From: a virus
IMG/VR virus record: IMGVR_UViG_3300020469_000010
DNA length: 64,000 nucleotides
Direction: 5' to 3' (one strand)
Shown here: positions 1-64,000 of the stretch, piece by piece
Position numbering within the stretch: position 1 is the stretch's first letter
How the letters are laid out: the number at the start of each line of letters is the position of its first letter
Notes under the pieces: model-generated
The model's input: only the letters and a program-made list of their open reading frames with translations
Database searches by the model: none
Told to the model about the DNA's origin: nothing
Program-made: the position numbers and the translations under genes

Positions 1-32
1 ATAACAATTATGCTAATATGACAAGGGATCGT

Positions 33-118
33 GTGGCAGTTAAAGAACCGTCACAGAACCCATTGAAAACCGCCTTAGATGCCCTATAATACATTTGTAA
101 ACAAGGAACAACCTCCTC
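33..118 (+). promoter_or_regulatory. Early promoter element copy 1 (divergent): dyad + sigma70 promoter + RBS
   Basis: gtggcagt-taaaga-accgtcac (33-54); TTGAAA 63-68, TATAAT 85-90; AAGGA before ATG 119. Confidence 0.75.
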
Positions 119-571
119 ATGGCAAGAAGTTTCACCGATTATGTTGCCCAACAAGATGTTAGAAATAATCTGCAACTTAAAGTCCGTGAGTATTGCCTGA
201 TGTTGTGTGAGGCACTGGAGCAGGATTTTGTAAAAGATTCTCTCCGTCGTGCTAATTTTTTCCTGAAAACTGATCCTGAATATCGTGAAGATCGTATTAA
301 GCGTATTCAACAAGGTGAAGATCGTTACAAATACTATATTGAGAGTGGTAGAAAGTATCACAAAATTATCATGGAGACCGATGGTGGTTCCCGTAGTGTT
401 CATTGTTTTGTCAACATGAAGACTGGTGAGTTGCATAAAGCAGCATCATTCAAAGCACCAGTAAAAGAACCTCGTTTCGACCTGCGTATCATCAAAGAGC
501 GTGAGTGGGTATTTGAGAACTGTGATTGGTCTGGTGGTTATCTTTACAAAAACGCATATTACACTGGTTGA
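119..571 (+). CDS. Conserved hypothetical early phage protein
   Basis: 150 aa ORF after promoter and RBS; GRKYHKI...SVHCFV...GELHKAAS.KAP motif recalled from phage hypothetical proteins. Confidence 0.85.
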   Translation: MARSFTDYVAQQDVRNNLQLKVREYCLMLCEALEQDFVKDSLRRANFFLKTDPEYREDRIKRIQQGEDRYKYYIESGRKYHKIIMETDGGSRSVHCFVNMKTGELHKAASFKAPVKEPRFDLRIIKEREWVFENCDWSGGYLYKNAYYTG

Positions 572-574
572 GAT

Positions 575-724
575 ATGATTGTAAATCTCACAAAGAATGA
601 GGTAAAGCATCTTGTCTACCTTTTAGGTAGAGGAGATGCTGATTATCCTGAACTAAATGGCAATCTACTGAAAAAACTAGAACCATTAGTTGACATCTGC
701 ACATGTCAAGAAAAAAACAATTAA
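575..724 (+). CDS. Small hypothetical protein (49 aa, MIVNLTKNEV...)
   Basis: Hand-translated; fills the gap between neighbours; below ORF-track cutoff. Confidence 0.6.
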   Translation: MIVNLTKNEVKHLVYLLGRGDADYPELNGNLLKKLEPLVDICTCQEKNN

Positions 725-733
725 CTAAAAATC

Positions 734-958
734 ATGAAAACTCCAGACAAAATGAAAGAAGAGTATAAAAAACTCTTTTGTGAAGTAATGTGTGAACTAT
801 GTGAATATGAAGATGGTGTAGATGTTTTCCGTCATTGTTTAAATTATGCTATCGGAGATGTTGGTTCATGGCATATTAAAGAATTAGGTTATCTTAATTC
901 TATGCAGATGATTACAGATGAAGAATTTGATAAAAAAGAAACAAATAAAGAGGAATGA
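734..958 (+). CDS. Hypothetical protein
   Basis: 74 aa ORF ending 2 nt before the next repeat element. Confidence 0.75.
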   Translation: MKTPDKMKEEYKKLFCEVMCELCEYEDGVDVFRHCLNYAIGDVGSWHIKELGYLNSMQMITDEEFDKKETNKEE

Positions 959-960
959 TT

Positions 961-1023
961 GTGCCAGTCTGAGAACTGTCCACTAAATCCCCCATTGGAC
1001 CCAAAACCATGTATAGTAGCAGT
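961..1023 (+). promoter_or_regulatory. Early promoter element copy 2 (probably gives a leaderless mRNA)
   Basis: gtgccagt-ctgaga-actgtccac (961-983); TATAGT 1012-1017; ATG 1024 at the expected +1. Confidence 0.75.
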
Positions 1024-1914
1024 ATGCAAAACAAACATCAAGAACATCCCGAAGACACCATTCTGACTGGTGATCTTTCTGCTATTGATCTACTCTACAA
1101 CTTCACACATGCCAGTGTAAAGATGGACGGAGCTCCTGCAATCGTTTGGGGCACAGATCCTGCTACTGGCACATTTTTTGTTGGAACTAAAGCAGTTTTC
1201 AACAAACAAAAAATTCGTATTGCACACTCTCATGATGAAATTGACCAATTCTATAAAGAAGAGGTTGCTGATATTCTTCATGCTTGTTACAATTTTCTAC
1301 CTCGTACAAATCGTATCATTCAAGGCGATTTTATTGGGTGGGGCACTGGTAGCGTTTTTACTCCCAACACGATTACTTACAAATTTCCCGAATTTGTAAA
1401 GCAAAAGTGCATTATTGCACCTCATACAGAATACTTTGCTGAAAATGATCTGCGTGATGCTATAGCAGAACCTCTCACAGATTATTTTGAGCATAACATC
1501 AGAGTAAGATGGGTTCAACCTTGTGTGGATTGGTTCTTAAGTCCTACAACACCAAAAATTGACACTACTGATGTCAATTTTATGGACAAACGAACATCAG
1601 ATTGCTGCAAAAAAATTATCAATGCTTTTGTGCGAGAGGGTAAAGAACTTACCCATGAATTGCTGACTATTGTGTTTGATTGTCCCAAACTTGCAAGTCT
1701 TTATCTCACTGTAATTGAGATGAAAGAGGATCTTATCGATAGTTTCAAGATTACAGATTGTCCCAAATCTTACATTGGTGATCTTCAAGTTAAGCAAGAA
1801 GGTTTTGTTATCTCGGACGATTCTGGTCGCATGATTAAACTTGTTGATCGAGAAGTTTTCTCCATGAATAACTTTAACATGCCCAAACGATGGGAGTCCC
1901 CGAACCAGTCGTAA
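1024..1914 (+). CDS. DUF6267-like protein with ligase/nucleotidyltransferase-type motifs
   Basis: HQEHPED N-terminus; KMDG, IIQGDF, EGFVI and IKLVDR motifs; start moved from 1009 to 1024 because the -10 box lies downstream of 1009. Confidence 0.75.
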   Translation: MQNKHQEHPEDTILTGDLSAIDLLYNFTHASVKMDGAPAIVWGTDPATGTFFVGTKAVFNKQKIRIAHSHDEIDQFYKEEVADILHACYNFLPRTNRIIQGDFIGWGTGSVFTPNTITYKFPEFVKQKCIIAPHTEYFAENDLRDAIAEPLTDYFEHNIRVRWVQPCVDWFLSPTTPKIDTTDVNFMDKRTSDCCKKIINAFVREGKELTHELLTIVFDCPKLASLYLTVIEMKEDLIDSFKITDCPKSYIGDLQVKQEGFVISDDSGRMIKLVDREVFSMNNFNMPKRWESPNQS

Positions 1915-1985
1915 AAGTGGCACACAGACCCTTGTGGATGCCTTAAAATCATGTATTATTAAAGAGTCAAAGGAACACAGCAACC
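1902..1985 (+). promoter_or_regulatory. Early promoter element copy 3
   Basis: gaaccagt-cgtaaa-agtggcac (1902-1923); tgTATTATtaaagagtcaaagga; ATG 1986. Confidence 0.85.
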
Positions 1986-2132
1986 ATGGACACCAAAACT
2001 TATCCGATTTTTTCGGAACTTGCTGAAATTTTTGAAGATATAAGTGATGAATCTGTTGATCAACTTCTTAATGAAATGGAACCTAAAAAATTCAATGTTG
2101 AAGAGTATTTGAATAGTAATTACGATTACTGA
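1986..2132 (+). CDS. Small acidic hypothetical protein (48 aa, MDTKTYPIF...NYDY)
   Basis: Hand-translated; directly follows the element RBS. Confidence 0.7.
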   Translation: MDTKTYPIFSELAEIFEDISDESVDQLLNEMEPKKFNVEEYLNSNYDY

Positions 2133-2170
2133 TCAAAGTTACACTGATTTTCAAAAACTTTTTTTCAATC

Positions 2171-2584
2171 ATGGGCACTCGTTCACGCATCGGTATTCAA
2201 CTTTCAGATGACTCTATTCTTTCTGTTTATCATCATTGGGATGGTTATCCTTGCTGGTTGGGCAGGATTCTTGAAACGCACTACAATACGAAGGAGAAAG
2301 TATCCGGACTGATTGATAGTGGGGATATGTCAACTTGCTGGACTGATAAAATCTGGGGTAAGGATCGTACTGATGGTCAAAAGTATGGTCCTGAAACTTA
2401 TGCTGATCGTGGTGAAGATTGTCCTCCCCGTTTAGATAAAGATATGGAAGAATTTTTCTCTGATGGTGAAGAATACTCCTATATTTTCCGCAATAATAAC
2501 TGGTTTGCCTACGATATGCACCAATTTGAAGATATTGTTGCACCTGAACCTGTAGAAATACCATCGGGAGAGTTGATGGTATGA
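2171..2584 (+). CDS. Conserved phage hypothetical protein (MGTRSRIG...VYHHWDGYP family)
   Basis: 137 aa; recognisable phage motif. Confidence 0.85.
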   Translation: MGTRSRIGIQLSDDSILSVYHHWDGYPCWLGRILETHYNTKEKVSGLIDSGDMSTCWTDKIWGKDRTDGQKYGPETYADRGEDCPPRLDKDMEEFFSDGEEYSYIFRNNNWFAYDMHQFEDIVAPEPVEIPSGELMV

Positions 2585-2811
2585 AACCTGATATTATAGG
2601 TAGAATAATCGGATCATTTCTAGTTGTTTCTGCTTATTTTGTTGTTTTGCATGTTAGTGTGACAACTGGAGTGATTATGCACTTCATTGCTGATTTAATT
2701 TCAGTACCATTTTTTGTAAGAACTAAATCTTGGGATGTTGTTATCATGCTAGGATTCTTACTTGTTATTTCATTTACTAAATTATCCGGAGTTTCCAATG
2801 AAATCCTATGA
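2581..2811 (+). CDS. Small membrane protein
   Basis: 76 aa with 2-3 hydrophobic segments; ATGA overlap with upstream gene. Confidence 0.75.
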   Translation: MKPDIIGRIIGSFLVVSAYFVVLHVSVTTGVIMHFIADLISVPFFVRTKSWDVVIMLGFLLVISFTKLSGVSNEIL

Positions 2812-3208
2812 AGATCAACGACGTGAAAGATTGAGTGATGCTATTTTCGATTACATTCAAGACGATAATGTTGATGCAAGAGAATTATATCGAGATATTA
2901 AAAATGAAGTCGTAAGTTCAATGAATTATTATAAAAGATATGCAGATAAATGTAATGATCTTTTGGACAAGTTGAATGGATATAGGGAGGTTGATTTTAG
3001 TTTAGAGGATTTAGCACCTCAAGATAATCAGTTGATGAATAAAATTCAAGCAACTTCTCCATATAATGATGGTTGGACTAAAGAATTTTACAACGAAATC
3101 GTAAAAGATACTGAAACAAATGGTATCAGCACTGCTAGTATTGGCATGGGAACATCTCCTGATTGGCAAAAGTTCTGGAATGAGGATTCGATTCTGACAG
3201 ATTGCTGA
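2798..3208 (+). CDS. Hypothetical protein
   Basis: ATG 2798 (MKSYEDQRRE...) preferred over the upstream non-ATG start. Confidence 0.75.
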   Translation: MKSYEDQRRERLSDAIFDYIQDDNVDARELYRDIKNEVVSSMNYYKRYADKCNDLLDKLNGYREVDFSLEDLAPQDNQLMNKIQATSPYNDGWTKEFYNEIVKDTETNGISTASIGMGTSPDWQKFWNEDSILTDC

Positions 3209-3594
3209 TGGAAAATCTTTTCAAACTGGCAACAGAAGTCGCTTCAACATCACCTTCAAAGAAAAAGGTTGGTGCTATTCTTCTCAAGAAAAACAGGGTA
3301 ATTGTCTGTGCCACTAACAATGAAACCAAAACTCACCCAATTCAAGCACATTGGGCAAAAAAAGTTGGACGACCTCAGAAGATTTTTCTTCATGCAGAAT
3401 TGTCCGCATTGGTTAAAGCGAGAGAAGAAGGTGACAAAATTATTGTTGCTCGTTTGGGAGGACATAATCACGATGAACTTAGAATGGCAAGACCTTGCCC
3501 AGTATGTGAGGCTTATTTAAGAGAATGTGGAGTCACTGATGTATATTATTCAGTGACAAATAACAAATGGACCTATGAACATTGGAGTAATTAA
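3208..3594 (+). CDS. Zn-dependent cytidine/dCMP deaminase-fold protein
   Basis: KVGAIL...N...HAE...PCPVC signature; TGATG coupling. Confidence 0.85.
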   Translation: MENLFKLATEVASTSPSKKKVGAILLKKNRVIVCATNNETKTHPIQAHWAKKVGRPQKIFLHAELSALVKAREEGDKIIVARLGGHNHDELRMARPCPVCEAYLRECGVTDVYYSVTNNKWTYEHWSN

Positions 3595-3596
3595 TC

Positions 3597-3917
3597 ATGC
3601 TTTTTGATATTGAAGTAAGACCCGGAAATAATACTGAATTTTTTCAGTATTATAGTGAAACTGTAGAAGCACTTACTTCGCATGATGCTGTTGCAAGGGT
3701 TCAACGTGCTAATCCAGGATGTCAAGTAAGATGCACTAATTCTTACAATGCAGATAATTCAGGTTCTTCTATTTCTAGCATGGGTGAGATTGGATCTTAC
3801 CTAATTCTTGGTGCAATTATCTTTGCTCTCTGGTTAATTGTTGAATACTGGTGGATCGCATTACCTGCCGGATTGATTGCATTAGGAGCATGGATTCTGA
3901 AACTATGTGGTAAATAA
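3597..3917 (+). CDS. Hypothetical protein with C-terminal membrane anchor
   Basis: 106 aa; two hydrophobic segments at the C-terminus. Confidence 0.75.
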   Translation: MLFDIEVRPGNNTEFFQYYSETVEALTSHDAVARVQRANPGCQVRCTNSYNADNSGSSISSMGEIGSYLILGAIIFALWLIVEYWWIALPAGLIALGAWILKLCGK

Positions 3918-4020
3918 TCATTTTTTGATAATTCTGCTGGCAACCCTGACCTAGACTTCATTTCACTCAAAAATGCAAGAAAATCAATTTATGACATTTT
4001 CAGATCCCTGTCCACTACTA

Positions 4021-4107
4021 GGTGGACAGTTCTTTAAAGTGTCCACCATAGGTTGATTCCGGCCGGTTTTCGTGTATTCTATAAGAGTCAAAGGAAAACA
4101 ACCACCC
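4021..4107 (+). promoter_or_regulatory. Early promoter element copy 4
   Basis: ggtggacagt-tctttaa-agtgtccacc; TATTCT 4075-4080; aagagtcaaagga; ATG 4108. Confidence 0.85.
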
Positions 4108-4263
4108 ATGAGACCAGTCGAAAAACATCTCGCAGACCCATACAATCGTCTCCGTTATTGTTATGAGTTTTTGAGGGAAGATGATCCCGATATGTATAAA
4201 AAAGCAATGCGTCGTATCTATTACTTTCTCTCTACACTTGAAGAGACAGAGTATCACTACTGA
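4108..4263 (+). CDS. Small hypothetical protein (51 aa, MRPVEKHL...)
   Basis: Start set by the element RBS. Confidence 0.7.
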   Translation: MRPVEKHLADPYNRLRYCYEFLREDDPDMYKKAMRRIYYFLSTLEETEYHY

Positions 4264-4283
4264 ACCACACTTTTTCTAAACTC

Positions 4284-4565
4284 ATGAACTACAGACTCAA
4301 AGATCTTCAAGAACGTGTCAACAAACTGATCAAAGAACAGGGTGAGGATGCAGAATGTGGAGCATGGATCTACACCAAGAATGATTGTCATTTAAAGGAT
4401 GAAGATGGTAACACTGATTATGGTAACAATGTAGAAGATCCTGAAGTCATTGAACGTATCTTCGATGAAGTTGGGAACATTGATTACATCTACACTGTGA
4501 TTCAGGAGTGTATTGATGAGGTTACAGAAGAGCAACTTATGTTACAACAACAGGAACTAGTTTGA
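4284..4565 (+). CDS. Hypothetical acidic protein
   Basis: 93 aa ORF in operon. Confidence 0.75.
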   Translation: MNYRLKDLQERVNKLIKEQGEDAECGAWIYTKNDCHLKDEDGNTDYGNNVEDPEVIERIFDEVGNIDYIYTVIQECIDEVTEEQLMLQQQELV

Positions 4566-4732
4566 TGATTACTCAAAAAACACAAATGACCAAAATCATG
4601 TCACAATGTGAGGGAGCAGATACACTTACTAGAGAGCAAAAGTTTCAAGTTTTCTGTAATGTATGTGACAACCTGCTTGAACAAGGCAGAATGACCAAAG
4701 CAACTCACACTCGTTGGACCAACATTTTTTGA
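4565..4732 (+). CDS. Small hypothetical protein (55 aa, CxxC)
   Basis: Hand-translated MITQKTQ...FCNVCDNLL...WTNIF; TGATG coupling. Confidence 0.7.
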   Translation: MITQKTQMTKIMSQCEGADTLTREQKFQVFCNVCDNLLEQGRMTKATHTRWTNIF

Positions 4733-4734
4733 TC

Positions 4735-4986
4735 ATGATTTTTAAAGGCACAAATCCATCTCCAGTTTACATAAACAAGGAACGCAGTAATTACAGTGTT
4801 TCTGTTTATAGTTCAACAAAAATTGATGATCATGGAATCATTGAGCATCATTTCAAAACATTCAGAACGAAATATCAAAATTTCAGTGATGCTGAAAGTG
4901 CTGGATGGCATTACATTAACTCCCGAGAAACTATGCAAGCATGGAGAGGATCAATTCGATCATTCGATGAGGCATTAGCAAAATGA
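4735..4986 (+). CDS. Hypothetical protein
   Basis: ATG 4735 (MIFKGTNP...). Confidence 0.7.
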   Translation: MIFKGTNPSPVYINKERSNYSVSVYSSTKIDDHGIIEHHFKTFRTKYQNFSDAESAGWHYINSRETMQAWRGSIRSFDEALAK

Positions 4987-5129
4987 AATGGGAGGTTAAA
5001 TTGTATGTTGCTGGAAAAGTATTCATGGAAGAAGTTTATGCCAGCAATCATAAGGATGCAAAACTAACAGCAACTGCCCGCAATCCTACGGCAAAAGTGA
5101 TAGGAGTCAATCCTATAGTAGGCAGTTGA
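4983..5129 (+). CDS. Small hypothetical protein (48 aa, MKWEVKLYVAG...ARNP)
   Basis: Hand-translated; ATGA overlap; stop codon lies in the spacer of the next dyad. Confidence 0.75.
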   Translation: MKWEVKLYVAGKVFMEEVYASNHKDAKLTATARNPTAKVIGVNPIVGS

Positions 5130-5201
5130 TGAAGTGTCCACTATTTGCTGACAGGGCCCCAGAATCATGTATTATTAAAGAGTCAAAGGCACAGCACTCA
5201 A
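5118..5201 (+). promoter_or_regulatory. Early promoter element copy 5
   Basis: gtaggcagt-tgatga-agtgtccac; tgTATTATtaaagagtcaaagg; ATG 5202. Confidence 0.85.
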
Positions 5202-5465
5202 ATGACCTCACAAACTTACAACGGTTGGACAAACTATGAGACCTGGAACGCATCACTTTGGATTGGAAATGATGAGTTCCTGTATAATACTGCAAAGGCA
5301 TGTGTTGAGTTCTGCGATGATAACGAAACCCCATGGGATAAGTTCATTCGTTGTATGATGGAAGGGCAAATTGGTCGATTCTTGGGTACAACTGGCGACG
5401 GTGTTTCTTGGGATGATTCTAACATCGACGCAGATGAAATGAATGAAATGATGGCAGAACTGTAG
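5202..5465 (+). CDS. Conserved phage hypothetical protein (YNGWTNYETW family)
   Basis: Recognisable motif; start set by the element. Confidence 0.85.
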   Translation: MTSQTYNGWTNYETWNASLWIGNDEFLYNTAKACVEFCDDNETPWDKFIRCMMEGQIGRFLGTTGDGVSWDDSNIDADEMNEMMAEL

Positions 5466-5543
5466 ACAGTTAATAAGGTGTCCACTGTTTCCACACAGGG
5501 CACCTGAATCGTGTATTATTAAAGAGTCAAAGGAAAGCAACCA
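5462..5543 (+). promoter_or_regulatory. Early promoter element copy 6
   Basis: gtagacagt-taataa-ggtgtccac; tgTATTATtaaagagtcaaagga; ATG 5544. Confidence 0.85.
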
Positions 5544-5708
5544 ATGAAACCCTATCCACTTGGCATCGACAATCCTATCATCGTCAAAGGTGTTTTTGGT
5601 TCACACAAATGGGCATTATATTGGAAAAATGATATGATCAAGATTGGCACATTTTCCAATCAGCATGATGCAATGGAGGCACGTCAAGCAATCATCAAAT
5701 CATTATGA
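5544..5708 (+). CDS. Small hypothetical protein (54 aa, MKPYPLGIDNP...)
   Basis: Hand-translated; follows the element RBS. Confidence 0.75.
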   Translation: MKPYPLGIDNPIIVKGVFGSHKWALYWKNDMIKIGTFSNQHDAMEARQAIIKSL

Positions 5709-5866
5709 AAATGACTAACACTGTCCGTATCATTGACAAACTTGGATTGTTCCCTGAAACCAAAGGTAAGGCGCGTTATGTATCAGTCAAGACCTACAAT
5801 CATGCCATGGAAATTGTAGATGAACAAAACAAACTTGGTAACATCGCAACCCTAATCAACTGGTAA
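5705..5866 (+). CDS. Small hypothetical protein (53 aa)
   Basis: Hand-translated; ATGA overlap. Confidence 0.7.
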   Translation: MKMTNTVRIIDKLGLFPETKGKARYVSVKTYNHAMEIVDEQNKLGNIATLINW

Positions 5867-5867
5867 A

Positions 5868-6059
5868 ATGAAAACTACCACACAAACTTACAACATTCGC
5901 GTTGAGACTTGTGACTTCAAAGTGATAGAGTTTCAACGCACATTGCCCACTAAACCAACAACATCCAAGGGCATAAAAGCACAGAATAGTAAACTTGAGC
6001 AATGGGTAATGAAAGAATTACCTTATTACTCCCGCATCGAAATCACTCCTGCAAACTAA
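5868..6059 (+). CDS. Hypothetical protein
   Basis: 63 aa ORF in operon. Confidence 0.7.
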   Translation: MKTTTQTYNIRVETCDFKVIEFQRTLPTKPTTSKGIKAQNSKLEQWVMKELPYYSRIEITPAN

Positions 6060-6074
6060 CACCAATCAAGCACA

Positions 6075-6281
6075 ATGGAGTTCAAAGTAACAGAAATCAA
6101 ATTCGATTTTGATGATGCAATGACAGATGAATCAATCACTAATGAATACAAACGAGAGGTGACTGATGAAACTATTGGACATATTTGGAATGCAGATGAT
6201 GGGGAAGATCTCATTGAAGAGATCACAACTGTAACTGGTTGGTGTATTAACTCTATTGACTTTTACCATATTTTGCGTTAA
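6075..6281 (+). CDS. Hypothetical acidic protein (W.ADD.EDLIEEIT...GWCI)
   Basis: 68 aa ORF in operon. Confidence 0.75.
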   Translation: MEFKVTEIKFDFDDAMTDESITNEYKREVTDETIGHIWNADDGEDLIEEITTVTGWCINSIDFYHILR

Positions 6282-6285
6282 GAAT

Positions 6286-6375
6286 AAACCAGTTGTCTAA
6301 GTGGCACAAGACCTGTTGCTGCTGCCTCGTTTTCATGTATTATTAAAGAGTCAAAGGAACAGCAACTCTCCCATC
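6286..6375 (+). promoter_or_regulatory. Early promoter element copy 7
   Basis: aaaccagt-tgtcta-agtggcac; tgTATTATtaaagagtcaaagga; ATG 6376. Confidence 0.85.
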
Positions 6376-6615
6376 ATGAAAAACTTTATTTGTGCTTACT
6401 TTGGTTCTGACTGGACTATCACCACCCGCGGGTTCTCCAGTGCAAGACAGGCAGAAAAACATGGTCTTTATATGATGCCTACTGCTGGCATTTTTGGGTT
6501 TGCTGTTATTGAAGAGAATACCTCTTCTTGGGATGTAAATTGGGATCGCAGCATTTTATCGGGTAAAGAGACAATAACTTTAACTAATTTTGGCAATTTT
6601 GAAGTTTCTTTCTGA
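6376..6615 (+). CDS. Hypothetical protein (MKNFICAYFG...)
   Basis: Start set by the element RBS. Confidence 0.75.
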   Translation: MKNFICAYFGSDWTITTRGFSSARQAEKHGLYMMPTAGIFGFAVIEENTSSWDVNWDRSILSGKETITLTNFGNFEVSF

Positions 6616-7000
6616 TGCTTTTCACCTCTACTAAATCTCAACAAACCACCGAAATCATGAGTGCAACATCCAATCAAATTTTCTTTGTTCCTCTGTCTGA
6701 ATGTAAGAATCAAGTTATCACAATTTCATGGAAGTTTCCATATCATAAAATTATGAAAGCAGGGGAAGATTATGGTTTCTTTGTTGCTACTAAATCTCAA
6801 CCTTCTGCACCTACTATACTTAAGAATCGTACTTGGGGATACAAACGTGCACAATACAAAGGTTTAAATGGATGGTATATTTACGTCAAGCAATTTACAA
6901 ATAATTTTAATCCCGAGGATTATGTTTATATCGCATCAGGATCATAATTATTCCTCTATTTTTTCTTTCTGATGTTATTCACCTCTGGCAAATCTCAACA
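6605..7000 (+). repeat. 39-bp imperfect direct repeat (6605-6643 / 6962-7000) flanking one gene
   Basis: 34/39 identical; both copies encode MLFTS.KSQ. Confidence 0.8.
6615..6947 (+). CDS. Hypothetical protein
   Basis: 110 aa; alternative start at 6657. Confidence 0.7.
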   Translation: MLFTSTKSQQTTEIMSATSNQIFFVPLSECKNQVITISWKFPYHKIMKAGEDYGFFVATKSQPSAPTILKNRTWGYKRAQYKGLNGWYIYVKQFTNNFNPEDYVYIASGS

Positions 7001-7304
7001 TACTCATTTAACTCAGAGTGTGTTTGAGTTCTTTACAACCAAATATCGTGTTGATAGTGATGTTGAGGTTTATCACACTGACTTAAGTGATGATAATGCC
7101 TTTGGATTTACTGAGGTTAATGGTGATGAACAATTCATCCAGATTCATAACAAATTAAGTGAAAAAGATTATATCACCACATTGATTCACGAATTGGTTC
7201 ATGTAGTACAGAATGAGCAAGGAATTACTGCGGATGATATAAGAGAAGATCAAGCATATCACATGGAAAAAGTGTTATTTAAGGGATGGTGTGCCAGTCG
7301 ATAA
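6972..7304 (+). CDS. HExxH (zincin-like) metallopeptidase-motif protein
   Basis: TLIHELVHVVQ plus downstream REDQAY. Confidence 0.75.
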   Translation: MLFTSGKSQHTHLTQSVFEFFTTKYRVDSDVEVYHTDLSDDNAFGFTEVNGDEQFIQIHNKLSEKDYITTLIHELVHVVQNEQGITADDIREDQAYHMEKVLFKGWCASR

Positions 7305-7373
7305 GGTGTCCACTTTTGGTTGATCTGCCTTCGTTTTCATGTATTATTAAAGAGTCAAAGGAACACACCTCAC
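7291..7373 (+). promoter_or_regulatory. Early promoter element copy 8
   Basis: gtgccagt-cgataa-ggtgtccac; tgTATTATtaaagagtcaaagga; ATG 7374. Confidence 0.85.
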
Positions 7374-7571
7374 ATGACCACCAAAGTTAATTACAATCAA
7401 GTCAAAGAAATGTTTGACAAAGTTGTTACTGATGGTCGGTGGACTTACAATGTAAGTGATTACAAAATGGGTTGTGATGCTTATTACCTTTGGTGCCACG
7501 AAGATCAGAATTTTTATTATACTGATTATACTGCATTTCATGCACTATTTGAAGTGATTGGTAATCGTTAA
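7374..7571 (+). CDS. Hypothetical protein
   Basis: Start set by the element RBS. Confidence 0.75.
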   Translation: MTTKVNYNQVKEMFDKVVTDGRWTYNVSDYKMGCDAYYLWCHEDQNFYYTDYTAFHALFEVIGNR

Positions 7572-7614
7572 AAGTAACATTTTTCTCTCTTTAAACCTTT
7601 TCTTCTCTTAACAA

Positions 7615-7821
7615 ATGTCCACTACTAAATCACAATCACTTATCGATGATGCTAAGTTTCTGAGTGCTATATACGGATTACAATCTTTTGTTTTGGATAC
7701 AAATGCCGATTTAGATGCAGCATACGATTGGATATGTGACATTGCAGAATGTGATACATTTGTAGCAGATGATCAGGCATGGGATATTTTTTATGATACT
7801 TACCAATATGCAGTATCATAA
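7615..7821 (+). CDS. Hypothetical protein
   Basis: 68 aa ORF. Confidence 0.7.
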   Translation: MSTTKSQSLIDDAKFLSAIYGLQSFVLDTNADLDAAYDWICDIAECDTFVADDQAWDIFYDTYQYAVS

Positions 7822-7860
7822 TTCGACCTAAATTAGTCTACTTGTTCACTATTCCATCCA

Positions 7861-8052
7861 ATGTTAAATCTTGACACATTATCACAAAATGAATTAGAAG
7901 CACTTTCAGAAGATTGTGAGGATTATCTGATCCACAGATATATTCCCTTGACATCACATTCGTATTCAAGTATTATTAACCAAGCAATTAAAGAGGGTTA
8001 TCAAATTGAAAAGTTCGACCGTTTCGTTCACCAAAGTCAAACTAACTCCTGA
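7861..8052 (+). CDS. Hypothetical protein
   Basis: 63 aa ORF. Confidence 0.7.
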   Translation: MLNLDTLSQNELEALSEDCEDYLIHRYIPLTSHSYSSIINQAIKEGYQIEKFDRFVHQSQTNS

Positions 8053-8175
8053 TGAGTTAAATGTATTGATGACGGCACTTCAGTTAATGACTATTGAAGA
8101 GCAACGTGAATGTGAGGAACAATTTGGTATCAAAGTTCCTGCCTTGTTTAACAAACTCATTTCTAATTACGAATC

Positions 8176-8298
8176 ATGAAATCTGAAAAACTGCATGAAC
8201 TTGATGTTGCTGATCTTGAACAATTCCTTGAGGTATGTGAGATTGAAGCAGCACGATATGAGATAACTGTTGATTATTACATTGCAGAGTTTCTATGA
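8176..8298 (+). CDS. Small hypothetical protein (40 aa, ...EITVDYYIAEFL)
   Basis: Hand-translated; ATGA overlap with the next gene; C-terminal motif recalled from cyanophages. Confidence 0.7.
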   Translation: MKSEKLHELDVADLEQFLEVCEIEAARYEITVDYYIAEFL

Positions 8299-8501
8299 AC
8301 AGTGAAGATCTAAGGCAGGAACTTAGGGTTTGGTTCTTATCATGTTTAAATTCAGGATTAGAACCAATTCGTATCTATGAGATGCTATTATCTGAGTCAA
8401 AAGTATTAAAAGACCAAGCACTTGATGATTATGAAAAAACTAGTGAGATTCATGATTTTTTAATTGGTAACTTATCACCAGATGACCCAGACTTTAATTA
8501 A
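8295..8501 (+). CDS. Hypothetical protein
   Basis: 68 aa ORF. Confidence 0.7.
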   Translation: MNSEDLRQELRVWFLSCLNSGLEPIRIYEMLLSESKVLKDQALDDYEKTSEIHDFLIGNLSPDDPDFN

Positions 8502-8805
8502 CTTAGATTTTCCTCATAATCCACCTGAGGGTTATTCTTATCAATTCAAACAACACAATGCTTCCACTATTTCGATTTGGTTATTACATCATCGTCGGTA
8601 TGTTTTTCATAACAGTGATGCAAGTATTTCAACCATCTGGGGATTTTGCAAAAGAAAACATGGAAAGAAAGGAAGCAGTTCGACGACTTATTTCTCCCCC
8701 ATCAACTCAAATAAGATAGGTAAAGAGGTGTCAATAGATGATACCTCTCCCTATACTGCAATGCAACTTAATCTTAATCCTCTTGAACTTGCTCTGTACG
8801 GATGA
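8482..8805 (+). CDS. Conserved cyanophage-type hypothetical protein (FPH.PPEGYSY...IWGF...TSPYTAM)
   Basis: ATG 8482; recognisable motifs. Confidence 0.75.
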   Translation: MTQTLINLDFPHNPPEGYSYQFKQHNASTISIWLLHHRRYVFHNSDASISTIWGFCKRKHGKKGSSSTTYFSPINSNKIGKEVSIDDTSPYTAMQLNLNPLELALYG

Positions 8806-8969
8806 TGGAAATCGGAACAATTATAGAGTATAATGGTCACATTGGACCGATTAAGTTCATGAATGAATTTTCCATTACTTTTACAGTTGCCGAAAATCCT
8901 AGTACATTAAGAGAGGTAAATATGGTTATCTACAACCATTCTTTTGATAAGATTATAGTACATGATTAA
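8805..8969 (+). CDS. Small hypothetical protein (54 aa)
   Basis: Hand-translated; TGATG coupling. Confidence 0.65.
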   Translation: MEIGTIIEYNGHIGPIKFMNEFSITFTVAENPSTLREVNMVIYNHSFDKIIVHD

Positions 8970-9492
8970 CAAAGATATTAAAGTATGTGATAATTTCTGT
9001 GATGAAGAAGTATTCAATAATTTTTGTGAATTATTAGACTCAGAAGATTTTACTTGGTCTTATGATCCAAGTTCTGTCGGTGATGGTGACAACTTTCCCC
9101 AATTAGTTCACCTATTCTTTTGTGCTGAATCACTTAAACCATGTTCTCTCTGGTATGATAATGTTATCGATTTAATCCAAGAATCTAACATTCAAACCGT
9201 GGGAAGAATAAAACTTAATGGAACTTTTAAAGAAGATAAACTTAAAGCTAAAAGATTTCATAGAGATTTTCATTGGAACATTGGTGATTCTGATCTTTCT
9301 CACTTGCGAATTATGATCCTTCATCTTAACACTAATAACGGATATACTCTAATTAAAGATACTGATGATGAGATATATCGTATAAAAAGTGTTGCTAATA
9401 GAGCAATAATGTTCCCTAATTCTTATTATCATGCAGGAACTAATTGCACTGATGAACCATTAAGGAAGGTTTTAAATGTGGTCTATTCTTAA
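8962..9492 (+). CDS. 2OG-Fe(II) oxygenase-like protein
   Basis: HxD (FHRD)...NTNNGYT...NRAIMFP...HAG...R.VLN pattern. Confidence 0.8.
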   Translation: MINKDIKVCDNFCDEEVFNNFCELLDSEDFTWSYDPSSVGDGDNFPQLVHLFFCAESLKPCSLWYDNVIDLIQESNIQTVGRIKLNGTFKEDKLKAKRFHRDFHWNIGDSDLSHLRIMILHLNTNNGYTLIKDTDDEIYRIKSVANRAIMFPNSYYHAGTNCTDEPLRKVLNVVYS

Positions 9493-9706
9493 ACACTTAT
9501 GGATAGTATGGAAGTATTCATTAGGATCATTCTCTGATGACAAAACTAACAACTATGATAATTACATTGCATTACTCAGGACCATAATCTTTATCTCTTA
9601 TCTTATTACTAATTGCTTTATTATTGCAGGAGTTATCCGACACTATGACAATGAACAAATTCAGTGTGATATACAAGAAAGAAAAGAAGTCGGGGTATTG
9701 GAGTAA
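9476..9706 (+). CDS. Small membrane protein
   Basis: WKYSLGSFSD...TNCFIIAGVIRH; hydrophobic segment. Confidence 0.65.
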   Translation: MWSILKHLWIVWKYSLGSFSDDKTNNYDNYIALLRTIIFISYLITNCFIIAGVIRHYDNEQIQCDIQERKEVGVLE

Positions 9707-9809
9707 ACAAGAGGCAACATTCTTTGATATAAGAGATGCTATGCTCTGGGAACGACATGTAAAGGAATTAGGGTGCAAAAACATTGAAATTGTACCATTA
9801 TTCAATTAA
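9645..9809 (+). CDS. Small hypothetical protein (KQEATFFDIRDA..W)
   Basis: ATG 9645 or 9651. Confidence 0.65.
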   Translation: MTMNKFSVIYKKEKKSGYWSKQEATFFDIRDAMLWERHVKELGCKNIEIVPLFN

Positions 9810-9955
9810 AAATGTATTTAAAAACATATATGAGAGTTTCTTAACAACCTGTGGAAAACCCTGTGGAATACCTTCGGAGATACTTCACAGGGTCTTGAGA
9901 GTAACTTTGAAGCACTTTTATGCCTTATTAAATACCTCAACTTATAGTGATCTTA
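9810..9955 (-). ncRNA. Candidate minus-strand non-coding RNA (3' end unknown)
   Basis: Lies downstream of a minus-strand promoter; long hairpin at 9855-9896 whose extra pairs are G-U on the minus strand; no credible ORF. Confidence 0.4.
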
Positions 9956-9961
9956 ACCCGC

Positions 9962-9990
9962 AGTCTACCGAATTTTTTCTGTTTTGTCAA
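9962..9990 (-). promoter_or_regulatory. Minus-strand sigma70-type promoter
   Basis: Reverse complement reads TTGACA-17 nt-TAGACT. Confidence 0.65.
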
Positions 9991-10052
9991 CACCGAAGGA
10001 AAAAAATTTCATAACCCTGACATAAATACTTCTTATGATTTCGATTCTTCTA

Positions 10053-10081
10053 TTGACAGAAGGACTGAAATGCCATATAAT
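10053..10081 (+). promoter_or_regulatory. Perfect sigma70 consensus promoter
   Basis: TTGACA-17 nt-TATAAT upstream of ATG 10111. Confidence 0.85.
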
Positions 10082-10110
10082 AACAAAGAACTCAAATCAC
10101 CAGCAGAACA

Positions 10111-10278
10111 ATGCCTTACGCACAAAAGACAAAGTATCGCATCACTCTAGAGATTGAAGCAATGGATGATTTTAATCCTCATCAAATTGACTGGGAAAAG
10201 TTATTTGAATTGCAAGGAGGAGAGAAGGTCGAAAGTTATGTCGAAGACCTGTCTGTAAAGTATGATTATCTCTGGTGA
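10111..10278 (+). CDS. Small hypothetical protein (55 aa, DDFNPHQIDWEKLF)
   Basis: Hand-translated; follows the promoter. Confidence 0.75.
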   Translation: MPYAQKTKYRITLEIEAMDDFNPHQIDWEKLFELQGGEKVESYVEDLSVKYDYLW

Positions 10279-10297
10279 GTTACTATAAAGAAACCTT

Positions 10298-10382
10298 GTG
10301 CCAGTCATCAAAGTGGCACAGGGTAGGTTGTGTGGGGTCGGTTTTCGTGTATTATTAAAGAGTCAAAGGAAAGCAACCACCC
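10298..10382 (+). promoter_or_regulatory. Early promoter element copy 9
   Basis: gtgccagt-catcaa-agtggcac; tgTATTATtaaagagtcaaagga; ATG 10383. Confidence 0.85.
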
Positions 10383-10727
10383 ATGCGTAAGATCGAAACC
10401 CTGATGAACGCAGCAATCCAGGATAACAAAAACTGGTCTTCAGGGAACACAATGGTAAAAACAGATGATGCAAATGTTTCTCGTGTTTATCTGCATGGAA
10501 ATCATATTGCAACAATCGATGATGATTCAATGATGATCATGGATGGTGGTTGGCAGTCCAATACAACTAAGAGCAGACTGAATGCACTTTGCTCGGAGTT
10601 TTGTGTTGTCGGTGAGCATGTTTTCCAGAAAGATTTTGTCTGGTATGTAAGAAAGTTCGTCGGTGCGATTAACGGCAAAAATGTATACAAGACTGAAGAA
10701 TTCCACAGTGGTTACACATTCGCCTGA
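10383..10727 (+). CDS. Conserved phage hypothetical protein (MRKIE..M..AI...VYLHGN.IA...TTKSRLNA)
   Basis: 114 aa; recognisable motifs. Confidence 0.85.
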   Translation: MRKIETLMNAAIQDNKNWSSGNTMVKTDDANVSRVYLHGNHIATIDDDSMMIMDGGWQSNTTKSRLNALCSEFCVVGEHVFQKDFVWYVRKFVGAINGKNVYKTEEFHSGYTFA

Positions 10728-10749
10728 TCACCTTAACTAACACAAACTC

Positions 10750-10953
10750 ATGCCTGACAACATCATCGACCGGGACAAACTTCAGCAGAATCTAATTGAT
10801 CAGATTCTAGATGACATGGATCTCAAAACATTAATGCAATTAGTTGGTGATCAATTAGATGCAAATTATGATGATTATACCGTCGATGAACTTATTGCAG
10901 AAGTGGCAGAATACTATCCCGATCTTTTAGATCCTGAACTTTCAGATCATTAA
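10750..10953 (+). CDS. Hypothetical acidic protein (...EYYPDLL)
   Basis: 67 aa ORF. Confidence 0.75.
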   Translation: MPDNIIDRDKLQQNLIDQILDDMDLKTLMQLVGDQLDANYDDYTVDELIAEVAEYYPDLLDPELSDH

Positions 10954-10958
10954 TTACA

Positions 10959-10991
10959 TATAGACCTGAGTTATGTCTATAAACTAATTCA
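10959..10991 (+). other. Predicted H-type RNA pseudoknot
   Basis: S1 TATAGAC/GTCTATA; S2 TGAGTTA/TAATTCA (one G-U); 1-nt L1. Confidence 0.55.
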
Positions 10992-11019
10992 TCACTAACT
11001 AACACTTTTCTATCTTATC

Positions 11020-11112
11020 ATGACTCGTCAAATTGCTCTCGGAATGCTTGCTCAAGGTAACACTGGTGCAGAACTTCTGCAGATCCTGGAACTTATTCAG
11101 GAGGGTCTCTGA
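11020..11112 (+). CDS. 30-aa microprotein MTRQIALGMLAQGNTGAELLQILELIQEGL
   Basis: Hand-translated; sits between the pseudoknot and the terminator. Confidence 0.65.
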   Translation: MTRQIALGMLAQGNTGAELLQILELIQEGL

Positions 11113-11120
11113 TTAACATT

Positions 11121-11145
11121 GAGGGCAGTTCATTCTGCCCTCTTT
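11121..11145 (+). terminator. Rho-independent terminator closing the early region
   Basis: GAGGGCAG-ttcatt-CTGCCCTC-TTT. Confidence 0.7.
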
Positions 11146-11146
11146 G

Positions 11147-11175
11147 AGTATAGCATAGATTTATTCGTGCGTCAA
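11147..11175 (-). promoter_or_regulatory. Minus-strand sigma70-type promoter
   Basis: Reverse complement reads TTGACG-17 nt-(TGc)TATACT. Confidence 0.65.
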
Positions 11176-11398
11176 CAGCAGTCGTCGTTATTATGGGGGC
11201 CGGTTATAAAAAAGCATAGAGACCCTAACCTACAGAGGTGACAATTCGACTTCGATATAACACTTAGAAAAAAAATTCCGAGAATAAAAAATGACCCTCA
11301 GAGGTTTTCTAAAAGGGGTCTCCAGAAAGTTGCATATATAATTCGTCGATGGGTTTCAGAATCCGTCAAAAAATTTTCAGTAAAAAAATGGTTCCACA

Positions 11399-11590
11399 AT
11401 GGAAAAACTATATCATATCTACGCAGGAACGCAATGTATATTTGCAAACATCAATGAAGAAGAATTCAAGACTACTTGGAATACAGTGAAGGGTATTGTT
11501 GGATTAATGCAAACGAACTATACTGAATCTGACTTATCTTATGAGGTAGTAACATACAATAGTCAAACAATGCAAGAAGCATCATATTGA
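11399..11590 (+). CDS. Small hypothetical protein
   Basis: 63 aa, YHIYAG..CIFANI.EEEF. Confidence 0.75.
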   Translation: MEKLYHIYAGTQCIFANINEEEFKTTWNTVKGIVGLMQTNYTESDLSYEVVTYNSQTMQEASY

Positions 11591-11606
11591 CCTATATATA
11601 GACAAC

Positions 11607-11635
11607 TTGACATTTTCACTAGACACTGATAAAAT
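11607..11635 (+). promoter_or_regulatory. Sigma70-type promoter
   Basis: TTGACA-17 nt-(TGa)TAAAAT; GAGG RBS before ATG 11659. Confidence 0.75.
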
Positions 11636-11658
11636 TGATCTGAGGTTATTCAAAAACT

Positions 11659-12432
11659 ATGGCAAAAGGATTTACTGTTAAGGCAAATGCACCAAAGAAA
11701 AAGAGTGCAGCTGCTGACTTTGATTACGAGGCAATTAAAGAACGAATGAAAGGTAAGAAGATTGTCTTCTGCTTACCTGGAAGAGGATGTTCATTCACTT
11801 TTCTCAAGAACTTTGTACAACTGTGCTTTGATCTAGTACAGAACAGCATGAGTATTCAGATCAGTCAGGATTACTCATCTATGGTCAACTTTGCTCGTTG
11901 TAAGGTACTTGGTGCTAATGTACTACGAGGACCCTCTCAGAAACCCTGGGACGGCAAACTAGAGTATGATTATCAACTATGGATTGATAGTGATATTGTA
12001 TTCAACACACAGAAGTTCTGGGAACTATGTGATAGTGCATTAGCTGCTGATGGTACAGAGAAGGAAGTAGTTGCAGGATGGTATCTCACTGAAGATGGTA
12101 AGACTTCTTCTGTTGCACACTGGTTAGAAGAGGATGATTTCCGTTCTAATGGAGGTGTAATGAACCATGAGACTATCGAAACCCTACCCAACCGTAAGAA
12201 ACCCTTTACAGTCGATTACACAGGGTTTGGATGGGTATTGATTAAGCATGGAGTATTTGAGAATCTAGAGTATCCCTGGTTTGCACCTAAGATGCAAGTC
12301 TTTGAATCTGGTGCAGTACAAGACATGTGTGGCGAAGATGTCTCATTCTGTCTTGATGCGAAGGAAGAAGGATATGAGATTTGGTGTGATCCACGCATTC
12401 GTGTCGGTCATGAAAAGACAAGGGTACTATGA
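11659..12432 (+). CDS. GT-A fold glycosyltransferase-like protein
   Basis: YDYQLWIDSD (DxD), TGFGWVLI, GEDVSFC, IRVGHEK. Confidence 0.8.
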   Translation: MAKGFTVKANAPKKKSAAADFDYEAIKERMKGKKIVFCLPGRGCSFTFLKNFVQLCFDLVQNSMSIQISQDYSSMVNFARCKVLGANVLRGPSQKPWDGKLEYDYQLWIDSDIVFNTQKFWELCDSALAADGTEKEVVAGWYLTEDGKTSSVAHWLEEDDFRSNGGVMNHETIETLPNRKKPFTVDYTGFGWVLIKHGVFENLEYPWFAPKMQVFESGAVQDMCGEDVSFCLDAKEEGYEIWCDPRIRVGHEKTRVL

Positions 12433-12587
12433 GTGACTTAAATATCTTTTATAAAGGCAGAAAGATCTATGCCAATGTAACTCATGAGGAAGCAGCAGAT
12501 ATTCTTCATGAGTTGGCATTAGAGAAATATGAAGAACAAAAAGATATTGACTTAAACGAATTAGAAATCATTTCAACTACGGAGTAA
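12429..12587 (+). CDS. Small hypothetical protein (52 aa)
   Basis: Hand-translated MSDLNIFYKGRKIYANVTHEEA...; ATGA overlap. Confidence 0.7.
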   Translation: MSDLNIFYKGRKIYANVTHEEAADILHELALEKYEEQKDIDLNELEIISTTE

Positions 12588-12594
12588 ATTTATC

Positions 12595-12747
12595 ATGGCA
12601 GTACGAGCAAAAGTAGGACTAGTAAAGGACGGTTTCTGGAAACCAGGAAAACCCAAGAATACCCGTCAAGGTTGTGGAAAGCATTCAAAGTTTGCTGCTA
12701 GTAGTGGTAATGCTGCGAAGAAGCGTTATCGTGGGCAAGGACGATAA
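12595..12747 (+). CDS. Small basic protein (50 aa, KNTRQG...KRYRGQGR)
   Basis: Hand-translated; GGAG RBS; followed by a terminator. Confidence 0.75.
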   Translation: MAVRAKVGLVKDGFWKPGKPKNTRQGCGKHSKFAASSGNAAKKRYRGQGR

Positions 12748-12802
12748 GAGAGTTATAAAAAAACTCCGACCGCGTTTCTCTCTTCGAAAAAAACCACCGA
12801 AA

Positions 12803-12840
12803 AACCTCTCTGATCAAATAAGATTGGAGAGGTTCTTTTT
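12803..12840 (+). terminator. Rho-independent terminator
   Basis: AACCTCTC...GAGAGGTT stem followed by a T run. Confidence 0.65.
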
Positions 12841-12844
12841 ATGG

Positions 12845-12851
12845 ATAAATA
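12845..12851 (+). promoter_or_regulatory. T4-type late promoter (ATAAATA); further copies at 28787, 29307, 39639, 43445, 50755 (CTAAATA), 55131, 58073, 59774, 59972, 60929/60933, 63792
   Basis: Motif recurs about 15-45 nt upstream of structural gene starts; matches the gp55-sigma TATAAATA consensus. Confidence 0.8.
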
Positions 12852-12875
12852 GGATGATAATACTTGTATATTTGA

Positions 12876-13283
12876 ATGCCTATACCAAAGTTAAGTAGAG
12901 GATTTTTGGATGCGAGTTTAACACTTAAAACAAATCCTTTAAGTAAAGATGTAGTCACTTTAAGAAATCAAGTTGCAATTTCAAGATCAGTTCGTAACTT
13001 AGTACTTACATTTACTGGTGAAAGATTTTTTCAACCTGATCTTGGGTGTCAAGTATATCGTCTTTTATTTGAGAATATTACCGAAATTATTGCTGACCAA
13101 ATTAAAGATGAAATTAGTAGAACCATTGCTCGTTATGAACCAAGAGTTGAATTAGTAAGGAATGGTGTTTCTGTAAATCCTGATTATGAAGGTAATGCAT
13201 ATAATGTAACAATTAAATATAATATTATTGGAGTTGAAGTAACTCCTGAAGAATTATCATTTGTACTACAATCAACAAGATAA
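12876..13283 (+). CDS. gp25: Baseplate wedge subunit gp25
   Basis: AISRSVRNLVLT..GERFFQP.LG...YEPRV; synteny. Confidence 0.92.
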   Translation: MPIPKLSRGFLDASLTLKTNPLSKDVVTLRNQVAISRSVRNLVLTFTGERFFQPDLGCQVYRLLFENITEIIADQIKDEISRTIARYEPRVELVRNGVSVNPDYEGNAYNVTIKYNIIGVEVTPEELSFVLQSTR

Positions 13284-15203
13284 ATGGCTGCTATTACGCA
13301 ATTTGCAAATCTAGACTTTGAAGATATCAAATCTTCGATTAAAGATTACATTCGTGCCAATACCAATTTCACGGATTACGATTACGAGGGATCAACATTA
13401 TCTCTCATCATTGACATGCTTGCGTATAACACCTATGTGGCGTCCTACAACGCAAACATGGTGTCTAATGAGGTATTCATAGATGGTGCCACTCTAAGAG
13501 AGAATGTAGTGTCTCTGGCTCGCAATATAGGTTATCTACCACGATCCAAGACATCAGCAAGAGCAAAAATACGATTCTCAGTATCAACAAGAGATTTTCC
13601 TAACCAACCACGATCTGTAACATTAAGAAAAGGATCTGCTGTTCTTGCCTCTGCAGAATTTGCAGCACAAAGTTTTACCTTTACAGTTCCAGATAGTGTT
13701 ACAGAACTTGTTTCTGATAACAAAGCATTATTTGATAACCTAGAAGTATTTGAGGGTGTCTTAGTTGAAGAAGAATTTACTGTTGATGATAGACAAGTTA
13801 GTCAAAGATTTATCTTAGGTAATGTTGGTATTGATTATGCAACATTAAGAGTTCGTGTAAAAGAAAGTAGTGTTGTTACTGATTCCGCACCATACCAATT
13901 ATCAGATTCCATTTTTGATATAGATGGAGATTCTACAGTATACTTTATCCAAGAAATTGAAGATGAACGATATGAATTGATTTTTGGTGATGGTGTCTTT
14001 GGAAGAAAACTATCAAATGGTAATGTCATTCAAGTTAGTTACCTTGTTACTAATGGAGATGTTGCTAATACTTTATCCAATTTCAAATTTATTGGAAACC
14101 TAACAACAAATAATGGAGATATTGTTTCCAGAGATATATCAAAAGTTCAGACATTAGAACCTTCTATTGGTGGTTCTAAGATTGAATCAACAACATCTAT
14201 TAAGAATTATGCTGGAAGGATATATGCAGCACAGAATAGAGCAGTTACTGCTAATGATTTTAATGCAATTGTAAGAAAAATATACCCAGAAGCAGAATCA
14301 TTAAACTCTTTTGGTGGTGAAGAACTTGATCCACCACAGTTTGGTAGAGTGTTTATTGCTATAAAACCAAAACGAGGTGTATTTTTATCATCCGCAATAA
14401 AAGATAATATTAAAAGAGAATTAAGAAAGTATTCTGTTGCAGGTATTGTACCAGAAATTATCTCTACAAAGTTCTTATTCATTGAATTAAAGAGTGTAAT
14501 TTATTATAATCCAAATAAAGCAGTCTCTGCAGATATTGTTAGGTCTACACTTATTACGAATTTATCTGCATATGCAAACAGTGATGAACTAAATGCATAT
14601 GGATCTAGATTTAAACATTCAAAACTTCTTTCAATAATAGATAACTCTGATAAATCGATTACTTCTAATGTAACAAACATCGAAATTCGTAGAGATATGA
14701 GGTGTGTTATTAACAGACTCGCAGAATATGAGTTATGTTTTGGAAATGCTTTTAATTCTGATGATTTTGAAGGTGGAAATATTAGGTCTACATCGTTTAC
14801 AGTATCAGGAATAAATCATAGTGTTAACCTTACAGATCTTCCAGATGCTGATGATCCAGATGAGGGTGATATTGTTTTAATTAAAACACCATTAAATGGT
14901 GATAATGATGCAAGAGTTCGTGAAAACATAGTCAGACAGGTTGTTGGAAGAGTTAATTACAAGAAAGGAGAGATTCATATATTTGCAATAAATATAACAT
15001 CTACTTCTCAACCACAGAATGTAATTCAAATATCAGCTACTCCATTATCAAATGATGTCATCGGTTTACAAGACTTATATTTACAACTTGATACTTCATT
15101 TAGTAGTCTTGATATGCTGGTAGACAATATTGAATCTGGTGCAGATCCTACTGGTTCTAGGTTCATATTCCCTGAAGAAACCAAATCCATAATTCGCAAA
15201 TAG
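13284..15203 (+). CDS. gp6: Baseplate wedge subunit gp6
   Basis: LDFEDIK...FTDYDYEGS...LAYNT; QNRAVTANDF. Confidence 0.93.
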   Translation: MAAITQFANLDFEDIKSSIKDYIRANTNFTDYDYEGSTLSLIIDMLAYNTYVASYNANMVSNEVFIDGATLRENVVSLARNIGYLPRSKTSARAKIRFSVSTRDFPNQPRSVTLRKGSAVLASAEFAAQSFTFTVPDSVTELVSDNKALFDNLEVFEGVLVEEEFTVDDRQVSQRFILGNVGIDYATLRVRVKESSVVTDSAPYQLSDSIFDIDGDSTVYFIQEIEDERYELIFGDGVFGRKLSNGNVIQVSYLVTNGDVANTLSNFKFIGNLTTNNGDIVSRDISKVQTLEPSIGGSKIESTTSIKNYAGRIYAAQNRAVTANDFNAIVRKIYPEAESLNSFGGEELDPPQFGRVFIAIKPKRGVFLSSAIKDNIKRELRKYSVAGIVPEIISTKFLFIELKSVIYYNPNKAVSADIVRSTLITNLSAYANSDELNAYGSRFKHSKLLSIIDNSDKSITSNVTNIEIRRDMRCVINRLAEYELCFGNAFNSDDFEGGNIRSTSFTVSGINHSVNLTDLPDADDPDEGDIVLIKTPLNGDNDARVRENIVRQVVGRVNYKKGEIHIFAINITSTSQPQNVIQISATPLSNDVIGLQDLYLQLDTSFSSLDMLVDNIESGADPTGSRFIFPEETKSIIRK

Positions 15204-15218
15204 ATTCACTGGTATCAA

Positions 15219-18200
15219 ATGTCAAATCAAACTAGAATCAAGATCAGTCAGGTTCTGGAAGCACAAATTCCAGACTTTGTAAATGATGAGTTCCCATTAT
15301 TTAAAGAATTTTTAACACAATATTTTGAATCACTTGAAAGTGATGGTGGTGCCTATAATCTTTTACAAAATATTGATAAGTATATTGATCTTGATACTCA
15401 ACTTTTAACTCCTGAAAGTACAGAATCTTTAGAAAACTTTTTCATTGGTGATGATACTCTAGTAGTTGAAAGCACTGAAGGATTTCCTACTTCTTACGGA
15501 TTGTTAAAAATTGGTGATGAAATCGTTACTTACAAATCTAAGACAGAAACAGAGTTCTTAGATTGTGTAAGAGGATTTTCTGGTGTTAGTGACTACGATA
15601 GCAGCTTAGTTTTCTCAAAAACAGGACCACAGAATCATTATAGGGGTGTTGTAACTAATTTAAGTTCAGTATTATTAAAAGAATTCTTTAGAAAGTTAAA
15701 ATCTCAAATTGCACCAGGTTTTGAAGATATTGATTTAGATCAGTCTGTAGATAAAAGACTATTCTATAAGCAAACAAGAGATTTTTATAAGGCTAAAGGT
15801 TCTGATAAATCATTTGAAATATTATTTGGTGCATTGTATGGAACAAAAGTTGAGGTAATCAGACCATCTGATTATGTTTTTGAACCTTCTGCTTCTGGAA
15901 CTAGAAGAACTTTAGATATAGTTCTGTCTACTTTTGATGATAGTATTGATTATACTGATATAATTCTTAATAGAACTCTTTTACAAAAAAATCGTGACAG
16001 TACATCTAATGCTGACACGGTATCTGCATTTGCTTCAATAACTCATGTTGAAAGATTTTTCAAAGGAAATAAATTTTATTATTTGGTAAGTTTAGATAAT
16101 GATACAAGTAGAGACATATCTAGTTCTGGAACAGTTTTTGGTAAGTTTCAAACAACTCAAACAACCAGACTTACAGAATCCCACACTCAAAATTTAGATG
16201 GTACATTTAATGATTATCTATTTGTGGATTCCACAGTTGCATTTGAAGAAAATGACATATTAGATGTATATTTAGATACAGGAATATTAGAAATTGACTA
16301 TAATGGTAAGTCAATTAATGAATTCTATAGTGTAAATGATGCGAACTTTACAATTCCAAGAGGAACTCTTGTTAGTACAAAGAAATATGCATATGTAGAA
16401 CTTGAAGAAGATAATGTATATTTTAGAGTTACTAATGTTATAAGTGATATTACTTTTCCAGAAGGTGGAAATTTCAAAGAAGGTGATGTAATAAAGTATG
16501 ATAGTTTAGGTTTACAAAATAAATCTACCAAACTTGATAATTGGAGATTTAATACTGCACCAAAATATAATATTGAATCAATTTCAGTCTTAAGTGAAGC
16601 TGAGCAAAAATATCAAATTAAATTTGCTGAAACATTTAATTTACAATTGAATGATATTTTCTTCTTAATTACTAGTTCTGAAGAAACATATAATGTCAGT
16701 GTTTCTTCTAGGGAAGGAGAAACTTCTTATGTAATCACATCAGAAACTGCTATTCCAGATTTTAATGCAACTGGTCGTACCTCATTATCACTAAAAACAT
16801 ATCCTAAAAAATTCTTTATTGAAAGAAAATTAAACAAAGCAAAGTTTAGGTTCTTCCCAGAAGCATCAAGTTTCTTATCAGATGTTCAGAACACATATAA
16901 ATCTAGAACTCTACAGGATAATTGTTTTGTAATGAGTTCTTCATTACCAAACTATTCTAATGAAATATTACCTACAAACTTAAAGAAAGTAATTTTTACA
17001 ATAAATGTTGCTGATGATGCAGTCAATGATACAGTTAATGTAGGACAAGATGCATCTCCTACTCAATCTGAAATAACTCATCCATTCTATACTGGTGATG
17101 CTATTGTATATCTTGAACCATTAGAGGATGAAGAGACAGGAGAAGTAAACACCAATAGATTAAACATAGACAATGGAAAATATTATGTAACAGTTCTTAA
17201 TTCTAAAAATATAAAACTATCAAGAAGTTTAAGTGATTTGTATAATAAGATATATGTTAATATAACAGGTAATGTAACTGATAATACTTTCTTCTATGTT
17301 GATTATTTTGATATTCAAAAAATACTAGATGAAGATAATCCATTCAAATTATCCTCAAAAAGGTGTGTTAAATTATTGACAGAACCCATTGATGATACTT
17401 TTAGAGAAGAAACCGTTCCAGGAAAAACTGGAATGTTGAATAATGGAGTAGAAATTTTAAACTATAAATCAAAAACAAATTTGAGTTATGGTCCCATTAC
17501 AAAAATAAATGTTTCAAATAGTGGTAATGGTGATTATGATGTTATTAATCCACCACTATTGAGTATTTTTGATGGTAATAATGCGGATGGAGTTAATAAT
17601 GGGGGAATAGGTGCTACTGGTCATTTCAACCTTTTCGGATCTGTCAGAGATATTTTAGTTGTTAGTGGTGGATTTAATTATGAAACTAAACCACTTATAA
17701 GGGTTTATGGTGGAAATGGTACATTATGTAATGTCGAACCAATAATGGAGACATATCGGCATAATGTTCGGATTGAATCCGAAGATGGAGAAATGGTTGG
17801 CATATCTTCAAATCTATTAACTGCTGATGAAGATCATTTCTTTAAAACTGGAGAACCTGTTATATATCGATCTATTGGTGATGAACCTATTGTTGGATTA
17901 GAAGATTTACAAACATATTTTATTTCAGTCGTAGATGATAGAAGTTTTAGATTGCATAGCAGTGGTGAAGATGCAGTTGCATTTGAAAATCCAGTTAATA
18001 TAACCGATTTTGGTGTTGGATATTCCATTGTAGAATCTGTAAATGACAGACAAAAACTCGCAAGAATAACCATTATTAAGTCTTCTGAAGATTTTTCAAA
18101 TAGAAAAGTATTATTTAATGCAGAAAAATCTCCAAATTCAGTTGATTTTTACGAGAATACAATCAATATTAAAAATCATGGTTTTCAAAGTGGAGAATTA

Positions 18201-21200
18201 ATTACATATGAATCTACAGATACACCAATTACTGGATTGACTAGTGCAGCATATTATTATGTAACAAAAATTGATGATGATTCATTCAAACTTTCAGAGT
18301 CTGATGTTGTTGATGGAGTTGATGGTTTACTTGAATATGGTGGTAAATTATTTTATGAGTCTGACGAATTTGTAAACCTATTTGCATTTGATGAAGGTTT
18401 AGACGAATCTGGAATTGGTGTCGGTGATCATATTTTCAGATATCCAGATATACAAGTAGCAATTCAGGAATCTGAAGATACTATTTCTATTCCACCTACA
18501 GTAATTCCAGTTGTCAGAGGATTTATTGATGATGTATTCTTAACTGATGCTGGTGTAGGTTATGGAGCTACAAACATATTTAATTACAAAAGATTACCAG
18601 TCATAACTGCTGAACCTGGAAAATTAGCATCAATAAAACCATATATCGTTGATGGTGAAATTAAACAAATTATTATTCAAAATGCTGGGCAAGGATATGT
18701 TTCTCAACCATATATTGGAATTGATAGTGAAGAGGGATTTGGTGCTGATTTAATTCCCATCATTAAAGATGGTAGATTAGACTCAGTTGTCGTTAAATCT
18801 GGAGGTTTTAATTATACCGATGACACTATACTTACAGTTAATCCTGCAGGTAAAGGAGCAAAATTTGAATCTGAAATTTTCTCATGGGTTGTAAATGAAG
18901 TTAGTAGATCTTTTGCAAGTAATCAAATCTACAGTGATGACGGATTCATCTATCAAGATTCTTTAGTTTCCGAATTAGATGCAGAAGATTATGGAATATT
19001 ACAATATACTGTAACATATATTCCTAGGAAATTTAGAGAAACTATTTACAATGAGTCTACTGTAGATGGAAGAAAAATTTTCAATCCAGATTTAATAAAA
19101 GATAGTTTAGGTAGAGAAACTGAATCGAAGAATCATTCTCCATTGATTGGTTGGGCATATGATGGAAATCCAATTTATGGACCATACGGATTTGCAAGTG
19201 CTGATGGTACTGGTGGTGTAAAACGAATGATTTCTGGATACAAAAAGAGATCTCTAGCAAACAGACCTTCACTACTAATATATCCTCTAGGATTCTTCTG
19301 TAATGACTATGAGTGGACCACTGATGGAGATCTGGATGAATCTAACGGAAGATTCTGCATAACACCAGATTATCCAAATGGTGTGTATGCTTACTTTGCT
19401 ACCATTGGAGAAAATTTGGTAGACTATGATAATTTTAAAGAACCCGTTTTCCCATATTTCATTGGTAATTCATTCAAATCTCCTCCGATTGAATTTAATT
19501 TCGAACCAGATATAAATCAGGAAAGTTTTACATCACCATCTAATATTTTAGAAGAAAAACTATCAGATAGTGATTTTCTTAGAAATGTCAGACCATATAA
19601 TTTATCTTCCTCAAATGGATCATATGAGTATTTGTTCCAACCAAGTCAATTATCACCATTACAATCAATAATTGATAATACAGCAGTTGGTAAACTAAAT
19701 GATCTAAACATACTATCTGGAGGAAAGGATTATAAAGTTGGAGATAGAATCGTCTTCAGTGCTAATGATAGTGAGAGAAGACCATTAGCTGAAGTTACTG
19801 GTATTGCAAATACTGAAGTAACAAATATTTCTGTTGCAACATCAGCAATTTCTAATGTTGAGTTTCTTCAAAATTATGGATCAAAAGATGCAGTCACTTA
19901 TATTGGGTTTACAACTAGTCCACATAACATGACTAGTGGTCTTGCAAAAATCTATGATAGTGTAAGGAATGTTGAATTTGTATCAGATATTAAAGTAAAA
20001 CCTAGTGAACTATCTTTAGGTATTGGAATTGGAACCACGGGACAGACCGGAATTGTTACATATATTTCAATATTTGGTAGTAAATTGTCTAAAATGTCTA
20101 ATTTTAGAGAAAATGACATTTACACAATTGAATCTGATGGTTATAGAGAAGAAATAAAAATTCTTAATATAGAGGAAGATCTTAATAGAATAAGAGTTGA
20201 AAGAAATGCAAATGGTACTATAGGAACTAGTTATTCTAAAGGACAAAGATTATTTGAAAATCCTAGGAAATTCTTAGTACCTGCAGTTGATGATGCCAAT
20301 TTAGAGTCCTCAGAAATAAATGAAGAATACTATTTCAACCCAATTGAATCTGTAGGGGTTGGAATTGGTACTACAGTTGCAATTGAAAATCCTGGTACTG
20401 GATCTACAAGCAGATTTATTGCTAGAAATAGAATATACATTGGTTCTCACGATATCCAAGTTAATGACGAAATTCGTTATGATTTTGACGAATCTCCAAT
20501 TTCTGTATCCACTGGATCTGATCAATTTACCCTAGAAAGAGATCGTGAATATTTTGCATTCCCATTTAATAATAATGTTATCGGTCTCTCCACAAATCGA
20601 ATTGGTGTAGGATCAACAGGATCTGCTGTTGGTTTTGGTACTACAACTGCAGCTGCACTTCTAACATTCACAGACTTTGGAAGTGGAGTTAATCATAGTC
20701 TAAGAACTAGAAAACCAGAAGTCCTTACTGGTGAAGTTATTCGTTATGAATCTACAATAACATCAAAAAATAATCATAATTTAAAAGTTACTGATAGAAT
20801 ATCTGTAGATTGTAGACCAACTACAGATAAAATTGTAGATATTGTTTACAATCAAACTCATAGAAAATTCTCTGCTGGAACATTAGCATTTGATGCAGTT
20901 GGTATCAACACAATTGCTAATACCATTACAATTCCTAATCATAATCTTAAAAATGAACAAGTAGTAATTTTCTCATCAAATGAAGTTGCACAAGAACTAG
21001 AATTTGATGCTTTGTATGTTGTTGTAGTTTTAGACTCAAATACAATACAATTAATTGACAAGGAAAGAGTTTTTACAAGATTACAAGATTTAGGTGATCT
21101 GAAAGCCCTTGCTGTTGACTTATTAGAACAAAAACCCGGAAAACTTCTTCCAATAAACCCACCATTATTGTTACAGAAAAATCAAACACTAATTTTTGAT

Positions 21201-24200
21201 GTTTCTAACGCTAGTTTGTCATATTCTAGAAATAATATACTATATCCAGCATTTGCTGTAGAATTTTATACTGATATAGAACTAAAAAATAAATTTGTAT
21301 CATCCAAACAACCAAATAAATTTAATGTTATTTCCACTGGAGTGATTGGAGTTGACGATAATGCCACTGTCAGACTAGTTTATGACGATGATCTACCAGA
21401 AACTCTATATTATAACTTAGTTCCACTGAAAAATAACCAAATTCCTGCTGATTTTTCATTAATAAAACTGGATAATGACATAATTACTGAAATATCAATT
21501 GAAGATAGTTCTTTCTCTGGAAATTATGATGTAAAATCAACCACAGATAAGACATTTTCTTATTTTCTACCAGATTATACTCACGATGAAAATTCATTTA
21601 CATCATCAAATGCAATTATTTCATATTTAAGTAGTTCTGATCAAGTTTCAGGACCAATTGGTAGAGTAAGGTATATTTCTGATGGAAATAATATAACACA
21701 AATTCCACAAATTGAGGAAATTGTTACTGAAAGTGGTGTTGGTGCTATTTTACAAGCAACATCTAAGGTTATTGGTAATATAAAAAATATTAATATAAGT
21801 GATATTGGATTTGATTTCCCAACAGACTTTACTTTAGCACCAAGAGCACATACACCAACATTAGTAAAAGTTGAAGAGTTGGTATCAATAGTATCAATTG
21901 GTGTTACCTTCCCAGGTAAAAACTATACATCTCTTCCAGATTTAAAAATTGTTGATGGGATTAGTGAAAAGGTTGTTGATGACATTGTATTGGATTATGT
22001 TTTTGACAACAGATTTAAAGTTCGTATTCTAAAGAATACTGGAAATATTAATAATGTTAAACCAAGTATTATACCATTTAATAATACTAATGGTTATAAA
22101 ATTAGAACATTAACTTATGATCCTTCAACAAAAGATGCAACAATAGTCTTAGACACCGTTGGTTTCAGTACTCTTTCTGCTTGGCCGTTCGCAGTAGGAG
22201 AAAAATTCCTATTAGAGGGTGTGAACACTCTAGATGATAGTCTAGTTGCTGGAACTGGTGATCTTGGATATAATAATGAGAATTATGAATTTAAACTGTA
22301 TGAGGTAAAAACTAGTGATCCAAATATAGGTGGTCAGGTTCCAGGATTTACATTCAATATGGAGGAATTTGTTGGTGATGGAGATCCAGGAATTTTTGAT
22401 GACGAATTCACTACTGCAAGAGTGGTTCCACAGCAATTCTTCCCCCAATTCCAAGTTGAAGTAGAGCAAAATGTTTTCTTCGATAATGAAGATATTACAA
22501 ATGGAAGTAATGTGGACAAATCACTTGGATTTGATTCAAATACTTCAATATTGAGAATTTCTACAAATAGACCAGAAGAATATAAAGTTGGTCAACTAAT
22601 AACTGGTAAATCTTCAAGATCTCAGGCAAATATAACAGAAATTGTTGGAGTAACCACCTTTACTTACAATATAAAACCACGTAGTAAAAATAATAAAAAA
22701 GGATTCCTTAAAAAAGGATTCTTGAATGAAGATTCACAAAGACTTCATGATAGTGATTATTATCAATACTTCTCATATTCACTAAAATCAAATGTTGGAA
22801 TATCCAGTTGGAATGATCCTGTAGAATCCATGGTTCATCCTGTTGGAATGAAGAAATTTAGTGATTTGCAAGTAGTTTCAGAACCAACAAACTCTGAAAT
22901 GATAGAAGATCAAAATGATGGTGCATTGACAGGGATATCTCACATAAATTCAATACTTGATTTGAATTGTTATACTGATATTGATCTAGTAACTGAAAAT
23001 AATGTAAATAATGTTTATTCCGATGAGATAAGATTTAACTCTCTTATCTTGCAGGACTTCTTTAAGTCCGTTGGTAACAGAGTTCTATTAGTTGATGATT
23101 TCAGTGATGAATTTAATAGTAATCCTAGAGCAACTTCTTTCTCAACAATTGATAGTTTCTCTTTAAATGCTTTTAGATTTAAAAAGTATTTCTTACTAAC
23201 TACGGATACAAAATTCCCAGGAGAAAGACAGGTAATTATTGTAAATATGCTCCATAACAACATTTATGGATTTGTGTCTCAATATGGTAGAGTTGAAACT
23301 GATGAGATTCATGGTTACTTTGATATTGGTGTTTTTGAAAATAATGGATTATTACTATTTTACCCACTAGAACCCAGATTTGATGATTATGCAGTAACTG
23401 GATTTAAATATGCAATTTCACCTGGCAGTGTTGGAATCAGTACACAATATATTGGTGACATTGCATCTGTAGGAGTTCAAACAGCATCTATCCCATCTGG
23501 AACTACTTCAGCATACAAAATTGTTGGAATTGAATCATCATATAGTTCTTCAAAAGTGATGGTAGTTTTGGAATCAACTGATTTACAATACTATCAGAGT
23601 GATGAAATCAATATAGTTCATGATGGAACAAATATTATACAAACAGAATTCTCCACATTAGCAACAGATACATTGGATGAGGATGTTTCTGATGGTATAG
23701 GAACATATCGATTTGGTTATAATGGTAATGAAATTGAAATGGATTTTGTTCCAAATTCTGGACTCACTACCGCATACAATGTCAATGCTACTGTAGTATC
23801 CATCTCAAATACTTCTAGAGTTGCAACTGGAACTAGTACATATCAAACAACACTTACTTCTGTTGGTCTAGGAACCACTAGTGCTGGAACTGCTACAACA
23901 TCAATTCAGGTGATGGAAATTGATTCTCAATATAGAGGATTTAATGTGTATGCAAGCATTGAAGATATGACTAATAACGATGTTCAATTCTCAGAATTGA
24001 CTATTGTACATGATAATACTGATGTTTCTCTATCTGAATTTGGTAGAGTTGTTACTGATGATAATCTTTTTGATACTGGAATAGGAACCTTTACTGCTTT
24101 TGTTGATCCTGTAAGTAAGAAAACACAAATTCATTTTGAGGCAATAGGTGGAATACCAAATAAACAGATTGAAGTTAGATTACTGGTTAATTCATTAAGT

Positions 24201-27200
24201 GCTGTTGATTTAGGAATTTCTACTGTTAGATTAGGATTCCAAGGTGGTGAGTTCTCTACGATGCATGGAGGATACACCGGTAGTCAAAATGATATTAAGA
24301 GAAGTTTTGAACTAAAACATAAAGGAGATTTGATCTTTGAAAGAACATTTAATTCTGAAGCACTAGGTACTGTTGTATCAGTAGAAAGTAATGTATTAAA
24401 TCTATCAAATCATTTCTTTGTCAGTGGTGAAGAAGTAACATACACATTCCCAGCTGGTGGTCAACCAATTGGAATAGCAACAACTACTCTTGTTGGAGTT
24501 GGAACTACAACGCACCTTCCACCCACATTATTTGTTATTAAGCAAGACTCTGGTAGTATCTCATTTACAGATACAGCAGAAAATGCACTTAGGTTTAATC
24601 CAAATATAACCATCAACATAACATCTGCTGGAATTGGAACTCAGCATCAAATTACTTCAACAAATAAAGATGCTAAGGGAGTATTTACTATTGACAATAT
24701 GATGCAGTCTCCTATTCAGAGATCTGATATTATTACTACTTTGGTTGAAGATATTTCTTTAGAACAAACTTTAATCAATACTGCGGGTATTACATCAATC
24801 TTTAGTGGAGATATCCTTAAGATTAATGATGAGTTTATGTTGGCAGAAACTGTTGGTGTTGGAACTCAAGAGAAACTGCGAGTAAGAAGACCTTGGCTAG
24901 GATCTGTATTGGGTGTTCATACTACTGGTGATACTATTATTAAGATGTATGGTGATTATACTATTTCAGGGTCTACAATTAACTTCACATCACCACCATT
25001 CGGAAAAGTACCAATTACAGTTGATGTAAACCAATTCGGTATTCCTTTTGTAGATCCAAACGATAGAGACTTTACTGGAATTACTACAAATTCATCTTTC
25101 CAGGGAAGAACCTTCATGAGGTCTGGTAGTATAGACACCAATGCAGAAACTTACAGCAGAAATTACATCTTTGATGATATTTCTACGAGATTTACTGGTA
25201 TTAGATCAGAGTTCCCATTAACTGTTGATGGTGCTAATATAACAGGAATATCTACAGATAATGCAATAATATTGGTAAATGACATTTTCCAACAATCATC
25301 AAGATCTGGTATCAAACCAGTAGTTGGAAACTATACTCTTGCTGAAAACAGTGGTGAAACTACTATTACATTTAATCCACAAACACTGGAACCAGGAGAA
25401 GACATAAACACAACTGATCTACCTATAGGTGGTGTAATCGTATCAGTCGGATCAACAAATGGTCTTGGATATCAACCATGTGTCCCTGCAGGAGGAACTG
25501 CAAATGTCTCTGGATTGGGTACTATCTCCTCTGTAAGTATCGGGAACAGTGGTTCTGGATATAGACCAGGAATTCAAACACATATCGGTGTAAAGGCAGT
25601 TACTTCATCCTCAGTGGATATAATTGGTTCTGCAACTGCATTGAATGGGCACATTACTGAAGTTTCAATATCTAATGATAAAGTCTTCTATGCTCCAAGA
25701 GATATATCAGATGTAATCTACAGCAATACAACTGGACTTACTACAGTTACAACTTCAACAGCACATGAATTGCTCATTGGACAAGAAGTTCTTCTTTCTG
25801 GTATTGCAATGACTTGTGATTACTCTGGTGCTGGTCCGGTCAATATCACTAATGTCATTTATGATAATATTAGTGGTATCATGACTGTTACAACTTCAGG
25901 AGCACATAACTTACAGACCACTGGTCAAAGAAGTGATGTTATTTTCACTGGTATTGCAATGACTTGTGATTTGGATGGTGGAGCATCAACTCACATCTAT
26001 CCAAGAACAACAGATCCATTCTATTGTGGATCTAGAGTAACTACTGTCAATAGTTCAACAGAGTTTGAAACTAATGTCGGTGTTTCCACCGTACCTACTT
26101 TCTATCAGTCTGGTGGTGTTGTACAACCTGTTATTATTGCTCCAAGAGTAAGTAATAATTCTGCAAGCAGAATTGATCCTGCTGCAGATGGAACTCGTAT
26201 TACAAGAATTATAAACAGTACTTCTTTTGAAGTTAATACAGGAATTTCTACAAGAGAACATTTCTATGCAAGATGCGGTGAAGTTAACACACCAATTGAA
26301 ATTGTAATTGATGGTCCGATAGGATACACAAATATTCCGTTAATTTATTCTGATAGTTCTGTTCAAGGAATAGGAACAAAAGCATCTATTGACATGTTTG
26401 TTAGTAGAGATACTTCTATTGCAGAATTTGATTTTAATAATGATGGTTTTGCATATGGTCAGGGTGAAAAGTTAACTATTGCAATAGGTGGAACTACTGG
26501 AATTCCTACTACAGGTTCTTCCTTTAAAGAGTTTGCTATTGATATTGAAAGAACTCACTCCGATGAGTTCTCTGCTTGGAGTGTGGGTCAATTCCAACAA
26601 CTTGATCCATTTGATAGTAAATTTAATGGAAAGAGAACTGTATTCCCAATTTCATTTAATGGTGATAGGATATCAATTAGAGCAGGTGCAGGAAGTAACA
26701 TTGATGTATCATCCACTATATTCATCTTTATTAATGATATTCTCCAGGTTCCTGGACAATCATATCAATTTAGAGGTGGTGGACTGGTAGTCTTTGATGA
26801 ACCAATTCCAAAAGATTATACATCTAGAATCCTCTTCTACAAAGGAACAAAAGATATTGATGTTGTTGAGGTTGATATTGATGAACCAGTAGAACCTGGT
26901 GATACATTAACAATCAATTCCGAAAATATCTCTCTGAAGGAAGATACTAGAACCGTTGAGGAAATATTAGCATCTGATATCGTCCTAACAAATCCATATC
27001 GTGGACGAGGAAGAACTAACGATGAAAGTTTAGAAAGACCAGTGATGCTTTGTAAGCAAACTGAAGATACTTTCATCTATGGATTTGAAGAAACTAAAGA
27101 TAGAGAATCACTAGAACCAAATATTACTCCCAAAACAAACATAATTCAAAGTGTTGGAATTGGAACAACAACAAACTTTGCTTGGGTTGAAAGTGTCAAG

Positions 27201-28193
27201 ACTTTCTTTGACAATTCTCTAGAAAATCAAACTACACAAAGACTTGGTGTAATTGAAATAATCTCTCAAGAGGTTACTGAACCTGGTTTTGCTTCTGCTA
27301 GAGTTTCTTCTGCTGGTATCATTACCGAATTTAGTATTACAAATCCTGGAGCAGGTTATACATCAGATCCACAAATTTCTATTGGTTCTCCAGGAACTGG
27401 AAATACCACAGCTATTGCATCATGCTCAGTCACTAGTGGTATTATTACAAGTATAACCGTAACAAATTCAGGAACTGGTTACACAAATACAAACCCACCA
27501 CAAGTTCTTATTGAACCACCAGTCGTAGAAAAAGAGTTGATTGAAAAAGTTACATACGAAGGTGACTTTGGATCAATAGTTTCTATATCCAATACTTCAG
27601 TTGGAGTTGGAACAACAGCACTTCTACTATCGTTGTATATTCCCTTTGATTCTTTCCTAAGAAATCCAGTTGTAAATAGTGGTTTTGCAACAGGTGGATG
27701 GAGTGGAATTCAAACTGGACATTACTTTACTTGCAGTAATTCAAATACTGTTGGAACCTATGTTACAGCACTCAACCATTATGGAGAAACTTTAAGTATA
27801 TCCACTTCAAGAATGAATGTCATTTTCCAGGCAGCAGATATTGAAAGAAAATATCAAGATATTGTTGGTATTGGATCAACTCAGGTTCTTGAGGTAACAG
27901 TTTATGTAGAAGATGAAATAGACTTGGGTGATGCTTTAGCATCTTTCGATAGTTCTTCACTTACTTTTGATGATGTACGCACCAATAGTTTTGATCAAAC
28001 AATATTTGATAAGACTAATTATTACGGTGATTTCTCTTGGGGCAAGGTAACTTGGGATCCTTTAAGAAGTAGAAGAAATGCAACTCCTTTCACTGCTTAC
28101 CATTTGTCAGGATACGCTGGAATATCTACATCACCTGTTGTTAAGAGAGTTCATCCTTTAAGAACTAAACTATATACAAAGTATCAAGATTGA
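15219..28193 (+). CDS. gp7: Giant baseplate wedge initiator gp7-like protein (4324 aa)
   Basis: QIPDFV...FYKAKGS..SF.ILF N-terminus; YYQYFSYSLKS...VHPVG motif; position between gp6 and gp8. Confidence 0.85.
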   Translation: MSNQTRIKISQVLEAQIPDFVNDEFPLFKEFLTQYFESLESDGGAYNLLQNIDKYIDLDTQLLTPESTESLENFFIGDDTLVVESTEGFPTSYGLLKIGDEIVTYKSKTETEFLDCVRGFSGVSDYDSSLVFSKTGPQNHYRGVVTNLSSVLLKEFFRKLKSQIAPGFEDIDLDQSVDKRLFYKQTRDFYKAKGSDKSFEILFGALYGTKVEVIRPSDYVFEPSASGTRRTLDIVLSTFDDSIDYTDIILNRTLLQKNRDSTSNADTVSAFASITHVERFFKGNKFYYLVSLDNDTSRDISSSGTVFGKFQTTQTTRLTESHTQNLDGTFNDYLFVDSTVAFEENDILDVYLDTGILEIDYNGKSINEFYSVNDANFTIPRGTLVSTKKYAYVELEEDNVYFRVTNVISDITFPEGGNFKEGDVIKYDSLGLQNKSTKLDNWRFNTAPKYNIESISVLSEAEQKYQIKFAETFNLQLNDIFFLITSSEETYNVSVSSREGETSYVITSETAIPDFNATGRTSLSLKTYPKKFFIERKLNKAKFRFFPEASSFLSDVQNTYKSRTLQDNCFVMSSSLPNYSNEILPTNLKKVIFTINVADDAVNDTVNVGQDASPTQSEITHPFYTGDAIVYLEPLEDEETGEVNTNRLNIDNGKYYVTVLNSKNIKLSRSLSDLYNKIYVNITGNVTDNTFFYVDYFDIQKILDEDNPFKLSSKRCVKLLTEPIDDTFREETVPGKTGMLNNGVEILNYKSKTNLSYGPITKINVSNSGNGDYDVINPPLLSIFDGNNADGVNNGGIGATGHFNLFGSVRDILVVSGGFNYETKPLIRVYGGNGTLCNVEPIMETYRHNVRIESEDGEMVGISSNLLTADEDHFFKTGEPVIYRSIGDEPIVGLEDLQTYFISVVDDRSFRLHSSGEDAVAFENPVNITDFGVGYSIVESVNDRQKLARITIIKSSEDFSNRKVLFNAEKSPNSVDFYENTINIKNHGFQSGELITYESTDTPITGLTSAAYYYVTKIDDDSFKLSESDVVDGVDGLLEYGGKLFYESDEFVNLFAFDEGLDESGIGVGDHIFRYPDIQVAIQESEDTISIPPTVIPVVRGFIDDVFLTDAGVGYGATNIFNYKRLPVITAEPGKLASIKPYIVDGEIKQIIIQNAGQGYVSQPYIGIDSEEGFGADLIPIIKDGRLDSVVVKSGGFNYTDDTILTVNPAGKGAKFESEIFSWVVNEVSRSFASNQIYSDDGFIYQDSLVSELDAEDYGILQYTVTYIPRKFRETIYNESTVDGRKIFNPDLIKDSLGRETESKNHSPLIGWAYDGNPIYGPYGFASADGTGGVKRMISGYKKRSLANRPSLLIYPLGFFCNDYEWTTDGDLDESNGRFCITPDYPNGVYAYFATIGENLVDYDNFKEPVFPYFIGNSFKSPPIEFNFEPDINQESFTSPSNILEEKLSDSDFLRNVRPYNLSSSNGSYEYLFQPSQLSPLQSIIDNTAVGKLNDLNILSGGKDYKVGDRIVFSANDSERRPLAEVTGIANTEVTNISVATSAISNVEFLQNYGSKDAVTYIGFTTSPHNMTSGLAKIYDSVRNVEFVSDIKVKPSELSLGIGIGTTGQTGIVTYISIFGSKLSKMSNFRENDIYTIESDGYREEIKILNIEEDLNRIRVERNANGTIGTSYSKGQRLFENPRKFLVPAVDDANLESSEINEEYYFNPIESVGVGIGTTVAIENPGTGSTSRFIARNRIYIGSHDIQVNDEIRYDFDESPISVSTGSDQFTLERDREYFAFPFNNNVIGLSTNRIGVGSTGSAVGFGTTTAAALLTFTDFGSGVNHSLRTRKPEVLTGEVIRYESTITSKNNHNLKVTDRISVDCRPTTDKIVDIVYNQTHRKFSAGTLAFDAVGINTIANTITIPNHNLKNEQVVIFSSNEVAQELEFDALYVVVVLDSNTIQLIDKERVFTRLQDLGDLKALAVDLLEQKPGKLLPINPPLLLQKNQTLIFDVSNASLSYSRNNILYPAFAVEFYTDIELKNKFVSSKQPNKFNVISTGVIGVDDNATVRLVYDDDLPETLYYNLVPLKNNQIPADFSLIKLDNDIITEISIEDSSFSGNYDVKSTTDKTFSYFLPDYTHDENSFTSSNAIISYLSSSDQVSGPIGRVRYISDGNNITQIPQIEEIVTESGVGAILQATSKVIGNIKNINISDIGFDFPTDFTLAPRAHTPTLVKVEELVSIVSIGVTFPGKNYTSLPDLKIVDGISEKVVDDIVLDYVFDNRFKVRILKNTGNINNVKPSIIPFNNTNGYKIRTLTYDPSTKDATIVLDTVGFSTLSAWPFAVGEKFLLEGVNTLDDSLVAGTGDLGYNNENYEFKLYEVKTSDPNIGGQVPGFTFNMEEFVGDGDPGIFDDEFTTARVVPQQFFPQFQVEVEQNVFFDNEDITNGSNVDKSLGFDSNTSILRISTNRPEEYKVGQLITGKSSRSQANITEIVGVTTFTYNIKPRSKNNKKGFLKKGFLNEDSQRLHDSDYYQYFSYSLKSNVGISSWNDPVESMVHPVGMKKFSDLQVVSEPTNSEMIEDQNDGALTGISHINSILDLNCYTDIDLVTENNVNNVYSDEIRFNSLILQDFFKSVGNRVLLVDDFSDEFNSNPRATSFSTIDSFSLNAFRFKKYFLLTTDTKFPGERQVIIVNMLHNNIYGFVSQYGRVETDEIHGYFDIGVFENNGLLLFYPLEPRFDDYAVTGFKYAISPGSVGISTQYIGDIASVGVQTASIPSGTTSAYKIVGIESSYSSSKVMVVLESTDLQYYQSDEINIVHDGTNIIQTEFSTLATDTLDEDVSDGIGTYRFGYNGNEIEMDFVPNSGLTTAYNVNATVVSISNTSRVATGTSTYQTTLTSVGLGTTSAGTATTSIQVMEIDSQYRGFNVYASIEDMTNNDVQFSELTIVHDNTDVSLSEFGRVVTDDNLFDTGIGTFTAFVDPVSKKTQIHFEAIGGIPNKQIEVRLLVNSLSAVDLGISTVRLGFQGGEFSTMHGGYTGSQNDIKRSFELKHKGDLIFERTFNSEALGTVVSVESNVLNLSNHFFVSGEEVTYTFPAGGQPIGIATTTLVGVGTTTHLPPTLFVIKQDSGSISFTDTAENALRFNPNITINITSAGIGTQHQITSTNKDAKGVFTIDNMMQSPIQRSDIITTLVEDISLEQTLINTAGITSIFSGDILKINDEFMLAETVGVGTQEKLRVRRPWLGSVLGVHTTGDTIIKMYGDYTISGSTINFTSPPFGKVPITVDVNQFGIPFVDPNDRDFTGITTNSSFQGRTFMRSGSIDTNAETYSRNYIFDDISTRFTGIRSEFPLTVDGANITGISTDNAIILVNDIFQQSSRSGIKPVVGNYTLAENSGETTITFNPQTLEPGEDINTTDLPIGGVIVSVGSTNGLGYQPCVPAGGTANVSGLGTISSVSIGNSGSGYRPGIQTHIGVKAVTSSSVDIIGSATALNGHITEVSISNDKVFYAPRDISDVIYSNTTGLTTVTTSTAHELLIGQEVLLSGIAMTCDYSGAGPVNITNVIYDNISGIMTVTTSGAHNLQTTGQRSDVIFTGIAMTCDLDGGASTHIYPRTTDPFYCGSRVTTVNSSTEFETNVGVSTVPTFYQSGGVVQPVIIAPRVSNNSASRIDPAADGTRITRIINSTSFEVNTGISTREHFYARCGEVNTPIEIVIDGPIGYTNIPLIYSDSSVQGIGTKASIDMFVSRDTSIAEFDFNNDGFAYGQGEKLTIAIGGTTGIPTTGSSFKEFAIDIERTHSDEFSAWSVGQFQQLDPFDSKFNGKRTVFPISFNGDRISIRAGAGSNIDVSSTIFIFINDILQVPGQSYQFRGGGLVVFDEPIPKDYTSRILFYKGTKDIDVVEVDIDEPVEPGDTLTINSENISLKEDTRTVEEILASDIVLTNPYRGRGRTNDESLERPVMLCKQTEDTFIYGFEETKDRESLEPNITPKTNIIQSVGIGTTTNFAWVESVKTFFDNSLENQTTQRLGVIEIISQEVTEPGFASARVSSAGIITEFSITNPGAGYTSDPQISIGSPGTGNTTAIASCSVTSGIITSITVTNSGTGYTNTNPPQVLIEPPVVEKELIEKVTYEGDFGSIVSISNTSVGVGTTALLLSLYIPFDSFLRNPVVNSGFATGGWSGIQTGHYFTCSNSNTVGTYVTALNHYGETLSISTSRMNVIFQAADIERKYQDIVGIGSTQVLEVTVYVEDEIDLGDALASFDSSSLTFDDVRTNSFDQTIFDKTNYYGDFSWGKVTWDPLRSRRNATPFTAYHLSGYAGISTSPVVKRVHPLRTKLYTKYQD

Positions 28194-28209
28194 TTTTTAT
28201 TATTATCTT

Positions 28210-28794
28210 ATGAAATTCAAATTTCCAGTTATTGTAATTCATAATTTTATGAATTTTGATGAAGAAGATCGTTTACTTATGCAAGCAGATGCGCTTCATG
28301 CTAGAAGTGAAGGACTTAAAGAAGCAGAAGATGCATTTACAAGTAATAATGTAGTTCCTCGTGATTTGTCTGGCGGTTATTCTGAATTATATTCTAGATT
28401 TTTAGAAAAATCTGAAGAAATTTTTGGAGAATTAGATTTAGCTACAGAAAATTCAACATATTGTCATGCTTTATGCCAAAATTGTGAATTTTGGGACTTT
28501 AATCCACATATTCATGACAATTGTGATATAAATTCGGTATATTATTTAAAAATGCCGAGAGAATATGGGTCAATAATGGTTACTGATGACATCCAGAGTG
28601 GAATATGGGAAGAAATTAGACCGGTACAAGATGATTTAATTATATTTCCTGGAGATTTATGGCATGATCCATTATTTACATCTACTGTTGATTGGAGAAT
28701 TTCTGTAAATATGGAGATTTTATGTCACAATGTACCTACATGGGAAGAGTATCATGAATATGCCGAAAATGAGCGCATAATCTCACATAAATAA
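28210..28794 (+). CDS. Putative 2OG-Fe(II) oxygenase (HxH type)
   Basis: PHIH...SVYYL...DLIIFPG.LWH...RISVN. Confidence 0.75.
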   Translation: MKFKFPVIVIHNFMNFDEEDRLLMQADALHARSEGLKEAEDAFTSNNVVPRDLSGGYSELYSRFLEKSEEIFGELDLATENSTYCHALCQNCEFWDFNPHIHDNCDINSVYYLKMPREYGSIMVTDDIQSGIWEEIRPVQDDLIIFPGDLWHDPLFTSTVDWRISVNMEILCHNVPTWEEYHEYAENERIISHK

Positions 28795-28815
28795 GTCACA
28801 AACTATCTTATTATA

Positions 28816-29307
28816 ATGTCATTTCAAGGAATATCTACTGGAACATCCATTAATGATGGAACTGGAGACAGTCTTTCAGCAGGTGCAACAAAAGTAAATG
28901 CTAATTTTCAAGAAATTTATGATGCTCTTGGAAATGGTACAGATTTATTAACAGGTAATCCAAATATTACTGTAGGATTTGTAACATCTACAGGAGCATC
29001 TTTTAGTGGTGATGTATCAATTGGGGGAACATTAACATATGAAGATGTAAATAATGTAGATTCTGTTGGTGTAGTTACTGCTAGAAACGGAATCGTAATT
29101 TCTGCTGGTGGAATTGATGTAACTGGAAATTCATCTTACAGTGATTATCTCAATGTCAACTCTGGATTGCAAATTACTGGTGTTACTACAACAACATCAG
29201 GAATCAGTACTGGAATTGGTACGCACAGAGTTAACTTGAATGTTGTCAATTCTACAGTTGTCATTGAAGTTCCTGGTGTAGGAATAACTACACTCACATT
29301 AACCTAA
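28816..29307 (+). CDS. Baseplate/fibre connector-like structural protein (gp9/gp10-type N-terminus)
   Basis: GTSINDGTGDSL..GA.KVNANF.EIY; GGTLTYEDV. Confidence 0.7.
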   Translation: MSFQGISTGTSINDGTGDSLSAGATKVNANFQEIYDALGNGTDLLTGNPNITVGFVTSTGASFSGDVSIGGTLTYEDVNNVDSVGVVTARNGIVISAGGIDVTGNSSYSDYLNVNSGLQITGVTTTTSGISTGIGTHRVNLNVVNSTVVIEVPGVGITTLTLT

Positions 29308-29331
29308 TAAATAACTAGAAAATAAACGATC

Positions 29332-30900
29332 ATGTCTGCAATTGTAACAGATCAACTACGGATTATAAATGCCAGAAAATTTATAGAAGAAGTTACTTTT
29401 AGTAGCAATGCTTATTATAGTTTTGTAGCTTTAACAAATCCGGAAGATTATCAATCTGATTGGGATGAAAATCCACCAGCACCCAAAGATTGTTTAAATG
29501 AAGAATATCACAATTGGGACACTGTTATTGGTCTCAAAAGGATTCTCGGTAGTGACATTAGATTTGCCGTTAAGAAGGTAAATTGGGCTTCCGGTATTAC
29601 ATACGACATGTATCGTCATGATATCAATAGAAATAATTTATCACAACCTTCAGAAGCAACTAATTTATATTCTGCAAATTATTTTGTCGTAAACTCAGAT
29701 TTTAAAGTCTATGTTTGTTTAAATAATGGAACTAGTCCAGAAAATCCAAATGGAAGACCATCTTTGGATGAACCTAAATTTGTTGATCTAGAACCAAGGG
29801 TTGCTGGAGCTAGTAATGATGGATATGTTTGGAAATACTTATTTACCATAAATCCCAATGAAATTGTAAAATTTGATACATTAAAATATTTTACTATTCC
29901 TACTGATTGGGAAACTGCTGATGAATATGCCTCTGTTAGATTGAATTCTGTTAGTAGTGGTCAATTAAAAGTAGTTCTTATAGAAAATAGAGGTGTTGAT
30001 GTTGGACCAGCAAATCAAATATACACTTGCGATATTATTGGAGACGGTCAAGATGCAACTGCTACGATTGTTGTAGATAATCAATCAAAAGTTGAATCAA
30101 TTACTATTTCTGATGGTGGAACTGGATATACCTACGGACGAGTTGATTTAACTAGTGGAGGATTCCCAACATCATCCACTACAGAACCAGAATTTAAAAT
30201 TATTATTCCACCGAAGGGAGGACATGGAAGCAATATTTACAAGGAACTTGGGTGTACTAGAGTTTTAATTTACTCACAAATTAAAAATGATATACAAAAC
30301 CCAGATTTTATCGTTGGAAATAAAATTTCTAGAATAGGAATAATTGCAAACCCACTTTCATTTAATTCTGATCAATTATTGAATAGAGGTGTGGCTAGTG
30401 CATTACATGCAATTAGGGTTATTGGTATTAACAATGATGATGATTTTAGAAATGCAGTATTTAGTGCAAATTCCACAATAACCCAAACAGTTGGAACAGG
30501 ACTTACTTCTATTGGAAGAGTTGTTTCATATGATAAAAATACTGGTGTTCTAAAATATTGGCAAGATAGAACTAATTATGGATTTAACTATAATTTACAA
30601 CAAACAGCAGTAGATGGAACTTTTGGTAATCAAAAAATTCAATTTAGCTCAGATATATTAGATGGTGGATCTTTAGAAATTTTTGGATCAAATCAATCTT
30701 TACAAATTGATAATACTTTTGATGGTGATTTATTAGTCATAAATAATGAAAACTATTATCTTGGACAAACTTTTGAAAATGGACTTGCTGATCCTGAAGT
30801 GAAAAAATATTCTGGAGATTTGATTTATGTAGATAATCGATCTCCAATAACTAGATCAGCAAATCAAAGAGAAGATATCAAAATCGTATTGCAGTTTTAA
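29332..30900 (+). CDS. gp8: Baseplate wedge subunit gp8
   Basis: MSAIVTDQLRI; VYVCLNN; DGYVWKYLFTI; YVDNR...QREDIKIVLQF. Confidence 0.9.
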   Translation: MSAIVTDQLRIINARKFIEEVTFSSNAYYSFVALTNPEDYQSDWDENPPAPKDCLNEEYHNWDTVIGLKRILGSDIRFAVKKVNWASGITYDMYRHDINRNNLSQPSEATNLYSANYFVVNSDFKVYVCLNNGTSPENPNGRPSLDEPKFVDLEPRVAGASNDGYVWKYLFTINPNEIVKFDTLKYFTIPTDWETADEYASVRLNSVSSGQLKVVLIENRGVDVGPANQIYTCDIIGDGQDATATIVVDNQSKVESITISDGGTGYTYGRVDLTSGGFPTSSTTEPEFKIIIPPKGGHGSNIYKELGCTRVLIYSQIKNDIQNPDFIVGNKISRIGIIANPLSFNSDQLLNRGVASALHAIRVIGINNDDDFRNAVFSANSTITQTVGTGLTSIGRVVSYDKNTGVLKYWQDRTNYGFNYNLQQTAVDGTFGNQKIQFSSDILDGGSLEIFGSNQSLQIDNTFDGDLLVINNENYYLGQTFENGLADPEVKKYSGDLIYVDNRSPITRSANQREDIKIVLQF

Positions 30901-30906
30901 GGAATT

Positions 30907-33900
30907 ATGCCACAACTAACGAATCTAAACACCTTTCCATATTTTGATGATTTTGATAAAAAATCTAATTATCATAAGGTTCTCTTTAAACCTGGTCAAC
31001 CGGTTCAAGCTAGAGAACTTACGACAATGCAGTCTATACTGCAGAATCAAATTGAGCAGTTTGGCAACCATGTATTTAAAGATGGTTCAGTAGTAATTCC
31101 AGGTACGCTTTCTGTTAGATCTAAGCAATATAATATTGAACTTGAGAGAACTTTTGCTGGAATTGATGTATTTCAATATACAGATGCATTAACAGGTGTA
31201 GAGATTGTTGGATCTGAAAGTGGTGTTAGGGGAAGAGTAGAAGTTGTAGATGGAAATAGGTTATTTGTCGATATATTAACTTCTGGAAATGAATCGGAAT
31301 TTTCCGAATTTATTGTTGGAGAATCAATTACAACTACAGACACTGTAAATATAACCGAATCAAATATATCAAGTTTTCCTGAAGGAGCTGAAATTGGTGT
31401 AATTGGAAATGTTTTCAGAGGATGTATTGCAAAGTTAACTAGTGGTGTATTTTTCCTACGAGGATATTTTGTAGAAGTTGAAGATTCAACAGTAGTTATT
31501 AGTTCGGAAGAACCAAATCCAACTTGTTCTATAGGATTTTTAATTAATGAATTACTTACTGATTCATTTGATGACGAGTCTTTATATGACAATTCGCAGG
31601 GATTTATTAATTATGCTGCGCCAGGTGCAGATAGACTTCAAATTGAAGTAACACTAGTTACATCATATAGAGGTGAATTTGATGATGAATTTCCACAAAA
31701 TTATGTAGAAATTGCAAAAGTTACTAATGGTACAATATCTTCATCTAAAATTGAAAATCCATCATATAATATTCTTGGTGATGAATTAGCAAGAAGAACA
31801 TTTGATGAAAGTGGTCACTATTATGTAAAACCCTTTACTCTTGATGTAAGAGAATCTTTGAGAGATTTTAAGGGAAATAATGGAATATTTAATGATAGTG
31901 AACTTACCCTATTTGGACAAATTCCTAGAGATGATATTGGTATCTATGATGTTTCTCCAGGAAAGGCATATATTTTTGGATATGAAGTTGACATGTCCTC
32001 AAATTCATTATTGGACTTTTCGAAACCAAGAGAAACAAAACAGTTTGAAGATCAAGCAATAACATATGTAACTGGTCCTACATTATCTCTCAATAGGTCT
32101 TTTGGTGCGCCAGAAGTCGGTGTTTCCACCACATATACACTTTCACTTAGAGATGAGAGAGTAGGTGCTACACAAACAAATGCTCCAGGAAAAGAAATTG
32201 GACTGGCTAGAGTGTATGATTATGCTCTAGAATCAGGATCTTACGAAACTTCAAATCTTGATGCAAACATTTGGGATTTAGCACTATTTGATGTAGTTCC
32301 ATTTACAGATATTGTTGTAAACGAAAGTATTGAATCTGTACAGACTCCAACATTTATCGAAGGTAAAGCAAGTGGTGCTGTAGGATTCTTGAGATATGAT
32401 GTTTCAAATTCTGGAATTATAACTGCGTATAATGTTAGAGGAAACTTTATAAAAGGTGAAGAATTAGTTTTTGATGGAAATGATTCTGATAGAATTACTA
32501 TCGCATCTACAACTTATGGAATATCAAATGTAAAATCCATATTTGGTCAGTCTGGTAGTGGAACATTCTCTGCTGATGTAAGACAATCACCAGAAATTGC
32601 TCTTGGACCTTGTAAGATTGATGGATCAGGAGTAGTAACTCAAGCAGGTAGAGATTTTACAAAAGATTTTATAGTAAATGATCTTGTTTCTTACAGGACT
32701 CCTGGAGGTGCTAGACCAACGGTTAACAGGGTAAGTGCCGTAACGGTAGATGATATTACTTTAGCAGCAGTAGAGAATGTGACAGGTGTCTCTCTAGGTG
32801 CAGTAGCTTCCAATACCGATTCAATTGATATCTTTAAAATTTCAACAAAGATTGCAAATACCAATACTGGAGATGATAACTATCTGTTCACTAGATTACC
32901 TAAGAAGGTAGTTTCAACTGTTGACACCTCTAATAGTGAACTTTCTTTCCGTAAGAGATTTGATACTACAGTTACTCCAGATGCTACTGGTGGAAGAATT
33001 ACAATTCTTCCTTCACAACTGGGATCTACTGAGACATTCTTACCATTTGACGAAGAAAGATATATTGTAATTAATACTAATGGTCAAACTGAAGCACTAA
33101 CACAAGATAAGTTTACTATTACTAGTGGAAATAAGGAATTAATCATAAGAGGTTTATCTGTAACAGGATCTGCAGTACTAATTGCCACATTAAAGACTAA
33201 TGATGTAGAACCTATTACTAAACTTAGAAATAGATTAGAAGCAATTACAGTATCAAAATCTAAACTGCCAGGTTCAGGTATTGGAGCAACAACTTTAAAT
33301 GATGGACTAGAATATGGTAATTATCCATATGGAACTAGAGTTCAAGATAAAGATATTTGTCTGCTTCAACCAGATGTAATGAAACTTCATGGTGTTTTTG
33401 AATCATCTACTGAAGGTGAAGCTGAAATCCCAAATCTAATTCTTAGAGATATTGACAGTTTTAATGGAAGTGCTGAAGATATACTAATAGGTGAAGAGAT
33501 TATTGGTTCTGAGTCTGGATGTGTTGCAATAATTTCAGATGTTATAGACAGTGCAAATGTTGAATTTATTGTAATTAATGATAAAGAATTTATTTTTGAT
33601 GAGAAAATAAATTGCCAAGAAACTGAGATTACTGCGACTATTGATGCAATTACACCCGGTGATAATAATATCACTAACCAATTTACTTTGGTTAGAGGAA
33701 CTAATAATACAATTTATGATTATTCTAGAATTGTAAGAGATTCTTCTTCTGCTGAACCAATCAAGAGTCTTAGAATTTTCTACGAGTATGCAAGTCTAGA
33801 TTCTAATGAGAGTGGATGCTATATGAGTGTTGACTCATATTTCCAGTTTGACTACAAGGATATTGGAAATACAAATGGAATTAGACACTCAGATATTATT

Positions 33901-36900
33901 GATATTAGACCAAGAGTTGATCAATATATTGTAGAGGAAAATAAGAGATCTCCATTTGAATTCTTAGGTAGAGATTTCTTTAACGATCAAAACGATAATT
34001 TAAAAATTCTAGCTTCTGATGAATCCTTAACTTTCGATTATCAAATTTACTTACCAAGAATTGATAAAATTTATCTAAACAAAGATAAAATTTTCCAATT
34101 AAGTCGTGGTGTTTCTGCAGAAAATCCAGAAGAACCATCTCTAATTGAAGATGCAATTGAAGTTGCTCGTATAGTTTTACCAGCATATCTCTTTAATACT
34201 TCAGATGCAAAGTTAAGTCTCTCAACTTACAAACGATATCAAATGAGAGATATTGCTGGATTGGAAGATAGAATTAAAAATCTTGAGTATTATACTTCAC
34301 TATCTTTACTTGAGCAAAGTACTGCTAACTTAGAAATTAAAGATTCTGCAGGCACCGATAGATTTAAATCTGGTTTCTTTGTAGATAATTTTACAACAAC
34401 TACAAATCAAATAAAACTTGGTGCTAAGAACAGTATTGATCCTAGAACTAAAGAATTAAGACCAGCAGCATACACCACACAACTAGATTTACTTTTAGGT
34501 TCAACAGAACTAACTGGTGTTGGTGGAGAAAAAAATCTAAATGCAGATCCAAGATATGTAACTGATTTAATTGGTGAAGATATTAGAAGAAGCACCGTTG
34601 ATCCCAATGGAAATGCTGGTTCTGATGGTATGGGAATCATAACTCTAGATTATGAAGAAATTGAATTAATTTCTCAAGATACTGCTACAAGAGTAGTAAA
34701 CGCAGCACCATATTTTGTAACTTTCTATAAAGGAACTATTACTCTCAATCCATCATCAGATATTTGGGTTGAACAATCTAGAGTTGAAACACAAACTGTT
34801 GAAGGTTTGATTGGTGGTTATTCTGTCACTAATATTGAAGCAAAACCCTCAGACTTGGATCCTCAGGCAGGATGGTCTCCAATTCTATGGGGTGGATGGA
34901 ATGAAGAGTGGACTGGTAAGAAAGTTACTAATAACTCAGTTAGAGATAAAGCTTCATCTATAGATGATGGAGTTAAAGTAACTGCATCTACCACAATAGT
35001 TTCACAGACAACTACTAATACAGGAACAGCAACTCAGCAAGGTTTATCAACACAGATAGAAACTGTTCCAGGAAATAATATTAATCTTGGTGATAAAATT
35101 ATTGCAAGTAATGTTTCTTCATTCCTAAGGTCTAGAAATATTGAAGTTCTTGCTAGAAGATTAAAACCACTTACAAGAATGTACGCATTCTTCTCTGGAA
35201 TAAATGTAACAAATTACTGTATTCCAAAATTAATTGAAATTGAAATGATCGGTGGAACCTTTAGAGTTGGAGAAACCGTTGAGAGTACAACAAGAACTCC
35301 AGGAATTATTGAAGATAAACCATATATTAAATTCAGAGTAGCACAACCTAGACATAGAAATGGTGCATACAATGACCCGATTGATGGATATGGAACAAGT
35401 CCATATAATGGAGCAGATTTACCTGAAGATTATTCCGTAAGTTCAAAGTTATTGAATGTAGACTTGACTTCTCTTTGTTTACAAGCACAAGGAGATTTTT
35501 ATGGATATATTAGTCCAGGAATGACTCTGGTTGGAAAATCTAGTGGAGCTAGAGCAAGAATTTCTAATGTCAGACTAGTATCAGATAATACTGGATCTCT
35601 ATTCGCATCATTCTATATTCCAAATTCTAATTCTAAAACTGCTCCTAGATTTAAATCTGGAAATAATACCTTAAAAATTCAAGATAATGCCAACTTGAAT
35701 GCAATTTCGGGTACTTTAAATTCTGCAACAGAAGGAACATATTTCTCACAAGGAACAATTGAGCAGGTTCAAGGATCTATCATTTCTACAAGAAATGTCG
35801 AAGTTACTAATGCATATACAACACAATCTCAAGCAATTTTTGATGAACAAACAACAATTACTGGTGTTGATGTAGATCTTACTGTATCGGTAACTCCACA
35901 ACCAATTCCAAGACCAATCCCGCAACCGAAACCACAACCCAAACCACAACCAACACCTAAACCACAACCACAACCTAGACCCAGACCAACACCAAAACCA
36001 AAACCACAACCTAAAGCACTTCCACCAGTACCTAATCCAAAACCAGAGCCAAGACCGCAACCTTTGGCTCCACAACCAAAACCAGCTATACCACCAAAGG
36101 TACAACCAAAACCAAGACCACAACCTAAAGCATCTAAGCCACCAAAACCAAGACCAAAACCTAAAGCAACATTCAAACCACCCAAGTCTCGGCAGAAGGA
36201 TGATTCCAATCCAAGGCCGTTGCCACCAAAAGCAAAGCCAGTAAAGCCAGTACCAAATCCAAAACCAAAGGCTGTAGCTAATCCACCTAAGCCAAAACCA
36301 AAACCGCACGCTACTCCAAAACCACAACCCAAACCCAATCCCAATCCAAAGCCCAATCCACCACCACCGGTGGTAGCACCAAAGAAACCACCAACAAATC
36401 CCAAGCCAAAGCCCAAGAAACCAAAACCAATCCCCATTCCAAAGCCCAAGCCTAAGAATCCCAAGCCAAAGCCCAAAAAACCAAAACCAATCCCCATTCC
36501 AAAGCCCAGACCGGTAGGTGATAGGCCAGGTGATGAGCCAACACCAAGACCACCGGCATTTGTTGAACCACCAGAGGATTATGATGATCCTCTAGCGCAA
36601 TCCTTCTTTGTTGGAGGAGAAAATTATAAAACTGGAGTATTTGTTACTTCCGCAAGTCTCTACTTTAAGACTACATCGGATGCAGAATCCTGTTTTGTCC
36701 AACTAAGACCAATGGTAAATGGATTACCTTCACATAAAGCGTATCCAATGTCCAATGTCGTTCTTCAAGGTGCTGATGTTGTAATTTCAGAGGATGCTTC
36801 TGTCCCAACAATTGTTACATTCCCATCACCAATTTATTTGGAAGGAAACAAAGAACATTGTATTGTAGTTGGATCTAGATCTACTGCTTTCAATCTATGG

Positions 36901-39051
36901 GTTTCCAGATTAGGTGAGGTTGATGTTTCAAATCTAGATTTGCCAGAATCTGAGCAAGTTCCGATTACGAAACAAGCAAATCTTGGTTCACTATTTAAAT
37001 CTCAGAACAGTTATACTTGGACACCAAGTCAATATGAAGATTTGAAGTATTCTCTCAATAGAGCAGAATTTACTGATCGAGGATCAATTAGTTTCTTTAA
37101 CCCAGATTTATCTAGAGGAAATGGACAAATTGCTATCTTGAAAAAAGATGCTCTCGTATCATCTTCTAGACAAATTGTTGTTGGACTTGGAACTACTGCT
37201 AATGGATTTGGTACTGAAATTGTACCAGGAAATACCGTTATACAAGATGATACTACTGGAACAGGTAACTTTGTAATGGGTCTCGGTATTGCTACCGGAA
37301 ATCTAACAGTAGTAAATGCTGGACTAGGTTTAACACCATCATCCGGGTTCTTCGATTATCCAGATGTAACTCTGACTAGGGTAACTGGTAGAGGTGAAAA
37401 TGCAGTTGCAGATATTCATGTTAATAACGGTGTGGCAGTTGCTGCAACTATTACCTTCGGTGGTAATGGATTTAAAGTCGGTGATATTGTAACTGGAATT
37501 GTTGGTGAAGGAGTTGGTAGAAATCTACAACTGTCAATTGCTGAGATTCATGGAATTAATGAACTTGTTATAGATCAAGTTCAAGGTGATTTCGTTGTTG
37601 GTACTGGAAAAACACTGCGTTATATCAATTCTTCTGGTGTAACTTCAGAATTCAGTGCAAATTCTACTGTAACTCTTGATACAACCCCCAGAATAATTAA
37701 TGACGGTTTACACATAAAAGTAAATCATCTAAATCATGGTATGCATTCTGGAACCAATAGAGTAAACATTGTTGATGTTGCTTCTGATATTCCATCTTCT
37801 GGTCTAGGAATTGATATTAATGAGACTCAAACAGTAGATCTTGAAGTAGGTGATGCAAGTCGTTATTCCACATTTGAAGGTATTGGGATTGGAACAACTA
37901 ATCCTGGTTACATTAAGATTGATAGTGAAATTATAGGATACACAACTATAACTGGAAATGTCATAGGTGGACTAACAAGAGGTGTTGATAACACCTCTGC
38001 AACTGGACATGAAAGTGGATCACTAGTTATGAAGTATGAATCTTGTGGAGTTTCTTTGAGAAGAATTAATAAAATTCATGATCTTCAAGATGCAACAGTT
38101 AATGAGGCACTTGGATTAGATCATTATAATATTCGTCTTGATATGAGTGCTGAAACTGGTGAGGATAGAACTGCTTCAAGTACTTTCCCAGAGTTGTTCT
38201 TGAATGAAACAAAATCATTCGGTGGAGTTGGAATTCAAGCATCACAGAACATTAGTTATGAAATCATGAAACCAATTATATCTACTATGACTCTCCAGAA
38301 AACTAATATTTCTGCTAGAGCAAGAACGGTAAGTTCAAGTAGTATAAGTGGAAACGAAGTTGCATTCATTGATCAAGGATATGAACAAATTTCCTTGGAT
38401 AAGGATAATTACTTCGAAACTCCTAGATTGGTTGCATCTAATGTAAATGCTGATAATCTTCTTACAAATGTTCCTGGACAAAAGTCCTTTGAAATTGAAC
38501 TAACACTAGACAGTTATGATAGTAGACTATCACCAATTGTTGACTTAGATAGGGTCGGTGCAATCTTTGTTTCTAACAGAGTTAATGAAGTAATTAGTGA
38601 TTATTCTTCTGATAGAAGAACTGCTTCAATTAAGGATGATCCAAATGCGTTCATTTATGCAACGAAACCAATTGAATTAGAAATTCCAGCAAATAACATA
38701 AGAGTTCTTGCTGCTGCTTATATTAATAATTTCTCTGACATTCGTGCATTCTATGCAATTACCAATAATCCAGATGAAGAGTTAATTTATTATCCCTTCC
38801 CAGGATTTAGTAATTTACTAGAAAGTGGTCAGGTTATTGATTCTAATAAGAATGATGGAACTTCAGACTCCTTTGTTTCACCTGTTGATAATAAAGGATT
38901 TGAATCAGTATCCTTGGCATTCAAAGATTATGAATTCACCATTGAAAACTTACCATCATTTAAGTTCTTCAGTGTGAAGATGGTGGCAACATCTAGAACT
39001 CAGTGTTACCCACCAAGAATCCGTGATTTCCGAGCAGTCGCATTTGCATAA
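30907..39051 (+). CDS. Large virion structural protein, VrlC/DUF4815-like (2714 aa)
   Basis: PYFDDFD...VQARELT; APGADR; LARRTFDESG; RFKSGFFVDNF; DPLAQSF. Confidence 0.85.
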   Translation: MPQLTNLNTFPYFDDFDKKSNYHKVLFKPGQPVQARELTTMQSILQNQIEQFGNHVFKDGSVVIPGTLSVRSKQYNIELERTFAGIDVFQYTDALTGVEIVGSESGVRGRVEVVDGNRLFVDILTSGNESEFSEFIVGESITTTDTVNITESNISSFPEGAEIGVIGNVFRGCIAKLTSGVFFLRGYFVEVEDSTVVISSEEPNPTCSIGFLINELLTDSFDDESLYDNSQGFINYAAPGADRLQIEVTLVTSYRGEFDDEFPQNYVEIAKVTNGTISSSKIENPSYNILGDELARRTFDESGHYYVKPFTLDVRESLRDFKGNNGIFNDSELTLFGQIPRDDIGIYDVSPGKAYIFGYEVDMSSNSLLDFSKPRETKQFEDQAITYVTGPTLSLNRSFGAPEVGVSTTYTLSLRDERVGATQTNAPGKEIGLARVYDYALESGSYETSNLDANIWDLALFDVVPFTDIVVNESIESVQTPTFIEGKASGAVGFLRYDVSNSGIITAYNVRGNFIKGEELVFDGNDSDRITIASTTYGISNVKSIFGQSGSGTFSADVRQSPEIALGPCKIDGSGVVTQAGRDFTKDFIVNDLVSYRTPGGARPTVNRVSAVTVDDITLAAVENVTGVSLGAVASNTDSIDIFKISTKIANTNTGDDNYLFTRLPKKVVSTVDTSNSELSFRKRFDTTVTPDATGGRITILPSQLGSTETFLPFDEERYIVINTNGQTEALTQDKFTITSGNKELIIRGLSVTGSAVLIATLKTNDVEPITKLRNRLEAITVSKSKLPGSGIGATTLNDGLEYGNYPYGTRVQDKDICLLQPDVMKLHGVFESSTEGEAEIPNLILRDIDSFNGSAEDILIGEEIIGSESGCVAIISDVIDSANVEFIVINDKEFIFDEKINCQETEITATIDAITPGDNNITNQFTLVRGTNNTIYDYSRIVRDSSSAEPIKSLRIFYEYASLDSNESGCYMSVDSYFQFDYKDIGNTNGIRHSDIIDIRPRVDQYIVEENKRSPFEFLGRDFFNDQNDNLKILASDESLTFDYQIYLPRIDKIYLNKDKIFQLSRGVSAENPEEPSLIEDAIEVARIVLPAYLFNTSDAKLSLSTYKRYQMRDIAGLEDRIKNLEYYTSLSLLEQSTANLEIKDSAGTDRFKSGFFVDNFTTTTNQIKLGAKNSIDPRTKELRPAAYTTQLDLLLGSTELTGVGGEKNLNADPRYVTDLIGEDIRRSTVDPNGNAGSDGMGIITLDYEEIELISQDTATRVVNAAPYFVTFYKGTITLNPSSDIWVEQSRVETQTVEGLIGGYSVTNIEAKPSDLDPQAGWSPILWGGWNEEWTGKKVTNNSVRDKASSIDDGVKVTASTTIVSQTTTNTGTATQQGLSTQIETVPGNNINLGDKIIASNVSSFLRSRNIEVLARRLKPLTRMYAFFSGINVTNYCIPKLIEIEMIGGTFRVGETVESTTRTPGIIEDKPYIKFRVAQPRHRNGAYNDPIDGYGTSPYNGADLPEDYSVSSKLLNVDLTSLCLQAQGDFYGYISPGMTLVGKSSGARARISNVRLVSDNTGSLFASFYIPNSNSKTAPRFKSGNNTLKIQDNANLNAISGTLNSATEGTYFSQGTIEQVQGSIISTRNVEVTNAYTTQSQAIFDEQTTITGVDVDLTVSVTPQPIPRPIPQPKPQPKPQPTPKPQPQPRPRPTPKPKPQPKALPPVPNPKPEPRPQPLAPQPKPAIPPKVQPKPRPQPKASKPPKPRPKPKATFKPPKSRQKDDSNPRPLPPKAKPVKPVPNPKPKAVANPPKPKPKPHATPKPQPKPNPNPKPNPPPPVVAPKKPPTNPKPKPKKPKPIPIPKPKPKNPKPKPKKPKPIPIPKPRPVGDRPGDEPTPRPPAFVEPPEDYDDPLAQSFFVGGENYKTGVFVTSASLYFKTTSDAESCFVQLRPMVNGLPSHKAYPMSNVVLQGADVVISEDASVPTIVTFPSPIYLEGNKEHCIVVGSRSTAFNLWVSRLGEVDVSNLDLPESEQVPITKQANLGSLFKSQNSYTWTPSQYEDLKYSLNRAEFTDRGSISFFNPDLSRGNGQIAILKKDALVSSSRQIVVGLGTTANGFGTEIVPGNTVIQDDTTGTGNFVMGLGIATGNLTVVNAGLGLTPSSGFFDYPDVTLTRVTGRGENAVADIHVNNGVAVAATITFGGNGFKVGDIVTGIVGEGVGRNLQLSIAEIHGINELVIDQVQGDFVVGTGKTLRYINSSGVTSEFSANSTVTLDTTPRIINDGLHIKVNHLNHGMHSGTNRVNIVDVASDIPSSGLGIDINETQTVDLEVGDASRYSTFEGIGIGTTNPGYIKIDSEIIGYTTITGNVIGGLTRGVDNTSATGHESGSLVMKYESCGVSLRRINKIHDLQDATVNEALGLDHYNIRLDMSAETGEDRTASSTFPELFLNETKSFGGVGIQASQNISYEIMKPIISTMTLQKTNISARARTVSSSSISGNEVAFIDQGYEQISLDKDNYFETPRLVASNVNADNLLTNVPGQKSFEIELTLDSYDSRLSPIVDLDRVGAIFVSNRVNEVISDYSSDRRTASIKDDPNAFIYATKPIELEIPANNIRVLAAAYINNFSDIRAFYAITNNPDEELIYYPFPGFSNLLESGQVIDSNKNDGTSDSFVSPVDNKGFESVSLAFKDYEFTIENLPSFKFFSVKMVATSRTQCYPPRIRDFRAVAFA
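35893..36575 (+). repeat. Low-complexity Pro/Lys/Gln coding tract with a 60-bp-period duplication (36397-36448 / 36457-36508)
   Basis: About 225 aa of PKP/PQP/PRP; duplicated unit 51/52 identical. Confidence 0.9.
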
Positions 39052-39052
39052 A

Positions 39053-39274
39053 ATGAGAAAAATAAAAGTTGAAAATAATCAGAATCTCTATCGAGATTCT
39101 GATACCAATGCTATCATTAATACTAATAAAACTGAATATAAAAATTATATGAATTCGTTGAAGCATAGGAGAAAAGAAATCTCAAAAATACAACAACTTG
39201 AAGATGATGTTAGTTTAGTCAAACATGATCTTCAAGAAATCAAGGATTTATTAAGATGTCTAATCAAAGAATAA
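39053..39274 (+). CDS. Small conserved coiled-coil protein
   Basis: IKVE...LYRD..TNAIIN motif; C-terminal heptads. Confidence 0.8.
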   Translation: MRKIKVENNQNLYRDSDTNAIINTNKTEYKNYMNSLKHRRKEISKIQQLEDDVSLVKHDLQEIKDLLRCLIKE

Positions 39275-39642
39275 CATTCAATCCTCAAGTAAATGTTCCT
39301 TATGGAGTGAATCTGACTATTTTTCCTGGATCAGATTTTCAAGCAAATTTTAGTGCTTATGATATTAATAGTGGAAGATTTAATTTTAACTCTTGGTCTG
39401 GATCATCTCAATTAGCAAAAAGTGTATCCATTGGTTCGTCGATGTATGCACAAGGAACATTTAATTTTAGTTTTACAAGTGCATCAAATGGTGAATTTAA
39501 AATTGCCATGGGATCAACAGAAACTAGAAACCTCAAAGAAGGTAGATATTACTATGATGTTTTAGTAAGTTCTGGAACTACTGTATATAAAATTGTAGAT
39601 GGTAATATTTTAATTAGACCAGGTATTTCTTCTGCTCCATAA
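39256..39642 (+). CDS. Putative structural protein
   Basis: GRYYYDVLV...KIVDG.I motif. Confidence 0.75.
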   Translation: MSNQRITFNPQVNVPYGVNLTIFPGSDFQANFSAYDINSGRFNFNSWSGSSQLAKSVSIGSSMYAQGTFNFSFTSASNGEFKIAMGSTETRNLKEGRYYYDVLVSSGTTVYKIVDGNILIRPGISSAP

Positions 39643-39664
39643 ATAATTTTAAAGTCAAAATAAA

Positions 39665-40507
39665 ATGGCACAACCAGCATCTAGACAAGATTTAATTGAT
39701 TATACTAAAAGGCAGTTAGGTGCTCCTGTGTTGGAAATCAATGTTGCGGATGAGCAACTAGATGATTTAGTTGATGATGCTTTGCAATATTTTCATGAAA
39801 GACATTTTGATGGTGTCATAAGAACGTATTTAAAATATAAGATAACACAGGATGATATTGATAGGGGAAGATCTAGAGGTAGTTCAACAGTTTCTGGAAT
39901 TACTACAGAGACTGTTACTCAAACTGTAGGATCAACTACATCATTTGCTTTTGAAGAAAATTCAAATTATTTACCAGTTCCACCTTCTGTTACTGGTGTA
40001 AACAAAATTTTTAGAATTCAATCGTCATCCGCAACTAGTGGATCGATGTTTAGTGTTAAATATCAATTATTTTTAAATGATCTCTACTACTGGGATTCAA
40101 TTGATCTTTTGCAATATACAATGGTTCAGACAAAATTATCTGACATTGATTACTTATTAAATCCATTAAAGCATTTTAGATTTAATCAAAGACAAGATCG
40201 TCTTTATATTGATATGGACTGGAGTACTCTGAGTCCTGATGATTATCTGGTTATTGATGCTTGGAGATTATTAGATCCAAATTCATATTCTCAAGTTTGG
40301 AATGATTCTTTCTTAAAACTTTATCTAACTGCTCTTGTTAAAAGACAATGGGGTCAAAATCTTATGAAATTCCAGGGTGTAAAACTACCTGGTGGTGTAG
40401 AACTTAATGGTCGTCAAATGTATGACGATGCAGAAAGAGAACTTGAAAGAATCAGAGAGAAGATGTCATCTACTTATGAACTTCCACCTCTAGACATGAT
40501 TGGTTGA
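39665..40507 (+). CDS. gp13: Neck protein gp13
   Basis: LGAPVLEINV...HFDG; KRQWGQNL.KF.G..LPGG. Confidence 0.93.
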   Translation: MAQPASRQDLIDYTKRQLGAPVLEINVADEQLDDLVDDALQYFHERHFDGVIRTYLKYKITQDDIDRGRSRGSSTVSGITTETVTQTVGSTTSFAFEENSNYLPVPPSVTGVNKIFRIQSSSATSGSMFSVKYQLFLNDLYYWDSIDLLQYTMVQTKLSDIDYLLNPLKHFRFNQRQDRLYIDMDWSTLSPDDYLVIDAWRLLDPNSYSQVWNDSFLKLYLTALVKRQWGQNLMKFQGVKLPGGVELNGRQMYDDAERELERIREKMSSTYELPPLDMIG

Positions 40508-40511
40508 TAAC

Positions 40512-41960
40512 ATGTTAAATCCGTATTTTCAGCAAGGTTCACGCAGTGAACAAAATTTAGTTCAAGATTTGATTAATGAACAATTGAAAATGTATGGTGT
40601 TGAAGTATATTATATTCCTAGACAATATCTTACTAAAACAACCGTAATAGAAGAAGTAATTCAATCAGAATTCAATAATGCATATCCTATAGAAGCATAT
40701 GTCAACAATTATGATGGATATGACGGGCAAGGAACAATATTATCCAAATTTGGTATTCAAGATCTAGATGATTTGACATTAATTATATCAAGAGATAGAT
40801 ACGAAAACTATATTACACCTTTAATTAAAGATCTTCCAAATATTGAATTAGCAACTAGACCAAAAGAAGGTGATCTAATCTATTTCCCATTTGGTGATAG
40901 ATTATTTGAGATTAAATTTGTTGAGCATGAGCAACCCTTTTATCAACTCCAGAAAAATTATGTTTATGAATTGAGGTGTGAACTCTTCAGATATTCCTCA
41001 GAAGTTGTTAATACTGGTGTAGAAGAGATTGATGATAATCTCAAAGATCAAGGGTATATTCAAACATATAGAGTATCTGGTATTGGACAAACTGCTGCTG
41101 CATTTACCGGTATTGTAAATGGAGCCCTATCACTATTTACATTCTCAGATAAAGGATATGGATTTAATGCTCCTGTAACCTTAGGGTTATCTACAGCTCC
41201 TAGTGATGGTGTGAATGCAGTTGGTGTTGTCACTGGAAGAACTACATTTGGTTCTGGTGGAGATCAATTCCTTACTATACAAGGTGTTGAATTAGTCAAT
41301 CCTGGAGCAGGTTATACAGTTGCCCCATTAGTTACATTTACAGGAAAAACAACTGGTGTTGGTGCTGCGGCAACTGTTGGAATTATTGATGAAGGTGCTG
41401 TTGGTATTGTAACTATAACTGATGTTGGATCAAATTATGTCGAAGAACCAACTATAACATTCTCTTCACCACCTGGAGCAGGAACCACTGCAACTGGTAG
41501 AGCAATTATATCTTCCAGCAATACTATTTCTATAGTAAGAATTACTAATCCTGGTTCTGGATATACTGTTGCACCATCAATTACTTTTGCTCAACCCAAT
41601 GAAATTGGAAGTGGAAATTTTGAATTTAATGAGACTGTAACAGGATCTTCAGGAAATACTGGTATTGTTAAATCTTGGAATGTTGGCACAAAAGATCTAA
41701 GACTTTCAAACTTAACTGGAGATTTTATTAATGGAGAAGTTATTACTGGAAAAAATTCTGGAGCACAACACAGAATTGTAATACTAAATACTATCACAGA
41801 TAATCCATTAATTTCTGACAATACTTATAATATTGCCGAAGAATCTTCTACGACTGAAGAAACAAATCCATCAAGTGCTTATGATGAAAATGTTCGAATT
41901 CAATCTGAAGGAGATGATATTTTAGATTTCACAGAGAAAAATCCATTTGGAAGAGTTTAA
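40512..41960 (+). CDS. gp14: Neck protein gp14
   Basis: EQNLVQDLINEQ; RPKEGDLIYFP; FYQLQK.YVY.L.CELF; DFTEKNPFG. Confidence 0.92.
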   Translation: MLNPYFQQGSRSEQNLVQDLINEQLKMYGVEVYYIPRQYLTKTTVIEEVIQSEFNNAYPIEAYVNNYDGYDGQGTILSKFGIQDLDDLTLIISRDRYENYITPLIKDLPNIELATRPKEGDLIYFPFGDRLFEIKFVEHEQPFYQLQKNYVYELRCELFRYSSEVVNTGVEEIDDNLKDQGYIQTYRVSGIGQTAAAFTGIVNGALSLFTFSDKGYGFNAPVTLGLSTAPSDGVNAVGVVTGRTTFGSGGDQFLTIQGVELVNPGAGYTVAPLVTFTGKTTGVGAAATVGIIDEGAVGIVTITDVGSNYVEEPTITFSSPPGAGTTATGRAIISSSNTISIVRITNPGSGYTVAPSITFAQPNEIGSGNFEFNETVTGSSGNTGIVKSWNVGTKDLRLSNLTGDFINGEVITGKNSGAQHRIVILNTITDNPLISDNTYNIAEESSTTEETNPSSAYDENVRIQSEGDDILDFTEKNPFGRV

Positions 41961-41977
41961 TTTAAGAGAATACCATT

Positions 41978-42991
41978 ATGTTTGATTATTTTTACCACGA
42001 AATATTAAGAAAAACTATCATTGGGTTTGGTACGCTCTTTAACGATATTATTATAAAAACTACAAATAGTGCTGGTGAAGTAACGTCAACAGAAAAAGTT
42101 CCACTTGCATATGCACCTCAACAAAAATTTCTTGCAAGATTAGAACAATCTGAAGATTTAAATAAGGCAACTCAAATAACATTACCAAGAATGTCATTTG
42201 AGTTTACTGGGTTGCAATATGATTCATCTAGAAAAGTAACTACAACTCAAAAATTTGTTAGTCCTTCACCAACTGGTGATGGTACGATTAAAAAATCGTT
42301 CATGCCAGTTCCATATAATATGGAATTTGAATTGAATATTTACGCAAAATTGAACGATGATGCTCTTCAAATTGTAGAGCAAATTTTACCATACTTTCAA
42401 CCTTCATATAATCTAACTATAACTTTAGTATCAGATATCAATGAAAAAAGAGATATTCCAATTATTTTAGAGGGAATATCAATAGATGATCAATATGAAG
42501 GTAATTTTGATAATAGAAGAGCATTAATTTATACAATAAGATTTAGTGCTAAGACATATCTATTCGGTCCTGTTGCAAGAGATGTATCTGCAAATATTAT
42601 CAAGAAAGCAGATGTTGGATACTATGCAAGTTCAACTAGTGGAGATAAAAATAATAGAGATGTCACATATTCTACTGTTCCTAAAGCACTAGAAGAACTT
42701 GATAATGGTGTATTGACAACAACCACATCTGACATTAGTAAAACTGACGAGACTGTTCAACTTAGATCAATAGCAAATATAACAGAGGAAACATATATTT
42801 CTATTAATAGTGAAGTCTTATTCGTTAAACAAAAATCTGATTCAGAAAATAAAATTCTTGTCAGAAGAGCACAAAATGGAACTACAGCAAGATCTCATGT
42901 TTCTGGTACAAATGTGACCGAAATTACATCTGGAGATAATGCATTGGTTGAACTTGGTGATGATTTTGGATTTGATGGAGGATTTATTTGA
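41978..42991 (+). CDS. gp15: Tail sheath stabiliser gp15
   Basis: YFYHEILRK...VPLAY.P; TLPRMSFE; QIVEQILPYFQP. Confidence 0.92.
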   Translation: MFDYFYHEILRKTIIGFGTLFNDIIIKTTNSAGEVTSTEKVPLAYAPQQKFLARLEQSEDLNKATQITLPRMSFEFTGLQYDSSRKVTTTQKFVSPSPTGDGTIKKSFMPVPYNMEFELNIYAKLNDDALQIVEQILPYFQPSYNLTITLVSDINEKRDIPIILEGISIDDQYEGNFDNRRALIYTIRFSAKTYLFGPVARDVSANIIKKADVGYYASSTSGDKNNRDVTYSTVPKALEELDNGVLTTTTSDISKTDETVQLRSIANITEETYISINSEVLFVKQKSDSENKILVRRAQNGTTARSHVSGTNVTEITSGDNALVELGDDFGFDGGFI

Positions 42992-43452
42992 TGTCTAAAC
43001 TAGATGAAACTTTTAATGTATCCTCACCAGAACCTGATGAGGATAAATCTGATGTTGTGGATATAAATGCGGAAATTGTAGAATCTACAAACGAAAATAT
43101 TAGTTTAGAAAAAACAGAGGATACTGAAAAAGATTATGAATATACTAGAGGAAATCTCTATTCTTTAATTGAAAAAGGACAAGAAGCAATAAATGGTATT
43201 CTTGAACTTGCACAAGAAACCGAGCAACCAAGAGCATATGAAGTTGCTGGATTGTTAATAAAAAATGTTTCTGATGCAACTGATAAATTATTGGATTTGC
43301 AGAAAAAAATGAATGATTTGGATCAATCTACCAAAAAACAAAATCCAACAACAGTTAATAATGCGTTATTTGTTGGATCGACAGCAGAACTGTCAAAACT
43401 TTTGAATAGTAAGTCATTTAAAAATATACAAAACGAAACCTTGAATAAATAG
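42991..43452 (+). CDS. gp16: Terminase small subunit gp16
   Basis: DYEYTRGNLY...PRAYEV...NNALFVGSTAEL. Confidence 0.92.
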   Translation: MSKLDETFNVSSPEPDEDKSDVVDINAEIVESTNENISLEKTEDTEKDYEYTRGNLYSLIEKGQEAINGILELAQETEQPRAYEVAGLLIKNVSDATDKLLDLQKKMNDLDQSTKKQNPTTVNNALFVGSTAELSKLLNSKSFKNIQNETLNK

Positions 43453-43490
43453 ACTGAGAAGGTTTTTGAATAAGCTAAAAAGGAGTTGAA

Positions 43491-46400
43491 ATGGGTATTT
43501 CTACCATTCGTCTTAAAAGATCTTTTTCTCAAGGATCTCAACCAACAATTGAGCAACTGACTGATGGTGAATTAGCCATTAATCATTTTGATGGTACTGT
43601 CTTTGTAAAGCAAGACACTCAAGGTGTTGGTATTAATACTAGAGTCGTACAAGTTGGTGCAGGTAAAAGTATTGGACGTACTTTCTTTGTTATTCAACAA
43701 GGAGATGATAATAATTTAGGATTAACGCAAGCAGATGGATTGGCATCCATTAAGAGAGCATCTCAACTTGCACAACCAGGTGATACTATTAAAGTTTCTG
43801 CTGGAATATATGTTGAAGATAATCCAATTATTCTTAGAGATAATGTATCTGTAGAAGGATTTGAATTAAGAAACTGCTATGTTGCACCAAATAATCCAGA
43901 TCAAGATTTATTTCATATCAATAATGCATGTCACTTAACTGACTTGGCATTTATTGGTAAAGGTGCAGATATTGGTGGTGGTTCTAAAGGTGTTCCTGCT
44001 GGTGGATCTGAACCAGGATTCCTCGGAGGACCAGTAGACTCTGGAGTTGCTGTTGTAGCATTTGTTCCACTTAAAGGTGTTTCGGGAGACAGATATTTTG
44101 ATGCCGCAAGACTGATTCGACAGAATGCGGATTATATTGCTGGTGAAGCAGTTGGATTTTTAACTAGTGGTTTTAGTGGTATTGCTGGTTCTCATAGAGC
44201 ACAAGATGCTGCAAGACTTATTGATCTAAATGCAGAATTTATTGCAGCAGAGGCAGTAGGATTTATCACTAGTGTAAATTATGTTGGTGGTGCATTCTCA
44301 ATGTCATTCGGTACAGCAACAGACTGTAAGGATGACGTTCATGATGTTTTAGAGGTAGTAGCACATGATTTAAGAGCAGGATATAGGGCAGGAGTTCAGG
44401 CAAATAAGAAAACTGTAGGTGCTGCACAGTCATATTTTGTTGGTGGAGCACTATCTCACATTCTAGGTGCTGGAGTTTCTGAAGCAACGATTGCTGCAAT
44501 GGATCGTGCTGCTGGTATTGCAACCTTTGTTATCAATAACAAACCATATGGATTTGAAACTACTGGTGCTGGTGTTGCTGTAAGTGCATTTGATTATACT
44601 GCAAATACTGGTGTTGCTACAGTTACAACCACAGTCGGTCATGGATTGAGCACTACAGACCATGTTGAATTTGCTGGATTAGCATTTACATGTGCAACAG
44701 AACATGCTGGTGTTACTACAACAATTTTCCCAGATGGTTTTGCTCCTTCTGGTCATATTTTCAAAATTGATGCTAGTGGAACATTTAATGAGAGTCAGTT
44801 TGTTATTAATGCTGGTATCTCTACTATTCAAACATTCTATACAGCAAGTTCTGGAACAGCAAAAACTGTCACACAATACAGTCCATTTGAGCAACAATTT
44901 GATACTGGAGCAGCTGCAGGAACACCTCTTCGTGGTGAAAATGTAGTTGGTGGTGTAAAGGAAACAGTTACAAATGCAACTTATGACCCTGCTACTGGTT
45001 TAACAGTATTAACTATAGGTTCACATAAACATACCGTTGGTAATAGTATCAGAATTCCTCTAGAAGCATTAGTCTTTACTTGTTCTCAAGATGGTGGTGT
45101 TTCTGAGCATAAGTATCCTCGTGCTACAGACCCTGCTAATGGAAATGATCTTCAAATACTTTCAACAACTGGTACAACTATAACAGTTAATACTGGTGCT
45201 TCTGGTCCATCCGATCAATATGCACACACATTTGTTCGTGCAGAGAAAAGGATTATTGTTGGTGGTGGACTTTGCCTCAATGTTATCAAAGATATTAAGA
45301 ATCTAGTCGGCATTATAACCAGTGCTATTGGTGCAGGCAATACAGGTAGTCTTCCTGGAATTACAACTGGTGTAAGACTAGAGCAGAATAAGTGTCGTAG
45401 GGATGTTACTAAAATTCTTAAGGCTGTTTGTTATGATATCACCCGTGGTGGTAACACCAAAGTCATTGGTGCTGCAAAGTCATATTTCGATGATCAAGGA
45501 AATAGACTTTCCGCACTTTTGGTAGATCCTGACGAATTTGAACAATCTGTTATTGCAGTAGAATATACTAAAGATTTGTGCAGAAGAATTGTTAATAATG
45601 TAAGGGATGGTTCTTATACAATTGGAACAGCCTTCCATGTTTCTGATGCATTGTATTCTCCAACATCAGGTATCATGACTGTTACCACTCAAGTCGGTAA
45701 TGGATTAACTGCTGGAAATACTATTAAACTTTCTGGATTAGGATTTAGTTGTGGTGCTCATAATAATGAAATTTCTATAACCGATTTCCAGTATGACAGA
45801 CAATCTGGTTTTAGTACTATCTTTGTAAGTTCAGATCACGGATTAAGTTCTGGTGATGAATTTGAACTTCGTAATATTAAAATGAATTGTGGTGATTCTG
45901 GTACTGGTCCAGTTGTTAATGTAACAGCAGCAGCATATGATGAAGCACTAGGTGATATTGTTATAACAACTTCTGCAGCACATGGAGCACACATAGGAAA
46001 AACAATACAAGTTAAGAATCTTGAATTTAGTTGTGCTGCAGAACATGCTGGTGTTACTACAACAATTTTCCCAGATGGAACTGGAACAAGTAACTTTATT
46101 CAGGGTTATGGTAAAGATGTATTTTTAGTTACTGCAACACCATCAACAACTCAATTTAAAATTAATGTAGGTATATCCACAATTGCTCATAGTTATGTTT
46201 CTGGTGGTACTGCACAAGCAGGTATAACTACATCAATTTATCCAGATGGTGTACAAGGTGGTGGTGATGCAATCTTTGATGCATATGTTGGTACTGGTGG
46301 AACAGTTATCTTTACAAATGTAGGTATCTCTACAATTGAACATACCTATGATTCTGGAGGTCAAGTAAGGATAGGTGTTACTACATCTGTTTTCCCAGAT

Positions 46401-48254
46401 GGAACTTTTGGTGATTTCTTTGACATTCAGAGTCGTCTTTCTGACAGTCAATTTACAATTAATGTTGGTATGTCAACTATTGCTCATGTATATAAGAGTG
46501 GAGGAATAGTTCAAAAGACCAGATCCTTTAGACCAGACATAGGTCAAATCAGAGATATAAGTATTCAAGCAGATCCAGATACTGGAAATAATAATACTGT
46601 TGGTAACTGTAAGAATGTTATTTCTGCTGTAAATACTGCAGTTGGAATTTGCACTGCAATCATTGAAAATGGATTCCAAGCACTTCAAGAACCAGTATAC
46701 TTAGAAGTATCAACCGCAGCATATACTGCTAATAATGGAATACTTACATTAAATACAACAACTAATCATAATCTCTCTAACGGTGATAAAATTAAATTAA
46801 GAAATAATTCTATTATCTTTACTTGCGATTCTGATGGTGGAAATACTCAAATTGGATATCCAGATAAAACCAGTCCAATTTTTGATAGGTTTATTCCAGT
46901 TACAGTTACTGGTGCTACCTCACTGACTGTTAATACAGGAGACGCTGGTACTGCATCGACACTAACTCATAGTTTTGTTTCTATTGCTGGAACACAAACA
47001 ATTAATTATGGTGGTGCTGGAATTTCTACTAGATTCCCAGGTAATAATGGTGCTGGATCTGATTTTGAAAATGATCCATCATTCTCTCCTGGAACTGACG
47101 GACCTGTTCTAAAAGGTCCATATATCAGAAACTGTACTAACTTTATCGAAAACAGCATCGGTATGAGAATCAATGGATTTGATTCTGATCCTGGTGATAA
47201 AGATGAATTGGGTGTACAGGGTTCAATGAGTGTTGACTCATATACTCAATATAATCAAGGTGGTATTGGTGTATCAATTACAAACGGTGCATATGCACAG
47301 TTGGTGTCTATCTTCACCATCTGCTGTAATGAAGCAATTGTAACCTTAAGTGGTGGTCAGTGTGACCTTACAAACTCCAACTCCTCATTCGGTGAGTTTG
47401 GTCTAGTTTCTAAAGGTGTTGGTGATGAGAACTCCCGTTCCAACTATAGACAAACTGCTGAAGTTGTCAAAGCAGGTGATCCTGGTAGAACAAATGCTCA
47501 AGGTCCATATGATGTTGGTTCCAGAAGAGTTACTTTATCTGGTGTCGGTACACAAAGACCTTATGATGGTCAGACAGTATTCTTCGATGAACTCTTCTTC
47601 TCTGTAGAAAAAGTTAAAATTACCAACGAAGGTTCTGGATATGAAGGTGCTGTACCAGGAGTTACTTTCTCCGATCCAACTGGACCTCAAGGAATTACTG
47701 CACAAGGAATTCCAATTGTTGAAGATGGTAAAGTTGTCAGTTTCTTAGTTGCCAACTCTGGAACTCAATATCAAAAAGATTCTTTCCCATCAATTACTAT
47801 TACACCACCTGAAGGTGATGGTGTACAGGCAACTGCAGAAGTTGAAAGGATGCAACCACTATTCTTTAAGGTTGCTTCTGCAACACTCCCACATAGTGGA
47901 ATCTCAACCGTCACAATGAGTCAAGGACTAAATAATTCATTGAGTGGTGGTGAAACTGCGTTCATGACTCGTCAGAGTCTGCAAATCACATCTTCTCACT
48001 CTTTTGAATATGTTGGTGCGGGTAATACTATCCTAACAGCAAGACCTTCAGTTGGAGGTATCATTATTCAGGATAATGAAGTTGTTCAGGAAGATGGTGG
48101 TCTTGTAGTTTACACAAGCACGGACCAAGCAGGTAACTTCAGAATTGGTGATGGTATTCAAATTGACCAGGCAACTGGAACGATCTCAGGTCGTGTTTAT
48201 GTCAAATCATTGTTCAACAGCGTTACACCATTTATTCTAGCACTCGGAGGTTAA
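43491..48254 (+). CDS. Tail fibre/spike-like protein (1587 aa): beta-helix scaffold with inserted helical (phycobiliprotein-like) and His/Cys beta modules
   Basis: IRLKRS...GELAIN fibre N-terminus; GDTIKVSAGIY.E and PYIRNCT...YAQLVSIF beta-helix motifs; internal repeats; late promoter. Confidence 0.75.
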   Translation: MGISTIRLKRSFSQGSQPTIEQLTDGELAINHFDGTVFVKQDTQGVGINTRVVQVGAGKSIGRTFFVIQQGDDNNLGLTQADGLASIKRASQLAQPGDTIKVSAGIYVEDNPIILRDNVSVEGFELRNCYVAPNNPDQDLFHINNACHLTDLAFIGKGADIGGGSKGVPAGGSEPGFLGGPVDSGVAVVAFVPLKGVSGDRYFDAARLIRQNADYIAGEAVGFLTSGFSGIAGSHRAQDAARLIDLNAEFIAAEAVGFITSVNYVGGAFSMSFGTATDCKDDVHDVLEVVAHDLRAGYRAGVQANKKTVGAAQSYFVGGALSHILGAGVSEATIAAMDRAAGIATFVINNKPYGFETTGAGVAVSAFDYTANTGVATVTTTVGHGLSTTDHVEFAGLAFTCATEHAGVTTTIFPDGFAPSGHIFKIDASGTFNESQFVINAGISTIQTFYTASSGTAKTVTQYSPFEQQFDTGAAAGTPLRGENVVGGVKETVTNATYDPATGLTVLTIGSHKHTVGNSIRIPLEALVFTCSQDGGVSEHKYPRATDPANGNDLQILSTTGTTITVNTGASGPSDQYAHTFVRAEKRIIVGGGLCLNVIKDIKNLVGIITSAIGAGNTGSLPGITTGVRLEQNKCRRDVTKILKAVCYDITRGGNTKVIGAAKSYFDDQGNRLSALLVDPDEFEQSVIAVEYTKDLCRRIVNNVRDGSYTIGTAFHVSDALYSPTSGIMTVTTQVGNGLTAGNTIKLSGLGFSCGAHNNEISITDFQYDRQSGFSTIFVSSDHGLSSGDEFELRNIKMNCGDSGTGPVVNVTAAAYDEALGDIVITTSAAHGAHIGKTIQVKNLEFSCAAEHAGVTTTIFPDGTGTSNFIQGYGKDVFLVTATPSTTQFKINVGISTIAHSYVSGGTAQAGITTSIYPDGVQGGGDAIFDAYVGTGGTVIFTNVGISTIEHTYDSGGQVRIGVTTSVFPDGTFGDFFDIQSRLSDSQFTINVGMSTIAHVYKSGGIVQKTRSFRPDIGQIRDISIQADPDTGNNNTVGNCKNVISAVNTAVGICTAIIENGFQALQEPVYLEVSTAAYTANNGILTLNTTTNHNLSNGDKIKLRNNSIIFTCDSDGGNTQIGYPDKTSPIFDRFIPVTVTGATSLTVNTGDAGTASTLTHSFVSIAGTQTINYGGAGISTRFPGNNGAGSDFENDPSFSPGTDGPVLKGPYIRNCTNFIENSIGMRINGFDSDPGDKDELGVQGSMSVDSYTQYNQGGIGVSITNGAYAQLVSIFTICCNEAIVTLSGGQCDLTNSNSSFGEFGLVSKGVGDENSRSNYRQTAEVVKAGDPGRTNAQGPYDVGSRRVTLSGVGTQRPYDGQTVFFDELFFSVEKVKITNEGSGYEGAVPGVTFSDPTGPQGITAQGIPIVEDGKVVSFLVANSGTQYQKDSFPSITITPPEGDGVQATAEVERMQPLFFKVASATLPHSGISTVTMSQGLNNSLSGGETAFMTRQSLQITSSHSFEYVGAGNTILTARPSVGGIIIQDNEVVQEDGGLVVYTSTDQAGNFRIGDGIQIDQATGTISGRVYVKSLFNSVTPFILALGG
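44698..46078 (+). repeat. Perfect 40-bp direct repeat (44698-44737 / 46039-46078)
   Basis: cagaacatgctggtgttactacaacaattttcccagatgg occurs twice. Confidence 0.9.
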
Positions 48255-48257
48255 ATC

Positions 48258-48596
48258 ATGGCAGCAGTCGCAGTTAATAACTTTAGAACAATCACAACTG
48301 TAGTTGGAACTGGAGCACCAGTAGAAATTTATACTGCTCCAACTGGTTATACATCGGTCTTCTTACTTCTCCAAGTAACGAATACTGATAGTGCAACAAG
48401 AACTGTAACATTTAATCATGTAAGAACTTCTACAACCACAGAACTTGTTAAGGAATTTCCCATTCCTGCAGGTGATAGTTTAGATTTACTGGCAGGAAAA
48501 TTGGTATTACAAACTGGAGATAAAGTATCAATTACTGGAAGTTCGGCGGGTGTATTAAAATTTTGTGCATCTGTTCTTGAAACATCTAACTTCTAA
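48258..48596 (+). CDS. Small structural/fibre-associated protein
   Basis: IYTAP.G...GKLVLQTGD motif; GGAGG RBS. Confidence 0.8.
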   Translation: MAAVAVNNFRTITTVVGTGAPVEIYTAPTGYTSVFLLLQVTNTDSATRTVTFNHVRTSTTTELVKEFPIPAGDSLDLLAGKLVLQTGDKVSITGSSAGVLKFCASVLETSNF

Positions 48597-48613
48597 TTTT
48601 AGGAATATAACTA

Positions 48614-50758
48614 ATGTCACGCAGAAGATACTTCTCTGGAAGAGAAACCGAACTTAAACTTGGTGTTGCTGGATATACTGGTACTGGAGTTGCTCTTGAA
48701 GTAACAGAAGGTAGAGTTGGTTTAGGAACAACCACTGCATATCATCAACTCACCATTAATGGTGATATGCAACTCCAGAATGAACTTTATGGTTTTGATG
48801 GTAAGTCAGGTAATGATGGTGAATCATTAATTTCGACCGGATCTTCTGTTTTTTGGGGCCAACCAGTTGTACAGTTTGCAGGTATTACTGTTGAAGAAGA
48901 AGGTGTAACTGTTGGTGGTCTTAGTAGTATTAAAACATTAAACTTTGTTGGTCAAAGTATTTTAGCAACTGCAGATGGTACTGGTGGTATTGCCACTATA
49001 ACTGTGGATGACTTTACACCATCTGGTGAGAATACAAATGTTCAATTTAATGATAATGGGGTATTTGGTGGGGCAGAAACATTAGTATTCAACAAACTTT
49101 TAAATAAAGTTGGAGTTGGTTCTACTGCGTTTGGAGATGAGACACTTTTTGTAACTGGTAATGTTGGTATTACTAGTGAACTCAATGTAGATAAAGTATT
49201 TGTTACAGATAAGACGCCGATTCTTCCAAATGAACTTGCCTCGAAAGAATACGTCGATCTTTTTGCAACAGCATCACTTGTAGTTCAGCAGGCTGTAGCA
49301 GTTGCGTCTACAACTAATGTAAATGCCACATATAGTAACGGATCTACAGCAGGTATTGGTAATAGTACATTAGGTGTAGGTGCCAAATTAACAGGAAATG
49401 TAAATGGTGAATTAATTCTTGATGGTTATAAAGTTTTAGATGATGATAGAATTCTAATTAAAAATCAAACTAATGAAGCACATAATGGATATTATGTGGC
49501 GATTTCCACAGGTAGTCCTTCTGCTCCATTTATTATAGAGAGAGCACAAGATTTCGACCAACCTGATGAGATTATCGAAGGTGCATTCTCCTTCGTAACG
49601 AACGGTAGTCAAAACGGTGCTAACGGTTTCGTTCTTATTAAAATTGATCCTAAATTTACTACTGATGGAACATCATTTGTTGGTTTCTCCACAATTAGAT
49701 TTACACAGTTCTCTGCTGCTGGTCAGGTAGAAGCAGGTGATGGTCTGTTTAAAGAAGGATCTGTTATCAATGTTGGTACTGCAGATACTACAAGAATCAT
49801 CGTCAATCCAGATGATATTGATCTTGCTATAGTAGTTACATCATCAACATTTAATGATACACAAAACGAGAAATTCTTTGTTAATGATATTATTACTGAT
49901 GGATATGGACGAGTAACTGGATTCACTACTGATAGGCATAAATTTGCAACCTTTAATGATGTAGGTGTTGTAAAACTTGATTTTAATGCGTTTAATACAG
50001 ATCCAGCTACAGGAATCATTACTGCTGCAAATTACTTTAATGTAAGGAATATTAATTTACCTTTCCAGAATGATTCAGATGCAGGTATTATTACTGCAAG
50101 ACTTATAAAAGGTGCATCTGTCGATACTAGTGGTGATATCTTAGCAATTAGACATGGTAATTTTAGTGGAATTGTTACTGCTTCAAATTTTGTTGGTGAT
50201 GGATCTCAATTAACAGGACTTATTTCTGGTATTGCAATTCAAAAAGATGATGCAAATGTCGTTACTGAGGGAACGATCTTAAACTTTGAAGGAACTGCAG
50301 TTGCTAGTGTTGTTTCAGAATCTAGTGGATCTAAAGCAACTGTTACTATCAATGCTACAGACATTAATGCAATTGGTTCTGCAAACCAAGTTCTATTCAA
50401 AAATGCTTCTAACCAAGTAACAACATCTTCAAACTTACAGTTCAATGGAACTAACTTAACTTGTGCCGGAACAGTTACCGCAAACTCTGACGAAAAACTG
50501 AAGAAAAATGTAGAAACTATCACTGATGCACTTGATAAAACAACAAGTCTTCGTGGTGTTGAATTTGATCACAAGAAGACAGGTGATCATTGTTTAGGTC
50601 TCATTGCACAAGAAGTTGAGAAAGTAATTCCAGATGTTGTTTACGAAGATAGTGAAGGTACTAAATCAATTGCTTATCAAAATATTGTTGCACTTCTAAT
50701 TGAAGCTGTTAAAGATCAGCAACAGCAGATTGATGAACTTAAGAAAAGACTAAACTAA
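48614..50758 (+). CDS. Tail fibre protein with C-terminal intramolecular chaperone (peptidase S74)
   Basis: SDEKLKKNV...LRGV.F...GLIAQEVE.V.P..V...LLIEAVK coiled coil. Confidence 0.88.
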   Translation: MSRRRYFSGRETELKLGVAGYTGTGVALEVTEGRVGLGTTTAYHQLTINGDMQLQNELYGFDGKSGNDGESLISTGSSVFWGQPVVQFAGITVEEEGVTVGGLSSIKTLNFVGQSILATADGTGGIATITVDDFTPSGENTNVQFNDNGVFGGAETLVFNKLLNKVGVGSTAFGDETLFVTGNVGITSELNVDKVFVTDKTPILPNELASKEYVDLFATASLVVQQAVAVASTTNVNATYSNGSTAGIGNSTLGVGAKLTGNVNGELILDGYKVLDDDRILIKNQTNEAHNGYYVAISTGSPSAPFIIERAQDFDQPDEIIEGAFSFVTNGSQNGANGFVLIKIDPKFTTDGTSFVGFSTIRFTQFSAAGQVEAGDGLFKEGSVINVGTADTTRIIVNPDDIDLAIVVTSSTFNDTQNEKFFVNDIITDGYGRVTGFTTDRHKFATFNDVGVVKLDFNAFNTDPATGIITAANYFNVRNINLPFQNDSDAGIITARLIKGASVDTSGDILAIRHGNFSGIVTASNFVGDGSQLTGLISGIAIQKDDANVVTEGTILNFEGTAVASVVSESSGSKATVTINATDINAIGSANQVLFKNASNQVTTSSNLQFNGTNLTCAGTVTANSDEKLKKNVETITDALDKTTSLRGVEFDHKKTGDHCLGLIAQEVEKVIPDVVYEDSEGTKSIAYQNIVALLIEAVKDQQQQIDELKKRLN

Positions 50759-50783
50759 ATAATTTTATTATACTGTAGATATC

Positions 50784-52391
50784 ATGGCAAAAACCTGCAG
50801 ACCAGGATACTATTATTGCTACACTGATAAAAAGTGTAAAAAAATTCCTCTTGGTTGGCATGTAGGTCGTGGTGGAGTGATTGAAAAAGATTCTGAGGAT
50901 ACTGAATCAAAAAATGGTAATGGGAATGGTGAATCTTCTCCAAGTAATGGAAATGGAGGAAATGGTAATGGAAATGGTGGTTCCAACGGAAACGGAGGAA
51001 ATGGTGGCGGGGTAAGTGAGGAAAAGAAAGATCATGAATATTCTATGGCTCGTTCTCAACTTAAAACTATCAAAAATGCTGCCTCTCGTCTTGAAAAAAA
51101 GATGGGTAAAAAGGGTGAGGGTGAACTCAAGGCATGGGTTCAATCAAAAATTACCAAATCTGCAGACTACATTGATACCGCTGCAGATTATATGACTAAT
51201 GAAGGAACCCTTCATAAATGGTTTAAAGGATCCAAGTCAAAAGATGGTAAAGGTGGTTGGGTTAATGTAGTAACAGGTGGAACTTGTGCTAGTGATAAAC
51301 CAGGTGAAGGGACTCCAAAATGCGTTTCTTCTGCAAAAAGAGCAAGTATGAGTAAAAAAGAAAGACTTTCTGCTGCCAGAAGAAAGAAAGCAGCAGATCC
51401 TGGTCAACAGTCAAAATCTGGTGCTGCTAAACCAACCTATGTTTCAACTGATAAAAAAGTAAAAGAAGATGTAGAACTTACTGATGCATATGGTGAAACA
51501 TTTGCAGTAATTCAAGACGTTATTCAGACAGAACCAATGAAATCAAATGCACCTAGTATCGACAGTTATGAAACTTATGATATTGAAGCAATGACCGAAG
51601 AAGAAAACGTGGCAGAAGGTAGTGACAAAAAAAGTAAGGGTAGTGGAAGCAAAGATGCTTGCTACCATAAAGTCAAATCTCGTTATTCTGTATGGCCATC
51701 TGCTTATGCATCTGGAGCACTAGTTAAGTGTCGTAAAGTTGGTGCTGCAAACTGGGGTAACTCTACTAAAAAAGAAGAATTTGAAGAATTTTCCGATTGG
51801 AGATCTGAACTCAACGAAAAGTGCTGGCCTGGTTATGAAAAGAAAGGTATGAAAACTATGTTTGGAAAAAGATATCCAAACTGTGTCAAGAAAACAAAAA
51901 CTAGAAAAGAAGAAGTAGAAATTGAAGAAGCAGCAAGAATTCCAGCACAAACAGGTAACATTATTTCTGTTATGATTTCTTGGAGAGGAAAAGGATATTC
52001 ATTAAAAATGTTCTTCCCACAAGCAAAAAGACCCACAAGACAAGAAGTTGAACTTGAAGTGCAAAAAGTCTATCCTGATGGTAGAGTTAGATATATGGAA
52101 ATTTCGGATTTAAAACCAGGAGAACAACTTTTACAAGTTACTGAAGGTTCTGCTTGGACAAAGAAATCTGGTAAAAATCAATCAGGAGGATTAAATGAAA
52201 AAGGCAGGAAGTCGTATGAAAGAGAGAACCCAGGAAGCGATCTTAAGAGACCTTCAAAGAAAGTTGGGAACCCTCGTAGAAAGAGTTTTTGTGCGAGGAT
52301 GAAAGGTATGAAAGCAAAACTTACTTCTGCTAAAACTGCTAGAGATCCTGATAGTAGAATTAATAAAAGTTTGAGGGCCTGGAATTGCTGA
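50784..52391 (+). CDS. Modular basic protein, probably an internal head polyprotein
   Basis: Series of short Cys/Trp/Lys-rich modules separated by Glu-ending linkers; late promoter. Confidence 0.75.
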   Translation: MAKTCRPGYYYCYTDKKCKKIPLGWHVGRGGVIEKDSEDTESKNGNGNGESSPSNGNGGNGNGNGGSNGNGGNGGGVSEEKKDHEYSMARSQLKTIKNAASRLEKKMGKKGEGELKAWVQSKITKSADYIDTAADYMTNEGTLHKWFKGSKSKDGKGGWVNVVTGGTCASDKPGEGTPKCVSSAKRASMSKKERLSAARRKKAADPGQQSKSGAAKPTYVSTDKKVKEDVELTDAYGETFAVIQDVIQTEPMKSNAPSIDSYETYDIEAMTEEENVAEGSDKKSKGSGSKDACYHKVKSRYSVWPSAYASGALVKCRKVGAANWGNSTKKEEFEEFSDWRSELNEKCWPGYEKKGMKTMFGKRYPNCVKKTKTRKEEVEIEEAARIPAQTGNIISVMISWRGKGYSLKMFFPQAKRPTRQEVELEVQKVYPDGRVRYMEISDLKPGEQLLQVTEGSAWTKKSGKNQSGGLNEKGRKSYERENPGSDLKRPSKKVGNPRRKSFCARMKGMKAKLTSAKTARDPDSRINKSLRAWNC

Positions 52392-52714
52392 TGAAAAACT
52401 TTAAACAATTCATGTCAGAGTCTGTCAATATTTCTGGCGACTTCAACGGAAACTTATACATTAACTCTCAAGACCAACAACCTCAAGAGGAAGTTGGTGA
52501 GAGTTATGTTGCCGACATAACTTGGCAAAATAGCATATATAGAATTGAGATGGTAACAAAGACTGGAATGCCATCAAAGCAGGAATTGGCTGAAAAACTT
52601 CAGAGTGAATATCCTGGTGCAATGGTACATAACATCTATCCAGTAGAAGAAAAGAACTTTAATATTAAAAATTCAAAGAGATATCATCCAGCAAAATTAG
52701 ATTGGGTTGACTGA
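52391..52714 (+). CDS. Putative internal head protein with a capsid-targeting-like N-terminus
   Basis: MKNFKQFMSE resembles the T4 IP leader MKTYQEFIAE; TGATG coupling. Confidence 0.7.
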   Translation: MKNFKQFMSESVNISGDFNGNLYINSQDQQPQEEVGESYVADITWQNSIYRIEMVTKTGMPSKQELAEKLQSEYPGAMVHNIYPVEEKNFNIKNSKRYHPAKLDWVD

Positions 52715-52716
52715 CT

Positions 52717-53469
52717 ATGCCTTTTAAAAATTATCTATGGGATGAAGCATGGGAACTAAATGTTTCCCGTGGTAAAGTTCGTGGTGCTTTTCATATCATA
52801 AAGTTTGGAGAAAATCTTGATATTGATGGTGGATTAGAAACTATCTGGGATGGTGGTGGATTATATACTTATCTAACATCTGCAGGAGTTCTTACAGCCA
52901 CTAGCACTGATACTGATGATGATGCAACAGGAACTGGTGCAAGAACTATAACCGTAGAAGGACTTGATGCAAATTACAATCAAGTATCAGAAACACTAAC
53001 TGTTGGTGGAAGTGCAGGTAGTGTTGAGTTTTTCAGAGTATTTCGTGCCTTTGTTGCAAGTTCTGGTTCTAGTGGAACAAATGAAGGAACAATTTCAATT
53101 TCTTCTGGTGCAACAACATTAGCACAAATTATTAAAGTTGGAACGGGACAGGGAACTGGATTAGGACAGACATTAATGTCAATATATTCAATTCCTGCAG
53201 GATATACTGGATATGTTTATCAATGGGATGTATCATCTGCAAAATCTGATGGTAATGTTTTCTTAGTAAAAAGAGGTCATAATGATAATGGAACATGGAA
53301 AACTCAGGATATTATTCATGCAAATCAGAATAGTATTGAAAGAAGTTATAAATTTCCTATAAAGATAGAAGAAAAAAGTGATATTGAAGTTAGAGCAATC
53401 TCAGAATTAAATAATATGAAATGTGCAGCAACTTTATGCATTTTACTAATTCAAAACCAATCTGAATAA
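52717..53469 (+). CDS. Hypothetical virion-associated beta-rich protein
   Basis: 250 aa; KFGEN.DID...ETIWDGGG.Y; GARTITVEGLD. Confidence 0.75.
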   Translation: MPFKNYLWDEAWELNVSRGKVRGAFHIIKFGENLDIDGGLETIWDGGGLYTYLTSAGVLTATSTDTDDDATGTGARTITVEGLDANYNQVSETLTVGGSAGSVEFFRVFRAFVASSGSSGTNEGTISISSGATTLAQIIKVGTGQGTGLGQTLMSIYSIPAGYTGYVYQWDVSSAKSDGNVFLVKRGHNDNGTWKTQDIIHANQNSIERSYKFPIKIEEKSDIEVRAISELNNMKCAATLCILLIQNQSE

Positions 53470-53474
53470 TTATT

Positions 53475-55118
53475 ATGAGTGACGTATATCTTGGTAATCC
53501 TAATTTAAAAAAAGCAAATACTCCTCAAGAGTTCACTAAAGAACAAATTGAGGAGTTTATTAAATGTAAAGACGATCCAGTCTACTTTGCAAAAAATTAT
53601 GTAAAAATTGTAACCCTAGATCATGGTTTACAACCTTTTGATATGTATGACTTTCAAGAAAAGTTAGTCAACAGATTTCATGAGAACAGATTTAATATTT
53701 GTAAAATGCCGCGGCAGACTGGTAAGTCTACAACGTGTGTATCGTATCTTTTGCACTATGCCGTTTTCAATGAAAGTGTTAATATAGGTATATTGGCAAA
53801 CAAAGCAGCAACTGCAAGAGAACTTCTTGATAGATTGCAAACTGCATATGAAAATTTACCTAGATGGATGCAACAGGGTATTATATCCTGGAATAAAGGT
53901 TCTTTGGAGTTAGAAAATGGCAGTAAAATATTGGCAGCTTCTACGTCTGCGAGTGCTGTTCGAGGTATGTCGTTTAACATCCTCTTTCTCGACGAGTTCG
54001 CATTCGTCCCGAATCATGTTGCTGACTCGTTCTTTGCCTCTGTTTATCCTACTATTACTTCTGGTAAAAGCACCAAAGTAATTATTGTTTCTACTCCACA
54101 CGGTATGAATCATTTCTACCGTTTATGGCATGATGCGGAAAAAGATAAAAACGAATATGTACCCACTGATGTTCACTGGTCAGAAGTTCCTGGTAGAGAT
54201 TCAAAGTGGAAAGAACAAACTATTGCAAATACTTCAGAACAACAGTTCAAGGTTGAGTTTGAATGTGAATTTTTAGGATCTGTTGATACACTTATTGCTC
54301 CTAGTAAATTAAGATCATTAATTTATGACGCACCAATAAACAAAAATGCTGGTTTAGATGTATATGATCCAGTCAAAGAAGGACATGATTACATAATAAC
54401 AGTAGATGTTGCCCGAGGAGTTGGTGAAGATTATTCTGCATTTATAGTTGCAGATATTACAGAGTTTCCTCATAGAGTTGTAGCAAAATATAGAAACAAT
54501 GAAATTAAACCAATGTTGTTTCCAAATATCATCTATGAAGTAGCAAAAAATTATAATAATGCATATGTTTTATGTGAAGTAAATGATATTGGAGATCAGG
54601 TTGCAAGCATTTTACAGTATGATTTGGAATATCAAAATTTATTAATGTGTTCTATGAGAGGTAGAGCAGGACAGATTGTAGGTCAAGGTTTCTCTGGTAA
54701 GAAAACTCAACTTGGTGTTAAGATGTCCAAAACTGTCAAAAAAGTTGGATCACTTAACTTAAAAACTTTAATTGAAGAAGATAAATTATGGTTCAATGAT
54801 TATGAAATTATATCAGAATTAACAACCTTTATCTCAAAACACAACTCATTTGAGGCAGAGGAAGGATGTAATGATGACCTTGCAATGTGTCTCGTAATTT
54901 ATGCTTGGTTAGTTGCTCAAGATTATTTTAAAGAATTAACTGATCAAGATGTACGAAAAAGATTGTATGAAGATCAGAAAAATCAACTAGAACAAGACAT
55001 GTCACCATTTGGATTTATTGTAGATGGATTGGATGAGGGAAGTACTGTTGATGCTGATGGTGATAGATGGTATGCAGACGAATATGGAGACAGATCATAC
55101 ATGTGGGACTACATGTAA
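53475..55118 (+). CDS. gp17: Terminase large subunit gp17
   Basis: YLGNPNLK; PRQTGKST Walker A; LFLDEFAF Walker B; STPHG; DDLAM. Confidence 0.97.
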   Translation: MSDVYLGNPNLKKANTPQEFTKEQIEEFIKCKDDPVYFAKNYVKIVTLDHGLQPFDMYDFQEKLVNRFHENRFNICKMPRQTGKSTTCVSYLLHYAVFNESVNIGILANKAATARELLDRLQTAYENLPRWMQQGIISWNKGSLELENGSKILAASTSASAVRGMSFNILFLDEFAFVPNHVADSFFASVYPTITSGKSTKVIIVSTPHGMNHFYRLWHDAEKDKNEYVPTDVHWSEVPGRDSKWKEQTIANTSEQQFKVEFECEFLGSVDTLIAPSKLRSLIYDAPINKNAGLDVYDPVKEGHDYIITVDVARGVGEDYSAFIVADITEFPHRVVAKYRNNEIKPMLFPNIIYEVAKNYNNAYVLCEVNDIGDQVASILQYDLEYQNLLMCSMRGRAGQIVGQGFSGKKTQLGVKMSKTVKKVGSLNLKTLIEEDKLWFNDYEIISELTTFISKHNSFEAEEGCNDDLAMCLVIYAWLVAQDYFKELTDQDVRKRLYEDQKNQLEQDMSPFGFIVDGLDEGSTVDADGDRWYADEYGDRSYMWDYM

Positions 55119-55171
55119 ATTAAATTTTTCATAAATATTTTGTAGATAAACTGAGACAAACGGAGAAAAAC

Positions 55172-57379
55172 ATGGCGACTCCTCAATTATCTCCTGGAGT
55201 ATTAATCCGAGAGGTTGATTTAACAGTTGGAAGAGCTGAGAATGTTTTAGATAATGTTGGAGCGATTGCAGCACCCTTTCAGATTGGACCCATCGATTTC
55301 CCAATTGATGTTTCCAATGAGCAAGAATTACTAGAGTTTTTTGGAAAACCAATCTCTACAGACAATCACTACGAATATTGGCTAACCGCATCATCCTTCC
55401 TATCATATGGAGGAGTTCTTAAAGTTGTAAGAACTGACGGTTCAAACTTAGTCAATGCAAACTCAAAAGTTACTAATGCAAGCACAAGAGCAACTGGTGT
55501 TGCAGATGCTAGTTTGAAGATTAAAAACCTTGATGATTACAACTTGAATCATGCAGAATCTGCTGCAAGTTATGTTTTTGGTGCCAAAACACCTGGAAAA
55601 TGGGCAAACAACCTAAAAGTTTGCTTTATCGATAGTAAAGCAGATCAGATAATTACTCTTCCTGCAGGAGCAATGTCTGACGTTGCAGTTGGATACGGTG
55701 TATCTTACGGATTCAACGGAGAAGTACTTACATCTGCTGGTAGTACCGAAGCACTAGGAAATGGAGCATTCCTAAAAGGTATTATTACCGAAAAAGACAC
55801 AAATAACAACACAATTTCAGTCAAAGTTGTTTCCCGAGTTTCTTCAGCAGGAACTGTAACAGCAATTGATTATGCAGAAAGATCTGATGTTGCATCTTTC
55901 ACTGCTGGAACTAGTGTTAATGTTCTAAACAATTCTGGTGCTGCAACAACTACGGTTGGTCTCGGTACAGTAAAAGATTGGTATGATGAACAAAAAATTG
56001 ACCTTACCAACCAAGATTTATTCTGGAAGCAAATTGCACCTAAACCAGGAACTTCTGTATATGCAGATGACAGATCTGGTAGAAATGATGAGATGCACAT
56101 CGTCGTTATCGATGACTTTGGATCTTTAACTGGTATTAAAGGTAATGTTATCGAGAAGCATTTAGGTCTTTCAAAGGCAGAGGATGCAATCTCTAATATC
56201 AATTCTCCTCAGAAAATCTACTACAAAGATTATCTCGCACTATTCTCCGAGTATGTCTATGCAGGAGACAACCCTTCTGATAATGAAACTCTTGAAGAAG
56301 TAGCACAAACTGGATTTGCTGATAATGGTGTTGCCACATCCTTTACTGGAATTAGCACTGGTGATGGTCTTTGGAGTCAAAATGCACAGGATGTCACATT
56401 CGCATCAATTGGCAACTATGTCTACTCACTAGCTGGTGGTAAAGATTACTCGGATACTTCTGGATCTATGAAGGCATCACTTGCTGACATAGCAACTTCT
56501 TACAGAGTAATTAGAAATGAAGATGAACATGCAGTTGATTACCTCTTAATGGGTCCTGGTTGTGACAGCAAGGCAGAATCTCAAGCAAAAGCACAAGCAT
56601 TAATTGCAATTGCTGAAGAAAGAAAAGACTGTATTGCGGTAATTTCACCACATCGTGCAGATGTTATTGATGTTGCTGGAGGAAGTAATGCTCAAACTAA
56701 CAACATTATTGAATTCTTCTCTCCACTAAGTTCCTCTTCTTATGCAATATTTGATAGTGGATACAAGTACATGTATGACAGGTTCAATAACAAGTTCCGT
56801 TATGTGCCTACAAATGGTGATGTTGCTGGTCTCTGTGTAAGAACTAGTATTCAATCATTCCCTTGGTTCTCTCCTGCTGGTCAGCAGAGAGGTGTTATAA
56901 ACAATGCTATCAAACTAGCATATAACCCATCCAAAGCAGAAAGAGACAAACTTTATCCTAACAGAATTAACCCAATTACCAATACTCCTGGAACTGGAAT
57001 TATCCTATTCGGTGACAAGACTGCTCTCGGTTATGCTTCCGCATTCGACAGAATTAATGTTCGTCGTCTATTCCTCACAATTGAGCAAGCACTTAAGAGT
57101 GCTGCTGATGCACAACTCTTTGAACTCAATGATGAGATCACAAGAGCAAACTTCATCAACATTGTGGAACCTTTCCTCCGTGATGTTCAAGCAAAGAGAG
57201 GTCTCTTCGGATTCCTGGTTATTTGTGATGAAACAAATAACACTCCAGATATTATTGATAACAATGAGTTTAGAGCAGACATCTTCCTGAAGCCTGCCAA
57301 GTCTATCAACTATGTAACTCTCACCTTTGTTGCCACGAGAACTGGCATCAGCTTCGATGAAGTTGCTGGTAGAGTTTGA
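55172..57379 (+). CDS. gp18: Tail sheath gp18
   Basis: LSPGVLIREVDLT; PWFSPAG; FDRINVRRLF. Confidence 0.97.
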   Translation: MATPQLSPGVLIREVDLTVGRAENVLDNVGAIAAPFQIGPIDFPIDVSNEQELLEFFGKPISTDNHYEYWLTASSFLSYGGVLKVVRTDGSNLVNANSKVTNASTRATGVADASLKIKNLDDYNLNHAESAASYVFGAKTPGKWANNLKVCFIDSKADQIITLPAGAMSDVAVGYGVSYGFNGEVLTSAGSTEALGNGAFLKGIITEKDTNNNTISVKVVSRVSSAGTVTAIDYAERSDVASFTAGTSVNVLNNSGAATTTVGLGTVKDWYDEQKIDLTNQDLFWKQIAPKPGTSVYADDRSGRNDEMHIVVIDDFGSLTGIKGNVIEKHLGLSKAEDAISNINSPQKIYYKDYLALFSEYVYAGDNPSDNETLEEVAQTGFADNGVATSFTGISTGDGLWSQNAQDVTFASIGNYVYSLAGGKDYSDTSGSMKASLADIATSYRVIRNEDEHAVDYLLMGPGCDSKAESQAKAQALIAIAEERKDCIAVISPHRADVIDVAGGSNAQTNNIIEFFSPLSSSSYAIFDSGYKYMYDRFNNKFRYVPTNGDVAGLCVRTSIQSFPWFSPAGQQRGVINNAIKLAYNPSKAERDKLYPNRINPITNTPGTGIILFGDKTALGYASAFDRINVRRLFLTIEQALKSAADAQLFELNDEITRANFINIVEPFLRDVQAKRGLFGFLVICDETNNTPDIIDNNEFRADIFLKPAKSINYVTLTFVATRTGISFDEVAGRV

Positions 57380-57415
57380 TAATACAATAAATTAAACTAA
57401 GGGAGTAAAACCAAA

Positions 57416-58066
57416 ATGGCAAACAACAATCCTTCACTTAAGAACTTATCAGCATTCAAGACAAGACTTGCTGGTGGTGGAGCTAGACCCAATCTCTTTG
57501 AGGTTGCAATTGATAAGTTTCCGGCAGAGGTCCAATCTTATTGGTTATCTGACCAGAAGATAGACTTTCGATTTATGTGCAAGGCAGCACAGCTACCAGC
57601 ATCTAATATTGCTTCAGTAGAAATTCCCTTCAGAGGTAGAACTCTGAAGGTTGCTGGAGATAGAACATTCGATACCTGGACAGTAACTGTTATCAACGAT
57701 GAAGATTTTGCTCTAAGACATGCTTTCGAAGCATGGATGAACTTACTATCCAAACTTGATAACGCAACTGGTGCTGTTAACCCAGCTTCTTACATGGTTG
57801 ACGCAAATGTCTTCCAACTTGGAAGAAGTAACAGGTTAGAAGGAACACAAGTCCGTGAAAATGTCAAGGCTCAAGGTCAAGGTTTCGGTGCTTCCGGAAG
57901 TGGAGACACTACAGTTCTAAGATCATATAAGTTTGTTGACATTTGGCCTTCTAATGTTTCTGCTATTGATGTCTCTTATGACACAACAGATGCAATTGAA
58001 GAGTTCACTGTTGAATTCCAGGTTCAATACTTTGAAATGAACGACGGTCCTGGAAACCTCCGTTAA
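57416..58066 (+). CDS. gp19: Tail tube gp19
   Basis: GGARPNLFEV; FRGR.LKVAGDRTF; IEEFTVEFQ. Confidence 0.96.
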   Translation: MANNNPSLKNLSAFKTRLAGGGARPNLFEVAIDKFPAEVQSYWLSDQKIDFRFMCKAAQLPASNIASVEIPFRGRTLKVAGDRTFDTWTVTVINDEDFALRHAFEAWMNLLSKLDNATGAVNPASYMVDANVFQLGRSNRLEGTQVRENVKAQGQGFGASGSGDTTVLRSYKFVDIWPSNVSAIDVSYDTTDAIEEFTVEFQVQYFEMNDGPGNLR

Positions 58067-58100
58067 ACTAAGATAAATAAGTAAAACGGATAATTAAATT

Positions 58101-59774
58101 ATGGCAAGACTCTTTGGATTTTCAATTGAAGATTCAGATCCAAAGTCATCCTCGATAGTCAGCCCTGTTCCTCCTAATAATGAGGACGGGGTTGATCATT
58201 ATTTGAGTACGGGATTTTTTGGTTCTTATGTAGATATTGAAGGAGTATATAAAACAGAATCTGATCTTTTAAGAAGATACAGAGAAATGTCACTTCATCC
58301 AGAAGTAGACAGTGCTATAGAAGATATCGTCAATGAAGCAATAGTTTCAGATTCTGATGATTCTCCCATTAAGATAGAATTATCAAATTTGAATGCCAGT
58401 GATGGTATTAAAAGAAAAATTAGACAAGAATTTAAAACAATTTTAGATCTCCTTGATTTCGATAAAAAATGTCATGAGATCTATAGAAACTGGTATATTG
58501 ATGGTAAACTATATTACCATAAAGTTATAGATTTAAAGAAACCTGAAGAGGGTATTCAAGAATTGCGATATATTGACGCAATGAAAATGCGTTATGTTCG
58601 TAAAACTAAAAAAGATAATAGTAATATAGGTGTAATAGTAAGGAAAAACACAGAAGATCCAATGGATTATGTGTTTCCTGAAGTAGAAGAATACTTCATG
58701 TATACACCAAAATTAAATTATCCCAATACTGCATCTGGTGGAATGAATGATGCTAAAGGTGTAAAGATTACAAAAGATGCTATTTCATATTGCACTTCTG
58801 GACTAGTAGATAGAAATAAAGGAACTACATTATCTTATTTGCATAAGGCAATTAAGTCACTCAATCAACTTAGAATGATTGAAGATTCATTAGTTATCTA
58901 CAGATTATCAAGAGCACCAGAAAGAAGAATCTTCTATATTGATGTTGGTAATCTACCTAAGCAGAAGGCAGAACAATATTTGCGTGATGTTATGAGTAGA
59001 TATCGTAACAAATTAGTATACGATGCGAACACTGGTGAGATTCGTGATGATAAAAAATACATGAGTATGCTAGAAGATTTCTGGTTGCCTCGTCGTGAAG
59101 GTGGTCGTGGTACAGAAATCACGACACTTCCTGGTGGTCAAAATCTAGGAGAAATCACTGATATTGATTATTTTAAAAAGAAATTATATAAGTCACTTAA
59201 TGTTCCACCATCAAGAATGGACGGTGATAGTGGTTTTAATCTTGGTCGTTCTTCTGAAATTCTCAGAGATGAGCTTAAATTCACCAAGTTTGTTGGACGT
59301 TTGAGAAAGAGATTCTCAAATATGTTCAATGATATGCTCAAGACTCAACTTATTCTTAAGAATATTGTTACTCCTGAAGATTGGGAGTCTATGAGTGAGC
59401 ATATTCAATATGATTTCTTATACGATAATCACTTCTCAGAACTAAAAGAATCTGAGTTGATGACGGAAAGACTTAATATGGTTGCAACTGCGGAACCATA
59501 TGTCGGTAAGTATTATTCTCAGGATTATCTAAGAAGAAAAATCCTTCGTCAAAGTGATGAGGAAATTATCGAACAAGATAAACTCATTGAAAAAGAAATC
59601 AAAGCAGGAATTATACCAGATCCTGCATCAATTGATCCACAAACAGGAATGCCACTTGCACCTAATGGTAATGATTTAGGAGATCCAATCATGGAACCCG
59701 ATATGGAATCTGACGCTGCATCTGCAGAACCACCTGAAATTAATACTAAAGATATTAATAGTGGAGAAATTTGA
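58101..59774 (+). CDS. gp20: Portal protein gp20
   Basis: YRLSRAPERRIFYIDVGNLPK; EDFWLPRREGGRGTEITTLPGG. Confidence 0.97.
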   Translation: MARLFGFSIEDSDPKSSSIVSPVPPNNEDGVDHYLSTGFFGSYVDIEGVYKTESDLLRRYREMSLHPEVDSAIEDIVNEAIVSDSDDSPIKIELSNLNASDGIKRKIRQEFKTILDLLDFDKKCHEIYRNWYIDGKLYYHKVIDLKKPEEGIQELRYIDAMKMRYVRKTKKDNSNIGVIVRKNTEDPMDYVFPEVEEYFMYTPKLNYPNTASGGMNDAKGVKITKDAISYCTSGLVDRNKGTTLSYLHKAIKSLNQLRMIEDSLVIYRLSRAPERRIFYIDVGNLPKQKAEQYLRDVMSRYRNKLVYDANTGEIRDDKKYMSMLEDFWLPRREGGRGTEITTLPGGQNLGEITDIDYFKKKLYKSLNVPPSRMDGDSGFNLGRSSEILRDELKFTKFVGRLRKRFSNMFNDMLKTQLILKNIVTPEDWESMSEHIQYDFLYDNHFSELKESELMTERLNMVATAEPYVGKYYSQDYLRRKILRQSDEEIIEQDKLIEKEIKAGIIPDPASIDPQTGMPLAPNGNDLGDPIMEPDMESDAASAEPPEINTKDINSGEI

Positions 59775-59804
59775 TAAATATCAGTACAAACACTCATTTT
59801 TAAC

Positions 59805-59975
59805 ATGGACAATTTATTAGACTTGATCATGAAGGATGAATCTCCTTCACAAATTAGTGATAAGATTAAAGATGTTCTTTTCACAAAAAGTGCAGACAAA
59901 ATTGAAAACTTGAAACCATCTATTAGCAACTCTGTTTTTGATGAAACAGAGCCTGAGGAAGAAGAGGAAGTATAA
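59805..59975 (+). CDS. Small acidic protein (56 aa), prohead core gp67-like by position
   Basis: Hand-translated; own late promoter; Glu-rich tail; lies between gp20 and gp21. Confidence 0.65.
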   Translation: MDNLLDLIMKDESPSQISDKIKDVLFTKSADKIENLKPSISNSVFDETEPEEEEEV

Positions 59976-60001
59976 ATAACTTATAAAAGCACTTTTGTAC
60001 T

Positions 60002-60271
60002 ATGGCTAGAACATTATTATTGGGAGCTGAAATAGCTTTACCAACTACCACAGGTACTGCTACTAGTTTTTCTCAAGCAACTGCAGTTAGACTTGTAAAT
60101 GATTCTTCTACAGCACGTTTGGTTACTGTAGTAGAAACTCAAAGTGGAGATGTTGTTGGTTCAATGACTCTTCCAGGTAATTCTGTTGAAATTATTGAAA
60201 AACAATATACGCATTGCGTATTTGCTGCAAACGCAGCAGTCAAAGGTGCAAAAGTAGGATTTACTGCATAA
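60002..60271 (+). CDS. Small hypothetical virion protein
   Basis: 89 aa; late promoter at 59971. Confidence 0.8.
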   Translation: MARTLLLGAEIALPTTTGTATSFSQATAVRLVNDSSTARLVTVVETQSGDVVGSMTLPGNSVEIIEKQYTHCVFAANAAVKGAKVGFTA

Positions 60272-60273
60272 CC

Positions 60274-60924
60274 ATGAAACTAATCAGAGAAGAAATCGAA
60301 AAGGTAGAAGTTATTACCGAAACAAGAAACGGTAAGAAAACTCTTTATATTAAAGGACCTTTTCTCCAAACCGAGCAACAAAACCGTAACGGTAGAGTAT
60401 ATCGTCTCAATGTAATGGAACGTGAGGTAAAACGATATAATGATGAGCATATTTCAAAAGGTCGTGCTTTAGGTGAACTCGGTCATCCGGATGGTCCAAC
60501 CATTAATCTTGATCGTGTTTCTCATAAAATTGTTTCTCTTGAGCAAAATGGAAATGACTTTATTGGTAAAGCACAAATTTTATCCACACCAATGGGTAAA
60601 ATTGCTGAGTCTCTTTTAAAAGAAGGTGTATGTCTCGGTGTTTCTTCTAGGGGTATAGGTTCTTTACGTCCTACAAAAGAAGGTTATCAAGAAGTTGGTG
60701 AAGATTTTATGTTAGCAACTGCGGCAGATATTGTTGCAGATCCATCTGCACCTGATGCATTTGTACAGGGAATTATGGAAGGAAAAGAGTGGATTTGGGA
60801 AGGAGGAATTCTTCGTGAACAATCTGCAGAGAAAATGGTAAAGAAAATTAATATTTTAGTAGATCAAAAGAAACTTGATGAGTATAAACTCAACCTATTT
60901 GATGAATTTCTTTCAAATCTTTAA
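60274..60924 (+). CDS. gp21: Prohead protease gp21
   Basis: MKLIRE; NRNGRVY; ALGELGHP; GVSSRG.GS; DIVADPSAPDA. Confidence 0.96.
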   Translation: MKLIREEIEKVEVITETRNGKKTLYIKGPFLQTEQQNRNGRVYRLNVMEREVKRYNDEHISKGRALGELGHPDGPTINLDRVSHKIVSLEQNGNDFIGKAQILSTPMGKIAESLLKEGVCLGVSSRGIGSLRPTKEGYQEVGEDFMLATAADIVADPSAPDAFVQGIMEGKEWIWEGGILREQSAEKMVKKINILVDQKKLDEYKLNLFDEFLSNL

Positions 60925-60971
60925 TTTAATAAATAAATATAGTTTTAAAAAACGGAAATCGGAGAGTTCAA

Positions 60972-62105
60972 ATGTCCCGTGATACTCAATTACAAGAAAT
61001 GGAAGCAGGCACTAAGCAATCCAAAACTGCTGTAAATGCTGGAGCAAAAGCAGCAGACCCAATGCCAACAATGTCTGATCCAGGAACCCAACTTGGTTCG
61101 GTTGAAGATCTGGGTGGCCCAACACCAGATAATTATAGACCTGATGATGAATCAGCAAAACTTAAAGAACCTGGTGCATCTTTAAAACAAGTCAAAGATG
61201 TTGTTAATAAAAGTGCTAAGCCTGCAGATGCAATGCCAAAAGGCATGAAGGAAGAAGAAGAAGTCACTGATGAAGTGGTTTCTGAAGAGGAGACTTCTGA
61301 AGAAGAAGTTGAAGTCGTATCCGAAGAAGAAACTTCTGAAGAAGAGACTGAAGTTGTTGCAGAGGAAGAATCTGTAGAAGAGTATGACATCGAAGAAGAT
61401 GTTAATGCATTGATGGGAGAAGAAGAACTCTCTGAAGAGTTTAAAGAAAAAGCAAAAACTATCTTTGAAACTGCAATCAATTCTAAGGTTGCATCAATCA
61501 AAGAAGAGTTGGAGAAGCAATATGCAGAAACATATGCTGAAGAAATTTCTGAAGCAAAAGTAGAACTTGCAGAACGTGCAGATTCTTATCTAGAGTATGT
61601 TGCTGATGAGTGGTTCAATGAGAATCAACTCGTTATTGAAAATGCACTTAAGACTGAAATGTCTGAATCCTTCATGAAAGGTATGAAGGAACTTTTTGAA
61701 GCACATTATGTAACTATCCCTGAAGAAAAATACAATGTACTAGATAGCATGGTAGAAAAACTTGATGAAATGGAGACTAAACTCAACGAGCAAATTGAGA
61801 AGAATGTTTCCCTAAACTCCCGTCTCGCAGAGGCTGTAGCAGAGGGTATTCTTGATCAAGTTTCTGATGGTCTTGCAGACACACAGAAGGAAAAGCTCGC
61901 TTCACTTGCTGAAAGTGTAGAGTTTGAAAGTGAAGCAAAATATCGTGAAAAGTTGGAAATGCTAAGAGAATCATACTTCTCTTCTAAGTCATCTTCAGCA
62001 GCAAAAACTGAGACACTATCTGAAGGTGGAGATGTTGCTCCAGCAGAAGTTACTGGATCTATGGCAGCATACCTGAAGACACTCTCTTCATTTGCTAAAA
62101 ACTGA
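60972..62105 (+). CDS. gp22: Prohead core scaffold gp22
   Basis: Glu-rich; LSEEFKEKA.TIFE; YLEYVADEW; synteny. Confidence 0.93.
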   Translation: MSRDTQLQEMEAGTKQSKTAVNAGAKAADPMPTMSDPGTQLGSVEDLGGPTPDNYRPDDESAKLKEPGASLKQVKDVVNKSAKPADAMPKGMKEEEEVTDEVVSEEETSEEEVEVVSEEETSEEETEVVAEEESVEEYDIEEDVNALMGEEELSEEFKEKAKTIFETAINSKVASIKEELEKQYAETYAEEISEAKVELAERADSYLEYVADEWFNENQLVIENALKTEMSESFMKGMKELFEAHYVTIPEEKYNVLDSMVEKLDEMETKLNEQIEKNVSLNSRLAEAVAEGILDQVSDGLADTQKEKLASLAESVEFESEAKYREKLEMLRESYFSSKSSSAAKTETLSEGGDVAPAEVTGSMAAYLKTLSSFAKN

Positions 62106-62151
62106 ATTTAATATTACTCAAACAAAACAAACACTTTATAGGTAAACCGCA

Positions 62152-63546
62152 ATGTTCAATTCCGAGCAGTTGCAGGAGAAGTGGGCACCCGTTCTCGATC
62201 ATCAGGGTCTTGATAACATTCAAGATTCCCATAAGAGAGCAGTTACCGCAGTCCTGCTAGAAAACCAAGAAAAATTCCTTAGAGAGCAGAATTCCTTTAA
62301 CAATTCTGGTTCTTTCCTCGCAGAAGCACCTGCCAACGCAGTTGGTAATGGTGGATTCACCGGAGGTGGTGTCCAAGGAAGCACCGGAGGTTTCGACCCT
62401 GTTCTGATTTCTCTAATCAGACGCTCAATGCCCAACTTGGTCGCATATGACCTCGCAGGTGTTCAGCCAATGAGTGGTCCTACTGGACTCATCTTCGCAA
62501 TGCGTTCCCGTTATACAAACCAGACTGGAACCGAAGCACTCTTCAACGAAGCAGATACCGCATTCTCCGGACAAGATTCTGGATTCGACAACGCTAACGG
62601 ATTTAGTGATGTTGCTTCCGGTATGGGTACTACCGCACAATCTGGTAGCAATCCCGGTGTTCTTAACCCAACTGCAAGTGCTGATAAACTAGCATACAAT
62701 GTTGGTCAAGGTCTAAGAACCGATGATGCAGAAGCACTAGGTGATTCTGATCATTTCAACCAGATGGCATTCTCAATCGAGAAAGTCACTGTAACCGCTA
62801 AGTCCAGAGCACTCAAAGCTGAGTACTCCTTGGAACTTGCACAAGACATCAAGGCAATCCACGGTCTCAATGCTGAGGCTGAACTCGCAAACATTCTCTC
62901 CACAGAGATTCTTGCTGAGATCAACCGTGAAGTCATCAGAACCATCTACAAGGTTGCTGAGCAAGGTGCTACCGTCAACACCGCAACTGCTGGTGAATTT
63001 GACCTAGACATCGACTCCAACGGTCGTTGGTCTGTTGAGAAGTTCAAGGGTCTTCTGTTCCAAATCGAAAGAGATGCGAACCAGATTGCACAAAGAACTC
63101 GTAGAGGAAAGGGTAACATCATCATGTGCTCCGCAGACGTTGCTTCTGCTCTAGCCATGGCTGGTGTTCTAGACTACACCCCAGCACTCAACGCAAACCT
63201 CAATGTCGATGACACTGGCAACACCTTTGCTGGTACTCTACTCGGTAAGTTCCGTGTATACATCGATCCATATTCTGCAAACAATGCTGCTAACCAGTAT
63301 TATGTTGCAGGTTATAAGGGTACTTCACCTTATGACGCAGGACTCTTCTATTGTCCTTATGTTCCTCTCCAAATGGTTCGTGCCGTTGGTGAGAACACCT
63401 TCCAGCCCAAGATTGGCTTCAAGACTCGTTACGGTCTAGTTGCTAACCCATTTGCTGAAGGTGATGCAGGTAATCAGGGTCTTGGTAGACTCCAGGTTAA
63501 CGCAAACCGTTACTACAGACGAGTAACAGTCAAGAACCTCATGTGA
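62152..63546 (+). CDS. gp23: Major capsid protein gp23
   Basis: GVQPMSGPTGLIFAMR; KSRALKAEYS.ELAQD; FQPKIGFKTRYG. Confidence 0.98.
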   Translation: MFNSEQLQEKWAPVLDHQGLDNIQDSHKRAVTAVLLENQEKFLREQNSFNNSGSFLAEAPANAVGNGGFTGGGVQGSTGGFDPVLISLIRRSMPNLVAYDLAGVQPMSGPTGLIFAMRSRYTNQTGTEALFNEADTAFSGQDSGFDNANGFSDVASGMGTTAQSGSNPGVLNPTASADKLAYNVGQGLRTDDAEALGDSDHFNQMAFSIEKVTVTAKSRALKAEYSLELAQDIKAIHGLNAEAELANILSTEILAEINREVIRTIYKVAEQGATVNTATAGEFDLDIDSNGRWSVEKFKGLLFQIERDANQIAQRTRRGKGNIIMCSADVASALAMAGVLDYTPALNANLNVDDTGNTFAGTLLGKFRVYIDPYSANNAANQYYVAGYKGTSPYDAGLFYCPYVPLQMVRAVGENTFQPKIGFKTRYGLVANPFAEGDAGNQGLGRLQVNANRYYRRVTVKNLM

Positions 63547-63566
63547 TCTTTTCACAAAGTTTTTAC

Positions 63567-63592
63567 AGGACCTCTTTGGAGGTCCTTTTTTT
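63567..63592 (+). terminator. Rho-independent terminator after gp23
   Basis: AGGACCTC-tttg-GAGGTCCT-T run. Confidence 0.9.
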
Positions 63593-63621
63593 ATGCATAT
63601 ACATACTAGAGCAGAAAAATA

Positions 63622-63795
63622 ATGATGCTAAAAACACCTAGAGATATTGTTAATGATAGACTTTCATGGTCCAGTGATGACGCAATGAAAAATCATTGTG
63701 TGTTTATTTTAGAAGAATATTTAAAAGAAGAACCAGCATTAACTGAGAAAGAATTGGAACATTCACTTAAAAATTACTTAATGGGACTGGAATAA
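63622..63795 (+). CDS. Small hypothetical protein (57 aa)
   Basis: Hand-translated; fills the gap between gp23 and gp3. Confidence 0.55.
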   Translation: MMLKTPRDIVNDRLSWSSDDAMKNHCVFILEEYLKEEPALTEKELEHSLKNYLMGLE

Positions 63796-63819
63796 ATAGA
63801 TTATCTCTAGTCTTTAAAA

Positions 63820-64000
63820 ATGTCTAATGCTTACAAAAGGCAAATACAAAACAGGAATTTTTTATCTCCGGTAGGATTTAAATTTAATCTAACCCGAGCT
63901 CCAAAAGTTTCTTTTTTCACAAATTCGGTGAATCTGCCTGGAGTAGATCTTGGTGTTGCTGTGCAACCATCATACACAAGGATGATACCAGTTCCTGGTG
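63820..64000 (+). CDS. gp3: Tail completion protein gp3 (5' part, truncated by window edge)
   Basis: NRNFLSPVGFKF...PKV.FF...NLPG..LG; late promoter at 63792. Confidence 0.88.
   Translation, partial: MSNAYKRQIQNRNFLSPVGFKFNLTRAPKVSFFTNSVNLPGVDLGVAVQPSYTRMIPVPG

Follow-up and report, generated by a model that had tools for sequence, protein, structure and literature searches.

The window analysed here, a 64-kb stretch of phage DNA, carries on its plus strand a 1587-aa ORF (P0001, positions 43491 to 48254) that encodes a fibre-type virion protein according to its matches to PHROG tail-fibre families. The gene is located upstream of terL and is flanked on one side by terS (42988–43452, also assigned by PHROG) and on the other by further fibre genes. 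Its orthologue in S-SCSM1, 79% identical at the nucleotide level, is annotated as 'long tail fiber protein (virion protein)', and P0001 is a tail-fibre-type protein of a marine T4-like cyanophage. The C-terminal end of the protein (aa 1173 to 1587; 47007–48251, plus strand) is a fibre domain matching phrog_3442 and phrog_17885, which is shared with the fibres of phages lacking the modules described below and is 43–48% identical to P-SSM2 ORFs.

P0001 exhibits two phycobiliprotein-like modules, both encoded on the plus strand. Module 1 (aa 238 to 364; 44202–44582) scores 109 bits with the module HMM and is further defined by its self-similarity with module 2 and by its hhalign alignment on CpcA/B, while module 2 (aa 590 to 717; 45258–45641) scores 141 bits and is additionally characterized by an AlphaFold model and by Foldseek and VIA-align searches. 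They are separated by beta-domain repeats (aa 365 to 589; 44583–45257, plus strand), recognized as internal repeats, that recur in another ORF of the window, 4324 aa long, and in P-SSM2 and S-SSM7, two phages without modules. A second array of internal beta-domain repeats (aa 718 to 1037; 45642–46601, plus strand) follows module 2. The original prediction had envisaged beta modules inserted inside a globin fold; each module is instead contiguous, the beta domains lie between them, and there are consequently no beta modules to be removed.

Two further helices, also on the plus strand, resemble parts of the module. An orphan helix-B-type repeat (aa 201 to 234; 44091–44192) gives a partial HMM match to module positions 2–24 (E 0.008); it corresponds to the first copy of the first of the three motif pairs of the original prediction. 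An orphan amphipathic helix containing Cys1040 (aa 1038 to 1061; 46602–46673) was detected through BLAST comparisons within P0001 (residues 328–390 versus 1038–1099, E 2e-9; residues 593–616 versus 1038–1061, E 0.005) and is similar both to the last helix of module 1 (328–350) and to the first helix of module 2 (593–616). It gives no match to the module HMM, and hence there is no full module at that place.

All six predicted motifs were located in the translation of P0001 at the residues assigned to them. The first pair comprises RYFDAARLIRQNADYIAGEAVGF (aa 201–223) and RAQDAARLIDLNAEFIAAEAVGF (aa 236–258), the second TDCKDDV... (aa 277–297, with Cys279) and NKCRRDV... (aa 633–654, with Cys635, Arg637 and Asp638), and the third GLCLNVIK... 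(aa 593–613, with Cys595) and GNCKNVIS... (aa 1038–1058, with Cys1040). The phycocyanin sequences to which they had been compared match the real CpcA and CpcB genes, the CpcB stretch being GDCSALMSEIAGYFD. The helical motifs proved to be phycobiliprotein-like, the first pair matching helix B and the second matching helix E, where the Cys84/Arg86/Asp87 site lies. Module 2 carries the full triad, Cys635 (45393–45395), Arg637 and Asp638, which falls on C84/R86/D87 in register by profile alignment. In module 1, Cys279 occupies the Cys84 position and Asp282 that of Asp87, Asp281 stands in place of Arg86, and there is an insertion within the GGN turn. The assignment of the third pair to the beta-subunit Cys153/155 site had to be abandoned: Cys595 (module column 8) stands at the beginning of module 2's counterpart of helix B, the helix to which the first pair also belongs, and aligns with residues ~36–39; only 35–43% of modules have a Cys at that column. 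Likewise, the proposed two-fold repetition of motifs in globin order stands insofar as a four-helix module of ~125 aa occurs twice (aa 238–364 and 590–717), but the helices at 201–223 and 1038–1061 are orphan copies lying outside any second fold.

To establish the relationship of the modules with known proteins, profiles built from 12, 34 and 128 module sequences were searched against 177,635 PDB sequences. The best matches were phycobiliproteins in every case, with E-values of 7e-4, 4.4e-4 and 5.7e-6, respectively, so that significance climbed with profile depth, and the top 60 PDB matches of the 128-sequence profile were all phycobiliproteins. The register was constant across profiles, with module positions ~5–66 corresponding to phycobiliprotein residues 37–103. 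In a profile-profile comparison (hhalign), the module profile aligned with CpcA plus CpcB at 96.8% probability (P 2.9e-10, score 61.7), while the reversed controls scored 13 and 11, 40 column shuffles at most 16.8, and 40 block shuffles at most 31. P0001 on its own gave no Pfam match at E≤1 and no PDB match by single-sequence phmmer, indicating that the signal requires a family profile. A distant homologue, P0042, matched PF00502 with 18.4 bits (E 0.0022), under the gathering cut-off of 22.2 bits. The sequence alignment covers only the N-terminal half of the module, from helix B to helix E, and the C-terminal half matches by fold alone. The module starts at the equivalent of helix B (residue ~30–37 of phycobiliproteins), has beta domains on either side and lacks the N-terminal X-Y helical hairpin involved in alpha-beta monomer formation. 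Judged by profile similarity in a consistent register, the modules are genuine, though remote, relatives within the phycobiliprotein superfamily.

The predicted fold of module 2 points in the same direction. The AlphaFold model generated from the 128-sequence alignment (m1684d7b2dc0e) reached a pLDDT of 75.2 and displays helices at positions 4–25, 44–63, 67–74 and 91–112; a first run with 34 sequences (pLDDT 51.5) was set aside. When the model was submitted to Foldseek, the 50 top matches were all phycobiliproteins (TM 0.52–0.60), with E-values of 0.1–0.7. Among 48,161 chains compared with VIA-align, the top five were phycobiliproteins or the ApcE bilin domain (Z 8.3–7.4), the best being PE beta (rmsd 3.5 over 118 of 128 residues, chain 30–161) with a Z of 8.3, a value of ~8 being within the range that helical models reach through arrangement alone. 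The structure search of the ESM Atlas returned only unrelated families at TM<0.5, and its language-model search gave no usable match. The globin fold of phycobiliprotein type anticipated by the original prediction, and the expectation that a structure search would retrieve phycobiliproteins, were thus borne out by profile, hhalign, Foldseek and VIA-align. Since the model is a predicted one and its Z-score lies within the range of helical proteins, support for a globin-like arrangement of core helices is moderate.

The module belongs to a large family, comprising 1,565 representative proteins at E≤0.001 with up to 35 copies per protein, for which there is no curated Pfam model of its own. Searches with tblastn using two module types retrieved 173 and 353 of 50,697 phage records, all of them cyanophages. 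The fibres of P-SSM2 possess the same N-terminal, beta and C-terminal domains and no module, revealing that the modules are dispensable for the fibre scaffold. Conservation was assessed in 128 non-redundant module copies with a mean column identity of ~22%. At the columns of the bilin site, Cys is present in 96% of the copies, Asp(+3) in 99%, Arg(+2) in 62% and GG(+18/19) in 82–85%; Asp replaces Arg86 in 29%, including module 1 of P0001. Near-invariant residues that are missing from phycobiliproteins were also found, namely Asp/Asn at +14, Asn at +20 (98%), Tyr at +30 (98%) and Asn at +66 (87%), and these could be the mark of a different ligand or of a polar core. The alternative that the cysteines form disulfides fails for the family, as about half of the copies lack a second Cys: 60 of the 128 modules have a single one, which in 59 is at the Cys84 position. 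Our literature search, conducted mostly outside subscription journals, found no paper describing the module and no report of coloured or fluorescent cyanophage virions.

Phycobiliproteins are the best sequence, profile and structure matches of the module, and the globin-like helical core is common to the module, the phycobiliprotein alpha and beta subunits (PF00502: C-phycocyanin, phycoerythrin, allophycocyanin) and the ApcE bilin-binding domain. Helix B, the loop and helix E are colinear, the K-C-x-R-D ... G-G spacing is identical, and the bilin-holding Cys, Arg and Asp are shared. The module differs in being ~125 aa long, as opposed to 160–175 aa, in lacking the X-Y hairpin for alpha-beta pairing, in a C-terminal half that cannot be aligned with phycobiliproteins by sequence, and in invariant residues peculiar to the module, Asn(+20), Tyr(+30) and Asn(+66). 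Moreover, it occurs 1 to 35 times within giant virion fibre proteins, whereas phycobiliproteins are free antenna subunits. It scores under Pfam's gathering threshold for PF00502, and a bilin on the module is putative. A similar helical arrangement was found in the photocobilin bilin domain, the RsbR/stressosome non-heme globin, globin-coupled sensors and colicin pore domains (VIA-align Z 5.4–7.3), which have no sequence similarity with the module and, ranking under phycobiliproteins, indicate the fold class only.

CpeT is a bilin-handling phage gene product confined to cyanomyoviruses; the cpeT and bilin synthesis genes of these phages are assumed to aid the assembly of the host antenna (review PMC10452541). 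Neither cpeT nor bilin genes were found when looked for in the 64-kb window, in agreement with the original prediction, and from S-SCSM1 and a 154-kb relative we infer that this phage carries them. The proposed co-occurrence of the domain with bilin genes was substantiated for cpeT, but not for bilin synthesis genes. The gene for CpeT, a T-type lyase homologue, is present in every module-bearing record checked and in no module-free one: among 20 phage records, both were present in 14 and both absent in 6, with no discordant case. A homologue of the S-SCSM1-type phage CpeT is located at NC_070962 175312–175530. The uncorrected Fisher p is 2.6e-5, but on the portal tree the pattern reduces to no more than two independent contrasts, where six or more concordant transitions would be required, and it cannot reach significance. 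The clade of the window, which includes S-SCSM1, has both modules and cpeT and is nested in a clade with neither. A bilin reductase (PF05996) was found in two of five module-bearing records, among them S-SCSM1, and a heme oxygenase (PF01126) in one of five; three of the five have no bilin reductase, and the idea that these genes track the modules was rejected. The co-occurrence of module and CpeT in 20 records and the presence in P-SSM2 of the same scaffold without modules are new in this analysis.

Taken together, these findings indicate that P0001 is a modular virion fibre whose two optional helical modules of ~125 aa are very probably true, highly divergent homologues of the phycobiliprotein globin core. 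A conserved scaffold made of the N-terminal domain, the beta-domain repeats and the C-terminal fibre domain carries the modules, which correspond to helices B to G/H of the phycobiliprotein core without the X-Y hairpin. The residues retained are those with which phycobiliproteins hold the bilin, namely the thioether Cys, the Asp contacting the pyrrole nitrogens and, usually, the Arg pairing with a propionate. A bilin (PEB or PCB, made by the host or by the phage) could be attached to the module Cys during assembly in the cyanobacterial cytoplasm, with the phage CpeT-family protein acting as a lyase or as a bilin-delivery chaperone for the module. Phage CpeT reportedly binds PEB tightly and does not load host beta-phycoerythrin directly (Gasper et al. 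2017). CpeT is unrelated to the module and would be its putative partner. The site retained in the module is of the Cys84 type, whereas cellular lyases of the T type are known to act on beta-155 and not on Cys84 (PMC10452541). Given that the pigment-attachment residues are kept and that, in the records checked, modules occur only together with cpeT, a bilin pigment may be present on the virion; we consider the prospects evenly balanced as to whether bilin attachment through CpeT at assembly yields a chromophore-bearing fibre.

The main competing explanation, somewhat less probable yet substantial, is that the modules, derived from a captured phycobiliprotein gene, bear no pigment and now serve the fibre only as stiff helical spacers or knobs, the conserved Cys, Asp, Asn and Tyr being needed for folding through a buried polar network or capping contacts. 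Such a role would fit the stringing of up to 35 copies as a building block in giant structural proteins, the module's own invariant Asn/Tyr/Asn set missing from phycobiliproteins, the loss of Arg86 in 29% of copies, the absence of the X-Y hairpin and a partial loss of the C-terminal helices, as well as the lack of pigmented virions in the literature searched. However, folding alone hardly accounts for the retention of an unpaired Cys in 96% of copies when overall identity is ~22%, along with the exact Asp and mostly the Arg that contact the bilin; the fibre scaffold of P-SSM2 exists without modules, and it would have to be a coincidence that modules and cpeT go together without exception in 20 records.

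The cpeT linkage, which suggests a bilin, also bears on the improbable case that the globin-like pocket has been reused for another ligand, such as a metal ion, heme or a host surface molecule, held by the Cys/Asp/Asp/Asn/Tyr cluster. Cys(0), Asp(+3), Ala(+10) and Asp/Asn(+14) lie on one face of the helix-E equivalent, with Asn(+20) and Tyr(+30) nearly invariant, and globin-like folds bind diverse ligands, VIA-align having also listed heme globin sensors, photocobilin and RsbR. Nevertheless, no known metal or heme motif is conserved (there is no His), the best sequence relatives bind bilin, and the bilin triad is in register. That the likeness to phycobiliproteins reflects chance or convergence of amphipathic helices, without common ancestry, is highly improbable. 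The empty Pfam and PDB searches with P0001 alone, Foldseek E-values above 0.1, a Z of 8 that is indecisive for helical proteins and the fruitless ESM Atlas searches would agree with it, but three independent measures (HMM against sequences, profile-profile comparison and structure-only alignment) place the same family first, significance rises with profile depth, and the reversed and shuffled controls score 11–31 against 61.7.

Returning to a pigmented fibre, light is required for adsorption by P-HM2 and S-PM2, and P-SSM2 adsorbs in the dark (PMC6628666). We counted 5 modules in P-HM2, 11 in S-PM2 and none in P-SSM2, an anecdotal match with the adsorption phenotype. Among other phages, S-RSM4 has 14 modules and S-SM2 has none. 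A light-driven conformational switch gating adsorption would be the most attractive role for the pigment, albeit a tentative and rather unlikely one. The fuller scenario, in which virion bilins loaded by CpeT onto fibre modules constitute a phage-borne photoreceptor that makes adsorption dependent on light, is similarly speculative. If that reading were true, phage cpeT would gain its missing substrate and the light-dependent adsorption of S-PM2, P-HM1 and P-HM2 would be explained. On the phage side, the concrete candidate would be the fibre domain with its bilin site. With a candidate acceptor in the virion that accompanies cpeT perfectly in 20 records, phage bilin genes could have another purpose than the assumed one, and one that can be tested. 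Should the modules bind bilin, the cyanophage virion would be, to our knowledge, the first pigment-bearing phage particle, and the phycobiliprotein fold would have a new, third biological context after antennae and cryptophyte complexes.

The window comes from a T4-like cyanomyovirus whose closest deposited genome is that of Synechococcus phage S-SCSM1 (Kyanoviridae), with 79% nucleotide identity across the gene under study and 91% identity between the portal proteins. This gene, an open reading frame of 1587 aa (43491–48254, + strand; hereafter P0001) that carries the whole of the finding, lies within a structural block, preceded by neck genes, gp15 and terS and followed by further fibre genes, terL, and the sheath, tube and portal genes. 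PHROG comparison assigned P0001 to tail-fibre families, and in S-SCSM1 the orthologous product bears a fibre or virion-protein annotation. Directly 3' of P0001 lies a 112-aa ORF (48258–48596, +), and a gene of 112–119 aa comes immediately after the homologous fibre gene in every metagenomic context fetched. The ORF resembles the first third of phrog_1276, a later part of which matches the fibre beta domains; the ORF is a candidate for a conserved partner or a factor in assembly. The neighbouring 714-aa ORF (48614–50758, +) has many PHROG tail-fibre matches, its C-terminal part resembling long-tail-fibre distal subunits, and the corresponding gene in a related contig bears Peptidase_S74.

Translation placed every motif of the original prediction at its residue in P0001, and the phycocyanin sequences given there agreed with real cpcA and cpcB genes from cyanobacterial genomes. 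Self-comparison of P0001 revealed that aa 256–359 are paralogous to aa 606–712 (E down to 1e-11), each segment leading into beta domains that are repeated many times over. Iterative HMM building on 121 homologues defined a helical module of about 125 aa, present twice in P0001 (aa 238–364 and 592–715) and at most five times among these homologues. Two sets of helices that had been taken for separate elements, those starting at aa 201 and 236 and those with Cys1040 and Cys595, both correspond to helix 1 of the module, as two subtypes by sequence; the third set, containing Cys635 and Cys279, is the second helix. Since full modules occupy these two segments and aa 201–223 and 1038–1061 are orphan helix copies, the modules are contiguous; beta domains lie between them rather than being inserted in a globin fold, as had been supposed. 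Small beta-domain repeats at 44583–45257, 45642–46601 and 46674–47000 (all +) gave weak E1_FCCH and endosialidase beta-barrel-like Pfam signals. Two giant ORFs precede the fibre gene, one of 4324 aa (15219–28193, +) having beta-domain repeats in common with P0001 and one of 2714 aa (30907–39051, +) corresponding to the S-SCSM1 virion protein 'VrlC'; a module profile search detected the module in neither, nor in any other window ORF beyond P0001. A literature search limited to the accessible library found no published description of the domain.

Profiles made from phage modules alone were searched against all PDB chain sequences. The 12-sequence profile reached a best E of 7e-4, C-phycocyanin alpha accounting for 31 of 34 matches; with 34 sequences (best E 4.4e-4) the best 60 matches were all phycobiliproteins, alpha and beta, and with 128 sequences (best E 5.7e-6) the best 60 were again all phycobiliproteins, including PE, PEC, cryptophyte beta and an allophycocyanin. 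The register was constant in all profiles, module positions ~5–66 corresponding to phycobiliprotein residues 37–103, so that the module Cys, Arg and Asp fall on the bilin-site triad Cys84, Arg86 and Asp87, as originally proposed, and a GG pair on residues 102–103. When the 128 modules were compared by hhalign with 72 CpcA and 70 CpcB sequences from 80 cyanobacterial loci, values of 95.6% (P 1.2e-8) for CpcA, 91.4% (P 9e-7) for CpcB and 96.8% (P 2.9e-10, score 61.7, 66 columns) for both together were obtained. Control scores were far lower: 13 and 11 with either alignment reversed, at most 16.8 in 40 column shuffles, and at most 31 in 40 shuffles of 7-column blocks. P0042, a distant homologue, has a PF00502 match below threshold.

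An AlphaFold model of the module from 34 sequences was not usable (pLDDT 51.5); that from 128 sequences predicted four helices (pLDDT 75.2, pTM 0.64), with pLDDT >90 in the Cys-bearing helix. The predicted fold matched phycobiliproteins first in both structural searches, in line with the original suggestion. Foldseek against the PDB listed 50 matches, all phycobiliproteins, with probability up to 0.99 and TM by query of 0.52–0.60 over 120–135 columns, at weak E values (0.1–0.7). VIA-align, a sequence-blind comparison with 48,161 representative chains, placed phycoerythrin beta at the top, with 118 of 128 residues aligned to chain residues 30–161 (Z 8.3, rmsd 3.5); after it came a pair of allophycocyanins together with the bilin domain of ApcE (Z 7.8–7.4), and other globin-like folds ranked lower. 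Each structural score is moderate on its own, helical models easily attaining such Z values according to the tool's warning. Because three different measures point to the same family, the modules are very probably genuine distant phycobiliprotein homologues that lack the X-Y hairpin. The original observation is confirmed, and the homology is well supported.

Conservation was assessed in 128 modules, all less than 70% identical to one another (22% mean identity per column). Cys is present at the Cys84 position in 96% of them and Asp at +3 in 99%; position +2 is Arg in 62% and Asp in 29%, and Gly occupies +18 and +19 in 82% and 85%. Module 2 of P0001 has the complete triad (Cys635, Arg637, Asp638); module 1 keeps Cys279 and Asp282, with Asp281 replacing Arg. 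Disulfide formation had been offered as an alternative role for the cysteines, but 60 of the 128 modules contain a single Cys, at the site in 59, and a disulfide is therefore not the reason for its conservation. Residues conserved in the modules and not in phycobiliproteins, namely Asp or Asn at +14 (99%), Asn at +20 (98%), Tyr at +30 (98%) and Asn at +66 (87%), are the chief grounds for considering a non-bilin reading. The main rival is that the modules are a structural exaptation without pigment, which we regard as possible rather than probable. The best mechanistic reading, to which we give roughly even chances, is that the modules retain a bilin-attachment site served by the phage lyase-like protein CpeT.

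When two module types served as tblastn queries, 173 and 353 of 50,697 phage records matched, all of them Synechococcus or Prochlorococcus phages (158–244 kb among the records listed). An exhaustive profile search at a cut-off of E<=0.001 returned 1,565 representative proteins, the richest of which has 35 modules. No cpeT or bilin reductase homologue was found in the window. S-SCSM1 carries a ferredoxin-dependent bilin reductase as well as a gene of the CpeT family, and a 154-kb relative of the window phage carries CpeT; in both, the P0001 orthologue is the sole module-bearing gene. Twenty records were scored for modules (profile A3) and CpeT (PF06206). Both were present in 14 (S-SCSM1, four IMG/VR contigs, P-HM2, S-PM2, Syn9, P-SSM4, P-RSM4, P-SSM7, whose CpeT is divergent at 28.6 bits summed, Syn33, Syn19 and S-RSM4), both were absent from six (P-SSM2, S-CRM01, S-TIM5, P-TIM68, S-SSM7 and S-SM2), and none was discordant (naive Fisher p = 2.6e-5, kinship ignored). 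The anticipated co-occurrence with bilin genes held for cpeT but not for bilin reductase or heme oxygenase, whose presence does not follow the modules. On a portal tree the joint trait needs just two changes, that is, two independent contrasts, which are both concordant but too few for a sign test; the window's clade has modules and CpeT yet branches, with support 98, from among four phages without either. In P-RSM4 (NC_015283, 115592–117193) an in-frame TAA interrupts the portal gene match, and in Syn33 (NC_015285, 108158–109748) the match is divided between two frames, breaks that could be due to sequencing error, frameshift or insertion.

Fibres of the module-free P-SSM2 have the N-terminal domain of P0001 (aa 5–157), beta domains and its C-terminal domain (aa 1161–1587; 43–48% identity), and P-SSM2 gave no match to P0001 aa 190–365 or 590–716. 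Its short fibre genes (NC_006883, 214883–216721 and 16338–17960; open frames of 617 and 1128 aa), which have no helical modules, are useful natural controls. Since these fibres have the same domains minus the modules, the scaffold assembles without them, which favours an accessory role and argues for the modules being an optional part of the fibre. Darkness prevents adsorption of P-HM1 and P-HM2 but not of P-SSM2, and adsorption of S-PM2 depends on light independently of photosynthesis (PMC6628666). With 5 modules in P-HM2, 11 in S-PM2 and none in P-SSM2, the idea that the modules serve light sensing agrees, in these three phages only, with both module counts and adsorption phenotypes.

What the first reader, a model, noticed from the sequence alone, without database searches (positions are those of the whole stretch)
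43491..47420. 'Russian-doll' nested domain architecture of the fibre protein
Seen: a ~95-aa beta module has an N-half (Y...G..TVTT...HGL..G..V...GL.F(T/S)C) and a C-half (TT.IFPDG...F.IN.GIST..H.Y..GG). It occurs intact at about 44575-44870, 44965-45245 and 46700-46990. At 45633-46520 it occurs as three N-halves in a row (Cys codons at 45750, 45888, 46032) followed by three C-halves, i.e. N1-N2-N3-C3-C2-C1. The helical domains are nested the same way (A1-A2-E2-H2-E1-H1), and the whole block interrupts a beta-helix. Inference: repeated insertion at one hinge makes a chain that runs out and back as a telescoping stalk, a way to lengthen a receptor-binding arm that differs from tandem duplication.
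Basis: partly seen in the sequence, partly recalled or inferred. Interest (0 to 1): 0.7.

Follow-up and report, generated by a model that had tools for sequence, protein, structure and literature searches.

The report
Domains nested inside domains, phage spike
A virion spike or fibre protein of a marine cyanophage is built by inserting small beta-barrel domains (and helical domains) into one another like Russian dolls. Close relatives differ by adding or losing whole inner dolls, which makes it a rare, very deep case of recursive domain insertion.

Summary
The 1587-aa ORF (43491..48254, +) has six N-halves and six C-halves of a ~97-aa module, ordered NC NC NNNCCC NC (own HMMs, E 1e-17 to 1e-23).

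An AlphaFold2 model of residues 705-1020 pairs them nested. Single-barrel PDB domains align to model ranges 100..207 (N3+C3), 52..259 (N2...C2) and 7..310 (N1...C1).

Homologues carry a central NNCC, NNNCCC or NNNNCCCC. The half-strings behave like balanced brackets. Simple relatives show the unsplit parts:
- a ~745-aa form is beta-helix start + contiguous helical domain (A-E-H-X) + beta-helix rest;
- a ~843-aa form adds one barrel between H and X.

A model of the 843-aa form supports a tailspike-like beta-helix interrupted by a phycobiliprotein-like helical domain that itself hosts the barrel.

I refine it to A1[A2 E2 H2 (NC NC) X1] E1 H1 (NNNCCC) X2.

The "telescoping stalk" shape and the receptor-arm role remain inference, because model coordinates could not be read.

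Recursive self-insertion is known in cyanobacterial RNA polymerase Si3. This would be a new instance in a phage virion protein. Relatives reach string depths of 8-10.

The same stretch was noted earlier in an overlapping window of this genome.

The parts
43491..48254 (+). Whole gene, 1587 aa, virion spike/fibre-like protein
   Evidence: ORF list and translation. 79% nt identity to S-SCSM1 gp026, which the record annotates as a virion protein / long tail fiber / baseplate wedge.
43491..44084 (+). N-terminal segment and first coils of the right-handed beta-helix (aa 1-198)
   Evidence: Aligns to residues 5-163 of the ~745/843-aa relatives. In the P0150 model, beta-helix PDB hits start at model residue ~60.
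44085..44189 (+). A1, first segment of the outer helical domain (aa 199-233)
   Evidence: z 16 to A2. The A count equals the E count in the commonest homologue strings.
44190..44555 (+). A2-E2-H2 of the inner helical domain (aa 234-355)
   Evidence: The contiguous A-E-H-X unit is seen in the ~745-aa relatives.
44574..44870 (+). M1, intact barrel module (N 362-401 + C 402-460)
   Evidence: HMM hits; alignment.
44964..45254 (+). M2, intact barrel module of the second C-half subtype (aa 492-588)
   Evidence: Absent from many homologues.
45255..45371 (+). X1, closing helix of the inner helical domain (aa 589-627)
   Evidence: z about 5 to X2; string grammar.
45372..45632 (+). E1-H1 of the outer helical domain (aa 628-714)
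   Evidence: E1 to E2 z 11-14; grammar.
45633..45752 (+). N1, N-half of the outermost nested barrel (aa 715-754)
   Evidence: HMM E 1.9e-20. Paired with C1 in the model: single-barrel hits span model 7..310.
45771..45890 (+). N2 (aa 761-800)
   Evidence: HMM E 2.5e-21. Paired with C2: single-barrel hits span model 52..259.
45915..46034 (+). N3, N-half of the innermost barrel (aa 809-848)
   Evidence: HMM E 4e-20. Contiguous with C3: hits span model 100..207.
46035..46220 (+). C3 (aa 849-910)
   Evidence: The 54-nt hinge sequence is 93% identical to the hinge of M1.
46221..46370 (+). C2 (aa 911-960)
46371..46517 (+). C1 (aa 961-1009)
46578..46688 (+). X2, closing helix of the outer helical domain (aa 1030-1066)
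46701..46991 (+). M4, intact barrel module (aa 1071-1167)
46998..48254 (+). Rest of the beta-helix and C-terminal beta domains (aa 1170-1587)
   Evidence: About 55% identical to the C-part of the ~745-aa relatives. Beta-helix PDB hits run to model ~815-833 of P0150.

Best explanation
The gene encodes a cyanomyovirus virion protein whose scaffold is a tailspike-like right-handed beta-helix. After the first few coils the chain leaves the beta-helix and builds a roughly 1000-residue excursion by recursive domain insertion.

Two insertion-tolerant domain types are used:
1. A four-segment helical domain (A-E-H-X) with a phycobiliprotein-like fold. It accepts another helical domain between A and E, and barrels between H and X.
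2. A ~97-aa six-stranded beta-barrel (E1-FCCH / ferredoxin-reductase-like). It accepts another copy of itself at a mid-barrel hinge, right after the conserved 'F-T/S-C' that ends the N-half.

In this protein the layout is: beta-helix [ A1 [ A2 E2 H2 (M1 M2) X1 ] E1 H1 ( N1 ( N2 ( N3 C3 ) C2 ) C1 ) X2 M4 ] beta-helix. The chain runs out through N1, N2 and N3 and comes back through C3, C2 and C1. The innermost barrel is the only contiguous one and is the topological tip.

Shown here: the repeat order, the nested pairing in the model, the variable depth among homologues, and the unsplit parental forms.

Inferred: that new levels arise when an N+C unit is gained at the hinge, that the nest projects as an arm, and that changing depth tunes reach or the number of binding modules during host recognition.
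For: - Repeat order NC NC NNNCCC NC, with strong statistics.
- AF2 model of aa 705-1020 (pLDDT 75). Single ~80-100-aa barrels align with 72-88 residues at rmsd 2.2-3.5 A and Z 5-8 to three range classes: 100..207, 52..259 and 7..310. These begin and end at the N3/C3, N2/C2 and N1/C1 boundaries. Examples are E1 FCCH 2v31/4p22/9mc4, FNR-type FAD barrels and the phi92 endosialidase barrel.
- Homologues have central NNCC, NNNCCC or NNNNCCCC. The outer N1, N2, C2 and C1 are orthologous, and the length difference is a central block.
- Bracket behaviour. 71 of 121 proteins are perfect balanced-bracket strings, with 75 unmatched halves against 403 in shuffles. The independent representative set gives 171 against 461.
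- In eight depth-4 proteins the N-half and C-half similarity matrices correlate at r 0.65-0.96 under nested pairing and at -0.15 to -0.47 under sequential pairing.
- Unsplit forms exist: Npart-AEHX-Cpart (about 745 aa, 76 proteins) and Npart-AEH[NC]X-Cpart (about 843 aa, 9 proteins).
- In the P0150 model, beta-helix hits span 60..~815-833 with about 215-250 residues aligned (cyanophage Pam1 tailspike 7eea, Z 17.9). Phycobiliprotein hits span 175..436 across the barrel (ApcE domain 4xxi, Z 13.8, rmsd 1.9 A over 117 residues).
- Depth changes at least 38 times on a tree of 206 complete proteins. Depths 2, 3 and 4 are interleaved among the nearest relatives.
- The S-SCSM1 homologue is marked 'virion protein' in its record. 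That phage's paper reports a mass-spectrometry virion proteome of 45 proteins (PMC9602691).
Against: - Pairing is read from the first and last aligned residues of structural hits, not from a contact map.
- The model is of moderate confidence (pLDDT 75, pTM 0.51) and is a monomer. Fibres and spikes are usually trimers, so inter-chain pairing is not excluded.
- Z 5-8 is an ordinary level for small barrels.
- Depth-3 similarity matrices do not discriminate between pairings.
- One homologue, P0009, is unbalanced (2 N, 4 C, with a chimeric N1/N3 half). Balance is therefore not absolute, or that single-contig sequence is an assembly collapse.
- The beta-helix interruption and the helical fold were modelled on an 843-aa relative, not on the window protein.
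- There is no functional evidence for receptor binding.
Confidence: 0.85

Rival explanations
1. Two independent tandem arrays. The N-type and C-type units are separate small beta units that each fold alone. NNN and CCC are then ordinary tandem repeats that merely lie side by side.
For: Runs of one half-type are what tandem duplication would produce. The 54-nt and 45-nt DNA repeats among C-heads and C-tails show local repeat homology. P0009 has 2 N and 4 C.
Against: N and C counts are equal in nearly all complete proteins, and the strings close like brackets, even with branches such as NNCNCC or a 62-symbol perfect string. Single-barrel folds align across N2...C2 and N1...C1 in the model. Intact modules show that N and C together make one barrel (100..207 range).
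Confidence: 0.05
2. Pairing is real but not nested within one chain. The halves pair sequentially (N1 with the first C), or between the chains of a trimer as a domain swap. The monomer model would then be misleading.
For: Only a monomer was modelled, and pTM is 0.51. The recursively inserted HABAS domains of RNA polymerase Si3 are reported to exchange secondary-structure elements in some cases (PMC11515920). Spikes and fibres are commonly trimers (general knowledge).
Against: The N3|C3 junction is the same as in the intact module M1, down to 93% DNA identity over 54 nt. The linkers are short: 6-8 residues between N-halves and 0-3 between C-halves, which fits nested closure. The model ranges fit nested pairing. 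Sequential pairing gives negative matrix correlations in depth-4 proteins.
Confidence: 0.08
3. The nest is real but is not a length-setting stalk. It would be a compact or flexible cluster of surface decoration or adhesin barrels, where copy number matters for avidity or stability rather than reach.
For: Similar barrels occur as side domains of phage tail proteins and of the phi92 endosialidase. Intact barrels M1, M2 and M4 also occur singly. Inter-domain confidence is low (pTM 0.51).
Against: Two short connections tie each inner barrel to its host hinge, which limits freedom. The analogous nested Si3 is an elongated 150 x 50 A body (PMC10895346). The innermost N-half is the most variable among close depth-3 relatives: 0.63 identity against 0.79-0.86 for the outer N-halves. 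None of this is decisive.
Confidence: 0.4

Closest known systems
Si3 insertion of cyanobacterial RNA polymerase beta' (recursively inserted SBHM / HABAS domains)
   Same: A small beta domain is inserted repeatedly into copies of itself. This produces discontinuous domains, a chain that runs out and back, and (for Si3) an elongated arm anchored at one site of a host domain. The number of copies differs between lineages (PMC11515920, PMC10895346). An ECOD-wide survey cites it as a six-level nest (PMC13114784).
   Different: Different fold (FCCH / FNR-like barrel rather than the hybrid motif), different host protein (a phage virion beta-helix) and a different biological role. Two domain families are nested together here. 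Depth varies among very close relatives (2, 3 or 4 at C-part tree distances up to 0.22). String depth reaches 8-10 in relatives.
E1 ubiquitin-activating enzyme FCCH domain (PF16190) and ferredoxin-reductase-type FAD-binding barrels
   Same: The barrel fold matches at Z 7-8, with 75-83 residues aligned at rmsd 2.3-2.6 A and 13-19% identity. Foldseek probability to Uba1/Uba6 is about 1. FCCH is itself an inserted domain. The hits to diflavin reductases cover chain ranges of about 210-255 residues with only about 75-80 aligned, so those barrels also look split.
   Different: The Pfam score is below the gathering cut-off (14.9 bits against 29.5 for the window protein, 26.3 for P0045). There is no sign of the enzymes' functions. 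Self-insertion is not known for these families as far as I found.
Phage tailspikes with a right-handed parallel beta-helix (e.g. cyanophage Pam1 tailspike, CBA120 TSPs)
   Same: The scaffold of the family matches these at Z 15-18 with about 235 residues aligned. The gene lies in the virion-gene block, and its homologue is marked a virion protein.
   Different: Here the beta-helix is interrupted by an excursion of about 170 to over 1000 residues, made of nested helical and barrel domains. No enzymatic site was examined.
Phycobiliproteins / ApcE bilin-binding domain
   Same: The helical A-E-H-X domain superposes at rmsd 1.9-2.2 A over 117-125 residues, Z 13-15. The E segment carries a Cys-Arg/Asp-Asp motif.
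   Different: No significant Pfam PF00502 match in these proteins. The setting is a phage structural protein, and bilin binding is untested. Z values in this range can occur for unrelated helical bundles.

Membership tests
Recursive (nested) self-insertion domain architecture, as in RNA polymerase Si3 | Host domain is discontinuous: its N and C segments are separated by a complete inserted domain | tested here: met
   Single-barrel PDB folds align to model ranges 52..259 and 7..310 with only 72-88 residues aligned. The helical domain spans 175..436 around the barrel at 297-387.
Recursive (nested) self-insertion domain architecture, as in RNA polymerase Si3 | The inserted domain belongs to the same family as its host | tested here: met
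   All N-halves and all C-halves match one HMM each, E 1e-17 to 1e-23.
Recursive (nested) self-insertion domain architecture, as in RNA polymerase Si3 | More than two levels of nesting | tested here: met
   Three barrel levels sit inside a helical domain inside a beta-helix in the window protein. Relatives have 4 levels and string depths of 8-10 (strings only, not modelled).
Recursive (nested) self-insertion domain architecture, as in RNA polymerase Si3 | Homology to the SBHM / HABAS hybrid motif | tested here: inconclusive
   No RNA polymerase chain appears among the 50 best structural rows. Absence from that list does not exclude it.
E1_FCCH (PF16190) | Pfam score at or above the gathering cut-off | tested here: not met
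   14.9 bits against 29.5 for P0001; 26.3 bits for P0045.
E1_FCCH (PF16190) | Same beta-barrel fold | tested here: met
   2v31 Z 7.3, 4p22 Z 8.0, 9mc4 Z 8.1, with 75-78 residues aligned and 17-19% identity. Foldseek probability 0.99-1.0. Other barrel families tie on Z.
Right-handed parallel beta-helix tailspike / pectate-lyase-like | Beta-helix fold formed by the N-part and the C-part together | tested here: met
   Tested on the 843-aa relative P0150 (55-59% identical in the C-part). 7eea Z 17.9, 5olq Z 17.4, ranges 52-63..813-820. Not modelled for the window protein itself.
Phycobiliprotein fold (PF00502) | Globin-like phycobiliprotein fold | tested here: met
   4xxi_A Z 13.8, rmsd 1.9 A, 117 aligned; 7eyd Z 13.3; 5aqd Z 15.1; 8or7 Z 13.7. 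This is borderline by the tool's own caution for helical folds.
Phycobiliprotein fold (PF00502) | Pfam sequence match and covalent bilin binding | tested here: not met
   No PF00502 hit at E <= 1 in 45 short relatives or at E <= 0.1 in P0001. Bilin binding cannot be tested with these tools.
Phage tail fibre / spike (virion component) | Presence in purified virions | not testable with these tools
   The S-SCSM1 record marks the homologue gp026 as a virion protein. That phage's paper reports a mass-spectrometry virion proteome of 45 proteins (PMC9602691).

The most novel reading that the evidence does not exclude
Marine cyanophages use a recursive 'grammar' of two insertion-tolerant domains to grow an out-and-back arm from a tailspike. 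Arm length, or the number of binding modules, would be reset in single steps by gaining or losing the contiguous tip unit at a conserved hinge. Relatives with 8-10 nested levels would then be the deepest domain nests known, beyond the six levels reported for RNA polymerase. Depth would be a fast-evolving host-range trait.
Probability: 0.35. Interest if true: 0.85.

Novelty: new variant of a known kind. Interest (0 to 1): 0.7.

Why it matters
Domain insertion is usually one level deep. A 2026 survey of 2.7 million domains singled out a six-level nest in cyanobacterial RNA polymerase as the extreme case (PMC13114784). This phage protein family appears to use the same principle more freely:
- the same barrel is inserted into itself 2-4 times in close relatives, and apparently 8-10 times in others;
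- a second, phycobiliprotein-like domain is nested as well;
- the whole excursion is anchored inside a tailspike beta-helix.

It offers three things. First, a natural series (0, 1, 2, 3 and 4 levels) for studying how discontinuous domains fold. Second, a defined hinge that tolerates insertion, which is useful for protein engineering. Third, a candidate mechanism by which cyanophages vary the reach or valency of a host-recognition protein.

Tried and rejected
- Self-BLAST of the whole protein returned only the identity hit. I replaced it with segment alignments against shuffles and with HMMs.
- Sequence search of the PDB gave nothing.
- Pfam gave only a sub-threshold E1_FCCH hit. PF22842 is listed in the precomputed Pfam column for several homologues. 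My own scans of P0003 (E <= 0.01) and of the 45 short relatives (E <= 1) did not list it.
- Model coordinates are not exposed to scripts. I could not compute a contact map, the rod length or the inter-barrel geometry, so pairing was inferred from aligned ranges instead.
- The similarity-matrix congruence test cannot discriminate for depth-3 arrays, which have only three pairs.
- Per-half conservation does not separate nested from sequential pairing.
- Full-text searches for nested domain insertion in cyanophage fibres found no relevant paper.
- Cluster look-ups gave no informative names.
- I considered and rejected the idea that the central length differences are two unrelated indels. The outer halves are orthologous, and the missing block equals one N plus one C. 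The aligner's exact gap placement inside similar repeats is, however, arbitrary.
Full report
**What is there**

The finding lies in one ORF, 43491..48254 (+), 1587 aa. The window is a low-GC cyanomyovirus-like virion-gene block that includes ORFs of 4324 and 2714 aa. The nearest phage record is Synechococcus phage S-SCSM1, at 79% nt identity. Its homologue gp026 lies between the small and large terminase genes. It is annotated as a virion protein and variously as 'long tail fiber' or 'baseplate wedge subunit'. That phage's paper reports a mass-spectrometry virion proteome of 45 proteins (PMC9602691).

**The observation**

Segment alignments against shuffles give z 5-15 for most N-half pairs; M1n-M2n is the lowest at 2.3-2.9. 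The main C-half type gives z 8-22. M2c and M4c form a second C-half subtype. HMMs built from the six copies of each half recover exactly NC NC NNNCCC NC, with domain E-values of 1e-17 to 1e-23.

Across about 600 copies the consensus of the N-half is x-Y-x4-G-x2-T-...-F-x-C, with Y 98%, G 100% and C 95%. The C-half is ...F-P-D-G...N-x-G-x-S-T-x2-H-x-Y..., with P 88%, G 98% and H 90%.

**Is the pairing nested?**

I folded aa 705-1020 with 30 homologues as the alignment (A1). The model has pLDDT 75 and pTM 0.51; the strands score 84-91 and the loops are low. Coordinates are not readable in scripts, so I used the aligned ranges of an all-against-PDB structural search.

Single barrels of about 80-100 residues align with 72-88 residues at rmsd 2.2-3.5 A and Z 5-8. 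They include E1 FCCH, ferredoxin-reductase-type FAD barrels, riboflavin synthase barrels, the phi92 endosialidase barrel, N4 and Sf11 tail proteins and the Sf6 I-domain. Their matches fall into three range classes:
- 100..207, where N3 and C3 lie (contiguous);
- 52..259, which starts at N2 and ends at C2;
- 7..310, which starts at N1 and ends at C1.

A compact barrel of about 80 residues can span 207 or 300 model residues only if the two outer segments pack together and the middle is looped out. So the model is nested.

Caveats: only range ends are reported, Z is ordinary for small barrels, and the model is a monomer.

**Independent sequence evidence**

- Homologues of 1371-1685 aa carry a central NNCC, NNNCCC or NNNNCCCC. 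In the alignment the outer N1, N2, C2 and C1 are orthologous throughout, and the length difference is a central block of one N plus one C.
- Read as brackets, 71 of 121 homologues are perfectly balanced strings. Unmatched halves number 75 against 403 in shuffles.
- An exhaustive profile search of 1.84 billion representatives found only 765 proteins with the module. In its 143 new top hits, unmatched halves number 171 against 461 in shuffles, and many of those hits are contig fragments.
- Branched forms occur, such as NNCNCC. P0266 (4057 aa) is a perfect 62-symbol string of depth 8. P0042 opens with eight consecutive N-halves and closes exactly to zero at aa 1737. P0291 and P0285 reach string depths of 10 and 9.
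- In eight depth-4 proteins the N-half and C-half similarity matrices agree under nested pairing (r 0.65-0.96) and not under sequential pairing (r -0.15 to -0.47). Depth-3 arrays are uninformative.
- One exception was found. P0009 has 2 N and 4 C with a chimeric N1/N3 half, on a single contig. It is either a rare recombinant or an assembly collapse.

**The helical domains and the beta-helix**

A1 resembles A2, and E1 resembles E2. H1 and H2 are only weakly alike. There is a fourth segment, X, present twice, and H2 is also X-like.

Short relatives settle the unit:
- 76 proteins of about 745 aa read Npart - A E H X - Cpart.
- 9 proteins of about 843 aa read Npart - A E H [N C] X - Cpart.
- Longer proteins with three A segments also have three E segments: AAAEX NC XEH NC XEH NNCC X.

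So the helical domain has two insertion sites, and the window protein reads A1[A2 E2 H2 (M1 M2) X1] E1 H1 (N1 N2 N3 C3 C2 C1) X2, followed by M4.

I then folded the 843-aa P0150 (pLDDT 75, pTM 0.71). Right-handed beta-helix proteins match at Z 15-18 with 215-250 residues aligned, over ranges that start near residue 60 and end near 815-833. The best is the cyanophage Pam1 tailspike (7eea, Z 17.9); pectate lyases and other tailspikes follow. Phycobiliprotein folds match across 175..436, with the barrel at 297-387 looped out: ApcE bilin-binding domain 4xxi (Z 13.8, rmsd 1.9 A, 117 residues), 7eyd, phycoerythrin 5aqd and allophycocyanin 8or7.

This supports the claim that the block interrupts a beta-helix. 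It was tested on a relative, not on the window protein.

**Evolutionary behaviour**

On a tree of the conserved C-part of 206 complete proteins, barrel depth is 0 in 81, 1 in 31, 2 in 64, 3 in 20 and 4 in 10. Depth changes at least 38 times, against about 103 for shuffled labels. Among the window protein's nearest relatives (tree distance up to 0.22), depths 2, 3 and 4 are interleaved. So depth is labile, or it is moved by recombination.

The 54-nt hinge of M1 and that of N3|C3 are 93% identical in DNA, although the two modules are only 44% identical in protein. This points to gene conversion or a recombination substrate at the hinge.

Among close depth-3 relatives the innermost N-half is the most variable: 0.63 identity against 0.79-0.86 for the outer N-halves.

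**What is not shown**

- The geometry (rod or cluster), the oligomeric state, the position on the virion and any receptor binding are all untested.
- Whether a level is gained in one event (a unit inserted at the hinge) or in two matched half-duplications cannot be told from these data.

**Comparison with what is known**

Recursive self-insertion is documented for the HABAS/SBHM domains of the cyanobacterial RNA polymerase Si3 insertion. Si3 forms a 150 x 50 A body, and a 2026 ECOD-wide survey cites it as a six-level nest (PMC11515920, PMC10895346, PMC13114784).

The present case shares the principle. It differs in fold, in host protein and in biological setting. It also combines two nested domain families, shows depth variation among close relatives, and may reach greater depth. 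I found no paper describing it for phage fibres or spikes.

I therefore class it as a new variant of a known kind.

**Earlier notes in this scan**

The same stretch was noted before in an overlapping window of this genome. Other readers flagged the helical domains as phycobiliprotein-like. My structural search partly supports that.

Noticed in passing
window 44085-45632 and 46578-46688 (helical segments A, E, H, X): The helical domain has a phycobiliprotein-like fold in the model of the relative P0150 (ApcE domain 4xxi Z 13.8, rmsd 1.9 A over 117 residues). Its E segment carries a Cys-Arg/Asp-Asp motif reminiscent of the bilin-attachment region. There is no Pfam PF00502 hit.
   Followed up: partly
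window 44684-44737 and 46025-46078: The 54-nt hinge sequences of module M1 and of N3|C3 are 93% identical in DNA, although the modules are only 44% identical in protein. This may reflect gene conversion or a recombination substrate for module gain and loss.
   Followed up: no
window 25704-26318 (aa 3496-3700 of the 4324-aa ORF 15219..28193): The giant neighbouring virion ORF also contains a two-level nest (NNCC) of the same barrel module.
   Followed up: no
P0042, P0266, P0291, P0285 (metagenomic relatives): The half-module strings imply barrel nests 8-10 levels deep and tree-like. P0266 has 31 N and 31 C halves in a perfectly balanced string. These were not modelled.
   Followed up: partly
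P0009 (metagenomic homologue, single contig): Unbalanced array of 2 N and 4 C, with a chimeric N1-head/N3-tail half. It looks like unequal recombination among N-halves or an assembly collapse.
   Followed up: partly
P0057, P0063, P0097 and similar homologues: Strings such as NNCNC-EXEX-CC suggest that helical domains can also sit inside barrel hinges, so the two domain types may be mutually recursive. Some halves go undetected there.
   Followed up: no
model of aa 705-1020, range 52..259: Diflavin reductases (CYPOR 3qft, nNOS 1tll, SiR-FP 1ddg) match with chain ranges of about 210-255 residues but only about 75-80 aligned. Their FAD barrel therefore also looks split by an insert, possibly at a comparable hinge.
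   Followed up: no
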